Translations under genes and position numbers: made by a program
Assembly (NCBI GenBank): GCA_020724805.1
Contig: DYGI01000001.1
Location: 8,934 to 72,933 of the forward strand
Reading direction: 5' to 3'
Length of the DNA stretch: 64,000 bases
Origin: Candidatus Microgenomatus sp.
GTDB taxonomy: Bacteria; Patescibacteriota; Minisyncoccia; UBA6257; GWB1-50-10
In this document: positions 1 through 64,000 of the stretch, piece after piece
Layout: each line of letters starts with the position of its first letter
Position numbering within the stretch: the stretch's first letter is position 1
The notes under the pieces: generated by a model
Told to the model about the DNA's origin: nothing
The model's database searches: none
What the model saw: the letters and a program-made list of their open reading frames with translations, nothing else

Positions 1-37
1 CTTTTTCACGAGAAGCGAAATTAAAAATTCTTACCCT

Positions 38-583
38 TTAGTACGAGTGGAAATGCGTGTTTCCGTTTGAAGCGGACATTTTTCGATAAAATTCCACGTC
101 GGGATTTAGTTCCTTTGGATCAAAAATGACAAGGTCCATCCCTTCCCAAAGAAGGAACCATGCTGCCGGTTCTAGAAATACGATTAAGAATGAGAGAAAA
201 ACACTTTGGGATGGGTCTTTAAAATAGATGATTGCGGCAGCAAGCATACATACTACTCCAATAATCGCCATGTTTGTTCCCTTTCTCTTCACCTTTCGTT
301 TTTCGTCGCTCAAAAGATGGAAATGCCGCTTGAAGTGCGCCGCGAGGCGTTCTTTAATGATCGCTTCGTGCGATTCGTCACGCATTTTTTTTGGCACGTA
401 AAGTGACAGTTCTATTCCGATATTTTTGTCCAAGGTTGCGCGCTTTATCTCGTCAAGGAAATCCATCGACAGGGCTCGTTTGGAATACGGCCGTATATCA
501 AAGTCAGAAAATATATCGTCATACTGCTCAAGCTTGATGCTTATTTCCGAAGTTTCTGAAGTCGCGGAGATTTCGCGTTTCAT
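38..583 (-). CDS. hypothetical membrane protein
   Basis: 181-aa ORF with two predicted C-terminal hydrophobic helices; no recognisable family. Confidence 0.35.
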   Translation of the reverse strand: MKREISATSETSEISIKLEQYDDIFSDFDIRPYSKRALSMDFLDEIKRATLDKNIGIELSLYVPKKMRDESHEAIIKERLAAHFKRHFHLLSDEKRKVKRKGTNMAIIGVVCMLAAAIIYFKDPSQSVFLSFLIVFLEPAAWFLLWEGMDLVIFDPKELNPDVEFYRKMSASNGNTHFHSY

Positions 584-609
584 ATTGATGGTTTTATTAT
601 ATCCAACTT

Positions 610-683
610 TGGTGGACCCAGGGAGAATCGAACTCCCGACTCGGCAATGCGAATGCCGCGTAATACCACTTTACTATGGGCCC
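610..683 (-). tRNA. tRNA-Ala (anticodon CGC), CCA encoded
   Basis: Hand-folded cloverleaf: acceptor GGGCCCA/TGGGTCC with G3:U70, anticodon loop UUCGCAU, T-loop TTCGATT, 3' CCA present. Confidence 0.75.
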
Positions 684-690
684 GCAGCGA

Positions 691-722
691 GAAGTAAAAA
701 GATGATAACATCTTTTTACTTC
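691..722. promoter_or_regulatory. conserved hairpin in 5' leader of tRNA-Ala(CGC)
   Basis: Perfect 14-bp hairpin gaagtaaaaagatg-ataa-catctttttacttc immediately upstream (tRNA sense) of the tRNA 5' end. A homologous hairpin and flanks occur upstream of tRNA-Ala(GGC) at 49435-49464. Confidence 0.4.
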
Positions 723-773
723 GAGCGAGGGTACACGTCGACGAAGTCGACATAGGCCCGGATTTAAAAATCC

Positions 774-922
774 TGTCGGGGCATTGGGAAGCGAACGTCG
801 CTTCGCTCCCTGAAACCCTTCGGTTTCAGTACTTCCGGCGCGGGAAACCTCTCCTTTGCGGTTTCCCGACCCCTTCCCTGTCCGATTCCCAGCACGACGG
901 GAAGAAACTCGTGCCGAATTTG
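774..922 (-). mobile_element. tRNA-flanking structured insert, family A (Pro copy)
   Basis: 774-790 is a 17-nt direct repeat of the tRNA-Pro 3' end (tgtcggggcattgggaa). A ~130-bp insert follows with hairpins 810-829 (ctgaaacc-CTTC-ggtttcag) and 841-868 (cgggaaacc...ggtttcccg). Homologous to inserts at 38346-38543 and 39501-39654. Confidence 0.5.
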
Positions 923-993
923 TCGGGGCATTGGGAATCGAACCCAAGCTACGGAGTCCCGAACCCCGCGTACTACCACTATACTATGCCCCG
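923..993 (-). tRNA. tRNA-Pro (anticodon CGG), no encoded CCA
   Basis: Acceptor CGGGGCA/TGCCCCG, anticodon loop UUCGGGA, T-loop TTCGATT; hand-folded. Confidence 0.7.
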
Positions 994-1934
994 TTCCGCT
1001 CTCCATTAAACCTTGGAGGCTCAAAAAAATCCACTATACCTTGGTAGGTGAGGTCTGCAAGTGCGGGAAAAAGCTGTGCGCGTGCATTCTTGTCCACAAA
1101 ATAGGGCTCGTATATGTACCCGTACTCAATGAGGAGCGAGGCGGGATAGAGCGAGCCGTATGCGCCCACCGCGATAAGCTCTTGGTCCTCCACCACCCCT
1201 TCTTTTTCCTGAGGATAGTTGCTCACGGTAAGCGCGGTATTGAGCCGCGCTTTCACCGTATTCGCAAGCGCGCGACTCGCACGCGCATTGGGGAATTGGG
1301 ATTCGGGAACATAGATGCTAAAGCCGGTGTACCGCCCCGGCCGGGACGCTCGCGCCCTTGGATAATCGTTGAAGTGGATATGAAGAAGCGCGTCTACTCC
1401 ATTCTCATTCGCCCACAAGTTGATGCCGTAGAGTCGCCGTACGATTTCACTCGCCGCAAACCCGTGGTAGTTTTCCGTGACCGGTACTACGTCACCACGC
1501 GCAACCGCGCTCGCAAAAACCGCACGCACATAATCACGAAACTCCCAAATGAGCGATGAAAAAGTCTCAAAATGGTCCGCAAATTCATCCTTATACTCCC
1601 CGCTCTCGCGCGTAATGGTAACCGCAAAGCGCGGGTCTCCGGCAAAGCGGTCGCGCACCATTTTCCCCAATTCCAGCGTAAGGTCCGCTTCTCGCGTCCC
1701 CTTATACTCAGTGCCCCAAAATTCATCATCGTGGCCTGGCACCACAAGTATCCGGATTGGCACGCGAGATTCGTATTTCGCCCGAAGCGTTTCGGGCGTT
1801 ATTCTCTCGGGCGCGACAAGCGCCGCCAGCGAATCCCTCGCGTCGGGTAAGGGAAGCGGATTCCACACAAACGCGAGAAAAACAAAAGCCGCTCCACCAA
1901 GTACGCCAAGAACCGTGCGCCACATGAAGGTCAT
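984..1934 (-). CDS. N-acetylmuramoyl-L-alanine amidase (Amidase_3 family)
   Basis: 316 aa, N-terminal TM/signal, motifs ILVVPGHDD and HIHFND typical of cell-wall amidase_3; 3' end abuts/overlaps tRNA-Pro by ~10 nt. Confidence 0.7.
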   Translation of the reverse strand: MTFMWRTVLGVLGGAAFVFLAFVWNPLPLPDARDSLAALVAPERITPETLRAKYESRVPIRILVVPGHDDEFWGTEYKGTREADLTLELGKMVRDRFAGDPRFAVTITRESGEYKDEFADHFETFSSLIWEFRDYVRAVFASAVARGDVVPVTENYHGFAASEIVRRLYGINLWANENGVDALLHIHFNDYPRARASRPGRYTGFSIYVPESQFPNARASRALANTVKARLNTALTVSNYPQEKEGVVEDQELIAVGAYGSLYPASLLIEYGYIYEPYFVDKNARAQLFPALADLTYQGIVDFFEPPRFNGERNGA

Positions 1935-3385
1935 TTCACGAAATACCGTTTTTTCATCTCTTCCTCCAATCCGCTTTCGAACTCCTCCTTTTTTTCTCGC
2001 GCCGCGCGCGCAAGCGATTCCAATTCCTCTTCTTTAAGACCCGCAAGTTCTTTCACGCGCGGCTCAAGATATTCCTTAGTATTTCGTTTAGGGTCATCAA
2101 GCACCTCTTCCAACAACACGCCGAGTATCTTTCCTATCTTCGGCCCGGGTTCCATCCCTAATATTTTCATCACCTCATCCCCTTTCACCGCGAGCATTTT
2201 CGGGTGTATCGGGTCTTTCTTCACCTTCTCCATCATAAAAAGGAGGTGGCGAAGCTTGTAGGGGAACGCTTTGGGCACTCCCGAACCTATGCGGTCTCCC
2301 TCGCGCACCTTCAAAAGGTCATCGATGTATTCCGGCCCCACGCGCGCGATAAAGCGCCGCACACCTGCTTCCGAAACCTCACCCACGTTGTAGTAAAAAA
2401 GGTGATGGCGCACGAGATGCACCACGCGCTCGGCCACATCCTTGCCAAACCTCAGCCTGTCCATAATGATGGCGGCCATCTTCGCACCCACCACTTCGTG
2501 GTTGTAAAAAGTGGAGTCCGGTCCGTCCCCGCGCTTTGTTTTGGGCTTGCCCACATCATGGAGGAGCGAGGCAAGACGCACCTCAAAGGAATATCCTTTC
2601 TCCGCCGCATAGTGGAGTGCCCGCACATTGTGGTCAAACACGGTGTAAATATGATGTTTGTTCTGGCCACACCCTATGCCTTCGCGCAGTTCGGGTACTA
2701 CGAATTTCAAAAGGCCTAAATCCTCCATTGCGACCACGCCTTCCGCCGCACGCGGACTCATTATCAATTTCACGAATTCGTCCCGAATGCGCTCCTTCGC
2801 TATTGCCTCAAGAAGACTTGCGTGATGTATGACTGCTTTTTTGGTATTTTCCTCAATTTCAAATCCGAGTTCCGTGGCGAGACGTACCGCGCGCATCAAA
2901 CGAAGCGCATCCTCTTCAAAGCGCGCTTTGGGATTGCCCACGGTGCGAATCGTTTTTTTCTTAAGATCCGCGACGCCTTCATGCGGGTCAACAATATCTC
3001 TGGAAATGTTCGCGGCGATGGCGTTCACGGTAAAATCGCGACGCGAGAGATCTTCCTCGATGGTCTTCGCAAACTTTACTTCGTCGGGATGCCGAAAATC
3101 GGTGTAGCGACCTTCGATACGGAACGTGGTAACCTCCACGATTTTCAGCGTTGGGTCATCCGATTCCGTCTTCACGCCGACCGTGCCGAACGTATTTTCA
3201 TACACGCTTTCGGGAAAAAGCTCCTGCACCTTGTCAGGCGTGGCGTCGGTTGCCACATCCCAGTCTTTGGGCGCGCGCTTCAAGAGAAGATCTCGGAGGC
3301 ACCCGCCCACCAGAAAGGCCTGGTGCCCATTTTTTTTAAGCGTCTCCGCGATATTCCTCACTTCTTGCGGAATAGCAAATTTCAT
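1931..3385 (-). CDS. cca: CCA-adding tRNA nucleotidyltransferase with HD domain
   Basis: Track ORF 1931..3556 overlaps tRNA-Arg. Start moved to the internal ATG (MKFAIPQ...); poly(A) polymerase head-domain motifs (GGCLRDLLL, DWDVAT) and C-terminal HD (HD...H) region. Confidence 0.8.
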   Translation of the reverse strand: MKFAIPQEVRNIAETLKKNGHQAFLVGGCLRDLLLKRAPKDWDVATDATPDKVQELFPESVYENTFGTVGVKTESDDPTLKIVEVTTFRIEGRYTDFRHPDEVKFAKTIEEDLSRRDFTVNAIAANISRDIVDPHEGVADLKKKTIRTVGNPKARFEEDALRLMRAVRLATELGFEIEENTKKAVIHHASLLEAIAKERIRDEFVKLIMSPRAAEGVVAMEDLGLLKFVVPELREGIGCGQNKHHIYTVFDHNVRALHYAAEKGYSFEVRLASLLHDVGKPKTKRGDGPDSTFYNHEVVGAKMAAIIMDRLRFGKDVAERVVHLVRHHLFYYNVGEVSEAGVRRFIARVGPEYIDDLLKVREGDRIGSGVPKAFPYKLRHLLFMMEKVKKDPIHPKMLAVKGDEVMKILGMEPGPKIGKILGVLLEEVLDDPKRNTKEYLEPRVKELAGLKEEELESLARAAREKKEEFESGLEEEMKKRYFVK

Positions 3386-3390
3386 ATATG

Positions 3391-3465
3391 TGGTGCCCTC
3401 GGAGGGATTCGAACCCCCAATAACTGCTTCGAAGGCAGTCGTGATATCCATTTCACTACGAGGGC
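3391..3465 (-). tRNA. tRNA-Arg (anticodon UCG), CCA encoded
   Basis: Acceptor GCCCTCG/CGAGGGC, anticodon loop CUUCGAA, T-loop TTCGAAT, 3' CCA present. Confidence 0.75.
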
Positions 3466-3539
3466 CTAAATCGATTGTATCCTCAAAAATCCCGGTTCGC
3501 AAAAGAAAAAGCCGCACCCCCTCGATGCGGCCGAAATCT

Positions 3540-3713
3540 TCAATATGTATCTCCACGATAGCGAAGGCCTCCTTCCTTCCGAATTTTTTCCATAAGGCGC
3601 TTGGTGATGCCAGATTTCACAACGCGACGGAAATTCTCGAATGCTTTTTGTTGGTCAAATCCGTCACCAGTTGGCTTACGCGATTTTTGCGCTTTGCGCT
3701 TTTTCTTCGCCAT
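3540..3713 (-). CDS. small basic protein (57 aa), possibly ribosome-associated
   Basis: ATG..TGA ORF MAKKKRKAQKSRKPTGDGF... shorter than the 60-aa track cutoff; compact spacing between tRNA-Arg and tRNA-Lys. Confidence 0.4.
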   Translation of the reverse strand: MAKKKRKAQKSRKPTGDGFDQQKAFENFRRVVKSGITKRLMEKIRKEGGLRYRGDTY

Positions 3714-3772
3714 AACACGGCTCCTTATGTGGTTGAACTAACATAAGTATATCGGATATACTTTTTTCGTTC

Positions 3773-3844
3773 CGCCCCTAGCTCAACTGGCAGAGCAGCT
3801 CCCTCTTAAGGAGAAGGTTCTGGGTTCGACCCCCAGGGGGCGGA
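3773..3844 (+). tRNA. tRNA-Lys (anticodon CUU), no encoded CCA
   Basis: Acceptor CCGCCCC/GGGGCGG, anticodon loop CUCUUAA (G27:A43 mismatch in stem), T-loop TTCGACC. Confidence 0.7.
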
Positions 3845-4008
3845 CAACAAAGTTGGACGACCGTAGCTCTGCGCCTGCGCGCCGAGCGACCTTGGGGTCG
3901 AACGTCGGAGCATATGCGGCGCAGCAGCGCTGCACGCGAGACGGTGCCCAGTCCGAAGGCGCGTGACGGCGCGCCGAGAGACGCGGGAGACCCCCAGGGG
4001 GCGGACAA
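3845..4008 (+). repeat. tRNA-flanking insert, family B (Lys copy), with direct repeat of tRNA 3' end
   Basis: A ~145-bp GC-rich insert follows tRNA-Lys. A 20-nt exact copy of the tRNA 3' end (gacccccagggggcggacaa) sits at 3989-4008. The tRNA-Leu insert at 45201-45326 has the same architecture and a similar start. Confidence 0.45.
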
Positions 4009-4202
4009 TTTGAAGAAAATCGTTTATAAAACCGGCCTACGGCACCGAGGCGGTTATGTCGGTAGAGTGCGCCCCACCGAGCGCATCTATTCTATCGCGG
4101 TCATTCGCTTTCAGCTCACGACCTGGGCCGATAATATGCCTCTTTTTGGTGATAAGTCGCGTTAGCGCCACAAAAAGATACGAGGTATAATATCCGCCAT
4201 TC

Positions 4203-6332
4203 ATGGCTTCCATCGCATTTGAAACGGCACTGGAAGACATTAGTGGTATTGCGCCGCGCTATCTTACGGCATTCAAACGTCTGAATATAAAAACTGTCCG
4301 CGATCTCCTCTATCATTTCCCCTCCCGATACGAGGACTATTCGCACGTGTATCGCATCGCAGAACTCGAGCCGGGACAAGATGCAACCATCCAAGGTGAG
4401 ATATATGAAGTAACGGGCCGAAAAACGTGGCGACGCACGTACTATGTGACCGAAGCAGTTATCACGGACGGTGAAGATTCCATTCGCGCGGTGTGGTGGA
4501 ATCAGCCCTATCTCAGAAATACCCTTCGCCACGGCGCACGCGTCAACATTTCGGGAAAAGTGTCCGTGAACGAGCGGGGCGAGTTATTTTTCTCGAACCC
4601 CGCGTTCGAATTCATCCATGCGCACGAAGAAGCGCACGATGCAACGCATACCGCCCGTATTGTCCCTATCTATCGCGAAACTCACGGCCTCACTTCAAAA
4701 GGCATTCGTTATATCCTTCGACCAATCCTTGAAAATGTTGATGTTGAAGAGTTCCTTCCCGAAGCGGTTTTGGAACGAGAGGGATTCCCGACGCTTCGAC
4801 CCGCGCTTCACGCGGTGCATTTCCCCGATGAACTCGCTGAAACGGAAGCGGCGAAGCGTCGGTTTGCATTTGAGGACCTTTTTCTCCTTGAGCTCACCAA
4901 TGCGCGTGAACGGGCGCGCCTTTCAAAAGAAAGTGCGCTTTCTGTTCCTTTTCCGGCTGCGCGTCGGAAAAAAATCATTTCATCACTCCCTTTTGCACTC
5001 ACCGATTCACAGGCGCATGCGCTCGATGAAATACTCGAAGACATCGCAAAGCCGCATCCGATGAACCGCCTTCTCCAAGGAGATGTGGGGTCCGGTAAAA
5101 CCATTGTAGCGGGTATCGCTGCTATGGCGGCGGGGGAAGCAAAATATCAAACCGCCATTATGGCGCCCACCGAAATACTCGCCTATCAGCATTACGAAAC
5201 TTTCAAGAAATTTTTTTCTGACTTCGCGGGAGGTATCGCGCTCCTCACGGGGAGCGCCGCGCGCATCTTTCTTGGCGAAGGACTCGAGCGCGAGACGAAA
5301 AAAGCTGAACTTCATAGCGCAATCCGTGCCGGCAGAATCTCTATCGTTATAGGCACCCATGCGCTCATCGAGAAAAAAGTAACGCTCCCTCACCTCGCCC
5401 TTGTGGTCATCGACGAACAACATCGATTCGGCGTGGAACAGAGAGCCGCGCTCATGCGCGAAGACGCAGTTCCACATTTTTTGAGCATGTCAGCAACGCC
5501 GATTCCTCGCACGCTCGCGCTCACCATTTTCGGCAACTTGAATGTCTCGCAAATCACCGAACTCCCCAAGGACCGCAAGGAAATAATTACGAAAGTAGTC
5601 GCGCCCGAAAACCGCTTAAAGGCCTATGCGTTCATCAAGGAATTTGTGGAAAAAGGGAGGCAGGCCTTCGTCATATGCCCGCGCATCATCCCTTCCAATA
5701 TCGAACCGGGGGGGATGCTCGATGCCGCCACGCTTGCGCGACTGGATATGAAGAACGTAACAGAGGAATATGAAAAACTTTCAAAAAAAATATTCCCCGA
5801 TCTTTCGGTCGCGATGCTCCATAGAAAGTTGAAGCCGAAGGAAAAAGCGAGCGTGATGAAGGCTTTCTCGGACGGAAAAATCGACATTTTGGTATCCACA
5901 TCCGTCATTGAGGTAGGCGTCGACGTGCCGAATGCGACCATAATGATGGTGGAAAGCGCCGAACGGTTCGGCCTTGCACAGCTCTATCAGTTCCGCGGAC
6001 GCGTCGGCCGCGGTGCCCATCAATCTTTTTGCCTTCTTTTCACGGAATCCACCTCGGAAGCGACGCAAAAACGCCTGGAAGCAGTAGCGCGCGCGAAAAA
6101 CGGTTTTGAGCTTGCCGAAGAGGATCTGAAACTCCGCGGACCAGGTGAATTTTTGGGCACCATCCAAACCGGCATGCCCGATATCGCGATGAAGGCGCTC
6201 CAACACCCCACACTTATTCCTAAAGCGCGTTCCGCCGCAGGGGAACTTTTAAAGAAGGGGGGCGATTACTGCCTCTCTCCACTCCTCCAAAATAAGCTTG
6301 TGGCGTTCAAAAAACAGATTCATTGGGAATAG
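4203..6332 (+). CDS. recG: ATP-dependent DNA helicase RecG
   Basis: 709 aa; wedge domain, Walker A GDVGSGKT, DEQH box, helicase C motifs; TATAAT-like box ~18 bp upstream. Confidence 0.9.
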   Translation: MASIAFETALEDISGIAPRYLTAFKRLNIKTVRDLLYHFPSRYEDYSHVYRIAELEPGQDATIQGEIYEVTGRKTWRRTYYVTEAVITDGEDSIRAVWWNQPYLRNTLRHGARVNISGKVSVNERGELFFSNPAFEFIHAHEEAHDATHTARIVPIYRETHGLTSKGIRYILRPILENVDVEEFLPEAVLEREGFPTLRPALHAVHFPDELAETEAAKRRFAFEDLFLLELTNARERARLSKESALSVPFPAARRKKIISSLPFALTDSQAHALDEILEDIAKPHPMNRLLQGDVGSGKTIVAGIAAMAAGEAKYQTAIMAPTEILAYQHYETFKKFFSDFAGGIALLTGSAARIFLGEGLERETKKAELHSAIRAGRISIVIGTHALIEKKVTLPHLALVVIDEQHRFGVEQRAALMREDAVPHFLSMSATPIPRTLALTIFGNLNVSQITELPKDRKEIITKVVAPENRLKAYAFIKEFVEKGRQAFVICPRIIPSNIEPGGMLDAATLARLDMKNVTEEYEKLSKKIFPDLSVAMLHRKLKPKEKASVMKAFSDGKIDILVSTSVIEVGVDVPNATIMMVESAERFGLAQLYQFRGRVGRGAHQSFCLLFTESTSEATQKRLEAVARAKNGFELAEEDLKLRGPGEFLGTIQTGMPDIAMKALQHPTLIPKARSAAGELLKKGGDYCLSPLLQNKLVAFKKQIHWE

Positions 6333-6398
6333 GATTGCGGGGATTACCCTTCGTGAGGTACGATACTCCCAGTTCATCACATCCTGAAAGGATCTCAT

Positions 6399-7049
6399 AT
6401 GAGGACGTTCTTTGCGGTATTGGCTCTCTACGCGCTTCTTGCGTGCACTGCGGCCTCCGTGGGGAACGCCCAGGAGGCACGCGAAGAAATTCTTGTCACG
6501 TCTTACGAGGCTGAGTGGGGAGGACCGTTCCATGTCGTTTTTTTCGGAAAGCTTTTTGGAAAACTTCCTTCCCGATTCACATTTCGAGAAGTGCGATGGA
6601 CTACGCCACAACAGGAAGAATTTTTCTTCGAGCTTTCCGATGATGGGAAAGTGTGGGCACGACTCCATTCCGATACCAACGTGACCCATTCATTCATCGA
6701 CCTCCCAGGAAAGCCGGCGCGTCGCTTAAATGCGGATGTAGTACGGTTTGTCCGCGGCATCAAGCGCCTTATGGCCGATACTTCGGTTTATTCATTCGAG
6801 GGAGAATTCTGCTTCGGTAAAACGCAAATCACCGCAACCGCAGCAAAAGCCTCTTCCGGCGCTTCACCGGAAATGCAATTCTCGCCCTTGATTTCGGTTG
6901 CTACGTACGACACGCTCGGCAATCCTTCCATAAACGGCTTTGTGGAGTTCAGGAAAAATCCCCACTTACTCCACTATCCACTCATATTTATCGCGATACC
7001 GGAAGACGAATTGACCGTCACGCTTCGCGAAATTCGCTCCACACCATAA
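6399..7049 (+). CDS. hypothetical secreted protein
   Basis: 216 aa with N-terminal signal peptide (MRTFFAVLALYALLACTAASVG). Confidence 0.45.
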   Translation: MRTFFAVLALYALLACTAASVGNAQEAREEILVTSYEAEWGGPFHVVFFGKLFGKLPSRFTFREVRWTTPQQEEFFFELSDDGKVWARLHSDTNVTHSFIDLPGKPARRLNADVVRFVRGIKRLMADTSVYSFEGEFCFGKTQITATAAKASSGASPEMQFSPLISVATYDTLGNPSINGFVEFRKNPHLLHYPLIFIAIPEDELTVTLREIRSTP

Positions 7050-7085
7050 CCCCGACGTTTTCTGTCGGGGTTATTTCTTTTTCAG
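7048..7085. terminator. bidirectional rho-independent terminator
   Basis: Hairpin ccccgac-gttttct-gtcgggg followed by ttatttcttttt, between convergent genes. Confidence 0.55.
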
Positions 7086-7445
7086 CTCTTCAAGTGAATT
7101 TTCTATCCTCTCCAGTTGATGTTTTATATTTTTGAGCGTCTCCGATTCTTCGCGAACTTCTTCTTCGGTACGCTCCACAATCTTCTTCTCGCGTTTCAGA
7201 CCGGTCACGATGAGTTGATCACTTATAAAGTGGAATACGAACGAGCCGGTCACTAACATAGTAAGCACGCTCAATACAAACGAAACCTCCCACGGCATTC
7301 CCATTTCATCCGCCACCATCCACACGCCGCGGAAAAACAACACGATGCCAAAGCCGGAAATAAGCGCATACACCACCGGATGACGCGAGAGCCGCGCCCG
7401 TACGCGGTCTTCGAGTTCATCAAAAAATTTTACAATCGATTTCAT
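7071..7445 (-). CDS. hypothetical membrane protein with C-terminal coiled coil
   Basis: 124 aa, two TM helices then a charged helical tail. Confidence 0.45.
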   Translation of the reverse strand: MKSIVKFFDELEDRVRARLSRHPVVYALISGFGIVLFFRGVWMVADEMGMPWEVSFVLSVLTMLVTGSFVFHFISDQLIVTGLKREKKIVERTEEEVREESETLKNIKHQLERIENSLEELKKK

Positions 7446-7447
7446 AT

Positions 7448-8587
7448 TTAACGCACTTCCGCACCAAACCTTTTCTTCGTTTCTTCCGTTATTTTTTCCT
7501 GAATCGGGGCTACTTCCTCCGTGGTGAGCGTCCGTTCGTTCGAGCGATACACCGTACGGTAGGTGTAACTTATCTTACCACTCCCGAACTTCCTTTCGTC
7601 CTCATACTTGTCGAGAAGAGCGACTTCTTCCACCAAATCGCCGCCAATATCACGGATGAGGTCAAAATAATCGTTCGGCACGAAGTTTCTATCTACCACG
7701 AACGAAATGTCGCGCGTGATAGGAGGAAATTTACTCACCTCTTTGAATTCGGTTCCCAATTTTAACTGGCGCGTAACGCGTGGGTCCTCGGACCACAAAA
7801 GCCGGATGTCGGGGAGATTCATGCTCGCAATTGCGAGACGCTCCAATCCGAATCCGAACGCCCACCCGGTGTAATTCGAAGAATCCACGCCAAGTTTTTC
7901 CAAAACGCTCCCCTTCACCACGCCGCACCCTACAACCTCCACCCATTTCCCTTTAATCTCCACCTCCATCTCGCGCGAAGGATCGGTGTAAGGGAACGTG
8001 TCGGGGTTCAAGCGGTATTTGACGTCAGGCCCGAACACCGCGGTTGCAATAGCGCCAAGCGATTCTTCAAGTTCCTTCACGCCGATGGTCTTTATCGCCT
8101 TCGGTGCAAGATACCACCCGTCAATCTGGTGGAACACGTTCATGTGGTTCCGATCTATCTCGTCCCGGCGATATACCTTCCCAAAACTGAAACACCCTAC
8201 CGGTTCATTCGCCGCAATGCGCCGCTTTATCTCCTCGTCCAAGAGATAGTAGTACCACATCACGGTGGTATGAGTCCGAAGAATATTCTTGTCATCCACG
8301 TAGTATGTGTCCGAGCGACTTCGCGCCGGGTGGTCCGCAGGAAAATCGAAAAGATCGAAACTTACCGACGCGGGCACTATTTCCGGCGTTTTGATGACAT
8401 CCAAATCCTTGAAATACGGGCTCGCGAGTATGCGCTTCACGATCTCCGCAATGGGGTTCCCTTCTTTTCGCGAAAGGTCCGGCATCGCAAGAAAACGTTG
8501 GAGGCGCAATCCGTCCGGATCCGTTCGTCTCTGAAGTTTCTCGCGCAATATTTTTTCTTCCGGAGAATCGATGTGTATTTCTTTCAT
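7448..8587 (-). CDS. pheS: phenylalanine--tRNA ligase alpha subunit
   Basis: 379 aa; class II aaRS motifs (FPADHPAR, DTFY) and PheS catalytic core; pheT is not adjacent. Confidence 0.85.
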   Translation of the reverse strand: MKEIHIDSPEEKILREKLQRRTDPDGLRLQRFLAMPDLSRKEGNPIAEIVKRILASPYFKDLDVIKTPEIVPASVSFDLFDFPADHPARSRSDTYYVDDKNILRTHTTVMWYYYLLDEEIKRRIAANEPVGCFSFGKVYRRDEIDRNHMNVFHQIDGWYLAPKAIKTIGVKELEESLGAIATAVFGPDVKYRLNPDTFPYTDPSREMEVEIKGKWVEVVGCGVVKGSVLEKLGVDSSNYTGWAFGFGLERLAIASMNLPDIRLLWSEDPRVTRQLKLGTEFKEVSKFPPITRDISFVVDRNFVPNDYFDLIRDIGGDLVEEVALLDKYEDERKFGSGKISYTYRTVYRSNERTLTTEEVAPIQEKITEETKKRFGAEVR

Positions 8588-8588
8588 G

Positions 8589-8660
8589 TACCGGGGGGGA
8601 GGATCGAACTCCCGACCTAGGGCTTATGAGTCCCTCGCTCTACCACTGAGCTACCCCGGC
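8589..8660 (-). tRNA. tRNA-Met family (anticodon CAU), no encoded CCA
   Basis: Acceptor GCCGGGG/CCCCGGU, anticodon loop CUCAUAA, GGG/CCC in anticodon stem, T-loop TTCGATC. Confidence 0.6.
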
Positions 8661-8747
8661 GAGTAATGAGCGAAATATGCAGGTATGCATATTTCCGAAT
8701 TACGATGCCGTGGAACGGCGCAAAGCGCAAGTACCCCGGCGAGTAAT
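8661..8747. repeat. direct repeat of tRNA 5' end/flank plus hairpin
   Basis: 16-nt taccccggcgagtaat at 8652-8667 and again at 8732-8747; intervening 9-bp hairpin aaatatgca-ggta-tgcatattt. Confidence 0.35.
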
Positions 8748-8815
8748 ATGGGTATGTTTGTTATAACTATTTATCGTTTTTTTGACAAATCGTTTCCTGA
8801 ATCTATAATGCTCAC

Positions 8816-8886
8816 GCGGGGAAGTGTACCGGTTGCACGCTTGGCTCATAACCAAGAGGTAGTGGGTTCAATTCCCGCCCCCGCAA
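8816..8886 (+). tRNA. tRNA(CAU), initiator-like C1:A72 (Met/fMet or Ile2)
   Basis: Acceptor CGCGGGG/CCCCGCA with C1:A72 mismatch, anticodon loop CUCAUAA, T-loop TTCAATT. Confidence 0.6.
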
Positions 8887-8890
8887 CAAT

Positions 8891-9334
8891 ATGACCGAGG
8901 CGCAAAAAGAACAGCTCGTTTCGCTTGCGCGAGAACTCGTAGGAAAGCCCTATCGATATGGCGCGACTCCCGAAGAGGCACCGAACGTTTTTGATTGCTC
9001 TTCATTCACGCAATATCTTTTCAAGCGAATAGGCATCGAAATTCCGCGTTCGAGCATACTCCAGGCTGCCGACACGAATGCAAAAGAGCTTTCGCTTCCC
9101 GCGACTGAAGCCGCGCTCGAACCCGGAGACCTCATTTTCATGAGAAGCGATCGCGGCCACTATCGTGATGAGCTTTTTGGCGGCAGACAAATGGATATAG
9201 GCCACGTCGCCGTATATCTGGGAGACGGGGAGGTAGTTCACGCACGGAGCGTCGCAGGCGGCGTGATAATCCAAAAACTTGCCCATCTCGTTTCGGAACC
9301 GCATTACACGATCGTACTCGCAAAACGCTTCTAA
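8891..9334 (+). CDS. NlpC/P60 family cell-wall peptidase
   Basis: 147 aa; catalytic Cys context FDCSSFTQYLF and His-containing C-terminal region typical of C40 peptidases. Confidence 0.7.
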   Translation: MTEAQKEQLVSLARELVGKPYRYGATPEEAPNVFDCSSFTQYLFKRIGIEIPRSSILQAADTNAKELSLPATEAALEPGDLIFMRSDRGHYRDELFGGRQMDIGHVAVYLGDGEVVHARSVAGGVIIQKLAHLVSEPHYTIVLAKRF

Positions 9335-9861
9335 TGCGCTGGGAAGTCCCGTTATACTCGCAACGCCTTGATATCAAAAGCCGCACCTGGCAGCATCGTG
9401 CCTGCGGCATCGTGGCGCTTAAAATGGTCATTGACCACTTTAAGCCACGCCATGCAACGCATCGCACATTCTCACGGCTCATCACGCAAGGTCAGCGCTC
9501 CGGTGCATATATCCGTAACGTGGGATGGTCCCATCGCGGACTTGCATATCTCTCGCAACGCTATGGATTCAGCGGAAGAAACTACGATTGGTGGAAAAAA
9601 ACACCGCACTTCGCTTTCAAGAAACTTGTTACTCATCTCAAGAAAGGGCCGGTACTTGCGTCAATCTACCAAAATCTTCGGCCGAATTCTCACGGCCACC
9701 TTGTGGCCGTCACGGGCTTCGAAAAAAATATTGTTTTCTATAACGACCCCGATTCACACACACGTCGCGGCATCACGCGGCGCGCGTCGGTCGCAAAGTT
9801 CTTGAGGGGGTGGAAGCGGCGTGTCGTGGTGGTTCGCCCACGTTTGCGAGGTAAAAAGTAG
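9334..9861 (+). CDS. C39-like (papain-fold) peptidase domain protein
   Basis: 175 aa; YSQ...ACGIVAL motif resembling peptidase_C39-like domains; start overlaps upstream stop (TAATG). Confidence 0.4.
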   Translation: MRWEVPLYSQRLDIKSRTWQHRACGIVALKMVIDHFKPRHATHRTFSRLITQGQRSGAYIRNVGWSHRGLAYLSQRYGFSGRNYDWWKKTPHFAFKKLVTHLKKGPVLASIYQNLRPNSHGHLVAVTGFEKNIVFYNDPDSHTRRGITRRASVAKFLRGWKRRVVVVRPRLRGKK

Positions 9862-9885
9862 GATGATAGAATGGGCACGCTCATT

Positions 9886-9960
9886 GCAGCCGTAGTGTAG
9901 CCTGGTTAACACGCCTCCCTGTCACGGAGGAGATCGCCGGTTCAAATCCGGTCGGCTGCG
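9886..9960 (+). tRNA. tRNA-Asp (anticodon GUC), no encoded CCA
   Basis: Acceptor GCAGCCG/CGGCTGC, anticodon loop CUGUCAC, T-loop TTCAAAT. Confidence 0.8.
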
Positions 9961-10000
9961 CAAGAGTTCTTTTACAATTAACCAACAACGGGAGATTCCT

Positions 10001-10378
10001 ATGGAACCAGTCGCGACGCAGCAAGAAGCATTGAGGATCATTCAGAGAATTCAGGAGAAAATCCAGGAAGCCACCGGGCAGCGCTTTCGATTCCAACTCT
10101 CCGTACATGAAGATGGGTCAATATTGCTTGGTGTCCCTCGTGGCTTCACTATGAAAAAAGTGGGCGCCACGCCACACGACTTCTCTTTCGTAGGCGCTTC
10201 AATTGAAGAAGCCGTTGGGCACATGAAAAAATTCTTCGAAGAGCGCCAATCACTGGAGATTTCCTTGGACGAAGACGGCTTTCAGTTTCATGCCTTTGTT
10301 TCTTATCAAATGAACACGTTCAAGGTGGCCGATGTGCACATCGGCACTTATGCGTACCATGACTCACTGGAAGACTGA
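10001..10378 (+). CDS. hypothetical protein
   Basis: 125-aa ORF followed by strong terminator. Confidence 0.4.
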   Translation: MEPVATQQEALRIIQRIQEKIQEATGQRFRFQLSVHEDGSILLGVPRGFTMKKVGATPHDFSFVGASIEEAVGHMKKFFEERQSLEISLDEDGFQFHAFVSYQMNTFKVADVHIGTYAYHDSLED

Positions 10379-10403
10379 GTTCTTCTTTGCTCCGAAGGAA
10401 AGT

Positions 10404-10436
10404 AAGAGCGCTCACAAAGAGCGCTCTTTTATTTTC
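10404..10436 (+). terminator. rho-independent terminator
   Basis: Hairpin aagagcgct-cacaa-agcgctctt followed by ttttattttcg; overlaps gatA stop on the other strand. Confidence 0.6.
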
Positions 10437-11859
10437 GATACGCCTCGTCGTATTTCTTCCCGAGCATGAAGAGGTCCGCTTCGCGAAAATGCGGCGCCAT
10501 AAGCTGAAACCCGATGGGTAATTTCCCCGAACCTACCTCGTATTTCTCGACCGGAATGGATATCGCGGGGATTCCGGCAAGGTTCGCAGGAATCGTGAAA
10601 ATATCCGAAAGATACATCTGCACAGGGTCCTGCGTTTTTTCTCCAAACTTGAACGCGGTGGTCGGGGTCGTGGGCGCGAGAAGCACGTCCACACTCTCGA
10701 ACGCGCCTTCAAAATCCCGCGCCATAAGCGTCCTCACTTTTTGCGCTTTCGCATAGTACGCATCGTAGTATCCAGCCGAAAGTACGAACGTACCGAGGAA
10801 AACGCGGCGGCGTACCTCAGCACCAAACCCTTTTCCACGCTGCAATGCATAGATATCCCGCAGCGTTTCCGCGTCTGCCGCCTCCGGAATGCGCCCATAG
10901 CGGATACCGTCGAAGCGCGCGAGGTTTGCTGAAACCTCCGCAGGCATCACGAGGTAGTAGACCGAGAGCGCATATTTCGTGTGCGGGAGCGATACCTCTT
11001 TTGTTTTAAATCCGAGCTTCTCAAACCGCGCGATAACTTCTTCCATCGCTTTTCCAATCTCCGGCGTGAGGCCTTCGCCAAAATATTCCTTTGGAATCCC
11101 CACAATAAATTCATTCTTTCCCTTAGTCTCCGGCACGCTTTTCACGCTCGTCGCATCGTAGTGATCGTTTCCGCGAATTACATCAAAAATGATTTCCGCG
11201 TCCTCAACAGTCTTCGTAAACGACCCTATCTGGTCCAAACTGGATGCCATGGCAATAAGCCCATGACGCGACACCGCACCGTAGGTTGGCTTCATCCCCA
11301 CCACGCCGCAGAATGCCGCAGGCTGGCGGATAGAACCTCCGGTATCGGATCCGAGCGCGGCAAGCGCCATGTCGCTTGCGACCGCGGCCGCTGAACCCCC
11401 GGATGAACCGCCCGGCACGCATAAAATATTGTGGGGATTTTTGGTGGGACCGAACGCGGAATTTTCCGTCGAAGAACCCATCGCGAATTCGTCCAAATTC
11501 GTTTTCCCGATAATGACGGCCCCCGCCGAACGTAATTTTTCGACGACGGTCGCATCGTAGCTCGCAATATAGTTCTCCAAAATTTTCGAGCCCGCGGTCA
11601 CACGGTGACCAGCCACGAGCATGTTATCTTTCAAGGCTACGGGTATGCCCGCAAGAGATTTATTTTTTACTTCCCCGACAGAATCTACGCGCGCTGCCTC
11701 CGCGAGCGCTTCTTCTCTGTAAGTCTCTAGGAACGCGTGAATATCGCCATCCTTATCTTTAATGTTTTCAAGGAAAGCTTCTATCGCTTCCGCGGCAGAA
11801 TATGCTCCCGCGCGAAGCCCCTTTACGAACGAATTTATTGAGACCGTCTTTGTGTCCAT
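10429..11859 (-). CDS. gatA: Glu-tRNA(Gln) amidotransferase subunit A
   Basis: 476 aa; amidase signature GGSSGGSAAAVA, Ser-cisSer-Lys triad context. Confidence 0.9.
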   Translation of the reverse strand: MDTKTVSINSFVKGLRAGAYSAAEAIEAFLENIKDKDGDIHAFLETYREEALAEAARVDSVGEVKNKSLAGIPVALKDNMLVAGHRVTAGSKILENYIASYDATVVEKLRSAGAVIIGKTNLDEFAMGSSTENSAFGPTKNPHNILCVPGGSSGGSAAAVASDMALAALGSDTGGSIRQPAAFCGVVGMKPTYGAVSRHGLIAMASSLDQIGSFTKTVEDAEIIFDVIRGNDHYDATSVKSVPETKGKNEFIVGIPKEYFGEGLTPEIGKAMEEVIARFEKLGFKTKEVSLPHTKYALSVYYLVMPAEVSANLARFDGIRYGRIPEAADAETLRDIYALQRGKGFGAEVRRRVFLGTFVLSAGYYDAYYAKAQKVRTLMARDFEGAFESVDVLLAPTTPTTAFKFGEKTQDPVQMYLSDIFTIPANLAGIPAISIPVEKYEVGSGKLPIGFQLMAPHFREADLFMLGKKYDEAYRK

Positions 11860-11861
11860 GG

Positions 11862-12149
11862 CTATTCTCCGAACACGGGAGGAACTTTAAGGAAGCCGCT
11901 CTTATTTTCCGGAAATGCTTTTCGTGCGCCTTCATTTCCAAGACGACCATTTTCTTCGTCCGCTCGCGCGGCGTTCGTGAGGAGAGTGCCTCCCGCCATT
12001 GGCGGAATGCCGTCCGTGGAAACCTCCTTCAGCTCCGCAACATATGCCAAAATTTTTTCGAGGTCATCGCGGAGCCTCTTCCCCTCGGTTTTTGTGAGAC
12101 GCACCCGTGAAAGTTCGGCGAGGTTTTCCAGTTCCTTTTCGCTCAGCAT
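11862..12149 (-). CDS. gatC: Glu-tRNA(Gln) amidotransferase subunit C
   Basis: 95 aa immediately upstream of gatA; typical GatC length and motifs. Confidence 0.8.
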   Translation of the reverse strand: MLSEKELENLAELSRVRLTKTEGKRLRDDLEKILAYVAELKEVSTDGIPPMAGGTLLTNAARADEENGRLGNEGARKAFPENKSGFLKVPPVFGE

Positions 12150-12170
12150 GTTCGTATAGTACCTTCTTCT

Positions 12171-14633
<2,463 letters not shown>

Positions 14634-14643
<10 letters not shown>

Positions 14644-15290
14644 ATTTCAATGATGGATTCCGGCACTCCAGGTGCTTCTACCGGCAATACGCGTGAACTT
14701 ACGGTGGTTTGAAGCCTCACTTCCTGCGCACTAAGCGCGGAGCCTCTCGGAACTACCCCCATAGTGATGGTGATGCGCCAAGGATTACACATATCCTCAG
14801 CCCCATCGCCATATTGCCGCACGAGAAAGGAAAGGTAGGAAACTTCCACCTCCGCCGCGGTAAGCGGTACCGCATCAACATTTCCCTCTTCCAGTCTGGT
14901 AATGGAACCGGATGCCTCATCGTATTCATACGTCACCAAGGCGCCACGATAGTTCGTGAATGTGAGAAAGTCATTTTCGAAATAGCACGGTCCGGACGGA
15001 TTCGAACCTCCCAGAAATTCTTCCTCACAAAAACGGTATCCCGTGCGCACCTCGCGCGCGATTTGCTCCAATACGTTCCCCGCGTTGTTGTTCACCGACA
15101 TAAGCATAGTGAGACGACGCTGATTCCTCACGGTATTCACGAACACGCCAACCGCGATGGTCACAAGAACAATGAAAACCCCCATCGCCACAATAAGCTC
15201 GGTAACGGTAAAACCGTCCTGCGGCACTATAGCGGTTTTGCCGGTAGGGCGCGCGCCACCGGGCGCATCAATTCTATCGCGGCCGTTCAT
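14634..15290 (-). CDS. type IV minor pilin (PilW-like)
   Basis: Prepilin motif G|FTVTELIVAMGVFIVLV; start moved to ATG (MNGRDRID...) inside track ORF 14634..15389. Confidence 0.5.
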
Positions 15291-15344
15291 CGGTGAATCC
15301 ACATTCACCGTGTCACGGCATGGACCGGTGAATCCTCCTTTTTT

Positions 15345-15368
15345 ATTGAAAATTGAAAATTGAAAATT
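15345..15368. repeat. ATTGAAA heptamer tandem repeat (3.4 copies)
   Basis: attgaaa-attgaaa-attgaaa-att in AT-rich spacer upstream of minor pilin gene. Confidence 0.4.
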
Positions 15369-15376
15369 AAACATTT

Positions 15377-15901
15377 TCATGGGCGCCAATTGAAAAAGTG
15401 GTCCTCGACCTCAAGTGAACGCGGCGTACCACGGTCGCTCCATCCCACCACCGAGCGGACTGAGATCTCGTATGGGGAAGGAAAAGAGATTGAAACGGTG
15501 CGTGAAAAATTCGAAGAAACCGTTCCTCCCGGGAGTGCCCGAAGATAAAGCCATCCATTTGCAGTTTCCATCATATGGAGGGGTGAGCTTGGGGGGGGGA
15601 GTGTCAACGCATCGTCCACCACGCTTTCGTAATCAAGACCGAACGAACCTTCTTCAAGGAACGCCCCCCACGCTGAATTCCCCCGCTCGGCAATTTGTAT
15701 ATCGATGATGTTTTTCACCACCTCTATTCCTTCCGCCGCAAGCCCCGCCGCGATGGTGCGGTTCACCACATCGCGATTCAGGGCGAGCGAGCGCGTGGAG
15801 AGCACCACAATACCGAGAAGTCCGACGACCACAAGTCCTAACGCCACCATTGACTCGGCAAGCGAGCTTCCGCGCCGGTCGATTGGAACTTTCATTTTCA
15901 T
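15377..15901 (-). CDS. type IV minor pilin (PilV-like)
   Basis: Prepilin leader MKMKVPIDRRG|SSLAESMVALGLVVV with E+5. Confidence 0.5.
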   Translation of the reverse strand: MKMKVPIDRRGSSLAESMVALGLVVVGLLGIVVLSTRSLALNRDVVNRTIAAGLAAEGIEVVKNIIDIQIAERGNSAWGAFLEEGSFGLDYESVVDDALTLPPPSSPLHMMETANGWLYLRALPGGTVSSNFSRTVSISFPSPYEISVRSVVGWSDRGTPRSLEVEDHFFNWRP

Positions 15902-16434
15902 GGCGTGCTTATATATCCTCCTTCTCCCACTACCACTTCCCGCTCGTCTCCGGTCCCCACGAGCCGAAGTGCAATTGTTCCTGTGTTATGTGTAACGAGA
16001 TAGGGAGATTCAAAAATAACATAACAGAGACGATTTTGATCGCACACCAAACGATTTTCATCAAAAAATTCCACGCGTCCATTCAACATAATCGTTTCCA
16101 AATCCTCATCACCTTCATCATATTCATAGTTTGCCGGACACACATCCTTAAAAAGGGTCATGGCCCGCGGTATTTCAAAGCGCACTCCGAATCCGCACGC
16201 GTCCGCTTCTCCATACCGCACATTCTTTTGCAGTGCGAACGATTTCGCACGGAACAAAATTCCCGCCACCCGCGCCTGCTCCGCGGCAAGCACTACTTGG
16301 TTATCGGTAGATCGGTTATAGGTGAATAGGAGACCGGAAAGAAAAAGGGTGATGGCAACCACGACGAGCGTCTCCACAAGCGTGAACCCCGCACTTTTGT
16401 GCAACTTTTGTATACTGGGTGCCTTGCGCCTCAT
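15898..16434 (-). CDS. type IV pilin-like protein
   Basis: Prepilin motif KSAG|FTLVETLVVVAITL; start moved to MRRKAPSIQ... (leader 16 aa). Confidence 0.5.
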   Translation of the reverse strand: MRRKAPSIQKLHKSAGFTLVETLVVVAITLFLSGLLFTYNRSTDNQVVLAAEQARVAGILFRAKSFALQKNVRYGEADACGFGVRFEIPRAMTLFKDVCPANYEYDEGDEDLETIMLNGRVEFFDENRLVCDQNRLCYVIFESPYLVTHNTGTIALRLVGTGDEREVVVGEGGYISTP

Positions 16435-16489
16435 CGCACAAAGGTGCGGGGTGAAACCATCTTTCATCCCCTTCAGTATAACCTCCGGG

Positions 16490-17392
16490 TTAGAAATTGA
16501 GGAGGCGGAAATACCAACTAAGAAGCGAAAATCCAAGTGTGATGGTGAGAAAAAAACCCGCGACAAGGAACGGCGCGAACGGGAGTTTGTCTCCCATTTT
16601 TTTTCTCCCCGTCATCATAAGGATACCTCCCCATAGCCCCCCGAGCACGAACGCGAGACCTGCAGCAACCGCAACGTCGGGGAACCCAAGCACAAACCCG
16701 GAAGCCGCCGCAAGTTTTACATCGCCAAACCCCATCGCCGCTCCCCGCTGAATGAGCGTGAAAAGCCAAAAAAACACACCCCCCACCAAGGCGCCCGCGA
16801 TATGAGAGAGCCAAACTCCTTCAAGAAAAGAGGGGGTGAAAAGGAGCGCAAAATGTTTGAGAAATGAAAAGCGAAACGCGGGAAGCGCATCTTGATGCAT
16901 CGCTACAAACGCAATGAGTCCAAACCCCAACACTACGAGCGAGATGTTGAGTTCATCCGGCACGATGTAGTGTTTAACGTCTATCGCCACAATCGCGAGC
17001 CATACAAGCGCAACCAAAAACCACAGCGCGAGATACCCGTAGTACCAAAGCGGCGCTTCAAGTGTGGGGACGCCGTGTATCCCATGCCACGAACTGAAAA
17101 AAAGTGGAATGCCGACCGCAAGCGCTCCAGCGAAAAGCTCCACCACCGGATATTGGCGCGAGAGGCGCGCGCCGCACGAACGACATTTCCCCGCTTGCAT
17201 CACGAACGAAATGAGCGGAATCAGCTCATGCCATCGTAGCGTGGTACCGCATGCCATACATCGGGAGCGCCCGCTCCATGCCGCGCGCGAAAAAAAGCTT
17301 CGCTCCGGTCGATACCGGAGCGTAAGCACGTTCACAAAGCTGCCTGCCGCAAGCCCGAACACGAAAAGTATCGCGTAGAACACGGGAACCAT
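16490..17392 (-). CDS. pilD: prepilin peptidase (A24 family)
   Basis: 300 aa; N-terminal CxxC...CxxC zinc ribbon, multiple TM helices, catalytic GFGDVKL motif. Confidence 0.85.
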   Translation of the reverse strand: MVPVFYAILFVFGLAAGSFVNVLTLRYRPERSFFSRAAWSGRSRCMACGTTLRWHELIPLISFVMQAGKCRSCGARLSRQYPVVELFAGALAVGIPLFFSSWHGIHGVPTLEAPLWYYGYLALWFLVALVWLAIVAIDVKHYIVPDELNISLVVLGFGLIAFVAMHQDALPAFRFSFLKHFALLFTPSFLEGVWLSHIAGALVGGVFFWLFTLIQRGAAMGFGDVKLAAASGFVLGFPDVAVAAGLAFVLGGLWGGILMMTGRKKMGDKLPFAPFLVAGFFLTITLGFSLLSWYFRLLNF

Positions 17393-17399
17393 TGCGGCA

Positions 17400-17840
17400 T
17401 TAACTCTTCACGCAATAGACCATATTGTCCACATCATCGCAATTACACCCATCGCCATAGTTTGTGATGCCGTTCCGAATATTCTCGTTCACATGACTTA
17501 CTCCTGTTTGCCTCTCCCCTTCAAGGCACGCCCCGAGAATGTAGCTGTTCGGCGAAAGCCGCTCATACCCATAAGGCATCACCGAACCGGTAAACGGATC
17601 AAGCACGGGGTCATATGGAGGCGCTTCGAGCGACTCATACATGTTCTGCGGGTAAGATTGGTTGCTTGAGTAGTAAATTTCGAGCGCATTTTGAAGCTGC
17701 CGGATGTCCGCGATGCGCCGCGTATCACGCGCATCTTTTCTCACATCCCCCAACCCCACCAAAATGATCGAGGAAAGCAGCCCGATGATGGCTACCACCA
17801 CGAGCATTTCTATCAAGGTAAATCCTGAACGAGATTTCAT
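17400..17840 (-). CDS. pilA: type IV pilin
   Basis: 146 aa; leader MKSRSG|FTLIEMLVVVAIIGLL; C-terminal Cys pair. Confidence 0.8.
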   Translation of the reverse strand: MKSRSGFTLIEMLVVVAIIGLLSSIILVGLGDVRKDARDTRRIADIRQLQNALEIYYSSNQSYPQNMYESLEAPPYDPVLDPFTGSVMPYGYERLSPNSYILGACLEGERQTGVSHVNENIRNGITNYGDGCNCDDVDNMVYCVKS

Positions 17841-17853
17841 TGTGGCTCACTAC

Positions 17854-18279
17854 CTAGTCGGACGTAATACAGTATGTGCGGCTCGTTGCAATGTTCGTGC
17901 AAGCACCCACGTCGGTGCTCCAAGTCCCCGAACTACAGTTTACGGTGCCCGCAAATCCTCCCTGTGGACGATTGCCCGCATCCTCGAGCAGCGTGCCCAC
18001 CGCATATCCCTGACCGGAATTTATTACGCAATATGCGTAGTCATCTCCCGAAGGATCAGTGGTAGGAACTGCAGCGCCCGCACCGGGCAGCTGGTATGCA
18101 GTAGTGTAATTCGATTCAAACCATGTTTGGATCTGCCGCACGTCGGAAACTCGCTTTGCATCACGAGCTTTTTGTCGCGCACCGCCTACTCCCACCACCA
18201 CGACCGAGGAAAGAAGCCCTACGATCGCGACCACCACGAGCATTTCGATGAGCGTGAAACCTTTTCGATTGTTTTTCAT
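17854..18279 (-). CDS. pilA: type IV pilin (second paralog)
   Basis: 141 aa; leader MKNNRKG|FTLIEMLVVVAIVGLL; divergent C-terminal globular part with Cys. Confidence 0.8.
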   Translation of the reverse strand: MKNNRKGFTLIEMLVVVAIVGLLSSVVVVGVGGARQKARDAKRVSDVRQIQTWFESNYTTAYQLPGAGAAVPTTDPSGDDYAYCVINSGQGYAVGTLLEDAGNRPQGGFAGTVNCSSGTWSTDVGACTNIATSRTYCITSD

Positions 18280-18327
18280 TGTTTCTGGAATCGTTTTTCC
18301 TCGACCTTTCCGAACGTTTCCATTATA

Positions 18328-19533
18328 TCAGAACGCTTTGGTGAGATTATAGAGCGGGAGAAGAATTGCCGCGAAAAGTCCCGCGATCATGAGACCGATG
18401 ACCACAAGGAGCGCGGGCTGAATGAGTTCCACCAGATTAGATACCGTGTCATCCACTTGACGATTGTAGAACGAGGATACTCTCTCAAGCATCGACTCCA
18501 GACGTCCGGTGGACTCCCCCACCGCTACGAGTTGATACACGAGCGGAGGAAAATACGGCGCGCCCTTCAGGGCCTGTGAAAGAAGAAGTCCTTTACGAAT
18601 TGATTGCGCCACTTCATGAAGAATGTCTTCATATACGTAGTTTCCGATGGTGTGCGAAGAGATCTCGATGGCTTGCGGAATGGTGAGTCCGCCCTTGATG
18701 AGTACCCGCGCCGATTCCGCAAACCTGGCAATGTAGACCTTCTGGAGCAACTTCCCGACGAACGGGATGCGCAAACTCACTTCGTTCACTACCGCTTTCC
18801 CCTCCGCGGTCTGCACATAATCAATAATAAGCGCGATGAGCACCGCAACCACGATAAGCAACACCCACCAGTAATTTGACATGAACACGCCCACCGCGAG
18901 GAGAATGCGCGTGAAAAGCGGGAGCTCCACCGCGACTTCGGTAAAAATAGGGGCGATTTGTGGAAGCACCATCGTAACCATAATGACCACCACGAGCACA
19001 AAAAGTCCGACCACGAACGCAGGGTACACCAGCGCGTTCCTCAATTTCCCGATGAGAATCGATTGCTTTTCTTGGTAATCCGCGAGGAAGTCCAAAACCT
19101 CCGAAAGACGCCCCGTGACTTCGGCGGACTTCACCATATTCACGTAGAACTCGTTGAACACGCCGGGGTGGCGCGCCAAAGCTTGGGAAAGCGAGAACCC
19201 CGATTCGATATCCGAAGCAACTTCCGACACCACCTCTTTCAAGACCGGCTTTGTCACCTGCTCGTAAAGCGAGCGGAGCGAGTCACCGATCGGAACCTGC
19301 GAAGCGATGAGCGTGGCAAACTGGCGCGTGAATATCATAAGGTCCGCGATCTTCACACGCTCGAAAAAATCGGTGATACGGTCCCACCATTGGTCCCCCT
19401 TCACCGGTTCGATGGTAAGCACATAAAGGCCGTGCGAGAGGAGTATGTTCACCGCCGCTTCACGCGACGATGACTCCACGTCCCCAACTTGGAGCTCGCC
19501 TTGTGCGGTTCTCGCTTTGTAGTTGAACTTCAT
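18328..19533 (-). CDS. pilC: type IV pilus inner-membrane platform protein PilC (GspF family)
   Basis: 401 aa; duplicated GspF domain, three TM helices. Confidence 0.85.
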   Translation of the reverse strand: MKFNYKARTAQGELQVGDVESSSREAAVNILLSHGLYVLTIEPVKGDQWWDRITDFFERVKIADLMIFTRQFATLIASQVPIGDSLRSLYEQVTKPVLKEVVSEVASDIESGFSLSQALARHPGVFNEFYVNMVKSAEVTGRLSEVLDFLADYQEKQSILIGKLRNALVYPAFVVGLFVLVVVIMVTMVLPQIAPIFTEVAVELPLFTRILLAVGVFMSNYWWVLLIVVAVLIALIIDYVQTAEGKAVVNEVSLRIPFVGKLLQKVYIARFAESARVLIKGGLTIPQAIEISSHTIGNYVYEDILHEVAQSIRKGLLLSQALKGAPYFPPLVYQLVAVGESTGRLESMLERVSSFYNRQVDDTVSNLVELIQPALLVVIGLMIAGLFAAILLPLYNLTKAF

Positions 19534-19814
19534 CCCGTTAGAGACAGGAAGCGCTTCAAGCGATTCTTGAGATAGCGCTTGCCCATGCCTGATTTGAGAT
19601 ATACCTCACGCGACCTTGCATCGGTGATATTTTTGCACATTTCATAGTAGACAAGCTCGAAAGGGCCACGGCCATTTGTCCACCCCACATGTTCGGTGTT
19701 GTGTTCTTTGAAGCGCTTCCGTAGGTCATCGGTAAGTCCAGTATACCAGCGTTTATCTTTAGTACTACGTAGGATGTAAACATAATAAACTTTGTTGTCT
19801 CTCACGGGATTCAT
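19530..19814 (-). CDS. GIY-YIG nuclease family protein
   Basis: 94 aa; VYYVYIL...GIY-YIG core (KVYYVYILRS...YTG...R..EH). Confidence 0.7.
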   Translation of the reverse strand: MNPVRDNKVYYVYILRSTKDKRWYTGLTDDLRKRFKEHNTEHVGWTNGRGPFELVYYEMCKNITDARSREVYLKSGMGKRYLKNRLKRFLSLTG

Positions 19815-19818
19815 GACC

Positions 19819-20889
19819 TCACGTCCTTTCGAGCAAAATCCTAAGTTCCGCGGGGTTCAGCGAGAACGCCTCGGCGACCTCAAGCGATATTTCTTTGCGT
19901 TTCAGAAGGTTCACGAGCGAGCGATTGAGCGAAATCATCCCTTCTTGCACGCTTGTTTCTATCACGAGATCGATTTGGTAGATTTTCCGCTCCCGGATGA
20001 GGTTTCTGATGGCGGGGTTTGTGAGCATTATTTCGGCCGCAGGGATACGCCCACCGCCGATGCGGGGCACGAGCCGCTCGGAAATGATGCCAACCAATGT
20101 GGAAGCGAGTTGGGAGACTACCTGCCCCTGTTGTTCGGGCGGGAACGAGTCGATGATGCGGTCGATGGTCTGTGACGCAGAGTTCGTGTGAAGCGTGGAG
20201 AACACGAGGTGGCCCGTTTCCGCCGCGGTCATCGCGGTCGCGATGGTTTCGGGGTCGCGCATTTCCCCTATCATGATGACGTCGGGGTCCTGACGGAGAA
20301 TGGCGCGAAGCGCCTCGTGAAACGAGAGCGCGTCACCGCCAACTTCGCGTTGAGAGATGATGCAACGGTCCTGCGAGAAAAGATATTCGATGGGGTCCTC
20401 TACGGTAATAATGTGCTCGGTGCGGGTGTGGTTTATCGCATCACACACCGCCGCAAGCGTGGTGGATTTCCCGTGCCCTGCGGGTCCCACCACCAACACG
20501 AATCCTTGGTGAAGTTTCGAGAAATCATGGAGAAGCGGCGGGAGATTGAGTTCGTCGATGGTGCGTATCTGCGCGGGAATGAGTCGGAGCGCTGCCGCGA
20601 GAAAACCGCGCTGATAATACACGTTCACGCGAAAACGGGCCTTGTCCTCATAGTTAAAGGAAAAGTCGAGCTGTTTTATTTTTGAAAATCTCTCCTTTTG
20701 CTCCGGCGTAAGAAGCGCGGACACGAGACCTTCCGCATCTTCTCGCGTGAGAATGGGCTCCTTCTCGAGAGGCACGAGAACGCTGTCCACGCGGAGCGTG
20801 GGCTTCCTCCCCACCGCGATGTGGAGATCTGAAGCTCCCTGCCGCGCGGTCACGAGAAGCAATTCATTCAGTTTACTGGGGTAGTCCAT
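19819..20889 (-). CDS. pilT: twitching-motility ATPase PilT
   Basis: 356 aa; Walker A GPAGHGKST, Asp box, His box of PilT/PilU family. Confidence 0.85.
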   Translation of the reverse strand: MDYPSKLNELLLVTARQGASDLHIAVGRKPTLRVDSVLVPLEKEPILTREDAEGLVSALLTPEQKERFSKIKQLDFSFNYEDKARFRVNVYYQRGFLAAALRLIPAQIRTIDELNLPPLLHDFSKLHQGFVLVVGPAGHGKSTTLAAVCDAINHTRTEHIITVEDPIEYLFSQDRCIISQREVGGDALSFHEALRAILRQDPDVIMIGEMRDPETIATAMTAAETGHLVFSTLHTNSASQTIDRIIDSFPPEQQGQVVSQLASTLVGIISERLVPRIGGGRIPAAEIMLTNPAIRNLIRERKIYQIDLVIETSVQEGMISLNRSLVNLLKRKEISLEVAEAFSLNPAELRILLERT

Positions 20890-20894
20890 ATTTG

Positions 20895-22625
20895 TTACGC
20901 GGTTTCTCTCATTACCTCTTCCATCGACACGAGACCTTTCAGCGCTTTCAATACACCATCCTGACGTAAGGTTACCATACCTTGACGCTTCGCTTCGTCC
21001 ACGAGCGCCCCTTCGGTGAACGACTTGGTTACGAGGTCGCTCACCTCACGCGTCATGCTGAAAAGTTCGAAGAGTGCCACGCGGCCTGCGGTTCCCTTGC
21101 CGCGACATACCGGACAATTTTCCCTTGGCGCTGCCGTCCAAATGGTATAGGGCGTTTTCATCTTTGCGGAGGTTTTAACCGCAGGAGGGAGCGCCGCGAG
21201 CGTTTCGTCGATAAGATCCGCCACCTCTTTTGGCGCTTTCGTTTCTTTTTTGCACTCCGGGCACAGCCGAAGTATGAGGCGCTGCGCCATCATAAGATTC
21301 AGCGATGAAGAGAGAAGAAAGGGCGGCACCTCGAGATCGATGAGGCGCGGGATAACGCCAATGGCGTTATTGGTATGAATGGTGGAAAGCATCACGTGAC
21401 CAGTTAAAGCGGCGTTCACCGCGAGGTTCGCGGTTTCCGTATCGCGTATCTCACCAACCATGATAACGTCGGGGTCTTGCCGAAGTATCTGACGGAGACC
21501 GGAAGCGAAAGTGTATCCTATTTCCGGATGCACCTGCGACTGGTTCATGCCTTCCACGAAATACTCGACGGGGTCTTCCAAAGACACCATGTTCACCGTT
21601 TCCTTGTTCAAGCGCTGCATCATTCCATAAAGCGTGGTGGTTTTCCCCGACCCAGTAGGACCAGAGATAAGTATCATCCCGAACGGACGTTCCATGGCTC
21701 GCTCCACGGCGGACAGGTGATACGGTTCAAGACCTATTTGGTCCAAACCTTTCATGCCGGTCGCGGGGTCGAGCACGCGAATGGCGACTTTTTCACCCGC
21801 AGGCGTGGGGAACGTGGATACTCGGTAATCGATGTCGCGCCCTCCGATGAGCGTTCGGAAACGACCGTCTTGAGGAATGCGTGTTTCGTCGAGTTTCAAA
21901 CGGGCGAGCACTTTCACGCGTGAGACCACCGGCTGCGCAAGCGAGGGAGGAAGCGAGCTCACCTCCTCGAGACGTCCATCGATGCGCATTCTGATGCGCA
22001 CCCGCGTACGCTGCGGCTCGATATGAATGTCCGAAGCTCCTCCTTCCACCGCGTGACGAAGCGTAGAAGCGACTATTTTAATGATGGGTGCATCTTCGCC
22101 CGCGGTTGCTTCTTCAAGGAGTACACGGTCTTCAGTGTCAGCACTAGCGCCACGACTAATTTCTTTCACCGCGGATTCCACTTCGGTGCGGTACGGCGCG
22201 TAGCGACGCCACGCGGCGTTCAAGGTAGACGGCGTTATAAGATAAACACCTAAACTCACTCCCTCACGTTTTGCAATGAACCGGAGCGCTTCCTGTGCGC
22301 GAGGATCGTCGGGCCGCAGCATGCCGACCACCAACATATTCTTCTCTCGCCCCACCGGCATCACCCGGTAAGTAAGCGAGGTTTCACGCGGAATAGCCTT
22401 GAAAAGATCATCGGGAATTGCCGCGACATCCACGGCACGATACGGTACCCCCAAAAGTTCCGACTTTACCGCCGCCACTTCCTCTTCCGAAACAGAACGG
22501 CGCGCATAGAGCGCGTCTTCAAGTGAGGTGCCGCCGAAACGGGTCGTCTTTTCAAGCTCGGCCTTCTCAGCGTCGCGAAGAACCCCCTTTGAAACGAGTG
22601 CTTGTACAAGTTCCTGATCGGTCAT
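20895..22625 (-). CDS. pilB: type IV pilus assembly ATPase PilB/GspE
   Basis: N-terminal GspII domain, Walker A GPTGSGKT, tetracysteine CPEC...CPVC; track ORF starts at TTG 22637, ATG at 22625 preferred. Confidence 0.85.
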   Translation of the reverse strand: MTDQELVQALVSKGVLRDAEKAELEKTTRFGGTSLEDALYARRSVSEEEVAAVKSELLGVPYRAVDVAAIPDDLFKAIPRETSLTYRVMPVGREKNMLVVGMLRPDDPRAQEALRFIAKREGVSLGVYLITPSTLNAAWRRYAPYRTEVESAVKEISRGASADTEDRVLLEEATAGEDAPIIKIVASTLRHAVEGGASDIHIEPQRTRVRIRMRIDGRLEEVSSLPPSLAQPVVSRVKVLARLKLDETRIPQDGRFRTLIGGRDIDYRVSTFPTPAGEKVAIRVLDPATGMKGLDQIGLEPYHLSAVERAMERPFGMILISGPTGSGKTTTLYGMMQRLNKETVNMVSLEDPVEYFVEGMNQSQVHPEIGYTFASGLRQILRQDPDVIMVGEIRDTETANLAVNAALTGHVMLSTIHTNNAIGVIPRLIDLEVPPFLLSSSLNLMMAQRLILRLCPECKKETKAPKEVADLIDETLAALPPAVKTSAKMKTPYTIWTAAPRENCPVCRGKGTAGRVALFELFSMTREVSDLVTKSFTEGALVDEAKRQGMVTLRQDGVLKALKGLVSMEEVMRETA

Positions 22626-22649
22626 TGTAATAGACAAATAACTGATGGT

Positions 22650-22721
22650 TGGTGACGAGCGACATATATTCCAACGCTAATCTTTGAGTCACTCGTCATT
22701 AGTTACTAGTCACTAGTTGTT
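22650..22721 (-). promoter_or_regulatory. putative operator/promoter upstream of pil operon
   Basis: Inverted repeat gtgacgag...ctcgtca plus TAGTnnnTAGTnnnTAGT periodic motif upstream of pilB. Confidence 0.3.
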
Positions 22722-23009
22722 TTAGAGCGCGAACGGGTTTGCCTTGCCGGTACGAGGCGAGGGTGCCGTGCCCGCAAAATCGCGAAGCCCTTGGAATATT
22801 GGGGAATCCACTACCTCGCGGGGATTGAACCGCACTGAAGAAATGGCGCGGAGTCTTTCGAGTTCTGCGGGCGCCACCACATCGATGAGCTCGGGCTGTT
22901 TGAAAAAGAGGTAATACCCACCGAAAAACACGACGGCGAGAAATACCACAACCGAAAGTATGGTAATCCAATTTGCCTTCTTCTTTTCCTGTTCGACAAC
23001 AATAGCCAT
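22722..23009 (-). CDS. hypothetical single-pass membrane protein (pilus cluster)
   Basis: 95 aa with one TM helix, sits between pilO and pilB where pilP/pilQ would lie in diderms. Confidence 0.35.
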   Translation of the reverse strand: MAIVVEQEKKKANWITILSVVVFLAVVFFGGYYLFFKQPELIDVVAPAELERLRAISSVRFNPREVVDSPIFQGLRDFAGTAPSPRTGKANPFAL

Positions 23010-23073
23010 AAATTAAATCAAAGTGTAAAAATCAAAATGAAAAACTTTCATATTTCCATTCTTCATTTTCCAT

Positions 23074-23643
23074 TTACTCTTGGTAGTACATCTCGACCTC
23101 AAGTAAGAGCGTATCACCAAAATTGCCGGCGCCGCGCGGAGAGTAACTCATATCCGTTACATTTGCCACGCGCACGCTTGTTTCTAAAAGTTTCACAAAT
23201 TGTTTCAGATTTGCGTACGGTCCCTCCGCGCGCACTTTTACCTCAAGCGTACGGAGCCTCTGTACCACCGAGGTTGCGCCCGGCGCATTGCGCGAGCTTG
23301 GAGTTGGCGTAGAAAAATCGAGTCCGGTAATTATCACTCCCGCGGTCCTGCCAATCGCTTCTATCTGGCGAAGCGCGGAAATGGAAGAAGCTCCATCGGG
23401 AATTGCGCGGTTTACGGTTCCTTGGAGTTGTGAGAAGTTTTTGAACTCGTTCAGAAGATCTTTTACTTGGTTCACTGCTTGCTCCTGGTTCGCAAAAAGG
23501 GCCTCTTTCGACGCGAGAATGCTTCTCACCTCTCCCACGGCGGTCATTTCTCCCCTGATGAGCCCGAGATAGACAAAAAACGCGCCCAAAAGGAATATGA
23601 GACCGACGAGAATGGAAAGAACTCTTTTTGTGGATACTCGCAT
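23074..23643 (-). CDS. pilO: PilO-like pilus assembly protein
   Basis: 189 aa, N-terminal TM, coiled coil, position after pilN. Confidence 0.5.
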   Translation of the reverse strand: MRVSTKRVLSILVGLIFLLGAFFVYLGLIRGEMTAVGEVRSILASKEALFANQEQAVNQVKDLLNEFKNFSQLQGTVNRAIPDGASSISALRQIEAIGRTAGVIITGLDFSTPTPSSRNAPGATSVVQRLRTLEVKVRAEGPYANLKQFVKLLETSVRVANVTDMSYSPRGAGNFGDTLLLEVEMYYQE

Positions 23644-23651
23644 AGTTTGAA

Positions 23652-24227
23652 TTACAGTGTGGGTCGCTCGAAAAATGAATCGCGAAATATAATGGTGAAT
23701 GAAAATGTGGTTCTCGCCGCGGCATTGGTATCACGGAGAAGCACTTTATTCACCTCGGGCGCCGCTTCGAACGCGGCAAGCTGTTCACCTACGGCCGCAA
23801 GAGACGGCGCGTCACCGCGAAGCGAAAGTATTAACTCTTCTGCATTCAAGCCCGCCTCGGTGAACTGCACCTCGGGAAGGGTGTACTTCTCGAGAAATGA
23901 GAACGTGTTCCCGGCATATCCGTGGCGGTCAAGGACGGATTTTAAATTCACGATCTGCGAGTAAAATCCTACAAATTGGTCCTGCTCGGTTGCGGTCACT
24001 TCGCTCGTAAGCGCTGCAATCGCCGCATCCACGTCCGCAATGCGGTCCTCAAGGTACGATGAATACCCAAGTCGAATGCCAAAATATACAAGAATGGAAA
24101 ATGCGAAGAGCGCAATGGAAAACACGAGAAGCCTCCACGGCCACCCGACCGGGAGCCGCTCGGATACGAATTGTTCCGCCACCGTGTTCTCGGGAGCGCC
24201 GCCCATTTGGTTGATACCGTTCGTCAT
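23652..24227 (-). CDS. pilN: PilN-like pilus assembly protein
   Basis: 191 aa, N-terminal TM, position after pilM. Confidence 0.5.
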   Translation of the reverse strand: MTNGINQMGGAPENTVAEQFVSERLPVGWPWRLLVFSIALFAFSILVYFGIRLGYSSYLEDRIADVDAAIAALTSEVTATEQDQFVGFYSQIVNLKSVLDRHGYAGNTFSFLEKYTLPEVQFTEAGLNAEELILSLRGDAPSLAAVGEQLAAFEAAPEVNKVLLRDTNAAARTTFSFTIIFRDSFFERPTL

Positions 24228-25336
24228 GATATGGGTAATGAATAAGGTTTGAGCGCAAGGCCAGCGGCAACGGCAAGTTCGTGGCTTAGGGTACGCATTG
24301 CGGGCTCCAATCCTTCGCTATACCGCACCTTCGCAAATGGCCTCGCCGCTTCGTGAGGAATTTTAAGCGCTTCGGCGCAGTATCGCTCGATGCCGAGGAG
24401 ATTTGCTCCTCCCCCCACCAACGTGAAACGTTCCACCGGATGCCCGAACGTGCGCTCATAACTTGCGCGCACGCGCTCACACTCACGTATTATAACATCC
24501 AAAAAAGGCAGAAGTGAGGTGGATAACTCAAATTCTCCCTCACTCACCATGAGTCCGCGACGACGTTTCAATTCCTCCGCGCGCCACGATGACACCCCAA
24601 GATTCCGCGCGATTGCCTGCGTTAAAGTTACCGCACCGTAATCAGCTTGGCCTACCGTACGCACCGTAGTGCCTTCGGTAACCACAATCGAGGTTGATTC
24701 GGCGCCAATGTCCACAATCATCATGTGACGGCTCGCGGGCGTGGTAATCGCACGCGCAAGAGCCGTATGCTCCACCTCCAATGCCTCGAGTGTGAGGCCT
24801 GCAGCGTGAAAGAGCTCACGATAGGTTTTTACAAGCTCATTCGGTACCGCAACAAGAAGAATGCGTTGGAATTTCCTTCCTTGTTCGTTCTCATACTCTC
24901 CGACTTTTTCCCACTCAAAGGTCACTTCTTTGACGGGCATCGGAATGAATCGTTGCGCTTGAAACCCGATGGATTTTTCGGTCTCCTCGCGCGTCATGAA
25001 TGGCATCTCAATAGGCACCGCGAATGAGGCAAACGCGGGCACGGACGCGATAACGCGCTTTGCTTTTGGCTTCACTTCGTTCAAAAGCGTTTCGAGGAGC
25101 GGCGCGGCGTCGCGTGCCGAGAGTTTTAATGAGCTCGATTGAACAACCGCGTTCGGACGCCGGAGATATTCCTTCGTAGAAAGAAGTCCATAGTTCTCAA
25201 GCGAAACAACGTCCCCCTTTCGCGAGAGCTCCACAAGCTTCAGCGACACCGTGCCGACATCCACTCCGAGCACGCGCCCAAAAGAAAAGAAATTCCTGAT
25301 ATCGGTGAAAAAATCCTTAACAAAACCAAGGTTCAT
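24224..25336 (-). CDS. pilM: type IV pilus assembly protein PilM (actin-like ATPase fold)
   Basis: 370 aa; LGVDVGTVSLKLVEL N-terminal actin-fold motif. Confidence 0.8.
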   Translation of the reverse strand: MNLGFVKDFFTDIRNFFSFGRVLGVDVGTVSLKLVELSRKGDVVSLENYGLLSTKEYLRRPNAVVQSSSLKLSARDAAPLLETLLNEVKPKAKRVIASVPAFASFAVPIEMPFMTREETEKSIGFQAQRFIPMPVKEVTFEWEKVGEYENEQGRKFQRILLVAVPNELVKTYRELFHAAGLTLEALEVEHTALARAITTPASRHMMIVDIGAESTSIVVTEGTTVRTVGQADYGAVTLTQAIARNLGVSSWRAEELKRRRGLMVSEGEFELSTSLLPFLDVIIRECERVRASYERTFGHPVERFTLVGGGANLLGIERYCAEALKIPHEAARPFAKVRYSEGLEPAMRTLSHELAVAAGLALKPYSLPIS

Positions 25337-25375
25337 CCCGCTTATTCTAACACGGTCGCGGTACTATATATATGT

Positions 25376-26053
25376 ATGTATGCGCTCATCCGCTTCGTAC
25401 AAAGTATCCTCTTTCCTCCGCGCTGCCTTTCTTGCGCGTTCCTCATTCCTCCCGAACCAAACGCCGCGATCTGCGCCAAGTGTCTTTCCCATATCCCAAT
25501 CCATGGAATACGCGTAGCGGCACCCCACGCGAAATATACGCTGATCGCCGCTACTTCATATGCGTCGAAGGAGGCTCAAACGCTGGTGAAAGCGTTGAAA
25601 TATGAGGGAATTTCCGCCGCCGCATCCGCAATGGCACTCGTTATTATGGCCGCCGCGCGCGAAACGCTGGAACAGGAACTTCTCACGAGAAATGGGTGGG
25701 TTATGGTCCCTATACCGCTTCACAAAAAGCGGGAATGGAAACGCGGATTTAACCAAAGTATGCTAATCGCTGAAGCCCTTTCTCATCACGACCCCCTGCG
25801 CCCCATTCCGATTGTGTCCGCACTTACGCGGGCGCGGCATACCGACACGCAGACCGAGAAACCAGATTACAAAACGCGGCGCGCGAATGTGGAAAACTGT
25901 TTTGAGGCGGCTTCCTTAAATGCCATATCCGGGAAAAAAATTCTTCTTATAGACGATGTCGCTACGTCCGGCGCAACCCTCGAGGAGGCTGCACGCGCCT
26001 TAAAATGCGCCGGCGCCCACCACATTACCGCCCTCGTTTTCGCAAAAGCATGA
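25376..26053 (+). CDS. comFC: ComF family phosphoribosyltransferase (competence protein ComFC)
   Basis: N-terminal FPPRCLSC...C zinc finger, C-terminal PRTase motif ILLIDDVATSGATL; start moved to ATG after pilM. Confidence 0.75.
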   Translation: MYALIRFVQSILFPPRCLSCAFLIPPEPNAAICAKCLSHIPIHGIRVAAPHAKYTLIAATSYASKEAQTLVKALKYEGISAAASAMALVIMAAARETLEQELLTRNGWVMVPIPLHKKREWKRGFNQSMLIAEALSHHDPLRPIPIVSALTRARHTDTQTEKPDYKTRRANVENCFEAASLNAISGKKILLIDDVATSGATLEEAARALKCAGAHHITALVFAKA

Positions 26054-26216
26054 ATGGAAGCGGGCCAGATATGTGCCTCCCTTCTTTCATCACTCGCGGA
26101 TTGTTATATTTCTATAACAATAGCAGACCACCATTCTTGGACTAGCCAATAATCCGCACATTTCTTAGGAAAAGATTACGGCTCTTTCCCTTTTGTTTTT
26201 TGGGTATACTTTTAAT

Positions 26217-26726
26217 ATGAAAAATACTCGCCTCGCAAAATCAATCGCGCAAATGGCGAAAATTGAGCAACGGGCGCGGCGACTTGCAACTCCCCACAAA
26301 AAAGGATTGGAGAGTCTTCTGGTGTACACTATCGATGGAATTCATAACCGTTATATCCATCAGATAATTGACGAGTATGGATACCCAACAGAAAAAAGCG
26401 TCGGGAAGGAGGGGATGAAAAAGTTCTGGCTCTTGGTGCAACACCAAGATTCCGACGTGACGCTTCAAAAAGCCTGTTTGAGAAAATGCGACTTTGCACC
26501 AAAGGAGAAGGCATATCTCATCGACCGGGTTCTTGTGAACACGGGTAAGAAACAGAGATATGGAACCCAGATGAGGCGGACGATAAATGGGTCTCTTGCC
26601 CCTCGCACAATCACGCAAAAGAAAGGGGTTGATGCGCGACGAAAAAGTGTGGGACTTGGAACACTTGAAAAGTATATACGTCTCGCAAACAAGCGATTTG
26701 GTAAGAAAATCAGAAAGAAAAATTAA
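26217..26726 (+). CDS. hypothetical protein
   Basis: ~170-aa ORF, no family recognised. Confidence 0.4.
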   Translation: MKNTRLAKSIAQMAKIEQRARRLATPHKKGLESLLVYTIDGIHNRYIHQIIDEYGYPTEKSVGKEGMKKFWLLVQHQDSDVTLQKACLRKCDFAPKEKAYLIDRVLVNTGKKQRYGTQMRRTINGSLAPRTITQKKGVDARRKSVGLGTLEKYIRLANKRFGKKIRKKN

Positions 26727-26755
26727 AGAGCCAATTGCGCGCGCAATTGGCTCTT
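26727..26755. terminator. palindromic hairpin terminator between convergent genes
   Basis: Perfect palindrome aagagccaattgcgc|gcgcaattggctctt. Confidence 0.5.
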
Positions 26756-26758
26756 CGA

Positions 26759-28036
26759 TTACTTCATGAGCACCATCTTCTTCGTCGCTACGAAGTTTTT
26801 GGCTTCGAGGCGGGCAAAGTAGATGCCGGAGGGAAGGTTCGTCGCGTCCCACGTTGTTTTGTGGGTGCCGGCGGCAACCTCTTCCGCGGCCAAGGTCGCG
26901 ACTTCCTGACCGAGGACATTCACCACCGTGACGGTAATGAACGCTCGTTCGGGAATCGTGAACTGGATGGTCGTGGTCGGATTGAAGGGGTTCGGGTAGT
27001 TTTGATACAACTGGTAACTCGTCACCTGCGACGCGTCACCAATTTGTTCCACCCCGGTCGTGCCCGAGAACTTCAGGAGCCAAAGTCCGTCGCTCGTGCC
27101 GACATACACCTCATCCGAATCGGCTACGAAAATAGACCAGACACTATAATTCGAGAGACCGCAGTACTCCCACGTCGTCCCACGATCGCTCGAACGATAC
27201 ACTCCCCCGGGAGAAAACCCCGCGTAGAGATTTCCATCTTGATTCGCGGTGAGATCACCGACGTAGCGCGGAAGAACTCTTTCTCCAACGCGCTCCCAGC
27301 TTTCTCCTCCGTTTGTTGAACGGTGGATGCCGGTACCGGCGTAGTCGTCGCCGGTGTAGAGCGTGCCGTCGAAAGTGACGATCTCCGAAACTTTCCGCGT
27401 CGCGGGGAAACCGTTGTTCTTATAAACCCAGGTCTTCCCTGAGTCGGAAGAAAAAAGGACTCCCTGACCCATTGCCGCCACGAAAAGATTTCCATTCTTT
27501 TCCTTCACCACACCGGAGATGTAAGGGGTAGGGGTATGAAGCCCTTCCCACGTCGCACCTCCGTTGTAGGAGCGGAAAAGATCGTCGCCGTACGCGTTCG
27601 CGTAGAGCGTATCTCCAAACACCAAGATATCGCCCACCCACGCATCGCTCGGCAACCCGTTCGGCAACCGCGTCCATGTATCGCCGTTATCGCTCGAAAC
27701 CGCTACGCCTTGAGTGTGAAAACCGGCGTAAAGCTTCTGGGAAGAACAAAGCGACAGCTCGTACACCCGCTTTTCGGGTGTTATAAGCTGGGACCACGTT
27801 GTTCCGCGGTCAACAGAACGGTAGATCGCGGAATCGGTCGTCCCTGTGAAGAGATGGCCGCTCGCGTTCTTTGCGATGGACGTCACCGTCACATTCTTGC
27901 CGGTCACTTCGAAAGAAAGTGAACGCGGCCAGGGACGTTCGATCGTCACTTTCGCGTCCCTCAACTCCTGCGCCCGCACCGAAAAGGCGGGCACGATGCT
28001 CACAACTGCGAGCAAGAACATCATGAGCCTTTTCAT
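26759..28036 (-). CDS. BNR-repeat beta-propeller protein with T9SS-type (Por_Secre_tail-like) C-terminal sorting domain
   Basis: Signal peptide; six S-x-D-x-G-x-T-W BNR repeats; C-terminal ~80 aa (YQNYPNPFNPTTTIQFTIP...GIYFARLEAKNFVATKKMVLMK) matches the T9SS type A CTD pattern. Confidence 0.65.
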   Translation of the reverse strand: MKRLMMFLLAVVSIVPAFSVRAQELRDAKVTIERPWPRSLSFEVTGKNVTVTSIAKNASGHLFTGTTDSAIYRSVDRGTTWSQLITPEKRVYELSLCSSQKLYAGFHTQGVAVSSDNGDTWTRLPNGLPSDAWVGDILVFGDTLYANAYGDDLFRSYNGGATWEGLHTPTPYISGVVKEKNGNLFVAAMGQGVLFSSDSGKTWVYKNNGFPATRKVSEIVTFDGTLYTGDDYAGTGIHRSTNGGESWERVGERVLPRYVGDLTANQDGNLYAGFSPGGVYRSSDRGTTWEYCGLSNYSVWSIFVADSDEVYVGTSDGLWLLKFSGTTGVEQIGDASQVTSYQLYQNYPNPFNPTTTIQFTIPERAFITVTVVNVLGQEVATLAAEEVAAGTHKTTWDATNLPSGIYFARLEAKNFVATKKMVLMK

Positions 28037-28161
28037 ACATCCTCCAATCAGTTATATAGTTGGTAAATCAGTCAGTGGTTTATTCTGAGAGTATTATACC
28101 ACGAAAAATGCTCAGAAGTCAAATTACATCAGTGTATGACCCGCGTGTCAAGCATTACATA

Positions 28162-28192
28162 TGAAAAGCCGCTCAGTGAGCGGCCTTTTGCG
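28162..28192 (-). terminator. rho-independent terminator after giant surface-protein gene
   Basis: Hairpin aaaagccgctca-gtgagcggcctttt with T-runs. Confidence 0.55.
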
Positions 28193-28203
28193 ACCTATCT
28201 ATC

Positions 28204-31200
28204 TCACCGTTCTTCGAAGAACTGGCGAGAGGTGTGTGTGTCGCGGCAATCGTTGTTGTTCCGACATTGGCCATATCCTTCGAACCTTGCACCGTCTTTC
28301 ACCTGGCGAGGGTCATAGGTATTGTTCGGACCACCGGGCGGAACTACGACACGCGTGCCGCTCACGCTGTCGCAGAAGCTGTTTCTGGTACAGATACGGA
28401 GACCACTGAAAGAGGTTGGGGTTCCTCCGCTCGGGAGCGTCTTCCCCGCGCCCTCAAGCGCATAGGCGGTTTCTCCTCCAGTATAGACCGCCTTCACACG
28501 GTACACGTACACAGTGTTCGGCTCGAGCCCGGTGTCGCGGAGAACGGACGGGTACTGCGCGGGGCTCAAGGGAGGGCGTACATGCCTCGCAAAATATGCA
28601 TCAATATCGATGGGACCTCCGCCCGGCACGTTCGCAATCTCGATCCTTGCAAATACGGTGGCCACCTTTGTCGCTATGTCTTGAAACTTTGTGAATGCAC
28701 TACGGAAGACGTCGGCTATTTTCTCCGCCATATAGGTCACGCCGGTAATTCCACCGTGTATTTTTGCGTAGAAGTTATCAAGTGGAGATTTTTGGGCAGA
28801 TGAAGTGACAAACGCTACCGTGTAAGAAAGTGATCCTTCTGGAGGCAAGATGCCGCTTGAAATGCTCATGTTCCCCGGCGATCCACCGCCACTGTTTCCG
28901 GCCGAGTTTGACCATGAAATTTGGGAGAAGCTTCCTCCAGGAGGAGCGCCGGAGTTATAGTAAAAGAAATACCTCCCTTCTTCGGCTCCCGTAATGCTCC
29001 AAGGAACATTCTTGGTGCCCGGTCCAACCAGAATGGATTCGGAGAAGAAGCTCTCGATTGCGAAATTGAAGCTTGTTTCGACCGGACTTCCGTTCAAGGT
29101 TGCGGCCACGTTCACTGTGCCTCCTCCACCGCCTCCCACCGTCGCAAAGTTTGCGGTAACCGTGGCGTCCGCGCCGATGGTAAAGGCACAGGTTGCATTC
29201 GCCGGATTGGCACATTGGCCGCCGGTCCAACTTGAGAACGTGTACCCGGTCGCGGGCGCCGCAGTCAACGATACGGGGTCACCACTTGCCAATTCCGCCG
29301 CACACGTCGTGCCGCAGTTTATCCCATTGCCCGTGATGGTCCCTCCGGCACTCGGGGATTTTACGACCGAAAGCGTCACGTTAGTAGTTACGCTCACGCT
29401 ATTCGAGTTTGCGGAATATATTCTCGTAGTGGGGACGTTCGGATCAAAACGATACGCGCGCACTTCGTATGAATACGTAGTGCCGCTTGAGAGCCCGGAG
29501 TCGGCGTAGGTGACGGTCCTTCCCTTGCCTGCCGAAGGATTGGTGAAATCGTGGGCCAACGTACCGTTACGGAGAAGTTCAAATCCGTTTTCACCGCCGG
29601 AATTATCTCTAAACGAGAGGGATACCGATCCCGTTTCTATACTTGTCCATTGGAGATTTGAAGGTGTGGCTGGTTTTGTTGAAGCTCTCGCAGTCGTGGA
29701 ATACCCGCCGCACACCGTTGTCTCAGGATCGCCGCTCTCGACGCGCGGGTCGCTCCCCTTGAGGAGATTCACGCGAATGAAGGAGCATGCACGGGTACGG
29801 ACTGTGTACGTCGTGCCCTCTTCAAGCCCTCCCATACTCCATGCGTACGTATTAATGTCGCTCTCAGGATCCGTATCCTCGGGGAATGCCTGATTTACCT
29901 CCGAGAACGAAGGGTCATAGTCGTGCGTCCGGGGCTCGTAAACGCCATCGCCATCGACGTCCGCGAAGGGAGTGCTTGAGGTGCTCCGCTCGAACGAGTG
30001 ATAGAAGGGACCCATTTCGTTCTCGCGGTTCGAGTCGTTCCGCCAAGTGAGTCTCAAGGATGAGTCGCTTTCGGTTGCCACCCGCGGGTCGAGGAGGGAC
30101 GAGTCGCGTGGCGTCACCTTAATACGCTCGACAACGAAGGAGTGTTCCCTTATGGCGTTGTCTTTCCAGTTCACGTAGAGTTCACGGTCGCTCACGGGCC
30201 ACACATTGAGAAGGGATGGCGCATCGGAAGACTCGACGGCGGTGGAACACCTCTGAGCATTGCTCTGGACGCTTCCCGAGGTCATTAGGTAATAGTACGT
30301 GCCGGGCACAAGATTTATGTTTTGGTAGAAGCCGCTTCCGTTTGCGAGCTCCGGAGACGACGCTACCAGCGTCCGGCTCCCGCCAAGCACTCCCGATTCG
30401 GTGTTGCTGCGGTAAAGAGAAAGCGTGTGCGCTCCGGAAATATTCTCCCACCAACCTACGGTGATGGCGGAAGTGGTGCGACTGGAACAATTGAGAATGA
30501 TTCGTGGAAGGTCTTCCGGTTGCGTTTGCCCAGCTTTAATCACGGACTCCGCCACTTCACTTGATTTGGTCGCGCGGAGGAAAAATCCATATGTGGAATT
30601 CGAGGCAAGATTTGGTACCACAACATTATCTACAACTCCTTGTGTTTTTGCGGACGGAACAATAACTCCACTGTTTAACTCAAAGTTGACCCTTTCTACG
30701 CCTTCAGGGTTCGTGCTTTTTGTTTGCCAAAGTTCTACCTCGTCATAATCGACCGGGTTCTTGAATTCTAAGGTGAGCGACGTTCCCGTGGGATTGATAT
30801 TTGCGCTCCTAAGATCCGGCGCCGGAAGCCCAGAGAACATGATCCATCCTACACCGTCACCGCCCCACGCCTCTCCTGTGAGCACTTTATTGGTTGGGCT
30901 CCACTGAGCAGTTTCGTATTTCAATCCGTATGTAGGCTCCCCCGGTCTGGTTGATAAACTCACCCACGTTCCCGTACCGAGCTTTGCCCACCCCGAAACC
31001 GCGCCATCCGCAGTATTGAAACGCGCTTCACACGGAGCCGCGGGGCATCCCGTCAAATCTCCCGCGTTAAACGAAAGCCAGCCGGCATACGGATTCCATG
31101 CGGAACCGGAAAGCTGACCGGAGTCCTCGTCCGCCAAAATACCGTAGCCGATGGAGTCCGCCGACCGCGTGGCGTCTCCCCACGCGGACGCGATGGCATC

Positions 31201-39688: not shown

Positions 39689-39775
39689 CGGAGGCGGAAG
39701 GATTCGAACCTTCGAGGGGATTGCTCCCCTAACATCTTAGCAGGATGCTGCCTTAAGCCACTCGGCCACGCCTCC
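39689..39775 (-). tRNA. tRNA-Ser (anticodon GCU), long variable arm
   Basis: Acceptor GGAGGCG/CGCCTCC, anticodon loop CUGCUAA, 17-nt variable arm, T-loop TTCGAAT. Confidence 0.8.
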
Positions 39776-39910
39776 TTAATTTCCGCCCAATCCTATCATT
39801 CTAAAATCGATTTTACAAACTAGATTGACAAAAATAAGAAAAAATGAGAAACTGAACCAGTTTCAGAAACCGCAACTCATTGAAAACTGCACATCGGAGA
39901 AAGGAGTTCC

Positions 39911-40375
39911 ATGCCACAGTTCCTTTTTTTACGAGAGGATCTTGAGGTTCTCGAGAAGAGGATCGCGGAGGCAAGCGAGAACGTTCAGAGCGCGCTGAGA
40001 CTCATTGGAGAAGGCGCGGAAAGCGATTCCAATACGTGGCACGACAATGCCGCATATGACGAAGGGCAACGGCAAAATTCCATGTGGTCCAGTCGCGTAC
40101 AGGAATTGGTGAACGTGCGAAGCAATGCCAAAATCGTGGAAATTCCTCGGGACAATAGCGTGGTGAAAGTGGGTAAGACCGTCACTATACGCGATGAGTC
40201 CACCGGCGAAAGCCAGACGTTTCAGATCGGAAGCTACCTTATCCTCTCGGAACGAAATGCAGTTTCCTACCACGCACCCCTTGGACGCTTGCTTATGGGA
40301 GCACACGTGGGGGAGGTACGAGAAGGTATTGTGGGGCCTCTAAAGAGGAAGTTCACCGTTCTCTCCATCGAGTGA
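39911..40375 (+). CDS. greA: transcription elongation factor GreA
   Basis: 154 aa; N-terminal coiled coil with acidic tip, C-terminal FKBP-like domain. Confidence 0.7.
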   Translation: MPQFLFLREDLEVLEKRIAEASENVQSALRLIGEGAESDSNTWHDNAAYDEGQRQNSMWSSRVQELVNVRSNAKIVEIPRDNSVVKVGKTVTIRDESTGESQTFQIGSYLILSERNAVSYHAPLGRLLMGAHVGEVREGIVGPLKRKFTVLSIE

Positions 40376-40411
40376 GAGCCGGTAAAGAGCGCAGAGAAAA
40401 TCCTGCGCTCT

Positions 40412-41614
40412 TTACATTTTTTCCTCCGCAACCGCAACCATATAATTACCTTTTAATGTGGCTATGTTTCTGAACTGCACTTTCCGTTCGGGGAAAAAAT
40501 TCCGCACGATCTCAACAAATCGAGCTCGGGTAAGGAAATACCCCCCTTGATCCCCTAAAAATGTCCGATAGTACCAATTCCATACACGCGCACGAACGCT
40601 GGAACGATGAGGATCCTCGATATCCATAAGGATCAGTCTCCTTGAGATTTTTTTCATGGAACCGAGAAGTGCTCTAATCTCTTCCTCTGAGTGCATGTGA
40701 TGGAGAGTGTTTTTACAAAGAACCACGTCAAATTTTGTTTTAAATGGAAGGTCAAGGGCGTTGTGGTTGGTAAAAATGATATCTTCTCCACTTCTTACCA
40801 ATACTTGGAGCGCTCGAGTTGCCGCAGCAGTTATGTCATTCGCCACACAAAGGAACGGCTGGCATTTCCGATACAGTTTTATAACGAGATTATCATCGCC
40901 GACCGCGGTATCCAGAAACGATCGCGGGTTTCCAATTGCCTCAAGCAACGAGGAATCTATGAGTGCAGAACTTAAGGGGTGTATAAGCGGACTTATCACG
41001 TGTTCGTGAACCCAAATCGCGATTTTGAACTTCTGAGCAGAATGTATTTCCTCAGTTGGCACAATCCCTATTTTGCGCTCAATCTGCTTTTTTGCGAGCG
41101 CGAGAACAGCACGATCCGAAGCAAGCATTCTCGGGGGAATGCGTGAAGAAAAATCTCCCGCAATGCTTTCGATGAACGAAAGGCTTCCTTCGCACTCGGC
41201 ACTGTATGCCAGTCCGGTATGCACTACTCTCTCTTTTCCGCATACAAACACATTTTTTACCACCGCAATCGGCGTCATTTCGAGCACCTCGAGGGCACTT
41301 TCTCTCTTCACTACTCTCACCACCGCCCCTTCGGGTCGTTCAAGTCCGTTCATTTCTATAAAACCTCCAAGAAGTTCCCAGCCGGAACCGCGACTGAAAT
41401 TTCTCACCACCAAAAATTCTCGCGCGCGGTTGTAAGCCGCCACTACCACAAATATCGCGCCCCGGCGTGCTTGGAGAAAAAACCGATAATCTACGGTTTC
41501 CGCGTGTTCGATGGTGGGAAGACCGTAGAGTAATTGATATTTTTCGATGGTGTGCGCCGCAGTTTCAACTACTGCATCAAAACGTCTTGGAGAGCCTTCT
41601 TCCTTTTGGGACAT
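40412..41614 (-). CDS. NUDIX hydrolase - SAM-dependent methyltransferase fusion protein
   Basis: N-terminal NUDIX-like region, C-terminal class I MTase fold (VLCKNTLHHM, LILMDIEDP); start moved to ATG 41614 to avoid 59-nt overlap with tmk. Confidence 0.5.
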   Translation of the reverse strand: MSQKEEGSPRRFDAVVETAAHTIEKYQLLYGLPTIEHAETVDYRFFLQARRGAIFVVVAAYNRAREFLVVRNFSRGSGWELLGGFIEMNGLERPEGAVVRVVKRESALEVLEMTPIAVVKNVFVCGKERVVHTGLAYSAECEGSLSFIESIAGDFSSRIPPRMLASDRAVLALAKKQIERKIGIVPTEEIHSAQKFKIAIWVHEHVISPLIHPLSSALIDSSLLEAIGNPRSFLDTAVGDDNLVIKLYRKCQPFLCVANDITAAATRALQVLVRSGEDIIFTNHNALDLPFKTKFDVVLCKNTLHHMHSEEEIRALLGSMKKISRRLILMDIEDPHRSSVRARVWNWYYRTFLGDQGGYFLTRARFVEIVRNFFPERKVQFRNIATLKGNYMVAVAEEKM

Positions 41615-41630
41615 ACTCGATATTTTTATA

Positions 41631-42191
41631 TTACCTCTTTTCCAAAATTCCAACGATTTTTTCCACTGTAGTTTTTGGATCGAGGTCATTACTTATTTCG
41701 ATCGGGCGGAAACGGCGATATTCCTTTAGAAAGCTTTTTTCGACGTGAAGTGATCGTTCGCGCTTATCGTTAAAACTCAGTCCGCGCTTTCGAAGGCGAG
41801 TGAGGCGATTTCTTTCCTTGCATGTGATAAGAAATGTGAAATCGGGCTTCGTAAGCGGTAGAGAATTGGGTGACGGCAAGGCGTGCGTAGTCAATATTTT
41901 GTGATAACAAAAAGTGGTGAGGACATAACGATCACAGATTACGTGCGATTTCAAAAGAGCGCCCTTGATTTCTTCCGATGCCTGCATAATACCCGCCAGA
42001 TAAAAATAGAATCGCGCGAGCGTCGAAGGGTTCGAGAGGTCAACTGCTTCCCTTACTTTTCCAAACGCGCCTGAGGGGGTTTTATAAAGTTTCGCGTGGA
42101 GTTTCTTTGCAAGTAATTTCGCGACCGTGCTTTTGCCGCTTCCGCTCAGACCCTCAAGAACGATGAAAAGATTTCTACCTCTCTTTTTCAT
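41631..42191 (-). CDS. tmk: thymidylate kinase
   Basis: 186 aa; P-loop LEGLSGSGKST and DRY-like lid. Confidence 0.8.
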   Translation of the reverse strand: MKKRGRNLFIVLEGLSGSGKSTVAKLLAKKLHAKLYKTPSGAFGKVREAVDLSNPSTLARFYFYLAGIMQASEEIKGALLKSHVICDRYVLTTFCYHKILTTHALPSPNSLPLTKPDFTFLITCKERNRLTRLRKRGLSFNDKRERSLHVEKSFLKEYRRFRPIEISNDLDPKTTVEKIVGILEKR

Positions 42192-42678
42192 CGCTTGTTT
42201 TTATACGCACGACGGTTAGGCTCAAAGCTTTGCCATTTACCGTATAGGTACGTTCGTCTCCCTCCTTTGCTCCAAGAAGTGCCTGGCCAAGGGGACTGAG
42301 ATATGACACAACCCCTCCCGCAGGGTCGGACTCGGCTCCTCCACCCAAACGTACCGTACGCGCAGTTCCGCTCCCCAGCTTTATCTCTGCAACGGAACCA
42401 ACTTCCATATACTTCCCTCCTCCTACGCGCGTATGAGCGCTCACCACTTCCGCATTCTTGAGTGTTTCCTGTGTTTCCGCGATCATACGAGCCAACATAA
42501 TCTGCCGCTGTTCCACTTCCTCGAACGCCGGATTGTCGTGCCAGAGATTCCCCCCCTGTTCCGCCGCTTCCATCTTTCCTCGGCTCACTTCTGCATATTC
42601 TCTCTCGAGCTTCTCCAGTTTTTCTTGGAGCGCTTGCACGCCCTTATCGGTGAGGAGAATTTTTTTCTTTGAAGACAT
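42175..42678 (-). CDS. GreA-like transcription elongation factor (second paralog)
   Basis: 167 aa; N-terminal coiled coil, C-terminal GreA/GreB domain. Confidence 0.65.
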   Translation of the reverse strand: MSSKKKILLTDKGVQALQEKLEKLEREYAEVSRGKMEAAEQGGNLWHDNPAFEEVEQRQIMLARMIAETQETLKNAEVVSAHTRVGGGKYMEVGSVAEIKLGSGTARTVRLGGGAESDPAGGVVSYLSPLGQALLGAKEGDERTYTVNGKALSLTVVRIKTSDEKER

Positions 42679-42685
42679 GTGGATT

Positions 42686-43243
42686 TTATGCTCTCGCGTG
42701 AGATCTGACCCACGAAATCACCCTCGAATAATAGCCCATGCCATGGGGTACATAGCAAGTGCGGCTCTTCTTTTCCATAAGCTCGTGCCGTAACTCCGCC
42801 ACCGGAATGAATTTCAATGAGCGTACTTCATAATGGTTCATGACAAAAGTAAGCGTGTTTTGTTCCGATATTTTATAGAAGAACAAGTAATAGAATTCCT
42901 TGTTTGGCCAATGAAGTTTTTTCAACACTTCGTTGACTTTTCCTCGTCCCGCGAACTGCAAATGCCTGGAACCAAGCGACACTCCGAGTTCCTCTCGGGT
43001 TTCACGGATTGCAGCTTCACGCGGATCCTCTCCCGGCAATACATGGCCTGCCGCAGAAATGTCGAGCAGTCCTGGGTATACGATTTTCGAAAGTGCACGT
43101 TTTTGGAAAAGCACTTCACCTTTCGCGGTATAAATCCATACGTGCGCCGACGCATGCCACAAGCCCATGCGGTGGGCTTCCTTTTCGTTCTGCGCTCCGA
43201 TCACTTTTCCTGCACCGTTCAATACTGCAATGGAACGTTTCAT
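42686..43243 (-). CDS. NUDIX hydrolase
   Basis: 185 aa; Nudix box GHVLPGEDPREAAIRETREELGV. Confidence 0.75.
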   Translation of the reverse strand: MKRSIAVLNGAGKVIGAQNEKEAHRMGLWHASAHVWIYTAKGEVLFQKRALSKIVYPGLLDISAAGHVLPGEDPREAAIRETREELGVSLGSRHLQFAGRGKVNEVLKKLHWPNKEFYYLFFYKISEQNTLTFVMNHYEVRSLKFIPVAELRHELMEKKSRTCYVPHGMGYYSRVISWVRSHARA

Positions 43244-43317
43244 GGAGCATCTTCATGATATCAGAATTTTCTTGTATAAATGCCGATATTCTGGTATTTT
43301 ACGGATACCATAACCCC

Positions 43318-44733
43318 ATGACGGAAAAGCGACCTCCCGTCGTGGCGATACTTGGACACGTAGACCATGGGAAAACCACTCTCCTCGACTTCATCCGCAA
43401 GGCGACCGTAGCCGCGCGTGAAGCGGGCGGCATCACTCAGTCGGTCGGCGCGTACGAAATCGCCCACAACGGCAAAAAAATAACTTTTATCGACACGCCC
43501 GGACACGAGGCGTTTTCCGCTATGCGTTCGCACGGCGCGAAGGTAGCTGACCTCGCAATTCTCCTTGTGGCGGCGGACGACGGCGTGAAACCACAGACAA
43601 AGGACGCGCTCTCCGCGATTATGAAAGCGGAAACTCCCTATATTGTGGCGATGAATAAGATAGACAAGCCGAGCGCGAATGTGGAAAAGGTGAAACAGGA
43701 ACTCGCGACACACGGAGTGCTCCTTGAAGGATATGGTGGTTCTATAACGTGGCACGCGGTTTCGGCGAAGACCGGCGAGGGCGTCCCCGAGCTTTTAGAC
43801 CTTATTCTCCTTGCGACAGATCTCCAAGAGCTCGGCTGGGACAAAAACGTTCCCGCATCCGGCGTAGTACTGTCGAGCCGACTCGATCCGCGCCGCGGCG
43901 TTCTCGCGGGCGTGGTGGTAAAGCAAGGCGTTTTGAGGCAGGGAGATTTTATCGCGACCCAAACCGCGAAAGGGAAAGTGAAGGCGCTCGAAGATTTTAC
44001 CGGCGCGCGCGCGAAAGAACTTACACCGTCCTCGCCCGCGCTCATCGGCGGGTTTGAGGTGCCTCCGCAGGTGGGGGAAATATTCATTGCCGGCAGCGAA
44101 AAAGAAGTGGCCACAAACTATAAGGGCGCGCAGAGCGAACTATCGGGAGTGTATGAGGGAGAAGGCGTGCCACTTATATTGAAAGCCGACGAATTAGGAT
44201 CGCTCGCCGCGCTTGAAGCGGTCGTCGCAAAGGTGTCCGCCGAAATCCCTTGTCGCGTGGTGGAAAAAGGTATTGGAAATATTTATGAAGGTGACGTAAA
44301 GCATGCGGAATCGACCGGTGCGCTTATACTTGGTTTTCGTGTGAAAAGCGACCGCGCCGCGGAAAATCTTGCGGAAGGGAAAAAGGTAATCATACGGACC
44401 GACTCCATTATTTATGAGCTCGAGAAATTTATCCGCGAACGTTTTGGCGCTGGTGCAAAAGAAGAAATTGCGACGCTCGAGATACTCGCGGTTTTCGGCG
44501 AAGGGAAAGGGGAAGAAAAAGTGGTGGGTGGCCGTATCACCGAGGGGACGGTAAAAAATCGCACAAACTTCACAGTGCTTCGCGGCGGGCGCGAAGTAGG
44601 AGAAGGTCAGCTTGTGAATCTCCAATCGAAAAAGAAAAATGTGAGTGAGGCGGGAACCGGCCTTGAAGTGGGGCTCCTTGTGGAAAGTACCGCGCGGATA
44701 GAAAAGGGTGACACACTCCGCTTCGTTTCGTAG
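43318..44733 (+). CDS. infB: translation initiation factor IF-2 (short form)
   Basis: Start moved to [21 protein letters not shown] (G1 motif); G2-G4 motifs (DTPGH, NKID) and C-terminal beta-barrels; track ORF N-terminal extension lacks coding character. Confidence 0.85.
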
Positions 44734-44743
44734 TATTCATTCC

Positions 44744-45037
44744 ATGAGGCCATATCGGAATCTCAAGATGGCGGATTTGATTGAGGAGGAGTTGGGTAAA
44801 TTGATTGAGCGGGAGGTTTATGTGGAGGGAGCGCTCATCACCATTACCGATGTGCTTCTCACGCCCGATTTATTGCAGGCGAACGTTCGGCTTGGTATCA
44901 TCCCTAAAGCGAAAGAGCTTGAGGCATTCCTTGCGGTGGAGAAGCAGCTCCCTGCCCTTCGCCACGCACTTCTTCGAAAGATGAATGTGAAACCTATGCC
45001 GAAGCTCAAAATAGAGCTTGATAAGAGAAAGGACTAA
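44744..45037 (+). CDS. rbfA: ribosome-binding factor A
   Basis: ~97 aa KH-like fold directly downstream of infB. Confidence 0.7.
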   Translation: MRPYRNLKMADLIEEELGKLIEREVYVEGALITITDVLLTPDLLQANVRLGIIPKAKELEAFLAVEKQLPALRHALLRKMNVKPMPKLKIELDKRKD

Positions 45038-45038
45038 C

Positions 45039-45110
45039 GGCCAGGTGGCGAAGAGGTAACGCGGCGGTCTGCAAAACCGCTATGCAGGGGTTCGAATCCC
45101 CTCCTGGCCT
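45039..45110 (+). tRNA. tRNA-Cys (anticodon GCA)
   Basis: Acceptor GGCCAGG/CCTGGCC, anticodon loop CUGCAAA, T-loop TTCGAAT. Confidence 0.8.
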
Positions 45111-45117
45111 CCGAGAC

Positions 45118-45200
45118 GTCCGGGTGGCGGAATGGTATACGCAGGGGACTTAAAATCCCCGGCTCGAAAGGGCTTGTGGGTTCGACTCCCACCCCGGACA
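45118..45200 (+). tRNA. tRNA-Leu (anticodon UAA), long variable arm
   Basis: Acceptor GTCCGGG/CCCGGAC, anticodon loop CUUAAAA, 15-nt variable arm, T-loop TTCGACT. Confidence 0.8.
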
Positions 45201-45326
45201 CAAAGTGTCGGTACAATAAAGAAGTTGAAGCCAACTCGCACGCTCGCGAGCGAGGAAAAGCGCGAGTGGCCGGCGACGGAGGAGGCGCGTATGCGCTGGG
45301 GGAGGAGGACTCCCACCCCGGACACA
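45201..45326 (+). repeat. tRNA-flanking insert, family B (Leu copy), with direct repeat of tRNA 3' end
   Basis: A ~105-bp GC-rich insert, then a 19-nt exact copy of the tRNA-Leu 3' end (gactcccaccccggacaca) at 45308-45326. Confidence 0.45.
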
Positions 45327-45364
45327 GATTGAAGATTTTTTTTGCGTACGGTAGCATACCATCT

Positions 45365-45529
45365 ATGCAATGGAAGGTGATTGCGATATTGGTAGGACTG
45401 CTCGTTATTGCGGTGCTTGCATACGCGTTCCTTTCTTCCATTGCGCCGGAAGGAACGGAGTTGCCCCGCGGCCCCGTTGGCGCTCCGTATGTGGAAGGGC
45501 CAAGTGGTCCCCCGCCAGGGAATAACTGA
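45365..45529 (+). CDS. small hydrophobic protein (54 aa)
   Basis: ATG ORF MQWKVIAILVGLLVIAVLAYAFL... with one TM helix, between tRNA genes. Confidence 0.3.
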   Translation: MQWKVIAILVGLLVIAVLAYAFLSSIAPEGTELPRGPVGAPYVEGPSGPPPGNN

Positions 45530-45534
45530 GAATT

Positions 45535-45608
45535 GCGGCCATGGTTTAGTGGCAGAATACGTCCTTGCCAAGGATGAGACTCGGGTTCGATTCCCGATGG
45601 CCGCACCA
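45535..45608 (+). tRNA. tRNA-Gly (anticodon GCC), CCA encoded
   Basis: Acceptor GCGGCCA/TGGCCGC, anticodon loop UUGCCAA, T-loop TTCGATT, 3' CCA. Confidence 0.8.
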
Positions 45609-45619
45609 AAAATAGAACG

Positions 45620-46663
45620 ATGGATATTCTCGCACACGGACTCTGGGGCGCGGTAGGCGCAAAAGCGCTCAATAAAGTCCTCGAACGCCGCGGCGCGACC
45701 GCGCGTCTCAACCCATGGTGGACAGGATTTTGGGCGGCATTCCCCGATCTTCTTGCATTCACGCTTCTTGGTATTTCCATCGCATGGACCGCGGTTTTCG
45801 GCACAAACCCGTTTGATGGTCTTAGAACCCTCCTCCCGATATCTCTCTACCCCTTAGGCCACAGCCTTGTGCCGTGGGCGGTAGCGTTCGGCGTGGTATG
45901 GCTTATTCAAAAAAGACCGACGTGGGAACTTTTAGGATGGCTCTCCCATATTCTCATAGATATCGGCACGCACCCTGCGGAGTTCTACCCCACTCCATTC
46001 CTTTGGCCGGTTTCAGAACTTCGATTGAACGGAACCGCGTGGGCAACGCCCGGATTCCTCGCGGTCAACTATATACTCCTCCTTTCGCTTCTCTACCGCC
46101 TTCGCGAGCATCGTGATATAAAGGAGGGGTTCAAGGCGATGACCAACACGAAAAAAATATTCCTTGGCCTTCTCGCAATCGTAGCGATTGCGGGAGCGTG
46201 GCGCACATTCGATCGCCACGCCGCCAACAACATACCGCCACCCGAAGCGAATGAATCGGCCTCGACCGCGGAAACTATGGCGGTGCAGGTTTTCTTTTCC
46301 AACAACGTATTCGACCCGAATGTTATGGAATGCAACCGCACATACCCGGTATTCCGCATAATACCGAGAACTTCCGCAGTGGGCCGCGCTTCACTGGAGG
46401 AACTTCTTAAAGGACCCACCGCGGAAGAAAATGCGCAGGGCTATCTCACGAGCCTGAACGATGGCGCGCGCGTGAATTCGCTCTCCATTCGCGACGGCGT
46501 GGCATATGTGGACTTCGACGCTCGATTGGAAGAGGGCGCCGGTGGCTCGTGCCGCGTGGCGGCTATTCGTTCGCAAATCACGAACACTCTGAAACAATTC
46601 TCCACCGTGAAAGAGGTGGTAATCAGCGTGGAGGGACGCGTGGAGGATGCGCTCCAACCTTAA
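45620..46663 (+). CDS. membrane-bound metal-dependent hydrolase-like N-domain fused to GerMN-like C-domain
   Basis: N-terminal ~165 aa polytopic region (HxxxD, YdjM-like); internal ATG (MTNTKK) begins a signal/TM plus GerMN-like domain; could be two genes in one frame. Confidence 0.45.
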   Translation: MDILAHGLWGAVGAKALNKVLERRGATARLNPWWTGFWAAFPDLLAFTLLGISIAWTAVFGTNPFDGLRTLLPISLYPLGHSLVPWAVAFGVVWLIQKRPTWELLGWLSHILIDIGTHPAEFYPTPFLWPVSELRLNGTAWATPGFLAVNYILLLSLLYRLREHRDIKEGFKAMTNTKKIFLGLLAIVAIAGAWRTFDRHAANNIPPPEANESASTAETMAVQVFFSNNVFDPNVMECNRTYPVFRIIPRTSAVGRASLEELLKGPTAEENAQGYLTSLNDGARVNSLSIRDGVAYVDFDARLEEGAGGSCRVAAIRSQITNTLKQFSTVKEVVISVEGRVEDALQP

Positions 46664-47441
46664 ATCTCTCGAAAAATTCCGCACGCGCGTGTGGAACCAC
46701 TATCGCCACAAAGGGCGTCATTCTCTTCCGTGGAGAAAAACGCGCGACCCTTACGCGATAGTTGTTTCTGAGATCATGCTCCAGCAAACGCAGGTGGCGC
46801 GCGTTCTTTCGTTCTATCCGAAATTTCTTGCAAAGTTCCCTTCGTTCGGCGCGCTCGCAAAAGCGCCACGACGTGAAGTGGTAAAGCAATGGCAGGGGCT
46901 CGGTTACAATCGCCGCGCAGTCGCGCTTCACCGCCTCGCTGATGAAATAAGTAGGAAATATAAGAGGAAATTGCCCCATACCCGTGAGGAACTCGAAGAA
47001 ATCTCCGGCATCGGACCGGCGACCGCAGGTTCCATCCTTGCGTTTGCATTCAACGCTCCCGTTCCCTTTATAGAAACAAATATCAGACGCGCGATACTCC
47101 ACCATTTCTTTCCCCGCGCACGCAAAGTAAGTGAAAAAGAAGTTATGGAACTCGTTGTTCAAACACTCCCGAAGAAAAATCCGCGGGAGTGGTACTACGC
47201 GCTTATGGACTACGGGAGCATGCTTTCAACGCGCGTCAAAAACCCAAACCGCCGACACGCAGCATATCGCCCACAGCCGAAATTCAAGGGTTCATCGCGC
47301 GAACTTCGCGGCACAATACTCCGCGAGCGTCTCTCTCATCCACGCTTGTCTCTCCGCATGCTTTCGAAAAAACTCAACGAAAAATATTCGCGAGTTTCAA
47401 AAATCGTTGCCGCGCTTGAACGAGAGGGGCTCCTCACCTAG
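46647..47441 (+). CDS. HhH-GPD DNA glycosylase (MutY/Nth-like)
   Basis: 264 aa; helix-hairpin-helix GIGPATA + catalytic Asp region; no 4Fe-4S Cys cluster seen. Confidence 0.65.
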   Translation: MRSNLKSLEKFRTRVWNHYRHKGRHSLPWRKTRDPYAIVVSEIMLQQTQVARVLSFYPKFLAKFPSFGALAKAPRREVVKQWQGLGYNRRAVALHRLADEISRKYKRKLPHTREELEEISGIGPATAGSILAFAFNAPVPFIETNIRRAILHHFFPRARKVSEKEVMELVVQTLPKKNPREWYYALMDYGSMLSTRVKNPNRRHAAYRPQPKFKGSSRELRGTILRERLSHPRLSLRMLSKKLNEKYSRVSKIVAALEREGLLT

Positions 47442-48270
47442 CAAGCCCGTTTAAAATCTCCACGTTTTTTTTGTCCGGACCGCCACCGTCAAAACCCGGC
47501 GTTTCAAGAACGAACGGGATTTCTTTCATTGCGGAATGATTCACAAGTATACGGAATGGCTCTTTCCCGAGCGCGCCTTCGCCAATATTTTCGTGTCTAT
47601 CGCGATATGAACCGAACGGATCGCGGCTGTCGTTCACGTGCCAAAGCTCCAATCGTTCCATCCCCACAATTTCTTCGAACTTTTTGATGAACGCGTCGAG
47701 CGCGTCTTTCGTGCGGATATCGTAGCCGGCCGTGAAAAGATGGCACGTATCGAGGCATACTTTGAATCGCGGACTCTTCACGCGCGCCGCGAGCGCACCG
47801 ATATCCTCAAGTGTCACCCCGATCTTTCGCGTGCCAGAATTTTCCATGATGAACATGGCTTCTTCCGGGGTTTTTTTTAAAATATCGCGCACCACGTCTG
47901 CGAGACGATCGAAATCCGGCTCAGCCCCTTTCCATGAACCCACATGCACCACACTTCCTCGCACGCCGAGTTTGGGAGCGAGTACAAGCTCATTAACAAG
48001 CGTGGTTGCGGACGCTTTCCCGATACGACCTTCATCGGCAAGGTTTAGAAGATATGAAGCGTGAAAATATCGCGGCCCAATGTGATAGGCATCGACGTAC
48101 CGCACAAACTTAGCGACATCTTCCGGATCTTCCTTGGCGCTCCCCCATTGATGGGGGCTTTTCGAAAACATTTGGAGCGCGACGGCACCAATCGCGTGTG
48201 CGCGCGCCGCGGCCCCAGAAAACCCTCTCGCAATGGACACGTGTGCGCCGATGATAGGGAAGGATGTCAT
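47434..48270 (-). CDS. nfo: deoxyribonuclease IV (AP endonuclease family 2)
   Basis: 278 aa; TIM-barrel Nfo motifs (HASYLLNL, metal-binding H/E/D). Confidence 0.85.
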   Translation of the reverse strand: MTSFPIIGAHVSIARGFSGAAARAHAIGAVALQMFSKSPHQWGSAKEDPEDVAKFVRYVDAYHIGPRYFHASYLLNLADEGRIGKASATTLVNELVLAPKLGVRGSVVHVGSWKGAEPDFDRLADVVRDILKKTPEEAMFIMENSGTRKIGVTLEDIGALAARVKSPRFKVCLDTCHLFTAGYDIRTKDALDAFIKKFEEIVGMERLELWHVNDSRDPFGSYRDRHENIGEGALGKEPFRILVNHSAMKEIPFVLETPGFDGGGPDKKNVEILNGLAR

Positions 48271-48397
48271 TTTCTCGCTCTTATTCTAACTGAAACTCAT
48301 TCGTGTGGATAAATATGCTCGCTTAAAACGAAAAAGCGGGTATAATAGGGGAGAACTGAATATTCCAAAGGTCGAGCGCAACACGTTACCTATTACC

Positions 48398-48610
48398 ATG
48401 AAACAAGTAAGCTGGATTGCAACGCTCCTCATGGTCGTCGGCGCCATTAACTGGGGGCTCGTGGGTGTCTTCGACTGGAATCTCGTCTCTGCTATCTTCG
48501 GTTCGTGGCCGACCGTTGAGATGATTGTGTACCTCCTTGTGGGACTCTCGGGTATTTGGGGCATTTCGCTCCTTGTTCCGAAAAAATCCTCGATGGGAGG
48601 CGGAATGTAG
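48398..48610 (+). CDS. DUF378-like small membrane protein
   Basis: Start moved to MKQVSWIATLLMVVGAINWGLVG; two TM helices, ~70 aa. Confidence 0.5.
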   Translation: MKQVSWIATLLMVVGAINWGLVGVFDWNLVSAIFGSWPTVEMIVYLLVGLSGIWGISLLVPKKSSMGGGM

Positions 48611-48635
48611 CCAAAAAAACCAGGGAATGGCTCAT

Positions 48636-48670
48636 GAAAACATCCGCCAATTGGCGGATGTTTTCATTTC
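48636..48670 (+). terminator. rho-independent terminator
   Basis: 13-bp hairpin gaaaacatccgcc-aatt-ggcggatgttttc followed by atttc. Confidence 0.55.
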
Positions 48671-48676
48671 AAAAGT

Positions 48677-48700
48677 AAACCGCCCTCACTGCGGGCGGTT
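48677..48700 (-). terminator. terminator-like hairpin for minus-strand gene
   Basis: Hairpin aaccgccc-tcactgc-gggcggtt with T-rich tail on minus strand; overlaps last codons of the minus-strand ORF. Confidence 0.3.
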
Positions 48701-48961
48701 ATGTTCCTTAAGATCATCGATCGCGTACACCCCGTAGGCGGAAAGGCATCCTTGCACAAATCCAATCCAACGATTTACCTTCCCTCTTCGCGCAGTTCGG
48801 AGAAATTCCGGGATTGAGTCCAGCATCCAATGACAGTGCGCGAGAAGTTCGTCGCGAGCGGGCGAAACCTGTGCAGTGGACATCTGCGTCTTCGGTATTC
48901 CAAGTTCCACAAACTTTTCGCGATATTTCGAAATTGCGGCAAGTATCTCGGGATCTTCCAT
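48686..48961 (-). CDS. hypothetical protein
   Basis: 91-aa ORF, no family recognised. Confidence 0.35.
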   Translation of the reverse strand: MEDPEILAAISKYREKFVELGIPKTQMSTAQVSPARDELLAHCHWMLDSIPEFLRTARRGKVNRWIGFVQGCLSAYGVYAIDDLKEHNRPQ

Positions 48962-48992
48962 GCTATCTCCTTGAGTTATGAATGTGCTGTTG

Positions 48993-49079
48993 CGGAGAGG
49001 GTGGGATTCGAACCCACGAAGGGATTGCTCCCTTACTGCATTTCGAGTGCAGCGCCTTCGGCCACTCAGCCACCTCTCC
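48993..49079 (-). tRNA. tRNA-Ser (anticodon CGA), long variable arm
   Basis: Acceptor GGAGAGG/CCTCTCC, anticodon loop CUCGAAA, T-loop TTCGAAT. Confidence 0.8.
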
Positions 49080-49080
49080 G

Positions 49081-49152
49081 TGCCCCCAGGAGGAATCGAA
49101 CTTCCATCTTCTCCTTAGGACGGAGCCGCTCTATCCGTTGAGCTATGGGGGC
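49081..49152 (-). tRNA. tRNA-Arg (anticodon CCU)
   Basis: Acceptor GCCCCCA/TGGGGGC, anticodon loop GUCCUAA with G27:A43 mismatch, T-loop TTCGATT; 1 nt after tRNA-Ser. Confidence 0.6.
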
Positions 49153-49314
49153 ATTACTTATATATAAAGTAAATTTCCGCTATTTACAAAATCGTCCTGC
49201 AATATGCGCCGTTACTTATAGCAATTATCATGGAGTTTGTAGTATCGGGCGTGGGAATGTTGCAATTAAAAGGAAACTTGTTAATCTAGGTACGCTGTTT
49301 TGTAAAAGAGTGCT

Positions 49315-49386
49315 GCGCGCATAGCTCAGTGGTAGAGCGCGTCGTTGACATCGACGAGGTCCCAAGTTCGATCCTTGGTGCGCGCA
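49315..49386 (+). tRNA. tRNA-Val (anticodon GAC)
   Basis: Acceptor GCGCGCA/TGCGCGC, anticodon loop UUGACAU, T-loop TTCGATC. Confidence 0.8.
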
Positions 49387-49434
49387 CTGAAATTTTTGGG
49401 CCATATCAACGACGTCGATATGAACCCTCGCTCG

Positions 49435-49464
49435 GAACAAAAAGATGGTATCATCTTTTTGTTC
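49435..49464. promoter_or_regulatory. conserved hairpin in 5' leader of tRNA-Ala(GGC)
   Basis: 13-bp hairpin gaacaaaaagatg-gtat-catctttttgttc with ccctcgctcg / ctcgctacg flanks; homologous to 691-722 with a compensatory g-c/c-g swap. Confidence 0.4.
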
Positions 49465-49472
49465 CTCGCTAC

Positions 49473-49546
49473 GGGCCTATAGTAAAACGGCATTACGCTT
49501 CCATGGCATGGAAGAGGTCGGGGTTCAATTCCCCGTAGGTCCACCA
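49473..49546 (+). tRNA. tRNA-Ala (anticodon GGC), CCA encoded
   Basis: Acceptor GGGCCTA/TAGGTCC with G3:U70, anticodon loop AUGGCAU, T-loop TTCAATT, 3' CCA. Confidence 0.8.
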
Positions 49547-49568
49547 CTTAAACCTATATAATTGAGAA

Positions 49569-50504
49569 GTGGAAAAGATACTCCGTGATTTTGCGCGGCA
49601 ACTTACGTGGCAGCCAAAGATAGAGAATGAAGCTCATCTCGTACGAGCACCACGCGTCATTCTTTGTGGCATGGGCGGTTCGCGGCTTGCGGGAGATTTG
49701 ATCCGGAGCGCGCTTCCTACGCGTGATATTCGCATTCACGCGGATTTCGGATTCCCGCCGCTCGTCGGGAACGACACGCTTTTTGTGGTAAGTTCATACT
49801 CGGGAAATACCGAGGAAACGCTCGATGCGTTCCGGTCAATACGCGAACGAGGCATGCATGTGGCCGTGGTCACAAGCGGCGGCATCCTTCTCGGCGAGGC
49901 GCGCGAAACCAATGTTCCCACCATCGAGATCCCCGAGAAGCACATTCCTCCCCGTCTCGCGGTGGGATTTTCGGTTCGCGCACTCCTCGCACTCATAGGC
50001 GATGATTCGTCGCTTGCGAAAGTGGCGACAGCATCGCTTCCTCCCGAATTGTCCAATGAAGGAAGGGGGCTCGCTGCGCGCCTTACCGGGACAACACCGC
50101 TTATCTATGCTTCACGCCGGATGGGCGGCCTCGCATACTATTGGAAAGTGGTCTTGAACGAAACCGCAAAAATAGCATCGTTTGCGAATGTATTTCCCGA
50201 GGCGGGGCACAACGAGATAGAGGAGCTCGAGGTCGCAGACGCGCGTATGGCATGCGTAGTACTCACCGACCCAGAAGATGACGAGCGTGTAAGGAGGAGA
50301 CTCGCTACGTTCTCGCGTATTTCTCGCGAAAAAGATATGGAAAGTATTCCGCTTGCGCTGTCGGGGGCGCATGTATGGGAACGTATGTTCCGATCGATAT
50401 TACTCGCAAACTGGACCGCGTACCATCTCGCGCGCGTGCGCGGCATGGACCCATCTCCCACGCCGCTCATCGAGGAATGGAAGCGAGAGCTTCGCGGGAC
50501 TTGA
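49569..50504 (+). CDS. SIS-domain sugar-phosphate isomerase (bifunctional PGI/PMI-like)
   Basis: 311 aa; SIS motif CGMGGSRLAGD and second SIS-like half. Confidence 0.6.
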   Translation: MEKILRDFARQLTWQPKIENEAHLVRAPRVILCGMGGSRLAGDLIRSALPTRDIRIHADFGFPPLVGNDTLFVVSSYSGNTEETLDAFRSIRERGMHVAVVTSGGILLGEARETNVPTIEIPEKHIPPRLAVGFSVRALLALIGDDSSLAKVATASLPPELSNEGRGLAARLTGTTPLIYASRRMGGLAYYWKVVLNETAKIASFANVFPEAGHNEIEELEVADARMACVVLTDPEDDERVRRRLATFSRISREKDMESIPLALSGAHVWERMFRSILLANWTAYHLARVRGMDPSPTPLIEEWKRELRGT

Positions 50505-50538
50505 ACCTCGTTCGATTTCCCGTACACTCACCAAGTGA

Positions 50539-50625
50539 GGAGGGGTGGCAGAGTGGCCGAATGCGCCGCACTTGAAATGCGGTAGATCCGAAAGGGTCTC
50601 GTGAGTTCGAATCTCACCCCCTCCG
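50539..50625 (+). tRNA. tRNA-Ser (anticodon UGA), long variable arm
   Basis: Acceptor GGAGGGG/CCCCTCC, anticodon loop CUUGAAA, T-loop TTCGAAT. Confidence 0.8.
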
Positions 50626-50643
50626 CAAAGCAAAACCTTCCAC

Positions 50644-50672
50644 GCAAACATCCGCCTTCGGCGGGTGTTTGC
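50644..50672 (+). terminator. terminator-like hairpin with UUCG tetraloop after tRNA-Ser
   Basis: gcaaacatccgcc-TTCG-gcgggtgtttgc (one G:U); same stem motif as hairpin at 48636-48665. Confidence 0.4.
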
Positions 50673-50743
50673 GCTCGTCGGATACTCTCTGGTATAAGGA
50701 ACTCAGATCATCACCAATAAAAATCACCGGAATAGGAGAAGCT

Positions 50744-51454
50744 ATGAGAGAGTTCTCGATAATCATACCGGCGCACAACGAGGAAAAATTTGTAGCGCAT
50801 GCTGTTCGTACCGCCACCACGCAAAATGTCTTGCGTTCGTCATATGAAGTAATAGTGGTCGATAATAACTCGACCGACAAAACTGCCAACGTTGCCTGGA
50901 GTGCCGGCGCCGACAAGGTTGTTTTTGAGCCGCGCATCGGCACGAACATCGCTCGCCAAGCAGGAGTTGCGGCGAGCGAAGGGTTGGTGGTTGCGTTTCT
51001 TGACGCTGACTGCGAAGCGCCGCCGGAGTGGCTTCGGCAAATACGAAGTTTTCTTCGTGATGACGGAGTTTCCGCGGTTTCGGGGCCTTATGACTACGGG
51101 TTCTGCGGCGTCGCTAAGCTTTTGGACCGTGCGTTCGCTTGGCATTTCTTTTCCTTAGCTGGACGAATCGTTTCCCGGATTCCGTTCCGCCCGACCGGCG
51201 TCCTCCGTGCGGGAAATTTCGCCGCCTACCGCTCCGTCATTGAGGGTATAGGCGGCCTTCCGCCTCTGACCTTCTGGGGAGACGATACCGCCATCGCAAC
51301 CGCCATCGCGCAACGCGCCGGGAGAGTCCGCTACACGCGCGGACTCGTGGTAAAAAGTTCTCCGCGTCGTTTTGAGCGGGAAGGGCTTGTATTTCTTGCG
51401 TTGAAGTATGTTTTTTATTTTTTCCGAGCATATTTTCGCTCGGCTCCGCAGTGA
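50744..51454 (+). CDS. family 2 glycosyltransferase
   Basis: Start moved to MREFSIIIPAHNEE with GGAGA RBS; DxD (FLDAD) motif. Confidence 0.75.
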   Translation: MREFSIIIPAHNEEKFVAHAVRTATTQNVLRSSYEVIVVDNNSTDKTANVAWSAGADKVVFEPRIGTNIARQAGVAASEGLVVAFLDADCEAPPEWLRQIRSFLRDDGVSAVSGPYDYGFCGVAKLLDRAFAWHFFSLAGRIVSRIPFRPTGVLRAGNFAAYRSVIEGIGGLPPLTFWGDDTAIATAIAQRAGRVRYTRGLVVKSSPRRFEREGLVFLALKYVFYFFRAYFRSAPQ

Positions 51455-51478
51455 ACCCACTGCGGAGTTTTTATTTTG
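51444..51478 (+). terminator. rho-independent terminator
   Basis: Hairpin ctccgcagtg-aaccc-cactgcggag + tttttatttt overlapping the GT2 stop. Confidence 0.6.
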
Positions 51479-51543
51479 TTCGAAGTTATCCACAGTTTTT
51501 GAAAATTTTTTCGTTTATAATAGGAACAGGAGGAGTCAGACGA

Positions 51544-51693
51544 ATGAGCGAGGTTGACGGTCGACAGCCCAACACTCATTTTGCGAACAAAGTAACTATT
51601 GCAACAATGGCAAAAAAGAGAAAAGCGGCGAAGAAGGGCAAGAAGCCCGCAAAGAAGGCGAAAAAGGCGAAGAAAGTTCGCCGTCGCCGATAA
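51544..51693 (+). CDS. small lysine-rich basic protein (49 aa)
   Basis: AGGAGG RBS 7 nt upstream of ATG; C-terminal KKRKAAKKGKKPAKKAKKAKKVRRRR tail; followed by strong terminator. Confidence 0.4.
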   Translation: MSEVDGRQPNTHFANKVTIATMAKKRKAAKKGKKPAKKAKKAKKVRRRR

Positions 51694-51707
51694 ACCAGAT
51701 ATGGTTA

Positions 51708-51737
51708 CCACTCCCCCACGCGGGGAGTGGTTTTTTG
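51708..51737 (+). terminator. rho-independent terminator
   Basis: Hairpin ccactcccc-acgc-ggggagtgg + ttttttg. Confidence 0.65.
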
Positions 51738-51813
51738 TCCTGATTTCTCACTTGAAAAATCGGGGATGCACGATGCTAAAAGCATCGGCAATACTTTGCT
51801 AGAATGAAACCAA

Positions 51814-52866
51814 ATGCTGAACCCAGACAAACGAGTGGTTCGTATCGTGAGGCGAGTGATGCCGGCGGTCGTTTCCATTGCGGTCACTAAATCTGCAAAT
51901 GAAGTAGCCTTGGATCTTGCGAAATTAAGTGAAGGAAAACGAGGGAAAAAAACCCACACCCCTGCGATACCGCCCGAAAAAATAGATGCGCACGGTATGG
52001 TACAAATCGGTGGCGGCTCAGGATTCGTTGTGGACTCACACGGCTTCATTCTTACCAATAAACACGTAATCGCGGAATCGGGCGTGCGATATTCTGTCAC
52101 TCTGAGCGAGGGAAATTCGTACGACGCGAACGTAGTGGCGCGCGATCCGGTAAATGACCTCGCAATTTTGAAGATCGACCCGCGCGTGGAACTTCCCGTC
52201 GTACCGCTTGGAAATTCCGCCACACTGAAACTCGGGGAATCGGTGCTCGCGTTTGGAAACGTGCTGGGCATCCTTAAAAATACCGTGTCGAAGGGAATAA
52301 TTTCCGGACTTTCACGCGCAGTGACCGCGCAAGCCGACCCTGAAGCGCCGCCGCAGGAAATGCGCGGACTCATACAAACGGACGCCGCTATTAATGTGGG
52401 AAACTCGGGAGGACCATTGGTCGACATGAGAGGATATGCGGTAGGGGTAAACGCCGCAACCATTCAAGGAACGGAAAATATCGGTTTTGCGGTTCCGGTA
52501 AACAGCGCAAAGCGTGATTTGGACGACCTCCGAAAATTCGGCCGTATCCGACGTCCACTCCTCGGACTTCGTTACCTCACGATAAGCGAGGATCTGCGCC
52601 AAAAACTTGGCCTCACAGTTCCTTATGGAGCGCTGGTGACGCGCGAACATTCATTCGATGTCGCCGTGGTAGAAGGTACGCCGGCTGCCAAAGCGGGCAT
52701 TAAGGAACACGACATTATCCTCGCCTGGAACGGCGAGAAAATAACGCAGGATAAGAGCATTCAAGACTACCTGGAAACCGCAAATGTGAACGAGGAAGTG
52801 GCGCTTACAGTGCTCCGGAAGGGCAAAGAGCTCATTGTGCGGGTTACGCTCACCGAAAGAAAATAG
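51814..52866 (+). CDS. htrA: HtrA/DegP-family serine protease with PDZ domain
   Basis: 350 aa; trypsin-like His/Asp/Ser (GNSGGP) and C-terminal PDZ. Confidence 0.85.
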   Translation: MLNPDKRVVRIVRRVMPAVVSIAVTKSANEVALDLAKLSEGKRGKKTHTPAIPPEKIDAHGMVQIGGGSGFVVDSHGFILTNKHVIAESGVRYSVTLSEGNSYDANVVARDPVNDLAILKIDPRVELPVVPLGNSATLKLGESVLAFGNVLGILKNTVSKGIISGLSRAVTAQADPEAPPQEMRGLIQTDAAINVGNSGGPLVDMRGYAVGVNAATIQGTENIGFAVPVNSAKRDLDDLRKFGRIRRPLLGLRYLTISEDLRQKLGLTVPYGALVTREHSFDVAVVEGTPAAKAGIKEHDIILAWNGEKITQDKSIQDYLETANVNEEVALTVLRKGKELIVRVTLTERK

Positions 52867-52900
52867 GCCTTAGGCGCTCGCCGGTAGATACTAAAGCCGC

Positions 52901-53794
52901 CTAATATACGTATTCGTCCACAAGCTTTCCGGCAGCATCAAAGAGAATAAGGCGATCGTGATACGGATCGAATTTGAGCTCCGCGCCAAGCCACACGCGC
53001 CATCCGTACGAATAAAAGTTGGGAAGATCACGGTAACGGCTCACACATGGGCCGTAATTTAGTGAATTCAAATATGCACGACACGCCACATCACGCGATC
53101 CGGTAAAACGATTCACATCCTCCGCATCGGGAACCTCACATGAACCTAACGAGTTGATAAAATTTTGGCACTCACCGGAAAATGTCACGAGATCGCTTCG
53201 TGAAGGACGGGGGCAGTTATTGGGAAATTTCGGAGTAATCACATAAAGATCGTTCAGATATCCGGTGCACGCGTTAAGTTCTATGTTCTTCACGAACGTA
53301 CCTCCCGCGGCGTAGAATATCGCCGACGTGTTTGGCCGGACGATCACTCTTGCCTGGTTCACCGGCCCTGAAGTTCCTCCCGCGCCAAAAATAATCACAT
53401 TCCCTCCCCGATTGCCGCGTACGCTCCACCCCGTTACATCAACGCTTGTGCCCGCCGACGCGTCAACGCGTAATGTAAATTCCCCACCCACCCCATATTG
53501 ATTCGGACGTCGCACCGAAGCGATACGAACTTTATCGAAATATGGGGAAAGATCGGACACACTGAAGCCGTCGGGCGGCACCGGCACTTCGGGCGCGCGC
53601 ACGGTGGGCGCGGTGGTGCGCGTAGTTCTCGAAGTACGCGATGTGGTCTGTGCGGGAGGCACAGAAGTGGCAAAGGGATCGAATACGCGCGGAATGGAAA
53701 GTAAGCGGAAAAAATCCGCCTGAGTCACCAAAAAATAGACCCCATAAATAACGAGGAGGACGAGAACTATCACAAAAAAACCTTTCCAGTTCAT
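52901..53794 (-). CDS. hypothetical membrane-anchored Cys-containing extracellular protein
   Basis: 297 aa; N-terminal TM, Thr/Arg-rich linker, Cys-rich C-terminal domain. Confidence 0.4.
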   Translation of the reverse strand: MNWKGFFVIVLVLLVIYGVYFLVTQADFFRLLSIPRVFDPFATSVPPAQTTSRTSRTTRTTAPTVRAPEVPVPPDGFSVSDLSPYFDKVRIASVRRPNQYGVGGEFTLRVDASAGTSVDVTGWSVRGNRGGNVIIFGAGGTSGPVNQARVIVRPNTSAIFYAAGGTFVKNIELNACTGYLNDLYVITPKFPNNCPRPSRSDLVTFSGECQNFINSLGSCEVPDAEDVNRFTGSRDVACRAYLNSLNYGPCVSRYRDLPNFYSYGWRVWLGAELKFDPYHDRLILFDAAGKLVDEYVY

Positions 53795-56151
53795 ATCGAT
53801 TTCATTACAAAATTGATGAGCCTATCTTTGACGTACACCACAGTTTTTACTTCGCCCTCCGCGAGCGCACGCCCCACTTTTTCGTCTGCGCGCGCAAGCT
53901 CTTCCGCTTCATGCTTCATGATACCGCGCGTCGCCTCAATCGTCGCGCGGCGCCTCCCATTTACCTGCACCACAAGCGGGAAAGTGTCTTCATGCACCAA
54001 TGCCTCGTCATAGAGAGGCCATTTCTCCCGGTGTATGGATGTGGTATGACCCATACGCTCCCAAAGTTCTTCCGCAAGATGCGGGGCGAACGGGGCGAGC
54101 AGCTTTAAGAACGCTTCACGAACGTCTTCCGAACTTCCCGCCGTTTCCATTTCGTTCGCCAGTATCATAAGGGCCGAAATCGCCGTGTTGTATTGGAACG
54201 CTTCAATATCGCTCGTCACTTTCTTGATCGTCCGATGAAGCGTCCGCATAAGCGGATCGCGTTCCCCCACCGAACCGTTCTGGAATATGCGCCACACACG
54301 TTCGAGAAAACGGACGATGCCTTGAATGCTCGCGTCGCGAAAATCTCCGCCCTGCTCAAAGGGCGCAAGGAACATGAGGTACATTCGAAGCACATCCGCG
54401 CCGTATTTTGAGATGTATTCATCCGGATTCACCACGTTCCCTTTCGATTTTGACATCTTTGCGCCTTCGCTTATCAAAAGTCCGTGCGCGCGAAATTTCG
54501 GAAACGGCTCTTCGAAATGGAGAAATCCGAGATCGTGGAACACCATCGCGATGAAACGCACGTAGAGAAGATGGAGCACGGAATGTTCCGCGCCGCCGGT
54601 ATAGAGATTCACCGGAAACCACTTTTTCGTGATCGCGGGGTCCCATGGGATTTGCTCCCCGCGCACCGAACGCGTCGAAGGATAACGGAGATAGTACCAC
54701 GCCGAATCAAGAAACGTGTCAGACACGTCCGTCTCACGCCTCGCGTCGGCCCCACACCCCGGACATTTTGCGCGATAGAACTCGGGTGCCGATGCAAGCG
54801 GAGATTCTCCTTTCCCTTTGGGGCGAAAATCCTCCACATACGGAAGTTCTACCGGAAGTTCCTCTTCCGGTACTGCGTACCACCCGGGCATTCCTTTTTG
54901 CTCCCCTTTCCCCGCGGCAGCGCACGCCTCGCAAAATATCATGGGAATAGGCACGCCCCAATAACGCTGACGCGAGATGAGCCAATCACGGAGGCGGAAG
55001 TTCGTTTCCCACTTTCCTCCCACTTCCTTCACTACTTTTCTGCCATCCACGAGCGGCGCATCGCTCACCGGCAAATCGAACGCGCGTGCAAAATCTCGGT
55101 CGCGCTCGTCGTGCGCGGGTACGGCCATAATAGCGCCCGTGCCGTAGGTCGCGAGCACATAGTCCGCAATGAAAATGGGGATTTCTTCCTTATTCGCGGG
55201 GTTTATCGCCTTTACCCCCTTGAGCTCTGCGCCGGTTTTTTCACGGCCCTCGGCAATGCGATCGGCTTCGGATTTCCTTGCTGCAGCTTTTACGTATTGT
55301 TCCACCTCAGCGCGATTCTTTATGGGAAGCGTCGCCACGAGGGGATGTTCGGGTGCGAGCACCACGTAGGTCGCGCCATAGAGCGTGTCGGGGCGCGTAG
55401 TAAATACATCAATGGAAAATGGGGAATTGAAAATTGAAAATTTGATAAGCGCGCCTTCACTTTTTCCTATCCAATTCCTCTGGGCTATTTTCACGCGCTC
55501 CGACCAATCTATCTTCTCCAAATTCGCAAGCAACCGGTCCACATATTTCGTGATACGGAAAAACCACTGTTCAAGGTTCTTCATTTCCGCTTCGCTCCCG
55601 CATCTTTCGCACTTTCCCGCAATCACCTGCTCGTCCGCCAGCACCGTCTTACACGAAGGGCACCAGTTCACTGCTTGTTTTTTCCGGTATGCGAGCCCGT
55701 GTTTCCATAATTGGACAAACACCCATTGCGTCCATCGGTAGTATTTCGGATCATAGGTCTCAAGTTTCTCTTCCCATGCGAATCCGTTTCCTATCGCCGA
55801 AAGCTGCTCGTAAAAGCGCGTCTCGGAAATCTTGGCCTGCTTCATCGGATGCGCGCCGATTTTCAGCGCGTAATTCTCGGAATGGATACCAAACCCGTCG
55901 AGACCGATGGGCTCAAACACGTCATATCCTTCCATGCGTTTCTTCCGGCCATAGATGTCGGCGCCGGTGAACGCATACATGTTCCCCACATGAAGCCCTT
56001 CCGCAGAAGGGTATGGGAACATCATGAGGTTGTAGAAAGGCTTTTCCGCGCCGGTGAGATCAGGTTCGTACGTGCGGTCTGCAAACCATCGCTTTTGCCA
56101 TTTCTTCTCTATCGCGCTGAAATCATATCGCTCCGAAGACATATTGTTCAC
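53791..56151 (-). CDS. leuS: leucine--tRNA ligase
   Basis: 786 aa; HVGN (HIGH-type) and KMSKS motifs, CP1 editing domain, Zn-binding Cys. Confidence 0.9.
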   Translation of the reverse strand: MNNMSSERYDFSAIEKKWQKRWFADRTYEPDLTGAEKPFYNLMMFPYPSAEGLHVGNMYAFTGADIYGRKKRMEGYDVFEPIGLDGFGIHSENYALKIGAHPMKQAKISETRFYEQLSAIGNGFAWEEKLETYDPKYYRWTQWVFVQLWKHGLAYRKKQAVNWCPSCKTVLADEQVIAGKCERCGSEAEMKNLEQWFFRITKYVDRLLANLEKIDWSERVKIAQRNWIGKSEGALIKFSIFNSPFSIDVFTTRPDTLYGATYVVLAPEHPLVATLPIKNRAEVEQYVKAAARKSEADRIAEGREKTGAELKGVKAINPANKEEIPIFIADYVLATYGTGAIMAVPAHDERDRDFARAFDLPVSDAPLVDGRKVVKEVGGKWETNFRLRDWLISRQRYWGVPIPMIFCEACAAAGKGEQKGMPGWYAVPEEELPVELPYVEDFRPKGKGESPLASAPEFYRAKCPGCGADARRETDVSDTFLDSAWYYLRYPSTRSVRGEQIPWDPAITKKWFPVNLYTGGAEHSVLHLLYVRFIAMVFHDLGFLHFEEPFPKFRAHGLLISEGAKMSKSKGNVVNPDEYISKYGADVLRMYLMFLAPFEQGGDFRDASIQGIVRFLERVWRIFQNGSVGERDPLMRTLHRTIKKVTSDIEAFQYNTAISALMILANEMETAGSSEDVREAFLKLLAPFAPHLAEELWERMGHTTSIHREKWPLYDEALVHEDTFPLVVQVNGRRRATIEATRGIMKHEAEELARADEKVGRALAEGEVKTVVYVKDRLINFVMKSI

Positions 56152-56175
56152 ATTGTAGCCGACATTCCTAAGCTT

Positions 56176-56219
56176 TGGAAAGAAATTAAAAGCCCCCTGC
56201 CTCCAAAAAGCGCAGGGGG
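56176..56219 (-). terminator. intrinsic terminator / attenuator immediately upstream of leuS start
   Basis: Minus-strand hairpin ccccctgc-gctttttggag-gcaggggg followed by cttttaatttctttcc, ~35 nt before the leuS ATG. Confidence 0.5.
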
Positions 56220-56550
56220 TGATTCGTGCCGCAGGTCCATTTCTCGGCTTTCCGTATAACCGCGCGTGCTGGCACGGAAATTGGGCACCGACGATTCCCG
56301 CAAGAGGGAGTTTAGCTCAACTCTTTTAGCACTCTTTCGCACACGCTACTCAAGCGCAACAACGGGAAGCAGTTTACGACGCGAGGTATCTAATCTTGCG
56401 CCTTCTTCCTGCTACGGTCTCATCCCAGGAATACGTCCTTTGAATGACTTTATATGGGGCTTCTGGCTCAACCGCGACCTGCGTTTCCGCCTTCAGGACG
56501 GATGCACGCTCGTGGAACTGAGTTTAGTTAAGCGCCATGCGGTGGATCCG
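56220..56550 (-). ncRNA. candidate structured leader RNA or small ncRNA upstream of leuS
   Basis: ~330-bp non-coding stretch between tatD stop and the leuS terminator hairpin, with several predicted helices (gacggat...atccgtc, GNRA-capped gcg-GAAA-cgc); no ORF of coding quality. Confidence 0.3.
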
Positions 56551-57420
56551 TCAAGAGATACCAAAGATACGCGCAGCGTTTTCGTTGACCTGCGCCGCCA
56601 TCTTTTCCGTTGACACCTCTTTGAGCTCCGCGAGTTTGCGCACCACTTCCACCACGTACGCCGGCTCGTTACGTTTCCCGCGGTACGGCGCAGGCGTCAC
56701 ATAAGGCGCGTCCGTTTCGGAAAGTATGCGGTCGGGCGGGAGCATTTTTATCACTTCGTCGTAATCGCGGACAAACGTGACGACTCCTCCGAATGTGAAT
56801 GAAAATCCGAGCGCGAGGAGATCGCGTGCTTCCTCTTCCGTGCCGGTAAAAAAGTGGATGATGCCAGGGTTTCCTTCGGTAAGCAACTGGTAGTGCAAAG
56901 TGAGTAGTTTCAGGAGGTCGGGAAATGCGGCGCGGCAATGTATCATGAGCGGCTTTTTGACATCGTGCGCGAATTTTAGATGCGCGATAAAAAGGTCGCG
57001 CTGTTTCTGCTTCGTTGCCTCGTCATTTACGCGGAAGTAATCGAGACCGCATTCTCCGATTGCGACCACGCTTTTCTCGACAGCCAACTTCCCATAAAAA
57101 ACCTCGTCGAACGTCTCCGCCTCACCTCCCACCCCTCGGGCCTGAAGGCCACTCGGCGGGGCCTGAACGGCCTGTTCGCTTGGGTCCACGTATTCAGAAA
57201 CGGAGGCGTGGCTCGGATGCACTCCGATTGCGGCGTAGCAAAGCTCCGGGTAGCTCCGCGCAAGCGCCACAGCCGCTTTGGAGGTCTTTGCGGTGGTCCC
57301 CACATTCACCATGCGTACTCCTGCGTCGCGCGCCCGCACAAGTACCGCATCGCGATCGTCGTCGTACGCGGGAAACTGCGCATGCGTGTGTGCGTCCCAA
57401 TATTGGAACATTGAATCCAT
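56551..57420 (-). CDS. tatD: TatD family metal-dependent hydrolase
   Basis: HxH (DAHTHAQF) and downstream His/Glu/Asp ligands; start at internal ATG (MDSMFQYWD); contains an unusual ~30-aa insertion. Confidence 0.75.
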   Translation of the reverse strand: MDSMFQYWDAHTHAQFPAYDDDRDAVLVRARDAGVRMVNVGTTAKTSKAAVALARSYPELCYAAIGVHPSHASVSEYVDPSEQAVQAPPSGLQARGVGGEAETFDEVFYGKLAVEKSVVAIGECGLDYFRVNDEATKQKQRDLFIAHLKFAHDVKKPLMIHCRAAFPDLLKLLTLHYQLLTEGNPGIIHFFTGTEEEARDLLALGFSFTFGGVVTFVRDYDEVIKMLPPDRILSETDAPYVTPAPYRGKRNEPAYVVEVVRKLAELKEVSTEKMAAQVNENAARIFGIS

Positions 57421-57467
57421 TACACCATAGAAAAGCGCCTTGCCGCAAAAGCCGGCAAGGCGCCCTA

Positions 57468-58157
57468 TCACTGCTCATATTCCTCCAGCCAATCCAAGAA
57501 GAAACGCATGGAGGGAATGATGTTGTTGCTTTTGAACGCGGGGATCGTGCGCTGCACTTCCTCCGCAGAATGGGGGCCATTGACCACAATGACGGTCTCC
57601 ACCCCGGCCTCCAGTCCGCACCTCGCGTCCACGGTGGTATCTCCCACATACACGCATTCATCGGGACCGATACCGTGCTTTCCGGAAAGATAGCCGAATG
57701 TCCTCTCAAACACGCGCGGATCCGGTTTTTGGAACACTGAATGCTCCCGTCCGTGAACGAAGTCGAAAAGAGGCTGCATGTGATGTGTTTCGAGAAGCGC
57801 GTGTGTAGACTGGTAATCGCGCCCCGTGAGAATGGTAAGTACCTTTTTCTCCCTTCTCGCATGCGTATTCACCGCCCGAATACCATCGCTTAACGGGGCG
57901 GGCTTCCGCACACTCATTTCCTCCCATTCCTTCGTAACGATTACGGAACGAGGGGGCTGGATACCTAGTCCATGCTCGACAATGGCTTGGGAAGAATGAC
58001 CCCAATAAGCAACCACTTTCTTCGCGATCCTGTCGTCAAAGGGAAGCTCATGCCGGACCGCAACAACCTCCAAGTTGGCTATCCCTGATTCAAAAGAATT
58101 CACCACAGGACCATCGAAATCTTCGATAATCGCCCTCACTTTTCTTCGTTTAGGCAT
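57468..58157 (-). CDS. HAD superfamily hydrolase
   Basis: 229 aa; motif I DFDGPV, motif III/IV (GDTTVD). Confidence 0.65.
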   Translation of the reverse strand: MPKRRKVRAIIEDFDGPVVNSFESGIANLEVVAVRHELPFDDRIAKKVVAYWGHSSQAIVEHGLGIQPPRSVIVTKEWEEMSVRKPAPLSDGIRAVNTHARREKKVLTILTGRDYQSTHALLETHHMQPLFDFVHGREHSVFQKPDPRVFERTFGYLSGKHGIGPDECVYVGDTTVDARCGLEAGVETVIVVNGPHSAEEVQRTIPAFKSNNIIPSMRFFLDWLEEYEQ

Positions 58158-58239
58158 GCGTGTCTCCTTTTCATGAATGTGTATGGATAAAAAGCGCTAC
58201 CTCGAAGGTAACGCGAAACGGAATGCGCCGTCAACGGAG

Positions 58240-59670
58240 TCAAGCGATACGCGGGAAAAGCGTTTCGGGCTTTTTATTCGCTTGTATTGCCGTCGACATT
58301 TTCTCGCTCGTCGTTGGAAGAAAGGGAGCAAGGCTCCTTACGATGCTCGCGAGCTCGGAAACAAGCTCCGCGATGAGGGCTTTGCCTTTTTCGACGTCGG
58401 TTTTCACCAACTTGAACGGCTCTTCGTCGTTAATCTTTTTGTCGAGTTTTTGAATACGTACCCAAAGCACGTCCATCGCTTTTTTAATTTCAAATCCGTG
58501 GATTACGTGAAGAGTCGGCTCAAATTCGGGTATTGGCTCTGAAAGATTATCTTCCGCAAGTTTCATCACGCGCGCCGCCAAATTTCCCAACCCATTCGCA
58601 AGATTCGCATTGTATGCCTCCTTAAAACCTTCCCAGGTAAAATCCCCGTCTTCAAATGTCGGCATCTCGCGGAGAAGCCAATAACGGAGTGCATCCACCC
58701 CGTACTTTTCAACAACTTCGAAAGGATCTATGACGTTCCCGCGGCTTTTCGACATTTTCTCGCCACCCGAAGTAATGAACCCATGGATAAGGATGTGGCG
58801 CGAGGGAGGGAGCCCCGCAGACATGAGCATTGCCTGCCACATCGCGGACTGCTGCCTCAAATTATCCTTGCCCGCAAGCTGAATGGCCTTCGGCTCTTCT
58901 TTGGTCCCCCAAAATTCCGAGAATTTCTTTTCATCGGCAGGCCATCCGAGCGTAGATACATAGTTCACGAGCGCGTCGAACCATACATACATCACATGGC
59001 TTCCGTCGCCCGGCACCGGCACGCCCCACGGCATCTTTTCTTTCAGGCGCGAAATACTGAAATCTTTGAGCCCGTCCGCCACAAAATTCCGTATCTCGGT
59101 TTGCCGATGCGCAGGCACCACAAAATCCGGGTACCGCTCATAGAGTTCAAGGAGTGGTTGTTGGTATTTGGAAAAACGGAAAAAATAATTCTCTTCCTCG
59201 CGCTCCTCAATTTTGAGATTGGGGTGAATGGGACACTTCCCGCCCTCAAGTTCGGAGTCGGTCTTTTCGAGCTCGCATCCCACGCAATATTTCGTCGCAT
59301 ACTTTGCTTTATAAATATCCCCCGCCGCATCACATCGGCGCCAAAATTCCTGCGCCGCCGCCATATGATCTTCGTCCGTGGTGCGGATGAAACGCCCCGC
59401 CTGAAGATCCGCACCAAGTGATTCGACGAGCCTTAGAAAATGCGCGGTATTTTCATTCACATACGCCTGCGGTTCTTTGCCTTCGGCGCGCGCGTTCTCA
59501 TATATCTTGGTACCGTGCTCGTCCGTGCCGGTATTAAAAAACACTTCATGCCCCTGCGCACGGAGGTCTCGTGCGATGGCATCCGCTTGCACGAGCTCAA
59601 GCGCAAACCCGATGTGGGGCGCCGCGTTCACATAAGGAAGCGTGGTAGTGAGGTAAGCCTTTTTCGCCAT
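58240..59670 (-). CDS. metG: methionine--tRNA ligase
   Basis: 476 aa; HIGH-type (PYVNAAPHIGF), KMSKS (KMSKSRGNV), Zn knuckle CxxC...CPxH. Confidence 0.9.
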   Translation of the reverse strand: MAKKAYLTTTLPYVNAAPHIGFALELVQADAIARDLRAQGHEVFFNTGTDEHGTKIYENARAEGKEPQAYVNENTAHFLRLVESLGADLQAGRFIRTTDEDHMAAAQEFWRRCDAAGDIYKAKYATKYCVGCELEKTDSELEGGKCPIHPNLKIEEREEENYFFRFSKYQQPLLELYERYPDFVVPAHRQTEIRNFVADGLKDFSISRLKEKMPWGVPVPGDGSHVMYVWFDALVNYVSTLGWPADEKKFSEFWGTKEEPKAIQLAGKDNLRQQSAMWQAMLMSAGLPPSRHILIHGFITSGGEKMSKSRGNVIDPFEVVEKYGVDALRYWLLREMPTFEDGDFTWEGFKEAYNANLANGLGNLAARVMKLAEDNLSEPIPEFEPTLHVIHGFEIKKAMDVLWVRIQKLDKKINDEEPFKLVKTDVEKGKALIAELVSELASIVRSLAPFLPTTSEKMSTAIQANKKPETLFPRIA

Positions 59671-60689
59671 TATACCAACCCTCTCCGATCACGTTTTTGT
59701 TCGGCGAGGTAATTGAACATCTCTTGCGCCAATACCGCGATAGGAACCGAAAGGAGGATGCCGGGGAACCCTGCCACCGTGCCTCCCACCAAAAGCGCCA
59801 TCACTACCATTACCGGGTGCACTTTGACCGCACGTCCCATTACCACAGGAGTAAGCACATGATTCTCAAGTTGTTGCACAAGGAAAAAGAAGATGAGCGT
59901 GTAGAACCCAAGCGTCCATGAACTTCCCGCCGCGACGAGAAATCCGATAGCGCCCGTCACAATGGGCCCGATGATCGGCACGATCTCGAAAACCGCAGCG
60001 AGGAGACCGAGCGCAAGATAATACCGAACCCCAAGGAGCCAGAGCCCGAGCGCTACAACCACGCCAACCGCAAGCGAAAGTCCCAACTGCGCCGAAAACC
60101 AGTTCCTTATCTTTTCCTTGAATCGCGTAAAGATAGTGAGAAAACCGCGCTCGTATGCGTCGGGGAGAATGACCTTCAAAAATCGCTCCGTTCCTTTTTC
60201 TTCCACGGTGAGATAGAAGGAAATCACGATAGTCGCGATGACGAAGAGCAATCGTTCGAATGCGGACCCTATGGCGCCGGTCACCGAAAAATCTGACGAG
60301 GAAAGGAATGCGAATGCCTGTTCCAGATTCCCGCTTACATTTTCTATAACGCGCTCAGGAACTCCGATGTTGAAAAGCGTGCGGAGCGAATCGCTGAAGT
60401 GCGCCACAAAACTCCCGAGTTCGGAGATGACGATGGGAAGCACGAGATACACTACCGCCGCAAGCACGATGAGCGCCGCCACGAACACGAACGAGGTTCC
60501 GAGCAGGCGGGGAATGCGATGACGCTCGAGAAAACTCACAAAAGGGTCGAGACCGAGCGCCACCACGATCGCGATGATAAACATCCCGATAATCTCTCGA
60601 GCAAGCACAATAAGGAGAAGGGCGCCCGCAAAAACCGCGATACGCCACAACGAACTCCAGCTTATTTCGAAACGGGACTCGGGATTCAC
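59670..60689 (-). CDS. AI-2E family transporter (UPF0118/PerM-like)
   Basis: 339 aa; 7-8 TM helices, typical AI-2E topology. Confidence 0.7.
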   Translation of the reverse strand: MNPESRFEISWSSLWRIAVFAGALLLIVLAREIIGMFIIAIVVALGLDPFVSFLERHRIPRLLGTSFVFVAALIVLAAVVYLVLPIVISELGSFVAHFSDSLRTLFNIGVPERVIENVSGNLEQAFAFLSSSDFSVTGAIGSAFERLLFVIATIVISFYLTVEEKGTERFLKVILPDAYERGFLTIFTRFKEKIRNWFSAQLGLSLAVGVVVALGLWLLGVRYYLALGLLAAVFEIVPIIGPIVTGAIGFLVAAGSSWTLGFYTLIFFFLVQQLENHVLTPVVMGRAVKVHPVMVVMALLVGGTVAGFPGILLSVPIAVLAQEMFNYLAEQKRDRRGLV

Positions 60690-61960
60690 ACCTTCAATAT
60701 ATCAAGAAATGAGGCGTCCTTATAGGGGCCTATAAGCGCAAGGTTGAGCGCGTCGTTTTTGAAAAGATTCCGCGCCACCCCTTGAATCTCCTCCGCGGTG
60801 ACCGCCTGCAGCTTTGCCACGTATTCTTCGGGCGATTGGAGAGGCATACCCATCACCTCCTGCCCCCCATAGTAGTACCCTTGGGTGTCCGAGGTTTCGA
60901 GTGAAAGCACGAACTGGCCCGTAACATGGCGTTTCGCACGGTCAAGGTCTTCCTCGCTCACTTTTTCTTTCGTGAACCGTAAAAATTCTTCGAGACCCGC
61001 ACCGACCACATCCCTCAGCTTGTCGTGGGTAACGCCCGCGGACATCTCGATGAGGCCGTGGTCGGAAAAGAGGTCGGCGCCCGCGCGCACGTAGTACGCG
61101 GCGCCAAGTTCCTCGCGTACCCGCTGGAAAAGCCGGGAACCCATGCCGCCGCCCAAAATGTCCGCGAGAAGCTCAAGCGCGTACCGCCGCTCGTCGCGAA
61201 GGTCGAACGCGCGGAATCCCATCACCAAATGTGTCTGGTCGGATTCTTTGAATTTTACGAGCTCGCGTGGCCGGTCCTGGGTTTCAACAACCTTCGGCTT
61301 CGTTCCTTTTTCCCCACGTGCAAGCATTCCAAAATGGGCCTCAACGGCGCGCTTCGCATGCGCCGCATCGAATCCTCCCGCGATGACCACGGTGGTTGCT
61401 TGTGGCAAGTAGTGTGCGGCGCGGTATTTCAGAAAATCTTCGCGCGTGAATTTTTTCACGGTTTCCTTTTCGCCCGCGATGTTCCATCCTGCGGGCTGGT
61501 CACCATACACCAATTCAAAGAAAAGATCGTTTACCCTTCTTTGAGGGAGATCTTCATACATATTGATCTCCTCAATGATTACGCCTTTTTCTTTCTCGAT
61601 TTCCCCGGAGTCAAAGGTAGGGTGAAGATAGAGGTCCGTCACAATATCAAGCGCCTGGTGGAATGACTCGTTTTTCACCTTTGCGTAATAGGTGGTGTAT
61701 TCGTGACCGGTAGAAGCGTTGTACTCGGCACCAAGTCCATCCAATTCGCCCGCAATGTCTATGGGACGCGGGCGCTTCGTGGTTCCTTTAAAGCACATAT
61801 GCTCCAAAAAGTGCGAGATGCCGTTTATTTCCTTCGTTTCGTACTTACTCCCGGCCTCCACAAGAACCGCCACGGTCGTTGCCAAACTCTGCGCGTTCGG
61901 CACGAGAATGACACGCACGCCGTTTGGAAGAATGACACGTTCAAAGTTTTTCATATTCAC
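60686..61960 (-). CDS. M16 family (pitrilysin-like) zinc peptidase
   Basis: 424 aa; HFLEH inverted zinc motif. Confidence 0.8.
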   Translation of the reverse strand: MNMKNFERVILPNGVRVILVPNAQSLATTVAVLVEAGSKYETKEINGISHFLEHMCFKGTTKRPRPIDIAGELDGLGAEYNASTGHEYTTYYAKVKNESFHQALDIVTDLYLHPTFDSGEIEKEKGVIIEEINMYEDLPQRRVNDLFFELVYGDQPAGWNIAGEKETVKKFTREDFLKYRAAHYLPQATTVVIAGGFDAAHAKRAVEAHFGMLARGEKGTKPKVVETQDRPRELVKFKESDQTHLVMGFRAFDLRDERRYALELLADILGGGMGSRLFQRVREELGAAYYVRAGADLFSDHGLIEMSAGVTHDKLRDVVGAGLEEFLRFTKEKVSEEDLDRAKRHVTGQFVLSLETSDTQGYYYGGQEVMGMPLQSPEEYVAKLQAVTAEEIQGVARNLFKNDALNLALIGPYKDASFLDILKV

Positions 61961-62002
61961 AGATGATACGGGAGAAGACGAAGATGCGCAAACAAAAACA
62001 CC

Positions 62003-63289
62003 CTATGCAAGGTGTTTTTTAAAATATTCTGCGAGTTCCTTCATCTTCACTCTCTCCTGTTTTGCGGTGTCGCGGTCGCGGACGGTGACGTCGTCATTTT
62101 CCAAAGAGTCAAAATCTACCGTGATGCAGTAGGGCGTTCCCGCTTCATCTTGTGAAAGGTAGCGCTTTCCGATGTTGCCGCGGTCGTCCCATGCCACCGT
62201 AAACTCCTTCTGAAGGTCCTCATAAATTTTTCGCGCTTTTTTCACAAGATCCGGTTTGTTCGCAAGGAGCGGAAACACCGCTGCTTTTATAGGCGCGATG
62301 CGTGGGTGGAATTTCATCACCACGCGATCGCCATCCTCCGTATATGCCTCGCAGAGAGCCGCGAGCGCGATGCGCTCCACGCCCGCCGACGGCTCGATGA
62401 CGTACGGGAGATAACGCTCTTTTTTCTCCTCATCGAAATAGGTGAGGTCCTGCTTGGATGCTTTTTGGTGCGCCGAGAGATCAAAATCTCCGCGGTTCGC
62501 GATACCTTCTATCTCCTGCCACCCGAACGGGAATTCGTACTCAATATCAGTGGTCGCTTTGGAATAGTGGGCGCGTTCTTCTTTTTCCTGCTCGCGCTTC
62601 CGTACATTTTTCAAACCAATGGACTTGTACCACGTAAAACGCTCCTTTACCCACTCACTAAATTGTTCTTCGTCCTCACCAGGCTTCACGAAATATTCGA
62701 GCTCCATCTGCTCGAACTCGCGTGTGCGGAACACGAAGTCGCGCGGGTTTATTTCATTCCGAAACGCTTTCCCTATTTGCGCGATACCGAATGGGAGCTT
62801 CACGCGGGTGGATGAAAGTACGTTCTTGAAATTCACGAAAATCCCGCCCGCCGTTTCGGGGCGAAGGTAGGCGATAGATTCCGAACCTTCCGCCGCACCT
62901 ACATGTGTTTGGAACATAAGGTTGAACTGGCGGGCATCCCCAAGGACACCGTCGCAATCGGGGCATTTCTTCTCAACTTGATCCGCACGAAAACGATGGT
63001 GACACTTCTTACACTCCACCATCGCGTCAGCAAAACCAGAAACATGCCCCGACGCTTCCCACGCCTTCGGGTTCATGATGATGGCTGCCGAGAGACCCAC
63101 CACATCGTCGCGACGACGCACCACATCATGCCACCACGCCTGCTTGATATTGAACTTGAGTTCAACACCCAAAGGGCCCCAGTCATAAAATCCCGCAAAC
63201 CCGCCGTAAATCTCGCTCCCGGGATAAACGAAACCGCGCCGCTTCGCGAGCGCCACGATCTTTTCCATCAATTTCCCTTCTTTCTTCAT
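62003..63289 (-). CDS. glyQS: glycine--tRNA ligase, dimeric (alpha2) type
   Basis: 428 aa single-chain class II GlyRS with anticodon-binding domain. Confidence 0.9.
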   Translation of the reverse strand: MKKEGKLMEKIVALAKRRGFVYPGSEIYGGFAGFYDWGPLGVELKFNIKQAWWHDVVRRRDDVVGLSAAIIMNPKAWEASGHVSGFADAMVECKKCHHRFRADQVEKKCPDCDGVLGDARQFNLMFQTHVGAAEGSESIAYLRPETAGGIFVNFKNVLSSTRVKLPFGIAQIGKAFRNEINPRDFVFRTREFEQMELEYFVKPGEDEEQFSEWVKERFTWYKSIGLKNVRKREQEKEERAHYSKATTDIEYEFPFGWQEIEGIANRGDFDLSAHQKASKQDLTYFDEEKKERYLPYVIEPSAGVERIALAALCEAYTEDGDRVVMKFHPRIAPIKAAVFPLLANKPDLVKKARKIYEDLQKEFTVAWDDRGNIGKRYLSQDEAGTPYCITVDFDSLENDDVTVRDRDTAKQERVKMKELAEYFKKHLA

Positions 63290-63293
63290 ATCG

Positions 63294-64000
63294 TTACGGT
63301 ATCACACGCCCTTGGTCTCCCGCTACCGTAAGATCGTCCTCCAATCTGGTAGTTTCGGGACCGGTGCGCGAGGAAAGCGAAAGGCCTGTCCACGCATCGG
63401 TTCCGGTAAATGTCGTATCGAGAAGAATGGTCTGGTAATTCCCCGCGTCGGTCTGCGCGGGAGTCGCACGCACTTGGAACACCGCTTCCAGAGGCGCATT
63501 TACCACCCCCTTCGCCGCCGGAATCTTATCGATAGTCCATACCACTTCCCGCGTCGCGCTCTCATAGAGTGGTACTGAATCTCCGCTCGTTACCTTCACG
63601 AGTCCCGTCCATTCCACCCCCGCGGGGAGCGTCGCACGCGTCTCTCCTTTCTCCACGTCAGTGGAATAATTCGTGATAAGCCAATGTACGGTATATTCCG
63701 TCGATACGCCTACCCGAGGAGGAAAAGCTCCTCCATTTACGATTGCGGAAGCAGCGTCACGATGGAACGACTTCGTTTGAACGGTCGCGAGGCCGGCGAG
63801 CTTTGTTTCGTGCACCGCAAGTGCGGTGGTTTTTTCCGCGGCAAGATAGGACGGCACGGTGGGAGATTCTGCCGCCACAGTGAGACGCAATGAAAAATTC
63901 TTGTCGGAGAGCCTGCGGATGGGGAACGTAGTAGCGAGCGGCACCGCAAGCGCAACTTCGCCGGACGCGTTTGCGTCGAGAAGGCGAAATGCGGGGATAT
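63294..64000 (-). CDS. hypothetical protein (5' end probably beyond window)
   Basis: Minus-strand ORF continues to window edge; no family recognised. Confidence 0.3.
   Translation of the reverse strand, partial: IPAFRLLDANASGEVALAVPLATTFPIRRLSDKNFSLRLTVAAESPTVPSYLAAEKTTALAVHETKLAGLATVQTKSFHRDAASAIVNGGAFPPRVGVSTEYTVHWLITNYSTDVEKGETRATLPAGVEWTGLVKVTSGDSVPLYESATREVVWTIDKIPAAKGVVNAPLEAVFQVRATPAQTDAGNYQTILLDTTFTGTDAWTGLSLSSRTGPETTRLEDDLTVAGDQGRVIP

What the first reader, a model, noticed from the sequence alone, without database searches (positions are those of the whole stretch)
660..735. Conserved 5'-leader hairpin shared by both tRNA-Ala genes, with a compensatory stem change
In tRNA sense both Ala genes are preceded by ccctcgctcg-[13/14-bp hairpin]-ctcgctRcGGGCC. 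The hairpins (gaagtaaaaagatg..catctttttacttc at 691-722; gaacaaaaagatg..catctttttgttc at 49435-49464) differ by a g-c to c-g swap that preserves pairing. This suggests a conserved processing or regulatory element specific to tRNA-Ala precursors, or a duplicated promoter/leader module.
Basis: seen in the sequence. Interest (0 to 1): 0.5.

Follow-up and report, generated by a model that had tools for sequence, protein, structure and literature searches.

The report
Twin-hairpin leader cassette at tRNA genes
The hairpin is real, but it is one half of a roughly 75-base two-hairpin cassette inserted in front of several tRNA genes (not only alanine) in a small group of uncultured Paceibacteria, each copy preceded by a decoy copy of the tRNA's first bases; its function is not known.

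Summary
Both tRNA-Ala genes are preceded by CCCTCGCTC, a perfect 14-bp hairpin, then TCGCTRC and the tRNA. Three stem pairs differ between the two copies, and all three are compensated.

The hairpin (H2) is only the 3' half of a 75-76-nt module. The module also has an upstream hairpin (H1), whose 5' strand copies the tRNA's own 5' end (GGGCCyATrT).

At orthologous tRNA-Ala(GGC) genes, one related genome (L005) carries the module with a perfect 12-nt junction repeat. Four other relatives lack it (0-, 10- and 21-nt spacers, or an unrelated upstream region).

The same layout recurs at other tRNAs: junction repeat, decoy-closed H1, TCGYTCG, H2, then the tRNA. It occurs at tRNA-Arg(GCG) and tRNA-Met in this window, at tRNA-Arg(CCT) in L005, and at tRNA-Glu in another Paceibacterota contig. 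One empty Arg(GCG) site was found in L005.

No Rfam family, terminator, phage or viral match fits.

Best reading: a lineage-restricted insertion cassette at the leader/tRNA junction. It is kept under structural constraint, transcribed as a 5' leader, and possibly carries a -10-like element (TGnTATCAT) in the H2 loop. It is not specific to tRNA-Ala, and it is not a duplication that included the tRNA. Function is unproven.

The parts
610..683 (-). tRNA-Ala(CGC), intact gene, CCA encoded
   Evidence: ARAGORN; Rfam tRNA 64.2 bits
684..690 (-). Single-stranded tail TCGCTGC between H2 and tRNA +1
   Evidence: Sequence; fold
691..722 (-). H2: perfect 14-bp AT-rich hairpin, loop TTAT. The loop plus 3' arm reads TGtTATCAT (extended -10-like), and its TATCAT hexamer ends 18 nt before tRNA +1
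   Evidence: the repeat finder I9; fold -16.2 kcal/mol, z -8.2; TATNAT scan
723..731 (-). Invariant CCCTCGCTC. The CCC closes H1, and TCGCTC(G) is the motif shared with the Arg, Met and Glu modules
   Evidence: Exact match at both Ala loci; alignment A2
729..759 (-). H1: GGGCCTATGTCGAC-TTC-GTCGACGTGTACCC. Its 5' strand (750-759, GGGCCTATGT) is a decoy copy of the tRNA-Ala 5' end (GGGCCCATAGT)
   Evidence: Fold; pair counts; junction repeat, best seen in the L005 homologue at 12/12
49398..49427 (+). H1 of the second copy, GGGCCATATCAACGACGTCGATATGAACCC. With the preceding tgaaattttt it is orthologous to the Val-Ala junction of L137
49425..49433 (+). Invariant CCCTCGCTC
49434..49465 (+). H2 of the second copy: perfect 14-bp hairpin, loop GTAT (TGgTATCAT)
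49466..49472 (+). Tail TCGCTAC
49473..49546 (+). tRNA-Ala(GGC), intact gene, CCA encoded
38616..38695 (-). Module of the same architecture in front of tRNA-Arg(GCG) (38543-38615): junction repeat CGCTTGCCCTCGT, H1, GCATCGTTCG, H2 with TATGAT. The orthologous site in L005 is empty
8661..8747 (-). Module of the same architecture in front of tRNA-Met(CAT) (8588-8660): perfect 16-nt junction repeat ATTACTCGCCGGGGTA, H1, GCATCGTAATTCG, and a 10-bp perfect AT-rich H2
   Evidence: (I6)

Best explanation
The hairpin is the second stem-loop (H2) of a 75-76-nt two-hairpin cassette inserted at the leader/tRNA junction of both tRNA-Ala genes.

Layout, 5' to 3':
- a decoy copy of the junction (the last leader bases plus roughly the first 9 nt of the tRNA);
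- an inverted copy that pairs with the decoy to form H1;
- TCGCTCG;
- the perfect AT-rich hairpin H2;
- a 7-nt tail;
- the real tRNA.

Shown here: this architecture; filled and empty orthologous sites in close relatives; the same architecture and shared motifs at Arg, Met and Glu tRNA genes of Paceibacteria; placement at isoacceptor genes that share a 5' end; and compensated evolution of both stems.

Inferred:
1. The cassette arose by a sequence-directed insertion or recombination event that duplicated the junction, comparable to an att-type duplication left by an integrating element. It then spread between tRNA genes with the same 5' strand.
2. It is transcribed as part of the pre-tRNA and removed by RNase P at the real +1.
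3. H1 persists because it sequesters the decoy acceptor strand, which could otherwise compete with the real 5' strand for the tRNA's 3' acceptor strand.
4. H2 keeps the AU-rich segment self-contained. Its loop (TGnTATCAT, with a purine 7 nt downstream) may act as an internal promoter for the tRNA.
For: - Architecture and folds.
- Junction-spanning direct repeats lie 75-87 nt upstream of the tRNA. Examples are L005 Ala 12/12, window Met 16/16, window Arg(GCG) 12/13, nested repeats at L005 Arg(CCT), and repeats at L040 Glu. In total 5 of 50 Paceibacteria tRNAs score at least 20, against 0 of 16 control tRNAs.
- Filled sites: window and L005 Ala(GGC). Empty sites: L137 (10-nt Val-Ala spacer whose sequence matches the window's spacer plus decoy), L130 (0 nt), L007 (21 nt), L135 (unrelated upstream).
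- The window Arg(GCG) site is filled and the L005 Arg(GCG) site is empty. The window's module is a full-length homologue of the L005 Arg(CCT) module.
- Compensation: 5 pairs changed on both sides, 97% of cells paired, 0 of 500 shuffles as high.
- The W2 and L005 modules are 83% identical. Flanking coding DNA is 75-77% identical and PGI protein 72%.
- A TATNAT hexamer lies at -24 in all Ala copies and at -33 in three Arg copies.
- L007 carries a displaced 36-nt 5' half of tRNA-Ser(TGA) 53 nt upstream of an intact gene. This shows that 5'-side replacement happens in this lineage.
- Precedent for a tRNA 5' fragment left upstream by an integrated element: PMC3293823.
Against: - No recombinase, transposase or reverse transcriptase was found in the 18 window ORFs tested, and no phage or viral match.
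- Integrases normally duplicate the 3' part of a tRNA gene, not the 5' part.
- The inserts are only about 60-70 nt, far too small for an autonomous element.
- In the two window Ala copies the decoy repeat is weak on its own (8/9 and a shifted match). It is convincing only through the L005 homologue and the L137 junction.
- The promoter idea fails the two-hexamer scan, and no TATNAT is present in the Met and Glu modules.
- Sense and antisense strands fold equally well, so nothing here shows that the structure acts as RNA.
- Only three Ala-type copies exist, and L040 was found with a pattern that required the hairpin core.
Confidence: 0.45

Rival explanations
1. A dedicated structured RNA element of pre-tRNA leaders. 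H1 would be an acceptor-like minihelix (about 12 bp, starting at a G) that tRNA-processing enzymes cut. H2 would be a processing or stability hairpin. Together they would separate polycistronic tRNA transcripts or tune maturation. On this view the module is kept for that function, whatever its origin.
For: - Both stems evolve by compensated changes, and the module is conserved above the level of neighbouring coding DNA.
- H1 is close to 12 bp in several modules, and H2 ends 7-13 nt before the cleavage site.
- Two G-U pairs lie on the tRNA-sense strand of the window H1.
- The modules lie between co-oriented tRNA genes: Val-Ala, Pro-Ala, Arg-Ala.
Against: - Most orthologous tRNA-Ala genes do without it.
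- There is no strand bias in folding energy, and one A-C mismatch would be a G-U only on the antisense strand.
- All four H2 stems are perfect Watson-Crick pairs with no wobble, which is unusual for RNA stems.
- No Rfam family matches.
Confidence: 0.25
2. A DNA-level promoter or operator. The palindrome would overlap the tRNA-Ala promoter (extended -10 TGnTATCAT) and serve as a binding site for a dimeric regulator or as a melting-prone element. The hairpin as such would be irrelevant.
For: - TGnTATCAT in the loop and 3' arm is invariant in all three Ala copies, with a purine 7 nt downstream.
- The Arg modules carry TATAAT or TATGAT at -33.
- Other tRNA genes here have canonical promoters close to +1, e.g. 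TTGACA-17-TATAAT ending 5 nt before tRNA-Met at 8815.
Against: - The outer stem positions differ between two sites in the same genome yet stay complementary. A shared protein site would not require that.
- No -35 element at proper spacing.
- The Met and Glu modules lack TATNAT.
- H2 sequences differ between module types, so no common operator exists.
Confidence: 0.12
3. Functionless palindromes created and kept perfect by replication template switching or fold-back repair at tRNA genes. On this view the compensated changes are mutational, not selected.
For: - H1 is literally the tRNA 5' end followed by its inverted copy, and all H2 stems are perfect.
- Template switching is documented to create perfect hairpins and apparent compensatory changes (PMC8794818).
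Against: - It does not explain the direct junction repeat or the shared non-palindromic motifs (TCGYTCG, CTCRCT).
- It does not explain 83% conservation between species whose PGI proteins are only 72% identical.
Confidence: 0.1
4. A recent local duplication of a leader-plus-tRNA-Ala segment, or an intrinsic terminator of the upstream tRNA.
For: The two leaders are 79% identical, and in each case the leader follows another tRNA gene or a copy of a tRNA 3' end.
Against: - The tRNAs are distinct isoacceptors (CGC and GGC), 77% identical and 49 kb apart. L005 carries the module at the orthologous GGC gene, so it is not recent.
- The stem is AT-rich and followed by CTCGCT, not a T run. No terminator was called there.
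Confidence: 0.04

Closest known systems
att-site duplications left by elements that integrate into tRNA genes (tyrosine-integrase islands, cis-mobilisable remnants, tandem accretion)
   Same: A direct repeat of part of the tRNA gene brackets the inserted DNA, and the gene stays intact. Filled and empty sites occur among relatives, and repeats are nested at one gene (L005 Arg(CCT), L040 Glu). An archaeal case with a tRNA 5' fragment left upstream is published (PMC3293823).
   Different: The repeat covers the 5' junction (about -7 to +9), not the usual anticodon-loop or T-loop to 3' end. The insert is only about 60-70 nt. No recombinase was found. The insert always forms a hairpin with the decoy.
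Miniature palindromic repeats of bacteria (REP, MITE, IS200/IS605-derived palindrome elements)
   Same: Short, non-coding, hairpin-forming, present in several copies, and flanked by short direct repeats.
   Different: Copies are seen only at tRNA 5' junctions. There are no terminal inverted repeats. The direct repeat varies from 12 to 16 nt or more and matches the tRNA. H1 differs for each tRNA.
tRNA-like processing signals (plant mitochondrial t-elements, acceptor/T-arm minihelix substrates of RNase P and RNase Z)
   Same: H1 starts with the tRNA's own 5' acceptor strand and forms a stem of about 12 bp, the length RNase P measures on a tRNA.
   Different: There is no T-loop-like loop and no tRNA-like Rfam hit, and cleavage is untested. 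The Ala H1 has G3-C, not the G3:U70 identity pair.
Hairpins created by replication template switching
   Same: Perfect arms, apparent compensatory changes, and an inverted copy lying directly next to its source sequence (PMC8794818).
   Different: The direct junction repeat and the conserved single-stranded motifs are not predicted by that mechanism.

Membership tests
Intrinsic (Rho-independent) terminator | G+C-rich stem directly followed by a T run | tested here: not met
   No terminator-like site was called at H1 or H2 at either locus. The H2 stem has 4-5 G-C pairs of 14 and is followed by CTCGCT.
Sigma-70 promoter | -35 and -10 hexamers 16-18 nt apart | tested here: not met
   No two-hexamer match in either leader.
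Sigma-70 promoter | Extended -10 (TGnTATAAT) that can work without a -35, with a purine start about 7 nt downstream | tested here: inconclusive
   TGnTATCAT is invariant in three Ala copies at -24, with A or G 7 nt downstream. The shuffle probability of a TATNAT is 0.08-0.14 per module, and no start-site data exist.
Any described RNA family (Rfam 15, including T-box and other leaders) | Covariance-model match at or near the gathering score | tested here: not met
   Only tRNAs pass the threshold. The best hits on H2 are chance-level at 17-20 bits.
REP / MITE-type dispersed palindromic repeats | Many dispersed copies not tied to one kind of gene | tested here: inconclusive
   Only two Ala-type copies occur in 64 kb, both at tRNA-Ala. 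The rest of the 570-kb genome could not be read.
REP / MITE-type dispersed palindromic repeats | Terminal inverted repeats and a target duplication of fixed length | tested here: not met
   The module ends are not inverted repeats. Junction repeats are 12, 13, 16 and about 23 nt.
Integrase-type att duplication at a tRNA gene | Direct repeat of part of the tRNA gene flanking the insert, with the gene left intact | tested here: met
   The tRNAs are intact by ARAGORN and Rfam.
Integrase-type att duplication at a tRNA gene | Empty site in related genomes | tested here: met
   Ala(GGC) is empty in L137, L130, L007 and L135. Arg(GCG) is empty in L005.
Integrase-type att duplication at a tRNA gene | The repeat is the 3' part of the tRNA, and a recombinase gene lies in or near the element | tested here: not met
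   The repeat is the 5' junction. None of 18 window ORFs scanned is a recombinase, though not all ORFs were scanned.
IS200/IS605-derived palindrome elements | Similar subterminal hairpins at both ends, no target duplication, fixed 4-5-nt target | tested here: not met
   H1 and H2 are unrelated in sequence, and a 12-16-nt duplication is present.
tRNA-like processing signal (minihelix / t-element) | Cleavage by RNase P at the base of the acceptor-like stem | not testable with these tools
   Only the fold is available: H1 stems of about 11-13 bp starting at the decoy +1.

The most novel reading that the evidence does not exclude
Paceibacteria may harbour an undescribed family of about 65-75-nt cassettes that home to the 5' junction of tRNA genes sharing a given acceptor 5' strand. 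Each cassette would duplicate that strand as a decoy locked in a hairpin and install a second perfect hairpin with a promoter-like loop. That would be either a new kind of tRNA-5'-end-specific mobile or recombinational element, or a decoy-acceptor leader RNA that controls tRNA maturation.
Probability: 0.25. Interest if true: 0.75.

Novelty: new variant of a known kind. Interest (0 to 1): 0.5.

Why it matters
Elements that integrate into tRNA genes are known almost entirely from the 3' side. Bacterial pre-tRNA leaders are usually treated as short and unstructured.

A recurrent, structurally constrained cassette that duplicates the 5' junction of tRNA genes would point in one of two directions. 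One is an unrecognised way in which tRNA loci are remodelled in very small genomes; tRNA order is visibly shuffled among these relatives. The other is a leader RNA that manages a decoy acceptor strand during tRNA processing.

Either reading can be tested with 5'-end mapping and RNase P assays. If the cassette turns out to be only a decaying recombination scar, it is a minor curiosity of one lineage.

Tried and rejected
1. The metagenome scan with AAAAAGATGNNNNCATCTTTTT was too loose. 
2. The genome-contig scan with CCTCRCTC-N28-40-GGGCCNATAGTAAA gave one chance hit in a coding region. The flanks are therefore not found in this exact form in GTDB species representatives, and the window's own species is evidently not among them.
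3. Viral and phage searches for the module and for the 3'-side element found nothing.
4. Synteny around tRNA-Ala(CGC) was explored through homologues of the neighbouring 181-aa protein. Relatives have no tRNA there, so no further Ala(CGC) leaders were obtained.
5. Simple tandem duplication of promoter, leader and tRNA 5' end is rejected. The sequence upstream of the decoy is unrelated to the insert even where the repeat is perfect (Met, 16/16).
6. The idea that all tRNA leaders in this genome carry such hairpins is rejected. Only the two Ala leaders are in the top ~1% of stability; Met, Gly and Ser(TGA) are around 10-12%, and the rest are ordinary.
7. A strand test (sense versus antisense folding, G-U counts) showed no consistent bias, so it cannot separate RNA-level from DNA-level structure.
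8. My early impression that the leader is more conserved than the tRNAs was wrong. The figures are 79% for the leaders and 77% for the tRNAs.
9. A pseudo-tRNA or known small-RNA identity for the leader found no support.

Full report
**Observation**

The window carries 18 tRNA genes. It encodes ordinary cellular functions: RecG, LigA, LeuRS, a CCA-adding enzyme, PilB, PheRS and TyrRS. The source contig is a 570,864-bp JGI metagenome contig. The nearest named relatives are Candidatus Brennerbacteria, Jorgensenbacteria and Paceibacterota, which are CPR/Patescibacteria.

The hairpins lie at 691-722 and 49434-49465. They are among the strongest short inverted repeats in the window. They fold at -16.2 and -18.1 kcal/mol with z-scores of -8.2 and -6.5. 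Their core pattern occurs twice against 0.09 expected. The two copies differ at three stem pairs, all compensated.

**The hairpin is half of a larger module**

The similarity runs 75-76 nt upstream of each tRNA, to 759 and 49398. It contains a second hairpin, H1. The whole leader folds as H1 plus H2 at -35.2 and -30.6 kcal/mol, with z-scores of -7.9 and -7.1.

H1 begins with GGGCCyATrT, a near copy of the tRNA-Ala 5' end, and is closed by the CCC of CCCTCGCTC.

On the three Ala-type copies, 97% of cells pair and 5 pairs change on both sides (4 in H2, 1 in H1). No shuffle out of 500 reaches these values, and slid controls collapse to 39-63% paired. With three sequences this shows that pairing is maintained. 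It does not show by what force.

**Relatives**

Synteny around the PGI gene next to tRNA-Ala(GGC) is conserved, but the four neighbouring tRNA genes are shuffled in order and strand among relatives.

- L005 (PGI 72% identical) has the module in front of tRNA-Ala(GGC), although the upstream tRNA is Arg(CCT) rather than Val. There the junction repeat is perfect: TGCGGGCCCATA occurs both 75 nt upstream and at the real junction.
- L137 has Val, a 10-nt spacer, then Ala. Its sequence GCGCACtgaatctttcGGGCCTATGG matches the window's GCGCACtgaaatttttGGGCCATATC. The window's decoy therefore looks like the old tRNA start.
- L130 has no spacer, L007 has 21 nt, and L135/L136 have an unrelated upstream region.

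The simplest history is an insertion at about +9 of tRNA-Ala(GGC) in the common ancestor of the window organism and L005. The module has since been kept at 83% identity, while flanking genes are 75-77% identical at the DNA level.

**Not specific to alanine**

The same architecture occurs at other tRNA genes:

- Window tRNA-Met(CAT): a perfect 16-nt junction repeat 87 nt upstream and a 10-bp perfect AT-rich H2.
- Window tRNA-Arg(GCG): a 12/13 repeat 80 nt upstream.
- L005 tRNA-Arg(CCT): two nested units.
- L040 tRNA-Glu: two decoys and an 18-bp perfect H2 with the same AAAAAGATG/CATCTTTTT core.

L040 is also a Candidatus Paceibacterota contig. It was found with a pattern that required the hairpin core. 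Only its position 21 nt upstream of a tRNA and its architecture are independent evidence; about 0.2 such placements were expected by chance.

Junction repeats scoring at least 20 occur at 5 of 50 Paceibacteria tRNAs and at 0 of 16 control tRNAs.

All modules share TCGYTCG just 5' of H2 and a CTCRCT-like tail.

The window Arg(GCG) module is a full-length homologue of the L005 Arg(CCT) module, while L005's own Arg(GCG) site is empty. Modules therefore sit at different isoacceptor genes that share a 5' strand, as with Ala(CGC) and Ala(GGC).

L007 adds a related case: a 36-nt 5' half of the ancestral tRNA-Ser(TGA) lies 53 nt upstream of an intact gene with a different 5' half.

**What it is not**

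- No Rfam family matches.
- It is not a terminator.
- It is not a full sigma-70 promoter.
- It matches no phage or viral sequence.
- It was not found in GTDB representative genomes in this exact flanking form.
- It is not a feature of all tRNA leaders here.
- It is not a duplication that included the tRNA, because the two Ala tRNAs are only 77% identical.

**Mechanism**

I read the module as a small insertion or recombination cassette that duplicated the leader/tRNA junction. The nearest analogue is the att duplication left by elements that integrate into tRNA genes, here mirrored to the 5' side. A 5' tRNA fragment left upstream by an integrated element has been described in an archaeon (PMC3293823). 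Nested repeats resemble tandem accretion at one site.

Conservation and compensated stems indicate that the module is now constrained. From established knowledge of tRNA maturation, a leader transcribed from upstream would be removed by RNase P at the real +1.

I infer that H1 neutralises the decoy acceptor strand and that H2 keeps the AU-rich segment folded. The H2 loop reads TGnTATCAT in all Ala copies, with a purine 7 nt downstream. The Arg modules carry TATAAT or TATGAT at -33. An internal promoter is therefore plausible but unproven, and the Met and Glu modules lack such a hexamer.

Sense and antisense strands fold equally well, so RNA-level action is not demonstrated. Template switching (PMC8794818) could account for the perfect arms, but not for the direct repeat or the shared motifs.

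**Verdict**

The element is a new variant of tRNA-gene-associated insertion scars or cassettes. It has an unusual 5'-side decoy and a twin-hairpin design, and its distribution is narrow. Function is unknown. Confidence in the composite explanation is about 0.45.

Noticed in passing
window 775-921 and 39503-39640 (minus strand): A conserved element of about 105 nt (about 93% identical between the two copies) lies downstream of tRNA-Pro(CGG) and tRNA-Ser(GCT). It has two hairpins, GGGAAACC...GGTTTCCC and CTGAAACC-GAA-GGGTTTCAG. In each case it is followed by a duplicate of that tRNA's T-loop-to-3'-end (GTTCGCTTCCCAATGCCCCGAC at 775-796; CGTTCGACTACCTTCCGCCTCCGC at 39503-39526) and a short AT-rich hairpin. 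It looks like a 3'-side counterpart of the 5' modules, or a miniature integrated element. It is absent from the fetched relatives and from viral contigs.
   Followed up: partly
window 48992-49546; L005 4130-4734; L007 449-834; L130 115-485; L137 26-430: The same four tRNA genes (Ser-CGA, Arg-CCT, Val-GAC, Ala-GGC) occur next to the PGI gene in all relatives, but in different orders and orientations. This implies repeated recombination at tRNA boundaries.
   Followed up: partly
L007 1906-1941: A 36-nt 5' half of tRNA-Ser(TGA), 34/36 identical to the window's gene and ending in the anticodon loop, lies 53 nt upstream of an intact tRNA-Ser(TGA) whose 5' half has a different sequence. This is a displaced 5' fragment.
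   Followed up: partly
window 8780-8814, 3466-3505, 49153-49190: Several tRNA genes have near-consensus promoters whose -10 hexamer ends only 5-8 nt before the mature 5' end (e.g. TTGACA-17-TATAAT ending 5 nt before tRNA-Met at 8815). These tRNAs would be made with almost no leader, in contrast to the 75-nt leaders of the module-bearing genes. Most tRNAs here lack an encoded CCA; Ala x2, Arg-TCG and Gly-GCC have it.
   Followed up: no
window 48634-48667: A 17-bp perfect palindrome with no loop (ATGAAAACATCCGCCAA/TTGGCGGATGTTTTCAT). It is also present in the independent assembly L002.
   Followed up: no
window 3735-3771: A perfect 9-bp AT-rich palindrome, AAGTATATC-G-GATATACTT, followed by TTTTT, ends 13 nt before tRNA-Lys(CTT) (the T run ends 8 nt before it). 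It looks more like a terminator of the upstream gene than a module, and it has no junction repeat.
   Followed up: no
L004 10573-10813: A reverse-transcriptase (RVT_1) gene lies at the edge of the syntenic region in the Brennerbacteria relative. No link to the modules was examined.
   Followed up: no

Follow-up and report, generated by a model that had tools for sequence, protein, structure and literature searches.

Comparison with related genomes shows that the 147 bp lying between two copies of the tRNA-Pro(CGG) 3' end in the window (the whole stretch of 64,000 nucleotides analysed here) represent the insertion of a non-autonomous, non-coding mobile element. An earlier reading made from the letters of the window (the sequence-only reading) had allowed both for a structured RNA and for a non-autonomous mini integrative element mobilised in trans. 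The latter is now favoured, with a single-strand fold that is under selection, and the interpretation has been widened in three ways: the element is not specific to tRNA genes, it carries a replacement end for the gene at which it lies, and it contains an inverted copy of its target.

The insert behind tRNA-Pro and its sister copies

The end of tRNA-Pro, with two flanking nucleotides (TTCCCAATGCCCCGACA, 921-937), recurs as an exact 17-nt repeat at 774-790, just where the sequence-only reading had placed it; the chance expectation for a 17-nt exact repeat inside 150 nt is about 1e-8. The two copies flank the insert in the attL/attR-like geometry that the same reading had recognised (a direct repeat of the 3' part of the tRNA), and they match over 23 nt if one mismatch is allowed (GTTCGaTT.. 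versus GTTCGcTT..); the repeat period is the insert length, 147 bp. The insert had been said to lack an ORF, and it is indeed overlapped only by spurious ORFs that run across the tRNA. On the tRNA-Pro strand the order is GTTCGATTCCCAATGCCCCGACA, the spacer (920-891), GGGAATCGGAC, a hairpin-rich stretch and the right repeat, which reads GTTCGCTTCCCAATGCCCCGACA (796-774) (Table 1). With its closing stem P1 the insert has a predicted fold of -49.5 kcal/mol, and z is -3.6 for 770-880.

Table 1. Coordinates of the three family A copies of the window and of their parts
Feature	Position in window	Strand	Remarks
tRNA-Pro(CGG)	922-993	minus	intact, host gene; ARAGORN; Rfam tRNA 923-993, 63 bits
Pro copy, left repeat (M+R) GTTCGATTCCCAATGCCCCGACA	921-943	minus	T-loop, T-stem 3' strand, acceptor 3' strand, discriminator, 2 nt
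Pro copy, spacer	891-920	minus	30 nt; unique to the Pro copy; weak hairpin GCACGA..TCGTGC; belongs to the inserted DNA
Pro copy, M' (P1 5' strand) GGGAATCGGAC	880-890	minus	inverted T-loop and T-stem 3' strand, 10/11 complementary
Pro copy, conserved core	806-883	minus	covariance model R1, 66.7 bits, E ~1e-15
Pro core, invariant AAGGGGTCGGG		minus	
Pro core, P2	868-860/849-841	minus	
Pro core, CCCGYGYCGGA		minus	
Pro core, P3	829-822/817-810	minus	
Pro copy, GCGAAGC mini-hairpin	800-806	minus	P4 position
Pro copy, right repeat	774-796	minus	imperfect motif GTTCGCTTCCC (786-796, P1 3' strand, A58 to C) and AATGCCCCGACA (774-785)
Ancestral downstream flank with hairpin GGATTTTTAAATCC	760-773	minus	outside the element; aligns with L049 directly after its insert-free tRNA-Pro
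Second copy, after tRNA-Arg(GCG)	38347-38564	minus	R1, 57.8 bits
Arg copy, left repeat	38543-38564	minus	
Arg copy, spacer	38498-38542	minus	terminator-like
Arg copy, M'	38486-38497	minus	
Arg copy, core	38387-38488	minus	
Arg copy, right repeat	38347-38368	minus	
Third copy, after tRNA-Ser(GCU)	39501-39709	minus	R1, 70.1 bits
Ser copy, left repeat	39686-39709	minus	
Ser copy, spacer	39632-39685	minus	
Ser copy, M'	39618-39631	minus	
Ser copy, core	39544-39621	minus	
Ser copy, right repeat	39501-39525	minus	

The proposal that homologous inserts lie behind tRNA-Arg(GCG) and tRNA-Ser(GCU), each repeating the 3' end of the tRNA that it follows, proved correct (repeat periods 196 and 185 bp, respectively). 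A feature absent from that proposal is an inverted copy (M') of the T-loop and T-stem of the insert's own tRNA, situated some 30-55 nt behind the tRNA in each of the three and complementary to it at 11 of 12 positions in the Arg copy and at all 14 in the Ser copy. The Pro and Ser cores are 95% identical, yet M' and the repeats are specific to each tRNA. At the position of the Pro spacer other copies have a strong terminator-like hairpin; a search of the window for a second copy of the Pro spacer, as would be expected if spacers were terminators captured from other loci, was of low power and found none.

Among the 18 tRNAs of the window, three others (Lys-CTT, Glu-TTC and Leu-TAA) show the same repeat geometry around different, non-homologous cores. 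The idea that the inserts of families B and C are divergent members of family A was rejected: R1, run with filters off, matches just three copies in the window.

Evidence for insertion

The amidase gene beside tRNA-Pro (984-1934) has 70-73% identical homologues in contigs with a conserved gene order (RecG, CCA-adding enzyme, amidase, tRNA-Pro(CGG), tRNA-Ala(CGC)), and two of these relatives have the orthologous tRNA-Pro without the insert, the kind of empty site that the sequence-only reading had suggested looking for. In a Brennerbacteria MAG (L048) tRNA-Pro abuts tRNA-Ala, and in L049 the gap between them is 94 nt; neither has an R1 match. The L049 spacer (CAGGACTGAATGGTCC..CGGGCCTGTATCG) aligns with CAGGATTTTTAAATCCGGGCCTATGTCG of the window, which is the sequence past the second repeat. 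Because the downstream repeat is thus continuous with the ancestral flank, it is the present tRNA 3' end, the spacer, the inverted copy and the core that are new DNA. On this alignment the right repeat at 774-796 is evidently the displaced original 3' end of tRNA-Pro, and we infer that the 3' part of the present tRNA, from the T-loop/T-stem boundary onward, is now element-borne.

Other targets give similar evidence. In L047 tRNA-Lys abuts recG, an empty site for the Lys element. At one protein-gene copy (L114), TypA orthologues 86-90% identical to the L114 protein have no element, and a hairpin (GAGCCACGGGGTGCCC..GGGCAC, with a T-run) that stands before the ATG in these orthologues stands before the pseudo-start in L114. 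Five contigs from the same population, all carrying an identical amidase, included no empty site, and no excised or circular form was seen. An empty site would read tRNA-Pro followed directly by CAGGATTTTTAAATCC, and a circle junction would join the 3' end of the core (..GCGACGTTCG) to the left copy (..CTTCCCAATGCCCCGACAAATTCGG).

Distribution and conserved structure of family A

A search pattern was made from the bases common to the three window copies (AAGGGGTCGGG, 14-26 nt, CCCGYGYCGGA). It matched 46 stretches in GTDB contigs (one genome per species) and 71 in metagenome contigs, and had no match in 2.9 million viral contigs. Confirmation with R1 leaves 35 copies at 33 Patescibacteria loci, 65 at metagenome loci and the three in the window, giving 103 copies (83 distinct) of 110-250 bp; the further copies that the sequence-only reading had suggested looking for in related MAGs therefore exist in quantity, all of them in Patescibacteria. 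The host labels are Kaiser-, Wolfe-, Nomura-, Colwell-, Lipton- and Brennerbacteria, Paceibacterota, Minisyncoccia, and MAGs labelled Saccharibacteria. Pattern matches in Actinomycetota, Planctomycetota and other phyla reach at most 34 bits and are without P3, as against 43-87 bits for true copies, and so far as found family A is confined to Patescibacteria.

The two hairpins with compensatory changes that the sequence-only reading listed, P2 and P3 of Table 1, are present as described, and their covariation has statistical support. In an alignment of 85 copies (80 distinct) the pairs of the model are formed in 97.6% of cells, compared with 90.8% in column shuffles, none of 500 shuffles being as good; changes on both sides occur at 9 of the 16 pairs, and 3' partners that have been slid along pair at just 28-72%. 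Two positions are G.U in 70 and 76, respectively, of the 80 distinct copies, and these near-invariant pairs imply that the fold is possible on the element-sense strand alone. Automatic calling of P1 by minimum free energy over-extended the stems, and ungapped pairing and exact-match counts were used instead. Rfam 15 at its gathering threshold finds only tRNAs in the window, and at E<=10 gives weak noise over 740-1000, with no family match. A full-text literature search found no description of elements like family A.

Targets and the foreign gene end

About 40% of the copies lie behind a tRNA and share its orientation; at least 15 tRNA identities are represented. The other large group of targets comprises the genes for the translational GTPases EF-G, LepA and TypA, with 20 copies placed before the gene and antisense to it; a LepA copy that lies behind the gene 3' end in the same orientation (L036, 3551-3624) completes a cluster of 21. 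In L002, read in gene orientation, a pseudo-start (ATG..AATAATCGCAC) is followed by the antisense element, by CAATGTGCGCAAT (an inverted copy of the DNA of the G1 motif), by a short spacer and by the real fusA. Copies are also at the HMA GMHC motif (L044, and L026, with a 43-nt perfect repeat extending to 4 nt past the ATG), and further targets are a Rossmann GxGxxG N-terminus, the phosphate-1 motif of FtsA/actin, the pilin GFTLIE motif, a Mur ligase and LeuRS. Copies in sense orientation at gene 3' ends are found at rplL (L005), lepA (L036, where each end of the gene has an element copy), nth and alaS (L103, where the target is a CGG(P/T)H motif and the repeat is about 105 nt long).

Every informative copy has the same layout on the folding strand: the intact gene end (M+R), a spacer of 0-55 nt, M', the core, an imperfect M, a second R, and the flank. 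M is in each case a highly conserved motif near a gene terminus (T-loop/T-stem, GTPase G1, HMA, Rossmann, pilin N-terminal); M' varies with the target, and together with the distal M it closes the core as stem P1. The repeats are from 12 to about 105 nt long and always end just past the gene terminus.

Which of the two gene ends is the original? Pseudo and real 5' ends were compared codon by codon in nine distinct GTPase pairs. Of 144 codons, 86 differ, 76 of them synonymously and 10 not, and the differences by codon position 1, 2 and 3 number 12, 7 and 80; several of the 10 nonsynonymous differences are a recurrent His-to-Pro change at the junction. The ends of rplL have the same pattern (GGC AAA GTA ACA TTG AAG TAA versus GGA AAG GTA ACC TTG AAA TAA), and those of alaS also differ mainly by synonymous changes. 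Since decay after insertion would give changes at positions 1 and 2, both ends must have evolved in working genes of different lineages. The distal (pseudo) end is closer to the codon usage of the host gene in seven of the nine GTPase pairs, which with the TypA empty sites identifies the distal copy as the displaced original and the gene-joined end as the one that came with the element. The family A element thus supplies its target gene with a foreign replacement end, in the manner of Campbell integration. Simple target-site duplication at the protein genes is rejected, the divergence being almost wholly synonymous, and spread by homologous recombination alone seems unlikely, as the distal copy (different at about half of codons) is too diverged to have served as a homology arm.

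The inverted target copy and a possible mechanism

For 62 of 72 copies the stretch perfectly complementary to M' is longer at the intact gene than at the distal copy (mean 11.0 versus 6.8 nt); examples are L002 (13/13), L036 (21 nt) and L081 (23 nt). The distal motif departs from the true motif at fixed positions adjacent to the junction. In most tRNA-type copies the distal T-loop GTTCGAT has become GTGAGAT, giving tandem G.A pairs in P1 (in family B it has become GGGAGA); the subtype of the window has A58 changed to C, a U.C mismatch in P1; and in the GTPase type the distal His codon CAC has become CCC, an A.G mismatch. The 3' end of the element is thus an imperfect mimic of the target, with the mismatch falling where element-constant sequence meets host sequence.

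The reading that we prefer, and consider probable, is that family A is a mobile unit made up of R, spacer, M' and core, inserted by a single exchange at the conserved M with M' as guide or splint. The exchange would be site-specific and of Campbell type. One strand would fold, and M' could pair either with the element's own junction (P1, with its purine-purine or U.C mismatch) or perfectly with the target, acting as an 8-24-nt guide or splint by which the site is chosen and strand transfer kept in register; a recombinase or transposase with its gene at some other place in the genome would dock on the core. Such a scheme would account for several features of the targets. An exchange that requires 10-20 nt of identity would let the element spread between diverged hosts only by way of ultra-conserved motifs; a target would have to be close to a gene terminus, as the rest of the gene must travel with the element; insertion would be harmless because the element supplies a new gene end; and a guiding role for M', to which its complementarity points, would mean that one core can serve many targets. 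We know of no precedent for one M' serving both junctions; the nearest parallels to the scheme as a whole are the pairing of guide with cleavage site in IS200/IS605 and the folded single-strand sites of integron attC and CTX phage.

A stronger version, to which we give a substantial if minority chance, is programmable, nucleic-acid-guided integration, in which M' alone sets the site and the core of about 80 nt recruits a putative trans-encoded (possibly host) enzyme for single-strand or RNA-directed transfer; this would be a new class of guided recombination, at home in the reduced genomes of Patescibacteria. Retargeting would then require a change only in M' and the carried gene end, and the elements, if target choice is indeed guide-directed, would be a natural case of programmable insertion.

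Single-stranded DNA or RNA?

What enzyme might move such elements, and on what substrate? When ORFs in the flanks of 33 and later of 93 loci were clustered all against all, every family obtained was a housekeeping one or that of a target gene, with no recurrent recombinase, reverse transcriptase or transposase near the inserts, and no Y1 HUH TnpA or RAYT was found in the 64-kb window (by inspection of its ORFs, which resemble ordinary Paceibacteria genes) or in the locus flanks. A search for a recombinase had been among the checks proposed with the sequence-only reading, and its absence in or near the inserts fits mobilisation in trans.

The explanation ranked second, which we regard as unlikely, is that the elements are RNA-guided or RNA-mediated, the transcribed core being a scaffold RNA (like omega RNA, bridge RNA or a pegRNA) for a recombinase, nuclease or reverse transcriptase encoded in trans, with M' and M-R as guide or primer-binding segments; RNA would then template or direct the insertion. 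The fold is strand-specific, and the two near-invariant G.U pairs and the invariant unpaired junction bases are more usual in RNA than in single-stranded DNA. M' is also guide-like in matching the target, the change of the 3' motif at the junction (TC to GA; CAC to CCC) resembles the avoidance of self-targeting through a PAM or TAM, and the 3' junction is precise and the 5' junction variable. Against this, the sequence before M' leaves no space for a promoter and at the tRNAs often contains terminator-like hairpins, and the fold strand is antisense to the GTPase genes, three features of the sequence that would favour single-stranded DNA over RNA. M' would be occluded as a guide by its pairing with the 3' segment, no Rfam family matches (omega RNA, HEARO and group II families included), and genes for reverse transcriptase, TnpB and IscB are not recurrent in the flanks of the 93 loci. 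Group II introns are reported to be absent from Patescibacteria (PMC13011429), which we count in favour of single-stranded DNA. A hint in the same direction is the enrichment of DNA-type GNA triloops: the GCGAAGC mini-hairpin or its variants GCGCAGC and GCGTAGC occur in 38 of 81 distinct copies, 15 times the background, with 39 in sense and 2 in antisense orientation, and GNRA versions are rare.

Group I introns are common in the tRNAs of Patescibacteria (PMC13011429), and a group I intron remnant was considered as a source of the insert. It was rejected: the insert lies behind an intact tRNA-Pro, and it matches no intron model in Rfam, of group I or group II.

Other explanations

Could the element instead be a gene for a structured non-coding RNA of benefit to the host (a tRNA-trailer RNA or a cis regulator), with local duplication and functional repeats? 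We think this very unlikely. Strong conservation of sequence and structure over many lineages would be expected of such a gene, as would a frequent position directly behind tRNAs, where co-transcription is possible; but the element is present or absent at orthologous sites, lies in sense behind tRNAs and gene 3' ends but in antisense before GTPase genes, is separated from the tRNA by terminators, and has distal gene-end copies that are xenologous, and the same geometry is shared by several unrelated cores. Slightly less probable still is that the copies are scars of larger elements, attR-proximal remnants of an integrase-bearing prophage or island that has since been deleted. The attL/attR-like repeat of the tRNA 3' end, combined with replacement of a gene end, is the classical integrase pattern, but the roughly 100 copies are all of 110-250 bp, none being longer or having an integrase between the repeats, and the lack of any match in the viral contigs, the selection on structure and the use of one core at dozens of targets count against it as well.

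An ordinary MITE of cut-and-paste or replicative kind, in which M' and M would be terminal inverted repeats and the flanking repeat a duplication from a staggered cut, has a probability a little lower again. Inverted M' and M do lie at the element ends, and L017 (a simple 19-bp flanking repeat without spacer) and L046 (a repeat that includes local flank) have the appearance of such insertions; but the supposed terminal inverted repeats vary with the target, the repeats are xenologous, from 12 to about 105 nt long rather than of one short fixed length, and with an end always just past a gene terminus, and at the protein genes, where they differ at about half of codons and nearly always synonymously, this explanation is refuted. 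An artefact of assembly or binning, for which the one sign is that two short-read contigs stop within the core (as a repeat would cause them to), has a negligible probability and is effectively excluded as a source of the repeats, since a 570,864-bp contig and the assemblies of other samples (three independent assemblies) carry the window locus without any difference and about 100 loci sequenced in many projects share the architecture, which disposes of a concern raised with the sequence-only reading.

Comparison with known systems

We class family A with the site-specific integrative elements that replace a gene end, set apart by size and by the inverted target copy. Replacement of the end of the target gene is known from tRNA-integrating islands and prophages, from phage 21 and e14 at icd, and from integrase-less CIMEs. 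All of these share with family A the Campbell geometry, an intact gene with an element-derived end, the displaced original as the far direct repeat, synonymous differences between protein-gene repeats, and a crossover in the T-loop region of tRNAs. Family A differs from tRNA islands and prophages in being 110-250 bp rather than kilobases long, in that none of about 100 copies has an integrase in cis, in using one core at dozens of unrelated targets that include the 5' ends of protein genes (rather than one integrase for one target), and in adding an inverted target copy and a selected single-strand fold.

A second comparison is with integron attC sites, which have a variable centre and conserved R and L boxes and lie beside intI, and with the attP(+) hairpin of CTX phage, which mimics dif for XerCD. 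Like family A, these have an imperfect hairpin stem resembling the target duplex, with a mismatch or extrahelical feature at the crossover, and the integrated form reads target copy, cargo, inverted arm, loop, target copy. In family A, however, the stem sequence is free, the 'loop' is conserved and structured, and the targets are gene termini; the centre is conserved, the sites are dispersed at gene ends, and no intI-like gene is found in the flanks, features that do not fit an attC array beside intI/attI. The tRNA T-loop GTTCGAT merely resembles the attC box GTTRRRY (full form RYYYAAC...GTTRRRY).

IS200/IS605 elements, PATEs, and REP/REPIN sequences with RAYT (PMC5027513; PMC5934647; PMC6006769) resemble family A in their strand-specific hairpins, in the lack of a classical target-site duplication and, on the preferred reading, in the recognition of target and end by pairing with an internal guide and in non-autonomous copies mobilised by a transposase acting in trans. 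In IS200/IS605 'peel and paste' transposition the guide pairs with the cleavage site (PMC5027513), and longer engineered guides raise the specificity of IS608 (PMC5934647). The strand-specific hairpins expected of this group are present in family A (covarying hairpins, G.U pairs on one strand, GNA triloops), but its proposed guide is of 8-24 nt, not 4-5 nt, a single guide would serve both junctions, a gene end is replaced, no Y1/HUH gene has been found, and among known IS ends and omega RNA families the core has no match. The bridge RNA of IS110 and the omega RNA of TnpB/IscB (PMC11208160; PMC8612924) are likewise structured non-coding modules with target-matching, covarying sequence. Their guides are in internal loops or free tails and the protein gene is adjacent (PMC11208160; PMC8612924), whereas in family A the target-derived segments pair with each other as the closing stem and do not form internal loops, there is no adjacent protein gene, and transcription is putative.

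If the preferred reading is correct, these would be the smallest known site-specific integrative elements, free of genes, locating ultra-conserved motifs by a built-in target copy and avoiding harm by bringing a spare gene end. They would indicate recombination activity in Patescibacteria, which have very small genomes and few recognised mobile elements; their xenologous gene ends would mark horizontal transfer between distant lineages; and pseudo-start codons, duplicated tRNA ends and contig breaks in CPR assemblies would be accounted for.

Observations that fit poorly

Copies at the stop codon of the CCA enzyme gene or beside an antisense tRNA-Glu have a hairpin before the core, and no evident terminus repeat or clear P1. 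L046 has two different elements arranged in tandem, and one and the same 31-nt block, which takes in some local flank, stands behind each of them; a repeat with such locus-specific flank has the look of a genuine target-site duplication.

Spacers are unrelated between near-identical cores of one genome (as in the Pro and Ser copies, or in L017, which has no spacer, and L031, which has a perfect terminator), and this may fit gene conversion of the core, or formation of junctions de novo, better than transfer of the whole unit. L006 and L019 have mosaic cores, the product of recombination between copies, so that homogenisation of cores might explain the unrelated spacers. The near-identical cores and target-specific M' of the Pro and Ser copies, and of L017 and L031, argue for recent activity or exchange within genomes.

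Small inserts behind tRNA genes

Eighteen tRNA genes lie in the 64-kb window, and six of them are followed by an element; CCA is encoded in only four of the 18 (two for Ala, together with Arg-TCG and Gly). Besides family A, the miniature non-coding mobile elements, there is a second family of inserts, family B, which shares the family A geometry: a perfect inverted T-arm (an inverted copy of the T-loop and T-stem of the host tRNA) followed by a second copy of the tRNA 3' end. Its core is distinct from that of family A (GYCGGAG.., ..CGAGRCGGTGCCYAG..), and its 3' end reads GGGAGA|TTCC. L047 (this and the other L-numbers denote loci or contigs from Patescibacteria genomes and metagenomes compared with the window) has a tRNA-Lys gene that lacks the family B insert.

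Two further inserts may be mentioned here. That after tRNA-Leu(TAA), of a third type, terminates in 18 nt repeated from the tRNA 3' end (GACTCCCACCCCGGACAC); its inverted T-arm is degenerate, and a GGCGACGGAGG motif recalls family B. The insert after tRNA-Lys(CTT) in L049, of just ~70 nt, is bounded by the repeat CCGGGCGGACAA and contains ..TTTCCGAAC.., and may be a minimal representative of this class.

The 'spacer' position between tRNA and family A copy is filled in L014, L019 and L032 by a further conserved module of ~130 nt (GATAAAATYGCYCAGCGRCRATTTTTCCCTG..TTTCGCTTCGCAAAA), the closing stem of which is perfect over 20-25 bp and variable in sequence. Behind tRNA-Pro(GGG) in L046, a family A copy and then an unrelated element rich in GAGCRAAGCGA form a tandem array, each being followed by an identical block (AGCGAAGCG-TCCCGGCGGCCCGAC-ATTAGA).

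Positions and strands of the inserts and associated genes
Feature	Sequence	Position	Strand
Family B insert after tRNA-Lys(CTT)	window	3846-4006	+
Family B insert after tRNA-Glu(TTC)	window	39220-39411	-
Family B insert after tRNA-Gly(CCC)	L027	3404-3565	
CCA-adding enzyme gene	window	1931-3451	
Insert after tRNA-Leu(TAA)	window	45202-45325	+
Insert after tRNA-Lys(CTT)	L049	~1870-1950	-
Tandem array	L046	~900-1280	
Family A at lepA	L036	3551-3624	-
Family A at lepA	L036	5472-5545	+
Structured insert at typA	L129	1375-1500	
Protein-gene copy	L114	2640-2860	
Protein-gene copy	L002	7480-7680	

Elements at the ends of protein genes

In L036, lepA has family A copies at both ends, located at the G1 motif at the 5' end and at a PQDVFLK-coding motif (21-nt inverted copy) at the 3' end. 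A subgroup of family A copies (L009, L034, L058 and L119) lies at the 3' end of the CCA-adding enzyme gene, which is convergent with the element and the last codons of which (..HHVS*) continue into the element 3' end; a perfect hairpin immediately precedes the core, and a terminus repeat was not evident in these four. The genome represented by L129 has no family A at the typA site. Here the conserved hairpin upstream of typA and the start codon of that gene are separated by a structured insert of another kind, ~120 nt long and closed by the stem AAAGTGTT/AACACTTT.

Consequences for gene calling and assembly

In practice, breaks inside the element core fragment CPR assemblies at tRNA loci: the Logan contigs L126 and L127, which come from short reads of one organism assembled independently, end at the same position inside the core, in hairpin P3. 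N-termini may also be mis-assigned by gene callers at pseudo-start loci. In the protein-gene copies of L114 and L002, a short upstream ORF (e.g. MEIRNIAIIAPVVTTS..) begins at the pseudo-start, the displaced original gene start, and runs into the antisense element.

What the first reader, a model, noticed from the sequence alone, without database searches (positions are those of the whole stretch)
3773..4008. Family B: GC-rich insert after tRNA-Lys with a 20-nt exact repeat of the tRNA 3' end
tRNA-Lys (plus strand) is followed by a 145-bp GC-rich non-coding insert and then gacccccagggggcggacaa (3989-4008), identical to the tRNA's T-loop-to-3'-end. The same arrangement follows tRNA-Leu at 45201-45326. 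The two inserts begin similarly (caacaaagttgg... versus cacaaagtgtcgg...) and share a GCGC-rich character. This is a second class of tRNA 3'-end-targeting insert, here at plus-strand tRNAs.
Basis: seen in the sequence. Interest (0 to 1): 0.7.

Follow-up and report, generated by a model that had tools for sequence, protein, structure and literature searches.

The report
Structured insertion elements behind Patescibacteria tRNAs
The GC-rich stretch after tRNA-Lys is one copy of a widespread, apparently undescribed family of small structured non-coding elements that sit behind tRNA and tmRNA genes of Patescibacteria, duplicate the tRNA's 3' end so the tRNA stays intact, and fold with that copy into a mimic of the tRNA's acceptor/T-arm helix.

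Summary
A 20-nt exact copy of tRNA-Lys positions 57-73 plus CAA lies 141 nt downstream of the tRNA. Six of the 18 tRNAs in the window show this arrangement.

The Lys insert is homologous to the insert after minus-strand tRNA-Glu, not to the Leu insert, which belongs to another family.

The Lys/Glu core occurs in about 100 MAG contigs, mostly labelled Patescibacteria. It always lies 3' of a co-oriented tRNA (18 amino-acid families), tmRNA or intron-containing tRNA gene.

Each copy carries:
- an "anti-T" segment, and often an anti-acceptor segment, complementary to its own tRNA;
- a conserved three-way-junction core (17 of 24 pairs covary; G-U 23 versus A-C 2, so the tRNA-sense strand is the folded one);
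- a copy of tRNA positions 57-73.

Relatives show empty sites, orthologous filled sites with compensatory changes, and one site with the same left arm but a different core.

No recombinase, transposase or reverse transcriptase lies in or near the elements. There is no Rfam, phage, plasmid or literature match.

Best reading: a non-autonomous insertion element targeted to tRNA 3' ends and selected as an RNA. How it moves is unknown.

The parts
3733..3762 (+). promoter-like site (TTGAAC-18-TATACT) about 10 nt upstream of tRNA-Lys
   Evidence: Consensus scan. No terminator-like site was called between the tRNA and the element, so co-transcription is likely (inference).
3772..3844 (+). tRNA-Lys(CTT), intact, no encoded CCA
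   Evidence: ARAGORN; Rfam tRNA 58.8 bits.
3828..3847 (+). copy 1 of the repeat: tRNA positions 57-73 plus CAA
3848..3865 (+). turn-around and degenerate anti-acceptor segment (CAAAGTTGGACGACCGTA)
   Evidence: Read from the sequence. 7 of 10 positions are complementary to GGCGGACAA. Exact anti-acceptor segments occur in 30% of family members versus 3.6% of non-cognate controls.
3866..3887 (+). P0-type hairpin (GCTCTGCGCCTGCGCGCCGAGC)
   Evidence: Position and shape match the conserved P0 hairpin (GCAAGCCAACUGCUUGGCUUGC) of other members.
3890..3899 (+). anti-T segment CCTTGGGGTC, complementary to copy 2 (GACCCCCAGG); forms closing helix P1
   Evidence: MFE fold. Cognate specificity of anti-T across the family: 4.07 of 5 positions versus 2.56 of 5 for non-cognate tRNAs.
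3900..3988 (+). conserved three-way-junction core (GAACGUCGGAG...CGAGACGGUGCCCAG...AGACGCGGGA); P2 3903-3906/3940-3943, P3 3947-3949/3985-3987
   Evidence: Pattern and profile matches. Covariation in 87 sequences. Fold z = -3.25.
3989..4008 (+). copy 2 of tRNA-Lys positions 57-73 plus CAA, followed by the native flank
   Evidence: The sequence after it (TTTGAAGAAAATCG...) is orthologous to the flank in relatives.
39211..39411 (-). same family (B) behind tRNA-Glu(TTC) 39412-39484; copy 2 at 39220-39237
   Evidence: (E=3e-30). Orthologous copies in L130 and L132.
45203..45326 (+). family D insert behind tRNA-Leu(TAA), with degenerate anti-T; copy 2 at 45308-45326
   Evidence: Not hit by the family B profile.
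774..920 (-). family A element behind tRNA-Pro(CGG) 922-993; copy 2 at 774-790
39501..39685 (-). family A element behind tRNA-Ser(GCT) 39688-39775; copy 2 at 39501-39516
   Evidence: Empty orthologous sites in L129 and L133.
38347..38542 (-). family A' element behind tRNA-Arg(GCG) 38543-38615; copy 2 at 38347-38362
   Evidence: Orthologous copy in L131; empty sites in L130 and L133.

Best explanation
The insert is a member of a superfamily of small (about 110-200 nt), non-coding, highly structured insertion elements specific to Patescibacteria (CPR). They occupy the 3' side of tRNA and tmRNA genes.

Shown:
- Each element lies directly after an intact, co-oriented tRNA.
- It ends with a direct copy of that tRNA from T-loop position 57 (53/54 in other families) to the discriminator plus 0-3 nt. 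The native downstream flank follows that copy.
- Between the two copies lie a variable, often palindromic spacer; frequently an exact complement of the acceptor 3' strand; a hairpin (P0); an 'anti-T' complement of T-loop/T-stem positions 57-64; and a conserved three-way-junction core.
- Closely related species have the same tRNA empty, filled with an orthologous element that has evolved by compensatory changes, or filled with a different core behind the same left arm.

Inferred:
- The element is, or was, mobile and non-autonomous, moved in trans by a factor not encoded nearby.
- Insertion duplicates the tRNA's 3' segment like a long target-site duplication, so the tRNA is never damaged.
- The element is read through from the tRNA promoter and is under selection as an RNA.
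- With copy 2 it folds into an acceptor/T-arm minihelix mimic, with P0 in place of the D and anticodon arms and the core in place of the T-loop. Host RNase P and 3'-end enzymes could cut this out of tRNA operon transcripts, restoring native ends for the neighbouring RNAs.
- How the target-matched arms are written at each new tRNA is not known. Candidates are templated copying or template switching at the conserved T-loop, followed by hairpin-templated (quasi-palindrome) correction.
For: - Exact repeats at 6 of 18 tRNAs in the window.
In all 71 cases with a callable tRNA within 130 nt, the tRNA is upstream and co-oriented. Further cases follow tmRNA genes (L031, L032) or tRNA genes with group I introns.
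- Downstream copies of the 3' end occur at tRNAs of 18 amino-acid families; 81 of 202 tRNAs in the fetched loci have one.
- Structure: 24 consensus pairs, 17 with compensatory changes. P2 pair N:N' is CG54/GC16/AU13/UA4 with no mismatch. In five well-aligned conserved pairs G-U/U-G = 23 versus A-C/C-A = 2, so the tRNA-sense strand is the folded one.
- Arms are tRNA-specific. Anti-T matches cognate 61-65 at 4.07 of 5 versus 2.56 of 5 non-cognate. Anti-acceptor of at least 6 nt occurs in 30% versus 3.6%. Both arms are about 90-94% matched.
- The arms are Watson-Crick complements of the 3' strand, not copies of the tRNA's 5' strands.
- MFE folds give an acceptor-like stem plus P0, P1 and the three-way junction.
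- Empty versus filled orthologous sites, vertical persistence with compensatory changes, and a core swap.
- Nearly identical family A cores sit behind unrelated tRNAs (Pro, Ser), with homology confined to the core.
- No integrase, transposase or RT in the window or recurrent near about 100 copies.
- No Rfam family, no phage or plasmid copies, and no description in the searched literature.
Against: - No mobilising enzyme, excised form or strain-level insertion polymorphism was found. The predicted empty Lys site gave 0 metagenome hits.
- Empty sites in relatives could reflect precise deletion between the direct repeats rather than recent insertion.
- Transcription, processing and any RNA function are untested.
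- Many spacers look like intrinsic terminators, which would limit read-through, although the simple scan did not call them in the window.
- Interleaving of inherited modules (P0, core) with target-matched modules is not explained by any simple insertion mechanism.
- In tandem arrays the better-preserved copy is sometimes distal.
Confidence: 0.6

Rival explanations
1. Scars of classical integrase-mediated integration. Genomic islands or prophages of the T-loop sublocation class integrated into these tRNA genes, bringing a replacement 3' end. Internal deletion then left only the two att-flanking arms.
For: The duplicated block (T-loop to 3' end) is what T-loop-class integrases produce (established knowledge: Williams 2002, recalled). 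tmRNA genes are also used. Tandem arrays occur.
Against: The same about 100-nt core, conserved across CPR classes and with covarying helices, sits behind tRNAs of many amino-acid families, and 6 of 18 tRNAs in one window are occupied. No longer version with an integrase was seen among about 100 loci, and no copies in viral contigs, phages or plasmids. The target-matched inverted arms and strand-specific G-U pattern are not expected of attP arms.
Confidence: 0.08
2. A host-beneficial, tRNA-linked small RNA gene rather than a mobile element. A tRNA top-half mimic, one per cognate tRNA, acts in tRNA operon processing or insulation, tRNA quality control, or as a decoy for enzymes that recognise the acceptor/T-arm helix. 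It spreads mainly by duplication and gene conversion.
For: Structure is maintained by compensatory changes in orthologous copies of three species. The core sequence is strongly conserved across CPR. The elements sit inside what are probably co-transcribed tRNA/mRNA units: the empty sites show tRNA-Ser 11-12 nt from tRNA-Glu, and tRNA-Arg 4 nt from the next ATG. The folds mimic a minihelix.
Against: Presence is patchy between close relatives. The same tRNA carries different families or a swapped core. Decayed and internally deleted copies are common. Several unrelated core families share the architecture. None of these is expected of an essential host gene.
Confidence: 0.15
3. An RNA-level mobile element. 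One version is a 'silent' T-loop intron or ribozyme. In family B, anti-T plus GAAC is complementary to the uninterrupted junction GUUC|GAAUCC, like a group I P1/P10 guide. Splicing from position 56 to copy 2 would regenerate the same tRNA. Another version is a guide RNA that pairs with both strands of the tRNA gene and directs its own insertion.
For: The guide-like complement is continuous across the insertion point. The single-strand structure is on the sense strand. The right junction of family B is fixed at position 57, including in tRNAs with A57. Cores are exchangeable behind a constant left arm. In L028 the upstream copy is degenerate while copy 2 is intact.
Against: The core is far smaller than any known splicing ribozyme and matches no ribozyme family. 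In families A and C the right arm starts at 53/54, so no free guide remains. Copy 1 is normally intact, so splicing is unnecessary. No RT or nuclease partner was identified.
Confidence: 0.12
4. By-products of replication template switching at two palindromes, the T-loop TTCGAA and a downstream hairpin. This would give direct-inverted-direct triplications of the tRNA 3' segment, like tandem inversion duplications, with no dedicated machinery.
For: The arrangement copy 1 - inverted copy - copy 2 has that topology. Hairpin-templated correction is an established mutational mechanism (recalled).
Against: It does not explain a conserved, covarying 90-nt core at the head-to-head junction in about 100 genomes, nor the invariant orientation. 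The spacer sequence after copy 1 is usually not repeated after copy 2.
Confidence: 0.05

Closest known systems
Genomic islands and prophages integrated by tyrosine integrases at the T-loop sublocation of tRNA/tmRNA genes
   Same: Insert lies on the 3' side of an intact tRNA or tmRNA gene. It is flanked by a direct repeat running from the T-loop to the 3' end. Arrays form at one tRNA.
   Different: Only 110-200 nt long, with no integrase. One core family occurs at many different tRNAs. It carries inverted target-matched arms and a conserved sense-strand RNA-type structure.
MITEs and other small non-autonomous repeats of reduced genomes (e.g. Rickettsia palindromic elements, Correia elements)
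   Same: Small, non-coding, multi-copy and structured. Probably mobilised in trans. Tolerated in a streamlined genome.
   Different: Strict tRNA 3'-end specificity and orientation. A 17-24-nt target-derived duplication. The 'terminal inverted repeats' are the target's own sequence and change with the tRNA. No parent IS is known.
Integron attC sites and the CTX-phi attP(+) folded single-strand recombination site
   Same: Structure is conserved on one strand only. A stem mimics the duplex target. Cassette-like arrays and replacement occur at a fixed site.
   Different: No IntI or Xer context was shown. Target is the tRNA T-loop. Sequence as well as structure is conserved. No cargo ORFs.
Casposons and CRISPR spacer integration (Cas1-type integrases)
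   Same: Long target duplication (14-15 bp for casposons, at tRNA 3' ends in some archaea; whole repeat for CRISPR). Arrays grow at one site.
   Different: No Cas1, no fixed terminal inverted repeats, and the element is about 100 times smaller.
tRNA-like RNAs cut out by RNase P and RNase Z (mascRNA, viral tRNA-like structures, tmRNA tRNA-like domain)
   Same: Acceptor/T-arm minihelix mimic at the ends of a non-tRNA RNA. Probably exploits tRNA processing enzymes.
   Different: The mimic copies the neighbouring tRNA's own 3' strand. The T-loop is replaced by a 90-nt three-way junction. Processing is untested.
Group I intron internal guide sequence logic (P1/P10); group I introns in Patescibacteria tRNA genes (PMC13011429)
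   Same: In family B a continuous guide is complementary to both sides of the insertion point. CPR genomes are rich in tRNA introns.
   Different: Not in the anticodon loop. Too small for a group I core, with no RF00028 match. The upstream tRNA is complete without splicing.

Membership tests
Integrase-type tRNA-gene integrative element (T-loop class) | Direct repeat of the tRNA from the T-loop to the 3' end flanking the insert | tested here: met
Integrase-type tRNA-gene integrative element (T-loop class) | Tyrosine (or serine) recombinase gene inside or next to the element | tested here: not met
   The 141-nt insert has no Pfam-bearing ORF. No recombinase in the window. None recurrent within 4 kb of about 100 copies.
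Integrase-type tRNA-gene integrative element (T-loop class) | One element lineage tied to one tRNA identity through its attP core | tested here: not met
   The family B core was found behind tRNAs of many amino-acid families and behind tmRNA genes.
MITE | Short, non-coding, multi-copy | tested here: met
MITE | Fixed terminal inverted repeats shared with an autonomous IS, and a short fixed target duplication | tested here: not met
   The arms are target-derived and vary with the tRNA. The duplication is 16-24 nt. The only IS seen (IS30-like, L071) has unrelated ends.
Any Rfam 15 family, including self-cleaving ribozymes (hammerhead, HDV-like/theta, twister, pistol, hatchet) and group I/II introns | Covariance-model match | tested here: not met
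   Only tRNAs reach gathering scores in the window. Nothing over the inserts at E<=10.
tRNA gene or pseudogene | Cloverleaf recognised by ARAGORN or RF00005 | tested here: not met
   The inserts and copy 2 are not called. Only an acceptor/T-arm helix mimic is formed.
IS200/IS605-derived palindrome-associated element | Strand-specific hairpins and insertion 3' of a fixed 4-5-nt motif | tested here: inconclusive
   Sense-strand-specific structure, and every core is preceded by ..(T/C)GAA. However, elements sit at tRNAs on both strands of one replichore.
IS200/IS605-derived palindrome-associated element | No target duplication; Y1 transposase (TnpA) in the genome | tested here: not met
   A 16-24-nt duplication is present. 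No TnpA in the window or neighbourhoods. The whole genome was not searchable.
Integron attC | R''/R' core sites RYYYAAC/GTTRRRY, adjacent cassette ORFs and intI | tested here: not met
   TTCGAAC/GTTCGAA fits 5 of 7 positions only (read). No cassette ORFs or intI.
Casposon | Cas1 integrase, terminal inverted repeats, 14-15-bp duplication | tested here: not met
   No protein genes in the element. Duplication length varies from 16 to 24 nt.

The most novel reading that the evidence does not exclude
The cores are exchangeable RNA modules of a self-retargeting mobile element. An RNA would recognise the universally conserved T-loop of any tRNA or tmRNA gene or transcript through its anti-T/GAAC guide. 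It would insert, by ribozyme-type reverse splicing or by RNA-guided or templated recombination, so that the host tRNA is regenerated. Its guide arms would then be rewritten from the new target. That would be a minimal RNA-programmed 'silent intron' or homing system that needs no element-encoded protein.
Probability: 0.2. Interest if true: 0.95.

Novelty: categorically new. Interest (0 to 1): 0.8.

Why it matters
If this holds, a large share of tRNA genes in Patescibacteria, a major and poorly understood part of bacterial diversity with tiny genomes, carry a previously unrecognised class of structured element. In the fetched sample, which is biased toward loci that contain an element, about 40% of tRNAs have one.

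The element manages to be harmless by copying the tRNA's own 3' end and imitating its acceptor/T-arm helix. Three things follow:
- It gives a concrete, testable system for how a protein-less element can be targeted and retargeted to the most conserved RNA motif in biology.
- It explains spurious partial tRNA fragments and GC-rich islands in CPR assemblies.
- It supplies a new covariation-supported RNA family whose conserved three-way junction must bind or do something specific.

If the core proves catalytic or guide-like, it would be a new principle for site-specific insertion.

Tried and rejected
- Chance or assembly artefact: rejected (0 of 100 shuffles; six loci; about 100 genomes).
- Lys and Leu inserts as one sequence family: rejected.
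- Known RNA families or ribozymes: no match. By eye there is no hammerhead CUGAUGA/GAAA core, and HDV/theta-type placement directly at the tRNA end does not apply.
- Coding potential: no Pfam family, and the variable parts are compensating hairpins with indels.
- Phage or plasmid origin: the viral-contig scan gave only GC-rich coding chance hits; no blastn hits in phages or plasmids.
- Linked enzyme: all-against-all clustering of 882 neighbouring ORFs found no recurrent mobility gene. The IS30-like element in L071 has its own unrelated inverted repeats.
- Strain-level empty site for Lys in metagenomes: no hit.
- 'Anti-T follows the tRNA rather than copy 2': this was an artefact of register shifts. 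With gapped alignment both arms match equally.
- 'Newest element is always tRNA-proximal': not supported. Both copies perfect in 5 arrays, proximal better in 4, distal better in 2.
- Anti-T as a direct copy of the T-stem 5' strand: rejected using non-palindromic T-loops and G-U-containing stems.
- Spacer as a copy of the native flank (tandem-inversion model): mostly not the case.
- Depletion of elements at tRNAs with encoded CCA: only marginal (11/81 versus 31/121, p=0.051).
- Literature searches: only anticodon-loop group I introns of Patescibacteria and phage theta ribozymes turned up; neither describes this element.

Full report
**1. The observation**

ARAGORN and Rfam place tRNA-Lys(CTT) at 3772-3844 on the plus strand. 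The 20-mer GACCCCCAGGGGGCGGACAA occurs exactly twice, at 3828-3847 and 3989-4008. That 20-mer is G57 of the T-loop to the discriminator, plus CAA. None of 100 shuffles gave a match.

The 141 nt between the copies are 70% G+C, against 52.7% for the window. ORFs overlapping the insert match no Pfam family.

tRNA-Leu(TAA) has the same layout: a 19-nt repeat at 45184-45202 and 45308-45326, with a 105-nt insert. A scan of all 18 tRNAs found four more cases on the minus strand: Pro, Arg-GCG, Glu and Ser-GCT.

**2. Which inserts belong together**

The Lys insert aligns with the insert behind minus-strand tRNA-Glu:
- TCGAACGYCGGAG - 26-nt hairpin - CGAGRCGGTGCCYAG, found only at these two places in the window.
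- A profile built from about 100 relatives hits Glu (E=3e-30) and Lys (E=3e-19) but not Leu.
- The Leu insert is instead homologous to inserts behind tRNA-Asp in a related species.
- Pro and Ser-GCT share a third core. Arg-GCG has a fourth, shared with an insert behind tRNA-Lys in a relative.

The window holds at least four core families with one common architecture, each oriented like its tRNA.

**3. Distribution**

A scan of one genome per species with GAACGNCGGAG-N18-34-GAGNCGGTGCC stopped at its 120-locus limit.
- About 100 loci are in MAGs labelled Patescibacteria: Saccharibacteria, Paceibacterota/Parcubacteria, and Kaiser-, Taylor-, Uhr-, Komeili-, Yanofsky- and Jorgensenbacteria.
- A few carry other labels that I did not verify.
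- About 19 are GC-rich coding chance hits lacking the rest of the motif.

In all 71 cases with a callable tRNA within 130 nt, the tRNA is upstream and co-oriented. Other copies follow tmRNA genes (L031, L032) or tRNA genes interrupted by group I introns.

In the fetched loci, 81 of 202 tRNAs, covering 18 amino-acid families, have a downstream copy of their 3' end. This sample is biased toward loci with elements.

Nothing comparable was found in IMG/VR contigs, GenBank phages or PLSDB plasmids.

The window itself is an ordinary Patescibacteria chromosome. It encodes RecG, CCA-adding enzyme, LigA, GatA, type IV pilus genes, aminoacyl-tRNA synthetases and IF-2. The nearest named relatives are Brenner- and Jorgensenbacteria.

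**4. Anatomy**

On the tRNA-sense strand the order is:
- tRNA.
- A variable spacer, often a perfect A-tract/T-tract palindrome whose stem runs into the acceptor 3' strand.
- Often an exact complement of positions 73-66. An exact match of at least 6 nt occurs in 30% of cognate pairs versus 3.6% of non-cognate controls.
- Hairpin P0 (family B consensus GCAAGCCAACUGCUUGGCUUGC).
- "Anti-T", the complement of positions 64-57, followed by GAAC. It matches cognate positions 61-65 at 4.07 of 5 versus 2.56 of 5 for non-cognate tRNAs.
- The core.
- Copy 2, followed by the native flank.

The arms are Watson-Crick complements of the tRNA's 3' strand, not copies of its 5' strands. Examples are GCAGG versus T-stem GTGGG in L090, and GGCCUA versus GCUUA in L053. 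Both arms match the tRNA about equally well, at roughly 90-94%. An earlier impression that anti-T was better kept than copy 2 was a register artefact.

In family B copy 2 always starts at position 57, right after ...CGNRGG+N, including in tRNAs with A57. In families A and C it starts at 53 or 54.

**5. Structure**

RNAalifold on 87 cores gives a three-way junction.
- 17 of 24 pairs show compensatory changes.
- The P2 pair N:N' takes all four Watson-Crick forms with no mismatch (CG54/GC16/AU13/UA4).
- CAGN pairs with AGN'CG in the same way.
- In five well-aligned conserved pairs there are 23 G-U/U-G and 2 A-C/C-A. The selected structure is therefore on the tRNA-sense strand: RNA, or less likely single-stranded DNA.

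Folding whole elements from the anti-acceptor to the end of copy 2 gives an 8-9-bp acceptor-like stem, P0, P1 (anti-T with copy 2) and the junction (Lys core alone).

This is a mimic of the tRNA's coaxial acceptor/T-arm helix. P0 emerges where the D and anticodon arms would be, and the core replaces the T-loop. Cleavage by RNase P and the 3'-end enzymes is an inference from established substrate rules and was not tested.

A promoter-like site sits just upstream of tRNA-Lys. No terminator-like site separates the tRNA from the element.

**6. Comparative evidence for gain, loss and exchange**

At the orthologous tRNA-Lys/recG locus of relatives (RecG 77-80% identical), one species has a family A' element. 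Another has a 54-nt remnant. The window has family B. The sequence after copy 2 is orthologous in all of them.

At the orthologous tRNA-Ser(GCT) - tRNA-Glu(TTC) - gene - tRNA-Arg(GCG) cluster:

| Locus | After tRNA-Ser | After tRNA-Glu | After tRNA-Arg |
|---|---|---|---|
| Window | family A | family B | family A' |
| L130 | family A | family B | empty |
| L131/L132 (contigs from two sequencing runs, assumed to be one species) | different core | family B | family A' |
| L129 | empty | empty | contig ends before the site |
| L133 | empty | empty | empty |

- At the empty Ser sites in L129 and L133, tRNA-Ser lies 11-12 nt from tRNA-Glu.
- At the empty Arg site in L133, tRNA-Arg lies 4 nt from the next ATG.
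- Orthologous copies differ by compensatory substitutions, for example GCC...GGA to GGC...GCC in P3. Structure has therefore been kept since these species split.
- At the Ser site, L132 shares the spacer, anti-acceptor, P0 and anti-T with L130 up to ...GATTCGAA, but then carries an unrelated core.
- The two family A cores in the window (behind Pro and Ser) share only the stretch TCGRAC...GACGTTCG.

So what is inherited is the core (plus P0 in family B). The arms are specific to each tRNA.

**7. What moves them**

No integrase, transposase or reverse transcriptase is encoded in the elements or in the window. None recurs within 4 kb of about 100 copies. The IS30-like insertion between two elements in L071 has its own unrelated inverted repeats.

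Elements sit at tRNAs on both strands of a window with monotonic cumulative GC skew. This argues weakly against a mechanism restricted to one replication strand.

A strain-level empty Lys site was not found in metagenomes.

The mechanism is therefore inferred only. It appears to involve insertion at the T-loop/3'-end of the tRNA gene, with a long target-derived duplication. The inverted arms would be written or corrected from the tRNA sequence, for example by template switching at the conserved T-loop and hairpin-templated correction. I could not discriminate between DNA-level and RNA-level routes.

**8. Comparison with known systems**

The duplicated block is the one produced by T-loop-class integrases, but every other defining feature of such islands is absent.

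The elements resemble MITEs in size and copy number, but lack fixed inverted repeats and a short fixed duplication. Partial analogies are:
- integron attC and CTX-phi attP(+) sites (one-strand structure, cassette-like replacement);
- casposons and CRISPR repeats (long duplications);
- RNase P/Z-processed tRNA-like RNAs;
- the P1/P10 guide of group I introns.

None of these fits as a family (see the membership table).

Rfam 15 has no matching family. Five full-text searches found no description. The nearest papers concern anticodon-loop group I introns in Patescibacteria (PMC13011429) and phage theta ribozymes.

**9. Verdict**

It is a Patescibacteria-wide superfamily of structured elements associated with tRNA and tmRNA 3' ends. 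The elements have target-matched arms, exchangeable cores and sense-strand RNA-type constraint.

Presence/absence, vertical persistence with compensation, and core replacement are shown. Mobility in trans, RNA processing and the insertion mechanism are inferred.

I rate it as lying outside known classes. The caveat is that the literature and Rfam checks cover only what those libraries hold.

Noticed in passing
window 7448-8587 (-): The PheS-type phenylalanyl-tRNA synthetase core is fused to a C-terminal FDX-ACB anticodon-binding domain (379 aa). This is the layout of monomeric mitochondrial-type PheRS rather than the bacterial alpha subunit. The same architecture occurs in relatives L126-L128.
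   Followed up: no
window 1-64000: tRNA density is very high: 18 genes in 64 kb, several only 0-12 nt from the next tRNA or ORF. Six carry elements, and none of the four window tRNAs with encoded CCA does. Across the fetched loci the depletion at CCA-encoding tRNAs is marginal (11/81 versus 31/121, p=0.051).
   Followed up: partly
window 3772; L051, L126, L127: tRNA-Lys genes of these Patescibacteria start with C1 paired to G72 (CCGCCC...GGGCGG) instead of the usual G1.
   Followed up: no
window 4009-4202: Directly after copy 2, 'gaaaatcgtttataaaaccgg' resembles the conserved recG promoter/start region of relatives (aaaatcggNtataatatNccgcc). That region occurs again about 150 nt further on, just before the recG ATG. 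This may be a duplication around another small insert.
   Followed up: no
L040, L023, L062 (upstream of the element): These family B elements have a tRNA-type copy 2 but no tRNA, tmRNA or intron called upstream. Instead they share a motif (A)GGTTCGAGCNTGGT..ATA.ATACACCAA and further conserved non-coding sequence.
   Followed up: partly
L103 (minus strand, second tandem element): An insert of about 230 nt, bounded by agagcccg...cgggctct, interrupts hairpin P0 of a second, tandem element. This is an element nested within an element.
   Followed up: no
L098 whole locus: The contig is a perfect palindrome centred on the spacer hairpin, so the element appears in both orientations. It is either an assembly chimera or a real inverted dimer.
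   Followed up: no
L071 about 2426-3483: An IS30-family insertion sequence (336-aa DDE transposase, 25-nt inverted repeats) and two small ORFs lie between two tandem elements behind tRNA-Leu. The two elements have different cores but a 95% identical 43-nt left module.
   Followed up: partly
L009, L011, L078, L096: Group I introns (RF00028) interrupt the tRNA genes that carry elements. The same tRNA gene can therefore host both an anticodon-loop intron and a 3' element.
   Followed up: no
L028 (minus strand, around the core): The upstream tRNA-like sequence is degenerate and not called as a tRNA, while copy 2 is an intact tRNA-Gln-type 3' end. This is the reverse of the usual pattern.
   Followed up: no
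L063 (tRNA-Gln-CTG element): Copy 2 is perfect over 22 nt, but anti-T (GCAGGATGA) fits a different T-stem (..TCCTGC). This may be a relic of a previous tRNA host.
   Followed up: no
L125 4464-4907: In one relative an extra 147-aa ORF with no Pfam family lies between the tRNA-Lys insert and recG. It is absent from the window and from L126-L128.
   Followed up: no
L001, L045, L005, L055 record titles: A few element-bearing contigs are labelled Gammaproteobacteria, Bdellovibrionales or Draconibacterium. Their element and tRNA context look like the Patescibacteria ones, so mis-binning or mislabelling is possible.
   Followed up: no

What the first reader, a model, noticed from the sequence alone, without database searches (positions are those of the whole stretch)
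26759..28036. T9SS-type C-terminal sorting domain on a BNR propeller protein in a genome whose pilus system lacks a secretin
The last ~80 residues (YQNYPNPFNP...TVTVVNVLGQEVATL...GIYFARLEAKNFVATKKMVLMK) fit the type A Por secretion C-terminal domain pattern of Bacteroidota/FCB outer-membrane cargo. The type IV pilus locus in this window, however, has no pilQ/pilP, and the other genes (amidase_3, NlpC/P60, single-gene glyQS) suggest a monoderm/CPR-like cell. Either this lineage uses the domain for a different anchoring or sorting route, or the organism is an unusual diderm, or the gene was acquired horizontally.
Basis: partly seen in the sequence, partly recalled or inferred. Interest (0 to 1): 0.6.

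Follow-up and report, generated by a model that had tools for sequence, protein, structure and literature searches.

The report
T9SS sorting tail in CPR bacterium
A secreted beta-propeller protein of a tiny candidate-phyla-radiation (CPR) bacterium, a group thought to have a single membrane, really carries the C-terminal tag that Bacteroidetes-type bacteria use to send proteins through their outer membrane; related CPR genomes keep the same tag on several surface proteins with no matching secretion machinery in sight, so the tag probably does a different, still unknown job there.

Summary
ORF 26759-28036 (-) encodes a 425-aa protein: Sec signal peptide, 7-bladed BNR/Ycf48-like propeller, disordered linker and a C-terminal domain that passes PF18962 (44 bits, cutoff 27) and TIGR04183 (47.8, cutoff 23). 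Its model matches solved T9SS CTDs, though the fold is generic. LeuS and synteny place the organism in Parcubacteria (CPR). The window has a secretin-less type IV pilus cluster and no T9SS or outer-membrane genes.

The gene is neither a chimera nor a recent import. The same protein and neighbours occur in three separate assemblies, one a 570-kb contig. Orthologues down to 39-40% identity keep the order giant fn3 protein, BNR-CTD, ComF, pilM operon. All non-CPR relatives are FCB-group, mostly Ignavibacteriota, so the origin is old horizontal transfer.

In this clade the tail is modular. It also sits on HYDIN/DUF1573-Ig cargo, occurs at six or more sites in one Brennerbacteria genome (including 3' orphan fragments), is under purifying selection (dN/dS 0.25-0.30), and has not drifted from the FCB consensus.

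Best reading: a Sec-exported surface protein whose T9SS-type tail was co-opted as a T9SS-independent retention or binding module. Whole-genome absence of T9SS could not be tested.

The parts
26759..28036 (-). CDS of the 425-aa secreted BNR propeller protein with a T9SS type A CTD
   Evidence: ORF; Pfam and NCBIfam hits; the identical protein occurs in three assemblies with the same neighbours
27968..28036 (-). Signal peptide codons 1-23 (MKRLMMFLLAVVSIVPAFSVRA|Q). Nucleotides 27968-28000 are nearly invariant in four orthologues.
   Evidence: Sec-type n/h/c regions read from the sequence. 70-87% aa identity across orthologues. 88-100% identical codons at conserved residues against a 49-50% baseline. 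DNA alignment. Motif found only in this family.
27062..27901 (-). Seven-bladed BNR/Ycf48-like beta-propeller (residues 46-325), the fast-evolving part
   Evidence: AF2 pLDDT mostly above 90. Foldseek: Ycf48 TM 0.70-0.74, BT4663 sensor propellers, PorZ. Identity falls from 58% to 29% among CPR orthologues, with pN 0.51 against 0.02-0.10 for housekeeping genes.
26999..27061 (-). Variable linker (residues 326-346), disordered at 326-337
   Evidence: pLDDT below 50; 18-36% identity
26762..26998 (-). T9SS type A C-terminal domain (residues 347-425): NYPNPFNP..., LPSGIYFARL, ...KKMVLMK
   Evidence: PF18962 44 bits, TIGR04183 47.8 bits. Beta-sandwich model. Matches to solved T9SS CTDs. 68-73% identity in all main-clade orthologues. 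dN/dS 0.25-0.30.
28093..28122 (-). Own sigma-70-type promoter: TTGACT, 18-nt spacer, TATAAT with TG extension. It is conserved as a cassette in most orthologues and paralogues.
   Evidence: 11 of 12 consensus matches plus TG. Alignment of five orthologues. The exact cassette is in L004, L005, L010, L014, L094 and in L096, where it drives a different CTD cargo.
28145..28152 (-). Conserved upstream CTTGACAC box of unknown role (second -35-like element or operator)
   Evidence: Invariant in five orthologues; coordinates
28040..28045 (-). Ribosome-binding site GGAGGA
26725..26756 (-). Intrinsic terminator (14-bp stem plus T-run) directly after the stop codon, so the gene is monocistronic
28168..28185 (-). 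Terminator hairpin of the upstream giant gene, conserved in orthologous loci
28204..32634 (-). Giant secreted fn3/Flg_new_2 protein (1476 aa), the invariant upstream partner gene of BNR-CTD
   Evidence: Pfam. It lies immediately upstream of the BNR-CTD gene in L001, L005, L006, L010 and the paralogous L094, and adjacent but divergently oriented in L011. Conserved C-terminal ~100 aa ending RQFFEER and a hypervariable region.
32713..33813 (-). 366-aa membrane-anchored Gly/Thr-rich protein with no family assignment; conserved position upstream of the giant gene (surface-protein island)
   Evidence: Synteny; no Pfam or NCBIfam hit; sequence
14221..25336 (-). Context: type IV pilus cluster (pilM, N, O, 95-aa gene, pilB, pilT, GIY-YIG, pilC, two pilins, pilD, three minor-pilin-like genes) without pilP or pilQ
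   Evidence: the same order recurs in related CPR contigs

Best explanation
The gene encodes a probably abundant, Sec-exported cell-surface protein of a Parcubacteria (CPR) bacterium. An ancestor of a narrow CPR clade acquired a propeller-plus-CTD gene from an FCB-group donor resembling Ignavibacteriota. The gene then settled in a surface-protein island beside the type IV pilus operon, always paired with a giant fn3 protein, and has been inherited vertically since. It is transcribed alone from a near-consensus promoter. SPase I probably removes the signal peptide after VRA, and the protein emerges on the outer face of the single membrane, where no T9SS is needed. The fast-evolving propeller is the exposed ligand-binding face. 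The conserved C-terminal beta-sandwich, a true member of the T9SS type A CTD family by sequence, has been co-opted as a T9SS-independent module that holds the protein on a conserved partner. That partner could be the cell wall, the surface layer or the neighbouring giant protein. The module is used as a portable tag on several cargo types in this clade. Shown here: domain identity, native CPR context, synteny, FCB origin, purifying selection, modular reuse. Inferred: export route, surface location, the retention or binding role, and absence of T9SS from the whole genome.
For: Domain identity: and all nine other CPR CTD sequences scanned pass TIGR04183 at 27.8-49.9 bits. CPR identity: in the LeuS top 120, the named hits are CPR/Parcubacteria apart from one generic '[bacterium]' label, nearest Brennerbacteria and Jorgensenbacteria at 75-76%; window content is typical CPR housekeeping with T4P and no secretin. 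Not a chimera: the identical protein and neighbours occur in three assemblies, including a 570,864-bp contig. Vertical inheritance: conserved order ClpP, 157-aa gene, ~370-aa gene, fn3 giant, BNR-CTD, ComF, pilM operon in L001, L005, L006, L010 at 39-61% protein identity. FCB origin: all non-CPR homologues are FCB-group; the CPR main clade is monophyletic at 67/100 and nested among them. Selection: CTD dN/dS is 0.25-0.30 with unsaturated dS; CTD pN is 0.15-0.20 against 0.51 for the propeller and 0.43-0.53 for neighbouring surface genes; main-clade CTD identity is 65-76% at 33-37% propeller identity, against an FCB baseline of 51 +/- 6%. Modularity: HYDIN/DUF1573 'choice-of-anchor D' cargo of 408 aa (L096) and 650 aa (L012) carry the same tail, the former behind the same promoter cassette; one Brennerbacteria genome has at least six CTD-coding regions. 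No T9SS, OM, LPS or secretin family was seen in the window or in about 140 kb of related CPR loci. Literature: T9SS is confined to the FCB superphylum (PMC11205867, PMC12421860) and Patescibacteria are proposed to lack an outer membrane (PMC12102498).
Confidence: 0.5

Rival explanations
1. Host-machinery mimicry. The CPR cell is an epibiont of an FCB-group (Ignavibacteriota-like) host. Its Sec-secreted CTD proteins keep a true T9SS signal because the tail docks onto T9SS surface components of the host (PorV shuttle or attachment complex), or is even processed by them, to mediate attachment.
For: CPR CTDs have not drifted from the FCB consensus: 49% identity to FCB CTDs against 51% among FCB CTDs, and they score like FCB members on an HMM built mostly from FCB sequences. 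The closest non-CPR homologues are Ignavibacteriota, many from groundwater or sediment MAG sets like those yielding CPR. The tail is conserved while the exposed propeller diversifies. The promoter is strong. The gene lies next to the T4P cluster. That T4P mediates host contact in other CPR is my own background knowledge, not tested here.
Against: No host is known for this clade and no co-occurrence or physical-linkage data were examined. Retention of consensus motifs is equally explained by the fold's own requirements and a fairly recent origin. CTDs are normally read in the periplasm or at the translocon, not from outside the cell.
Confidence: 0.1
2. Evolutionary relic. The tail simply came along with a useful propeller gene acquired from an FCB donor and persists as a stable but functionless C-terminal Ig domain.
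For: HGT origin. No cognate machinery seen. The fold is generic. Orphan 3' CTD fragments without signal peptides show that CTD-coding DNA also decays or rearranges.
Against: dN/dS is 0.25-0.30 on the tail. No orthologue among eight intact CPR BNR-CTD copies has lost it. It is far better conserved than the propeller and neighbouring surface genes. It is re-used on unrelated cargo (HYDIN/DUF1573 Ig) in the same clade, which a passive passenger would not explain.
Confidence: 0.15
3. The organism does have a T9SS-like apparatus and an outer membrane, or an unrecognised functional analogue, encoded outside the window, and the protein is an ordinary T9SS cargo.
For: The tail passes every sequence test for a type A CTD. 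Only 64 kb of a genome of at least 570 kb could be read.
Against: LeuS and synteny place the organism in Parcubacteria. The pilMNO operon continues into pilB without pilP or pilQ in three genomes. No OM or T9SS family appears in about 200 kb of CPR DNA inspected. Published surveys confine T9SS to FCB and propose no OM in Patescibacteria (PMC11205867, PMC12421860, PMC12102498).
Confidence: 0.05
4. The conserved ends serve mainly as recombination handles. Promoter, signal-peptide DNA and CTD DNA flank a hypervariable cargo segment, so alleles or cargo can be swapped by homologous recombination (surface variation), with orphan CTD fragments as leftovers or donors. This may act in addition to any protein-level role.
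For: Signal-peptide codons are 88-100% identical at conserved residues against a 49-50% baseline (p 1e-5 to 2e-3), and CTD codons 60-67% (p 0.011-0.12). pS is 0.06-0.30 (signal) and 0.41-0.51 (CTD) against 0.6-0.8 elsewhere. L094_434 combines a type-2 signal peptide with a main-type CTD. The promoter cassette is shared across orthologues, most paralogues and a different cargo. Orphan 3' fragments lie beside TA genes and transposases.
Against: The CTD excess is modest and not significant in every pair. There are only a handful of genomes and no direct recombination breakpoints were mapped. Only one CTD is seen in this window, and no second copy from the 570-kb contig appears among the top hits.
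Confidence: 0.15
5. Assembly chimera or binning contamination: an FCB gene mis-joined into a CPR contig.
For: The gene's relatives outside CPR are all FCB.
Against: The identical gene and the same flanks occur in three separate assemblies. Orthologues sit in syntenic CPR contexts in at least five further MAGs or assemblies. GC content is unremarkable. The gene has its own promoter and terminator conserved among CPR copies.
Confidence: 0.01

Closest known systems
T9SS type A CTD cargo proteins of the FCB superphylum, specifically the 'YCF48-related / T9SS type A sorting domain-containing' BNR-propeller proteins of Ignavibacteriota, Balneolales, Kapabacteria and Bacteroidota
   Same: N-terminal Sec signal, BNR/Asp-box propeller and a C-terminal PF18962/TIGR04183 domain with the same NYPNPFNP, PSGxYF and KKMxLLK motifs. 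27-35% identity over the propeller and about 49% over the tail.
   Different: Most FCB relatives are about 700 aa with two propellers, whereas the CPR proteins have one (420-445 aa). The host genome is a Parcubacteria with a secretin-less T4P and no T9SS or OM genes in view. The tail is better conserved than in FCB (65-76% against 51%). The genes are paired with a giant fn3 gene and share a promoter cassette.
PorZ (PG1604) of Porphyromonas gingivalis, PDB 5m11
   Different: PorZ has two propellers, is itself a T9SS component and binds A-LPS for the PorU sortase. None of these partners is evident here, and sequence identity is only about 15%.
Ycf48/HCF136 photosystem II assembly factor (PDB 5oj3, 2xbg)
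   Same: A single 7-bladed BNR-type propeller of the same size (TM 0.70-0.74 normalised to the target).
   Different: No photosynthesis context, only 14-18% identity, and Ycf48 has no CTD. PF14870 and NF010237 score below their cutoffs.
'Choice-of-anchor' surface proteins (NCBIfam NF012200 family) and, by analogy, C-terminal anchors of monoderms (LPXTG/sortase, SLH domains)
   Same: Variable exposed domains combined with an interchangeable, conserved C-terminal sorting or anchoring module. The L096 cargo matches choice-of-anchor D at 58.6 bits, above its cutoff of 45.
   Different: In this CPR clade the anchor chosen is a T9SS-type CTD, whose only known sorting machinery belongs to diderm FCB bacteria. 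No sortase-like or SLH system was identified.

Membership tests
T9SS type A C-terminal domain (PF18962 / TIGR04183), domain family | Profile HMM score above the curated cutoff | tested here: met
   PF18962 44 bits against 27 and TIGR04183 47.8 against 23. The nine other CPR CTD sequences scanned score 27.8-49.9 on TIGR04183.
T9SS type A C-terminal domain (PF18962 / TIGR04183), domain family | Located at the extreme C-terminus, about 70-90 aa, after a linker | tested here: met
   Residues 347-425 of 425, preceded by a disordered linker at 326-337
T9SS type A C-terminal domain (PF18962 / TIGR04183), domain family | Seven-strand Ig-like beta-sandwich resembling solved CTDs | tested here: met
Functional T9SS cargo (secreted through SprA/Sov) | N-terminal Sec signal peptide for export to the periplasm | tested here: met
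   MKRLMMFLLAVVSIVPAFSVRA|QE has n, h and c regions, read from the sequence and conserved in orthologues. No dedicated signal-peptide predictor was available.
Functional T9SS cargo (secreted through SprA/Sov) | T9SS core genes (porK/L/M/N, sprA/sov, porV, porU, porT etc.) in the same genome | not testable with these tools
   None in the 64-kb window or in about 140 kb of related CPR loci. The rest of the 570-kb contig could not be read.
Functional T9SS cargo (secreted through SprA/Sov) | Diderm envelope (outer membrane; BamA, LPS) | not testable with these tools
   No OM gene in the window. The T4P cluster lacks pilP and pilQ. The lineage is Parcubacteria, proposed to lack an OM (PMC12102498).
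Functional T9SS cargo (secreted through SprA/Sov) | CTD cleaved by PorU and cargo attached to A-LPS or released | not testable with these tools
   Needs proteomics
BNR/Asp-box beta-propeller (Ycf48-like / Sortilin-Vps10-like) | Repeated SxDxGxxW Asp-boxes and a 7-bladed propeller fold | tested here: met
   Six Asp-boxes (invariant S/D/G/W columns). PF02012 and PF15902 are above cutoff. 7 blades in the model and Ycf48 TM 0.70-0.74.
F510_1955 family glycosylhydrolase (NF045728) / GH74 | Equivalog HMM above cutoff; for GH74, two propellers forming a catalytic cleft | tested here: not met
   NF045728 scores 85.2 bits against a cutoff of 175. There is a single propeller only. GH74 structures align only at the fold level, 15-19% identity.
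Candidate Phyla Radiation / Parcubacteria genome | Marker-protein affinity and gene-content signature | tested here: met
   In the LeuS top 120, the named hits are CPR apart from one generic '[bacterium]' label. Synteny with MAGs labelled Liptonbacteria, Brennerbacteria and Jorgensenbacteria, with 83-96% identity for ClpP, PilB/T/C and PilM. Short IF-2, single-gene GlyRS, secretin-less T4P.

The most novel reading that the evidence does not exclude
A clade of monoderm-type Parcubacteria maintains a small, strongly expressed and recombining family of Sec-secreted surface proteins. They carry a T9SS sorting domain that is still indistinguishable from those of FCB bacteria because the tag is read by someone else's machinery. 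On this reading the epibiont mimics its Ignavibacteriota-like host's T9SS cargo to dock onto the host's PorV or attachment complex. Alternatively, CPR possess an undescribed CTD-recognising sorting or anchoring pathway that works without an outer membrane.
Probability: 0.12. Interest if true: 0.88.

Novelty: new variant of a known kind. Interest (0 to 1): 0.55.

Why it matters
The T9SS C-terminal domain is treated as a diagnostic marker of T9SS-dependent secretion across an outer membrane and as specific to the FCB superphylum. Here it is stably inherited, under selection, multi-copy and placed on different cargo in a CPR clade that, as far as can be seen, has neither an outer membrane nor a T9SS.

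This matters in three ways:
- CTD-based prediction of T9SS secretomes and of diderm status in MAGs can mislead.
- It names concrete, probably abundant surface proteins of uncultured Parcubacteria: a hypervariable propeller paired with a giant fn3 protein next to the pilus genes. These are natural candidates for host or substrate contact, an open question for CPR biology.
- It gives a testable case of a secretion signal being co-opted, or of cross-species use of a secretion signal.

NCBI's pipeline already labels such CPR proteins 'T9SS type A sorting domain-containing'. I found no paper discussing them in seven full-text searches.

Tried and rejected
- **GTDB genome scan** with the CPR alignment.
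- **Metagenome scan** for the invariant signal-peptide DNA. It gave 0 hits and missed even the source JGI contig, so that collection lacks these samples.
- **AFDB50 fold search** for organism names was unavailable.
- **RNA-structure explanation** for the invariant signal-peptide DNA. A GCCCGC/GCGGGC hairpin forms, but the region's folding z-score is only -1.4. No covariation test is possible because the stem never varies.
- **Enzymatic role.** NF045728 glycosylhydrolase is well below cutoff and GH74 needs two propellers. Rejected as unsupported.
- **'Bacillota' MAG hit L029** as a second monoderm example. The context is non-diagnostic and the protein is a 716-aa double propeller. Left open.
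- **Number of transfers into CPR.** The NJ tree leaves deep nodes unresolved (all-CPR clade 37/100).
- **Strong DNA-level conservation of the CTD.** On testing it is modest (p 0.011-0.12). Only the signal-peptide effect is robust.
- **T9SS-like or sortase-like signatures** in the conserved unannotated neighbours. None found.
Full report
**1.

The ORF lies exactly at 26759..28036 on the minus strand and encodes 425 aa.
- Residues 347-422 match Pfam PF18962 (Por_Secre_tail) at 44 bits (gathering cutoff 27, E 2.8e-11, almost the full profile) and NCBIfam TIGR04183 at 47.8 bits (cutoff 23).
- BNR and Sortilin-Vps10 models also pass their cutoffs, and six SxDxGxxW Asp-boxes are invariant across orthologues.
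- An AlphaFold2 model (mean pLDDT 84.8) shows a short N-terminal helix (the signal peptide), a seven-bladed propeller at 46-325, a disordered linker at 326-337 and a seven-strand beta-sandwich at 340-425.

**2.
- In the LeuS top 120, every taxon-named hit is CPR/Parcubacteria (one further label is a generic '[bacterium]'). The nearest named ones are Brennerbacteria and Jorgensenbacteria at 75-76%, followed by Patescibacteria group, Paceibacterota, Liptonbacteria and Sungbacteria.
- The window holds 18 tRNA genes and no rRNA.
- Its protein genes are housekeeping (LeuS, MetG, alpha2-type GlyRS, PheS, TyrS, GatA, LigA, RecG, a 574-aa IF-2, ClpP), cell-wall hydrolases (Amidase_3, NlpC/P60) and a type IV pilus cluster.
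- The pilus cluster runs pilM, pilN, pilO, a 95-aa gene, pilB, pilT, GIY-YIG, pilC, two pilins, pilD, then minor-pilin-like genes. It has no pilP or pilQ.
- No T9SS, secretin, Bam, Lpt or Lpx family was found anywhere in the window.
- Only 64 kb of a contig of at least 570 kb could be read. Genome-wide absence is therefore inferred from lineage, not shown.

**3. The gene is native to a CPR clade**
- The identical protein sits on five contigs. The three shown come from three separate assemblies with the same neighbours: JGI 3300029893, a 570,864-bp contig; NCBI GCA_020725245.1, 47.8 kb; and JGI 3300029892.
- Its closest homologues are single-propeller proteins of 419-455 aa, and the two with a source name are labelled CPR: P0002 at 61% (Ca. 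Liptonbacteria), P0003 at 60%, P0014 at 40% (Ca. Brennerbacteria), P0027 at 39%, and P0083.
- Their loci share the gene order TyrS, ClpP, ~157-aa gene, ~370-aa gene, giant fn3 protein (1092-1476 aa), a 150-167-bp gap, BNR-CTD, variable genes, ComF, then the pilM operon.
- Housekeeping proteins in these genomes are 83-96% identical, yet synonymous sites are saturated at pS 0.6-0.8. The arrangement is therefore old and inherited, not a recent insertion or an assembly artefact.

**4. The origin is horizontal transfer from the FCB group**
- All other homologues are about 700-aa double-propeller CTD proteins. Where a source names them, they are FCB-group (Ignavibacteriaceae, Balneolales, Kapabacteria, KSB1, Bacteroidota) or carry only a generic 'bacterium' label.
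- The GTDB genome scan returned 79 loci that were almost all FCB, with Ignavibacteriota dominant. The best full-length identity was 32%.
- In a neighbour-joining tree the main CPR clade is monophyletic (67/100) and nested among FCB sequences. Deeper nodes are unresolved, and a second CPR type (L011_432, L014_437) does not group robustly with it (all-CPR 37/100).
- One transfer or a few transfers are both possible.

**5. The tail is maintained and modular in this clade**
- Across main-clade orthologues the signal peptide stays at 70-87% identity and the CTD at 68-73%, while the propeller falls from 58% to 29%.
- CTD dN/dS is 0.25-0.30, with dS not saturated.
- CTD pN (0.15-0.20) is far below that of the propeller (0.51) and of the neighbouring surface genes (giant 0.43, 366-aa gene 0.53).
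- This CTD subtype is intrinsically well conserved in FCB: 51 +/- 6% at about 32% propeller identity, 95th percentile 60%. The CPR main clade exceeds that, at 65-76% CTD identity for 33-37% propeller identity.
- The CPR tails are also no further from FCB tails (49%) than FCB tails are from each other. The tail has not drifted from the T9SS consensus.
- A CTD profile search found CTD-only ORFs in MAGs labelled Brennerbacteria, Jorgensenbacteria and 'Patescibacteria group' among its best hits.
- One Brennerbacteria genome (GCA_016183535.1) carries two fn3-giant/BNR-CTD gene pairs (divergently oriented in L011) and four short CTD ORFs on two contigs.
- The short ORFs lack signal peptides and begin inside the last propeller blade or an Ig domain. 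They are 3' gene fragments, and they lie beside ParE, HicA and YafQ toxin genes and transposases.
- The tail also sits on a different cargo class: a 650-aa DUF1573/HYDIN-Ig protein in L012 and a 408-aa protein in L096.
- L096 was found by searching metagenomes for the family's promoter cassette. Its cargo has a signal peptide, an unknown N-domain, a poly-Pro linker, a HYDIN/DUF1573 'choice-of-anchor D' Ig domain (58.6 bits, cutoff 45) and the tail (TIGR04183 41.3 bits; PF18962 26.4 bits, just under its cutoff of 27).
- The L096 cargo lies at the syntenic site beside ClpP and a homologue of the window's 159-aa gene (39% identity, E 4e-41).
- All nine other CPR CTD sequences scanned pass TIGR04183.
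- In this window the CTD is single-copy.

**6. Expression signals and mosaicism**
- The gene is monocistronic. The giant gene ends in a conserved terminator hairpin (28168-28185).
- A conserved CTTGACAC box follows (28145-28152), then TTGACT, an 18-nt spacer and TATAAT with a TG extension (28122-28093, 11 of 12 consensus), a variable 5' UTR, a GGAGGA RBS (28040-28045), and a 14-bp-stem terminator directly after the stop codon (26756-26725).
- The exact promoter cassette (TAATATTGACTTT ... TGGTAYAAT) is present in three of the four other main-clade loci (L004, L005, L010), two of the three second-type copies (L014, L094) and the L096 cargo; the window's own copy, L006 and L011 carry diverged versions.
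- At residues where the amino acid is conserved, identical codons make up 49-50% in housekeeping genes, 88-100% in the signal peptide (p 1e-5 to 2e-3), 60-67% in the CTD (p 0.011-0.12) and 34-46% in the propeller.
- L094_434 joins a type-2 signal peptide (...GWAQ) to a main-type CTD that is 81% identical to those of P0003 and P0027.
- Together with the orphan fragments, this suggests recombination between family members at the conserved ends. The evidence is strong only for the signal-peptide segment, and no breakpoints were mapped.

**7. Function of the cargo**
- The propeller resembles Ycf48 (TM 0.70-0.74), the periplasmic sensor propellers of Bacteroides hybrid two-component systems, and PorZ.
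- The glycosylhydrolase equivalog NF045728 scores far below its cutoff (85 against 175). GH74 enzymes need two propellers.
- A binding role is more likely than a catalytic one. This is inference.
- The giant fn3 partner has a cleavable-type signal peptide, conserved regions at about 481-640 and 801-840, a conserved C-terminal ~100 aa ending RQFFEE[RQ], and a hypervariable stretch at about 1081-1320.
- Its constant pairing with BNR-CTD, including in a paralogous copy, makes it a candidate docking partner for the tail. Nothing tests this.

**8. Mechanism I commit to (confidence about 0.5)**

A strongly transcribed, Sec-exported surface protein whose variable propeller contacts a ligand. Its T9SS-type tail, inherited from an FCB donor, has been co-opted as a T9SS-independent retention or binding module and is used as a portable C-terminal tag in this CPR clade.
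- Shown: domain identity, CPR context, synteny, FCB origin, purifying selection, modular reuse.
- Inferred: export route, surface location, the retention role, absence of T9SS genome-wide.

**9. Rivals**
- Host-T9SS mimicry by an epibiont of an FCB host (about 0.1). It is attractive because the tail has not drifted from the FCB consensus, but no host data exist.
- A functionless relic (about 0.15). Selection and reuse on other cargo argue against it.
- A cryptic T9SS or diderm envelope (about 0.05).
- Conserved ends acting mainly as recombination handles (about 0.15). This is compatible with the main reading.
- An assembly chimera (about 0.01, effectively refuted).

**10. Novelty**

NCBI's pipeline already names such CPR proteins 'T9SS type A sorting domain-containing'. 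Seven full-text searches found no paper that discusses T9SS CTDs in CPR/Patescibacteria. I rate it a new variant of a known kind: a true type A CTD family member operating, apparently, outside the only system known to read it.

Noticed in passing
window 19530-19814 (-), between pilT and pilC: A 94-aa GIY-YIG gene is embedded in the pilus operon in all related genomes. Between L001 and L005 its synonymous divergence (pS 0.31) is half that of its neighbours (about 0.65), which suggests recent exchange or mobility of this small nuclease gene.
   Followed up: partly
window 27968-28000 (-): A 33-nt stretch inside the signal-peptide codons (AGCATCGTGCCCGCCTTTTCGGTGCGGGCGCAG) is almost invariant in four orthologues despite saturated synonymous divergence elsewhere. 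It can form a GCCCGC/GCGGGC hairpin, but the regional fold z-score is only -1.4.
   Followed up: partly
window 27968-27970 (Q23); window 6399-7049 (+); giants in L005 and L006; L096 4179-5405: Several predicted secreted proteins of this CPR clade have signal peptides ending in A|Q (VRA|Q, GNA|Q, VKA|Q, TNA|Q, SFA|Q). This recalls the Bacteroidetes 'Q-rule' of N-terminal pyroglutamate (PMC5837995). Whether it is a clade-wide rule was not counted.
   Followed up: no
L011 6616-6888, 10001-10351, 11786-12283; L094 10001-10330; L012 10001-10408; L014 7169-7552; fragments in L010 7245-7373, L012 10985-11383, L011 9257-9478: Orphan 3' fragments encode only the last propeller blade or Ig strand plus a CTD, with no signal peptide. 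They are scattered beside ParE, HicA and YafQ toxin genes, an rve integrase and transposase genes in related CPR genomes. P0126 and P0083 share an 8-aa insertion in the tail.
   Followed up: partly
window 28204-32634 (-): The giant fn3/Flg_new_2 protein has a mosaic conservation profile. Residues ~481-640 and ~801-840 and the last ~100 aa (ending RQFFEER) are conserved, ~1081-1320 is hypervariable, and its length ranges from 1092 to 1476 aa among orthologues.
   Followed up: partly
window 28145-28152 (-): An invariant CTTGACAC box lies about 23 nt upstream of the -35 hexamer in five orthologues. It could be a second promoter element or an operator.
   Followed up: no
L029 9089-11239 (GTDB record titled 'Bacillota bacterium MAG74') and L023 ('Acidobacteria bacterium'): Propeller-plus-CTD homologues occur on contigs of MAGs labelled with non-FCB phyla. 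The L029 neighbours (peptidase M2, aldo-keto reductase, MFS, topoisomerase IB) do not settle whether the label is right.
   Followed up: partly
window 9334-9861 (+) next to 8891-9334 (+): A Peptidase_C39-like papain-fold protein directly follows an NlpC/P60 hydrolase, with the start of one overlapping the stop of the other by one base. This may be a cell-wall or host-wall attacking pair.
   Followed up: no
window 39911-40375 (+) and 42175-42678 (-): Two GreA/GreB-type genes lie within 3 kb. The first lacks a recognisable N-terminal coiled-coil domain.
   Followed up: no
window, whole: There are 18 tRNA genes in 64 kb, in small clusters at 610-993, 3391-3845, 8588-9961, 38543-39775, 45039-45608 and 48992-50626. 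This is a high density.
   Followed up: no
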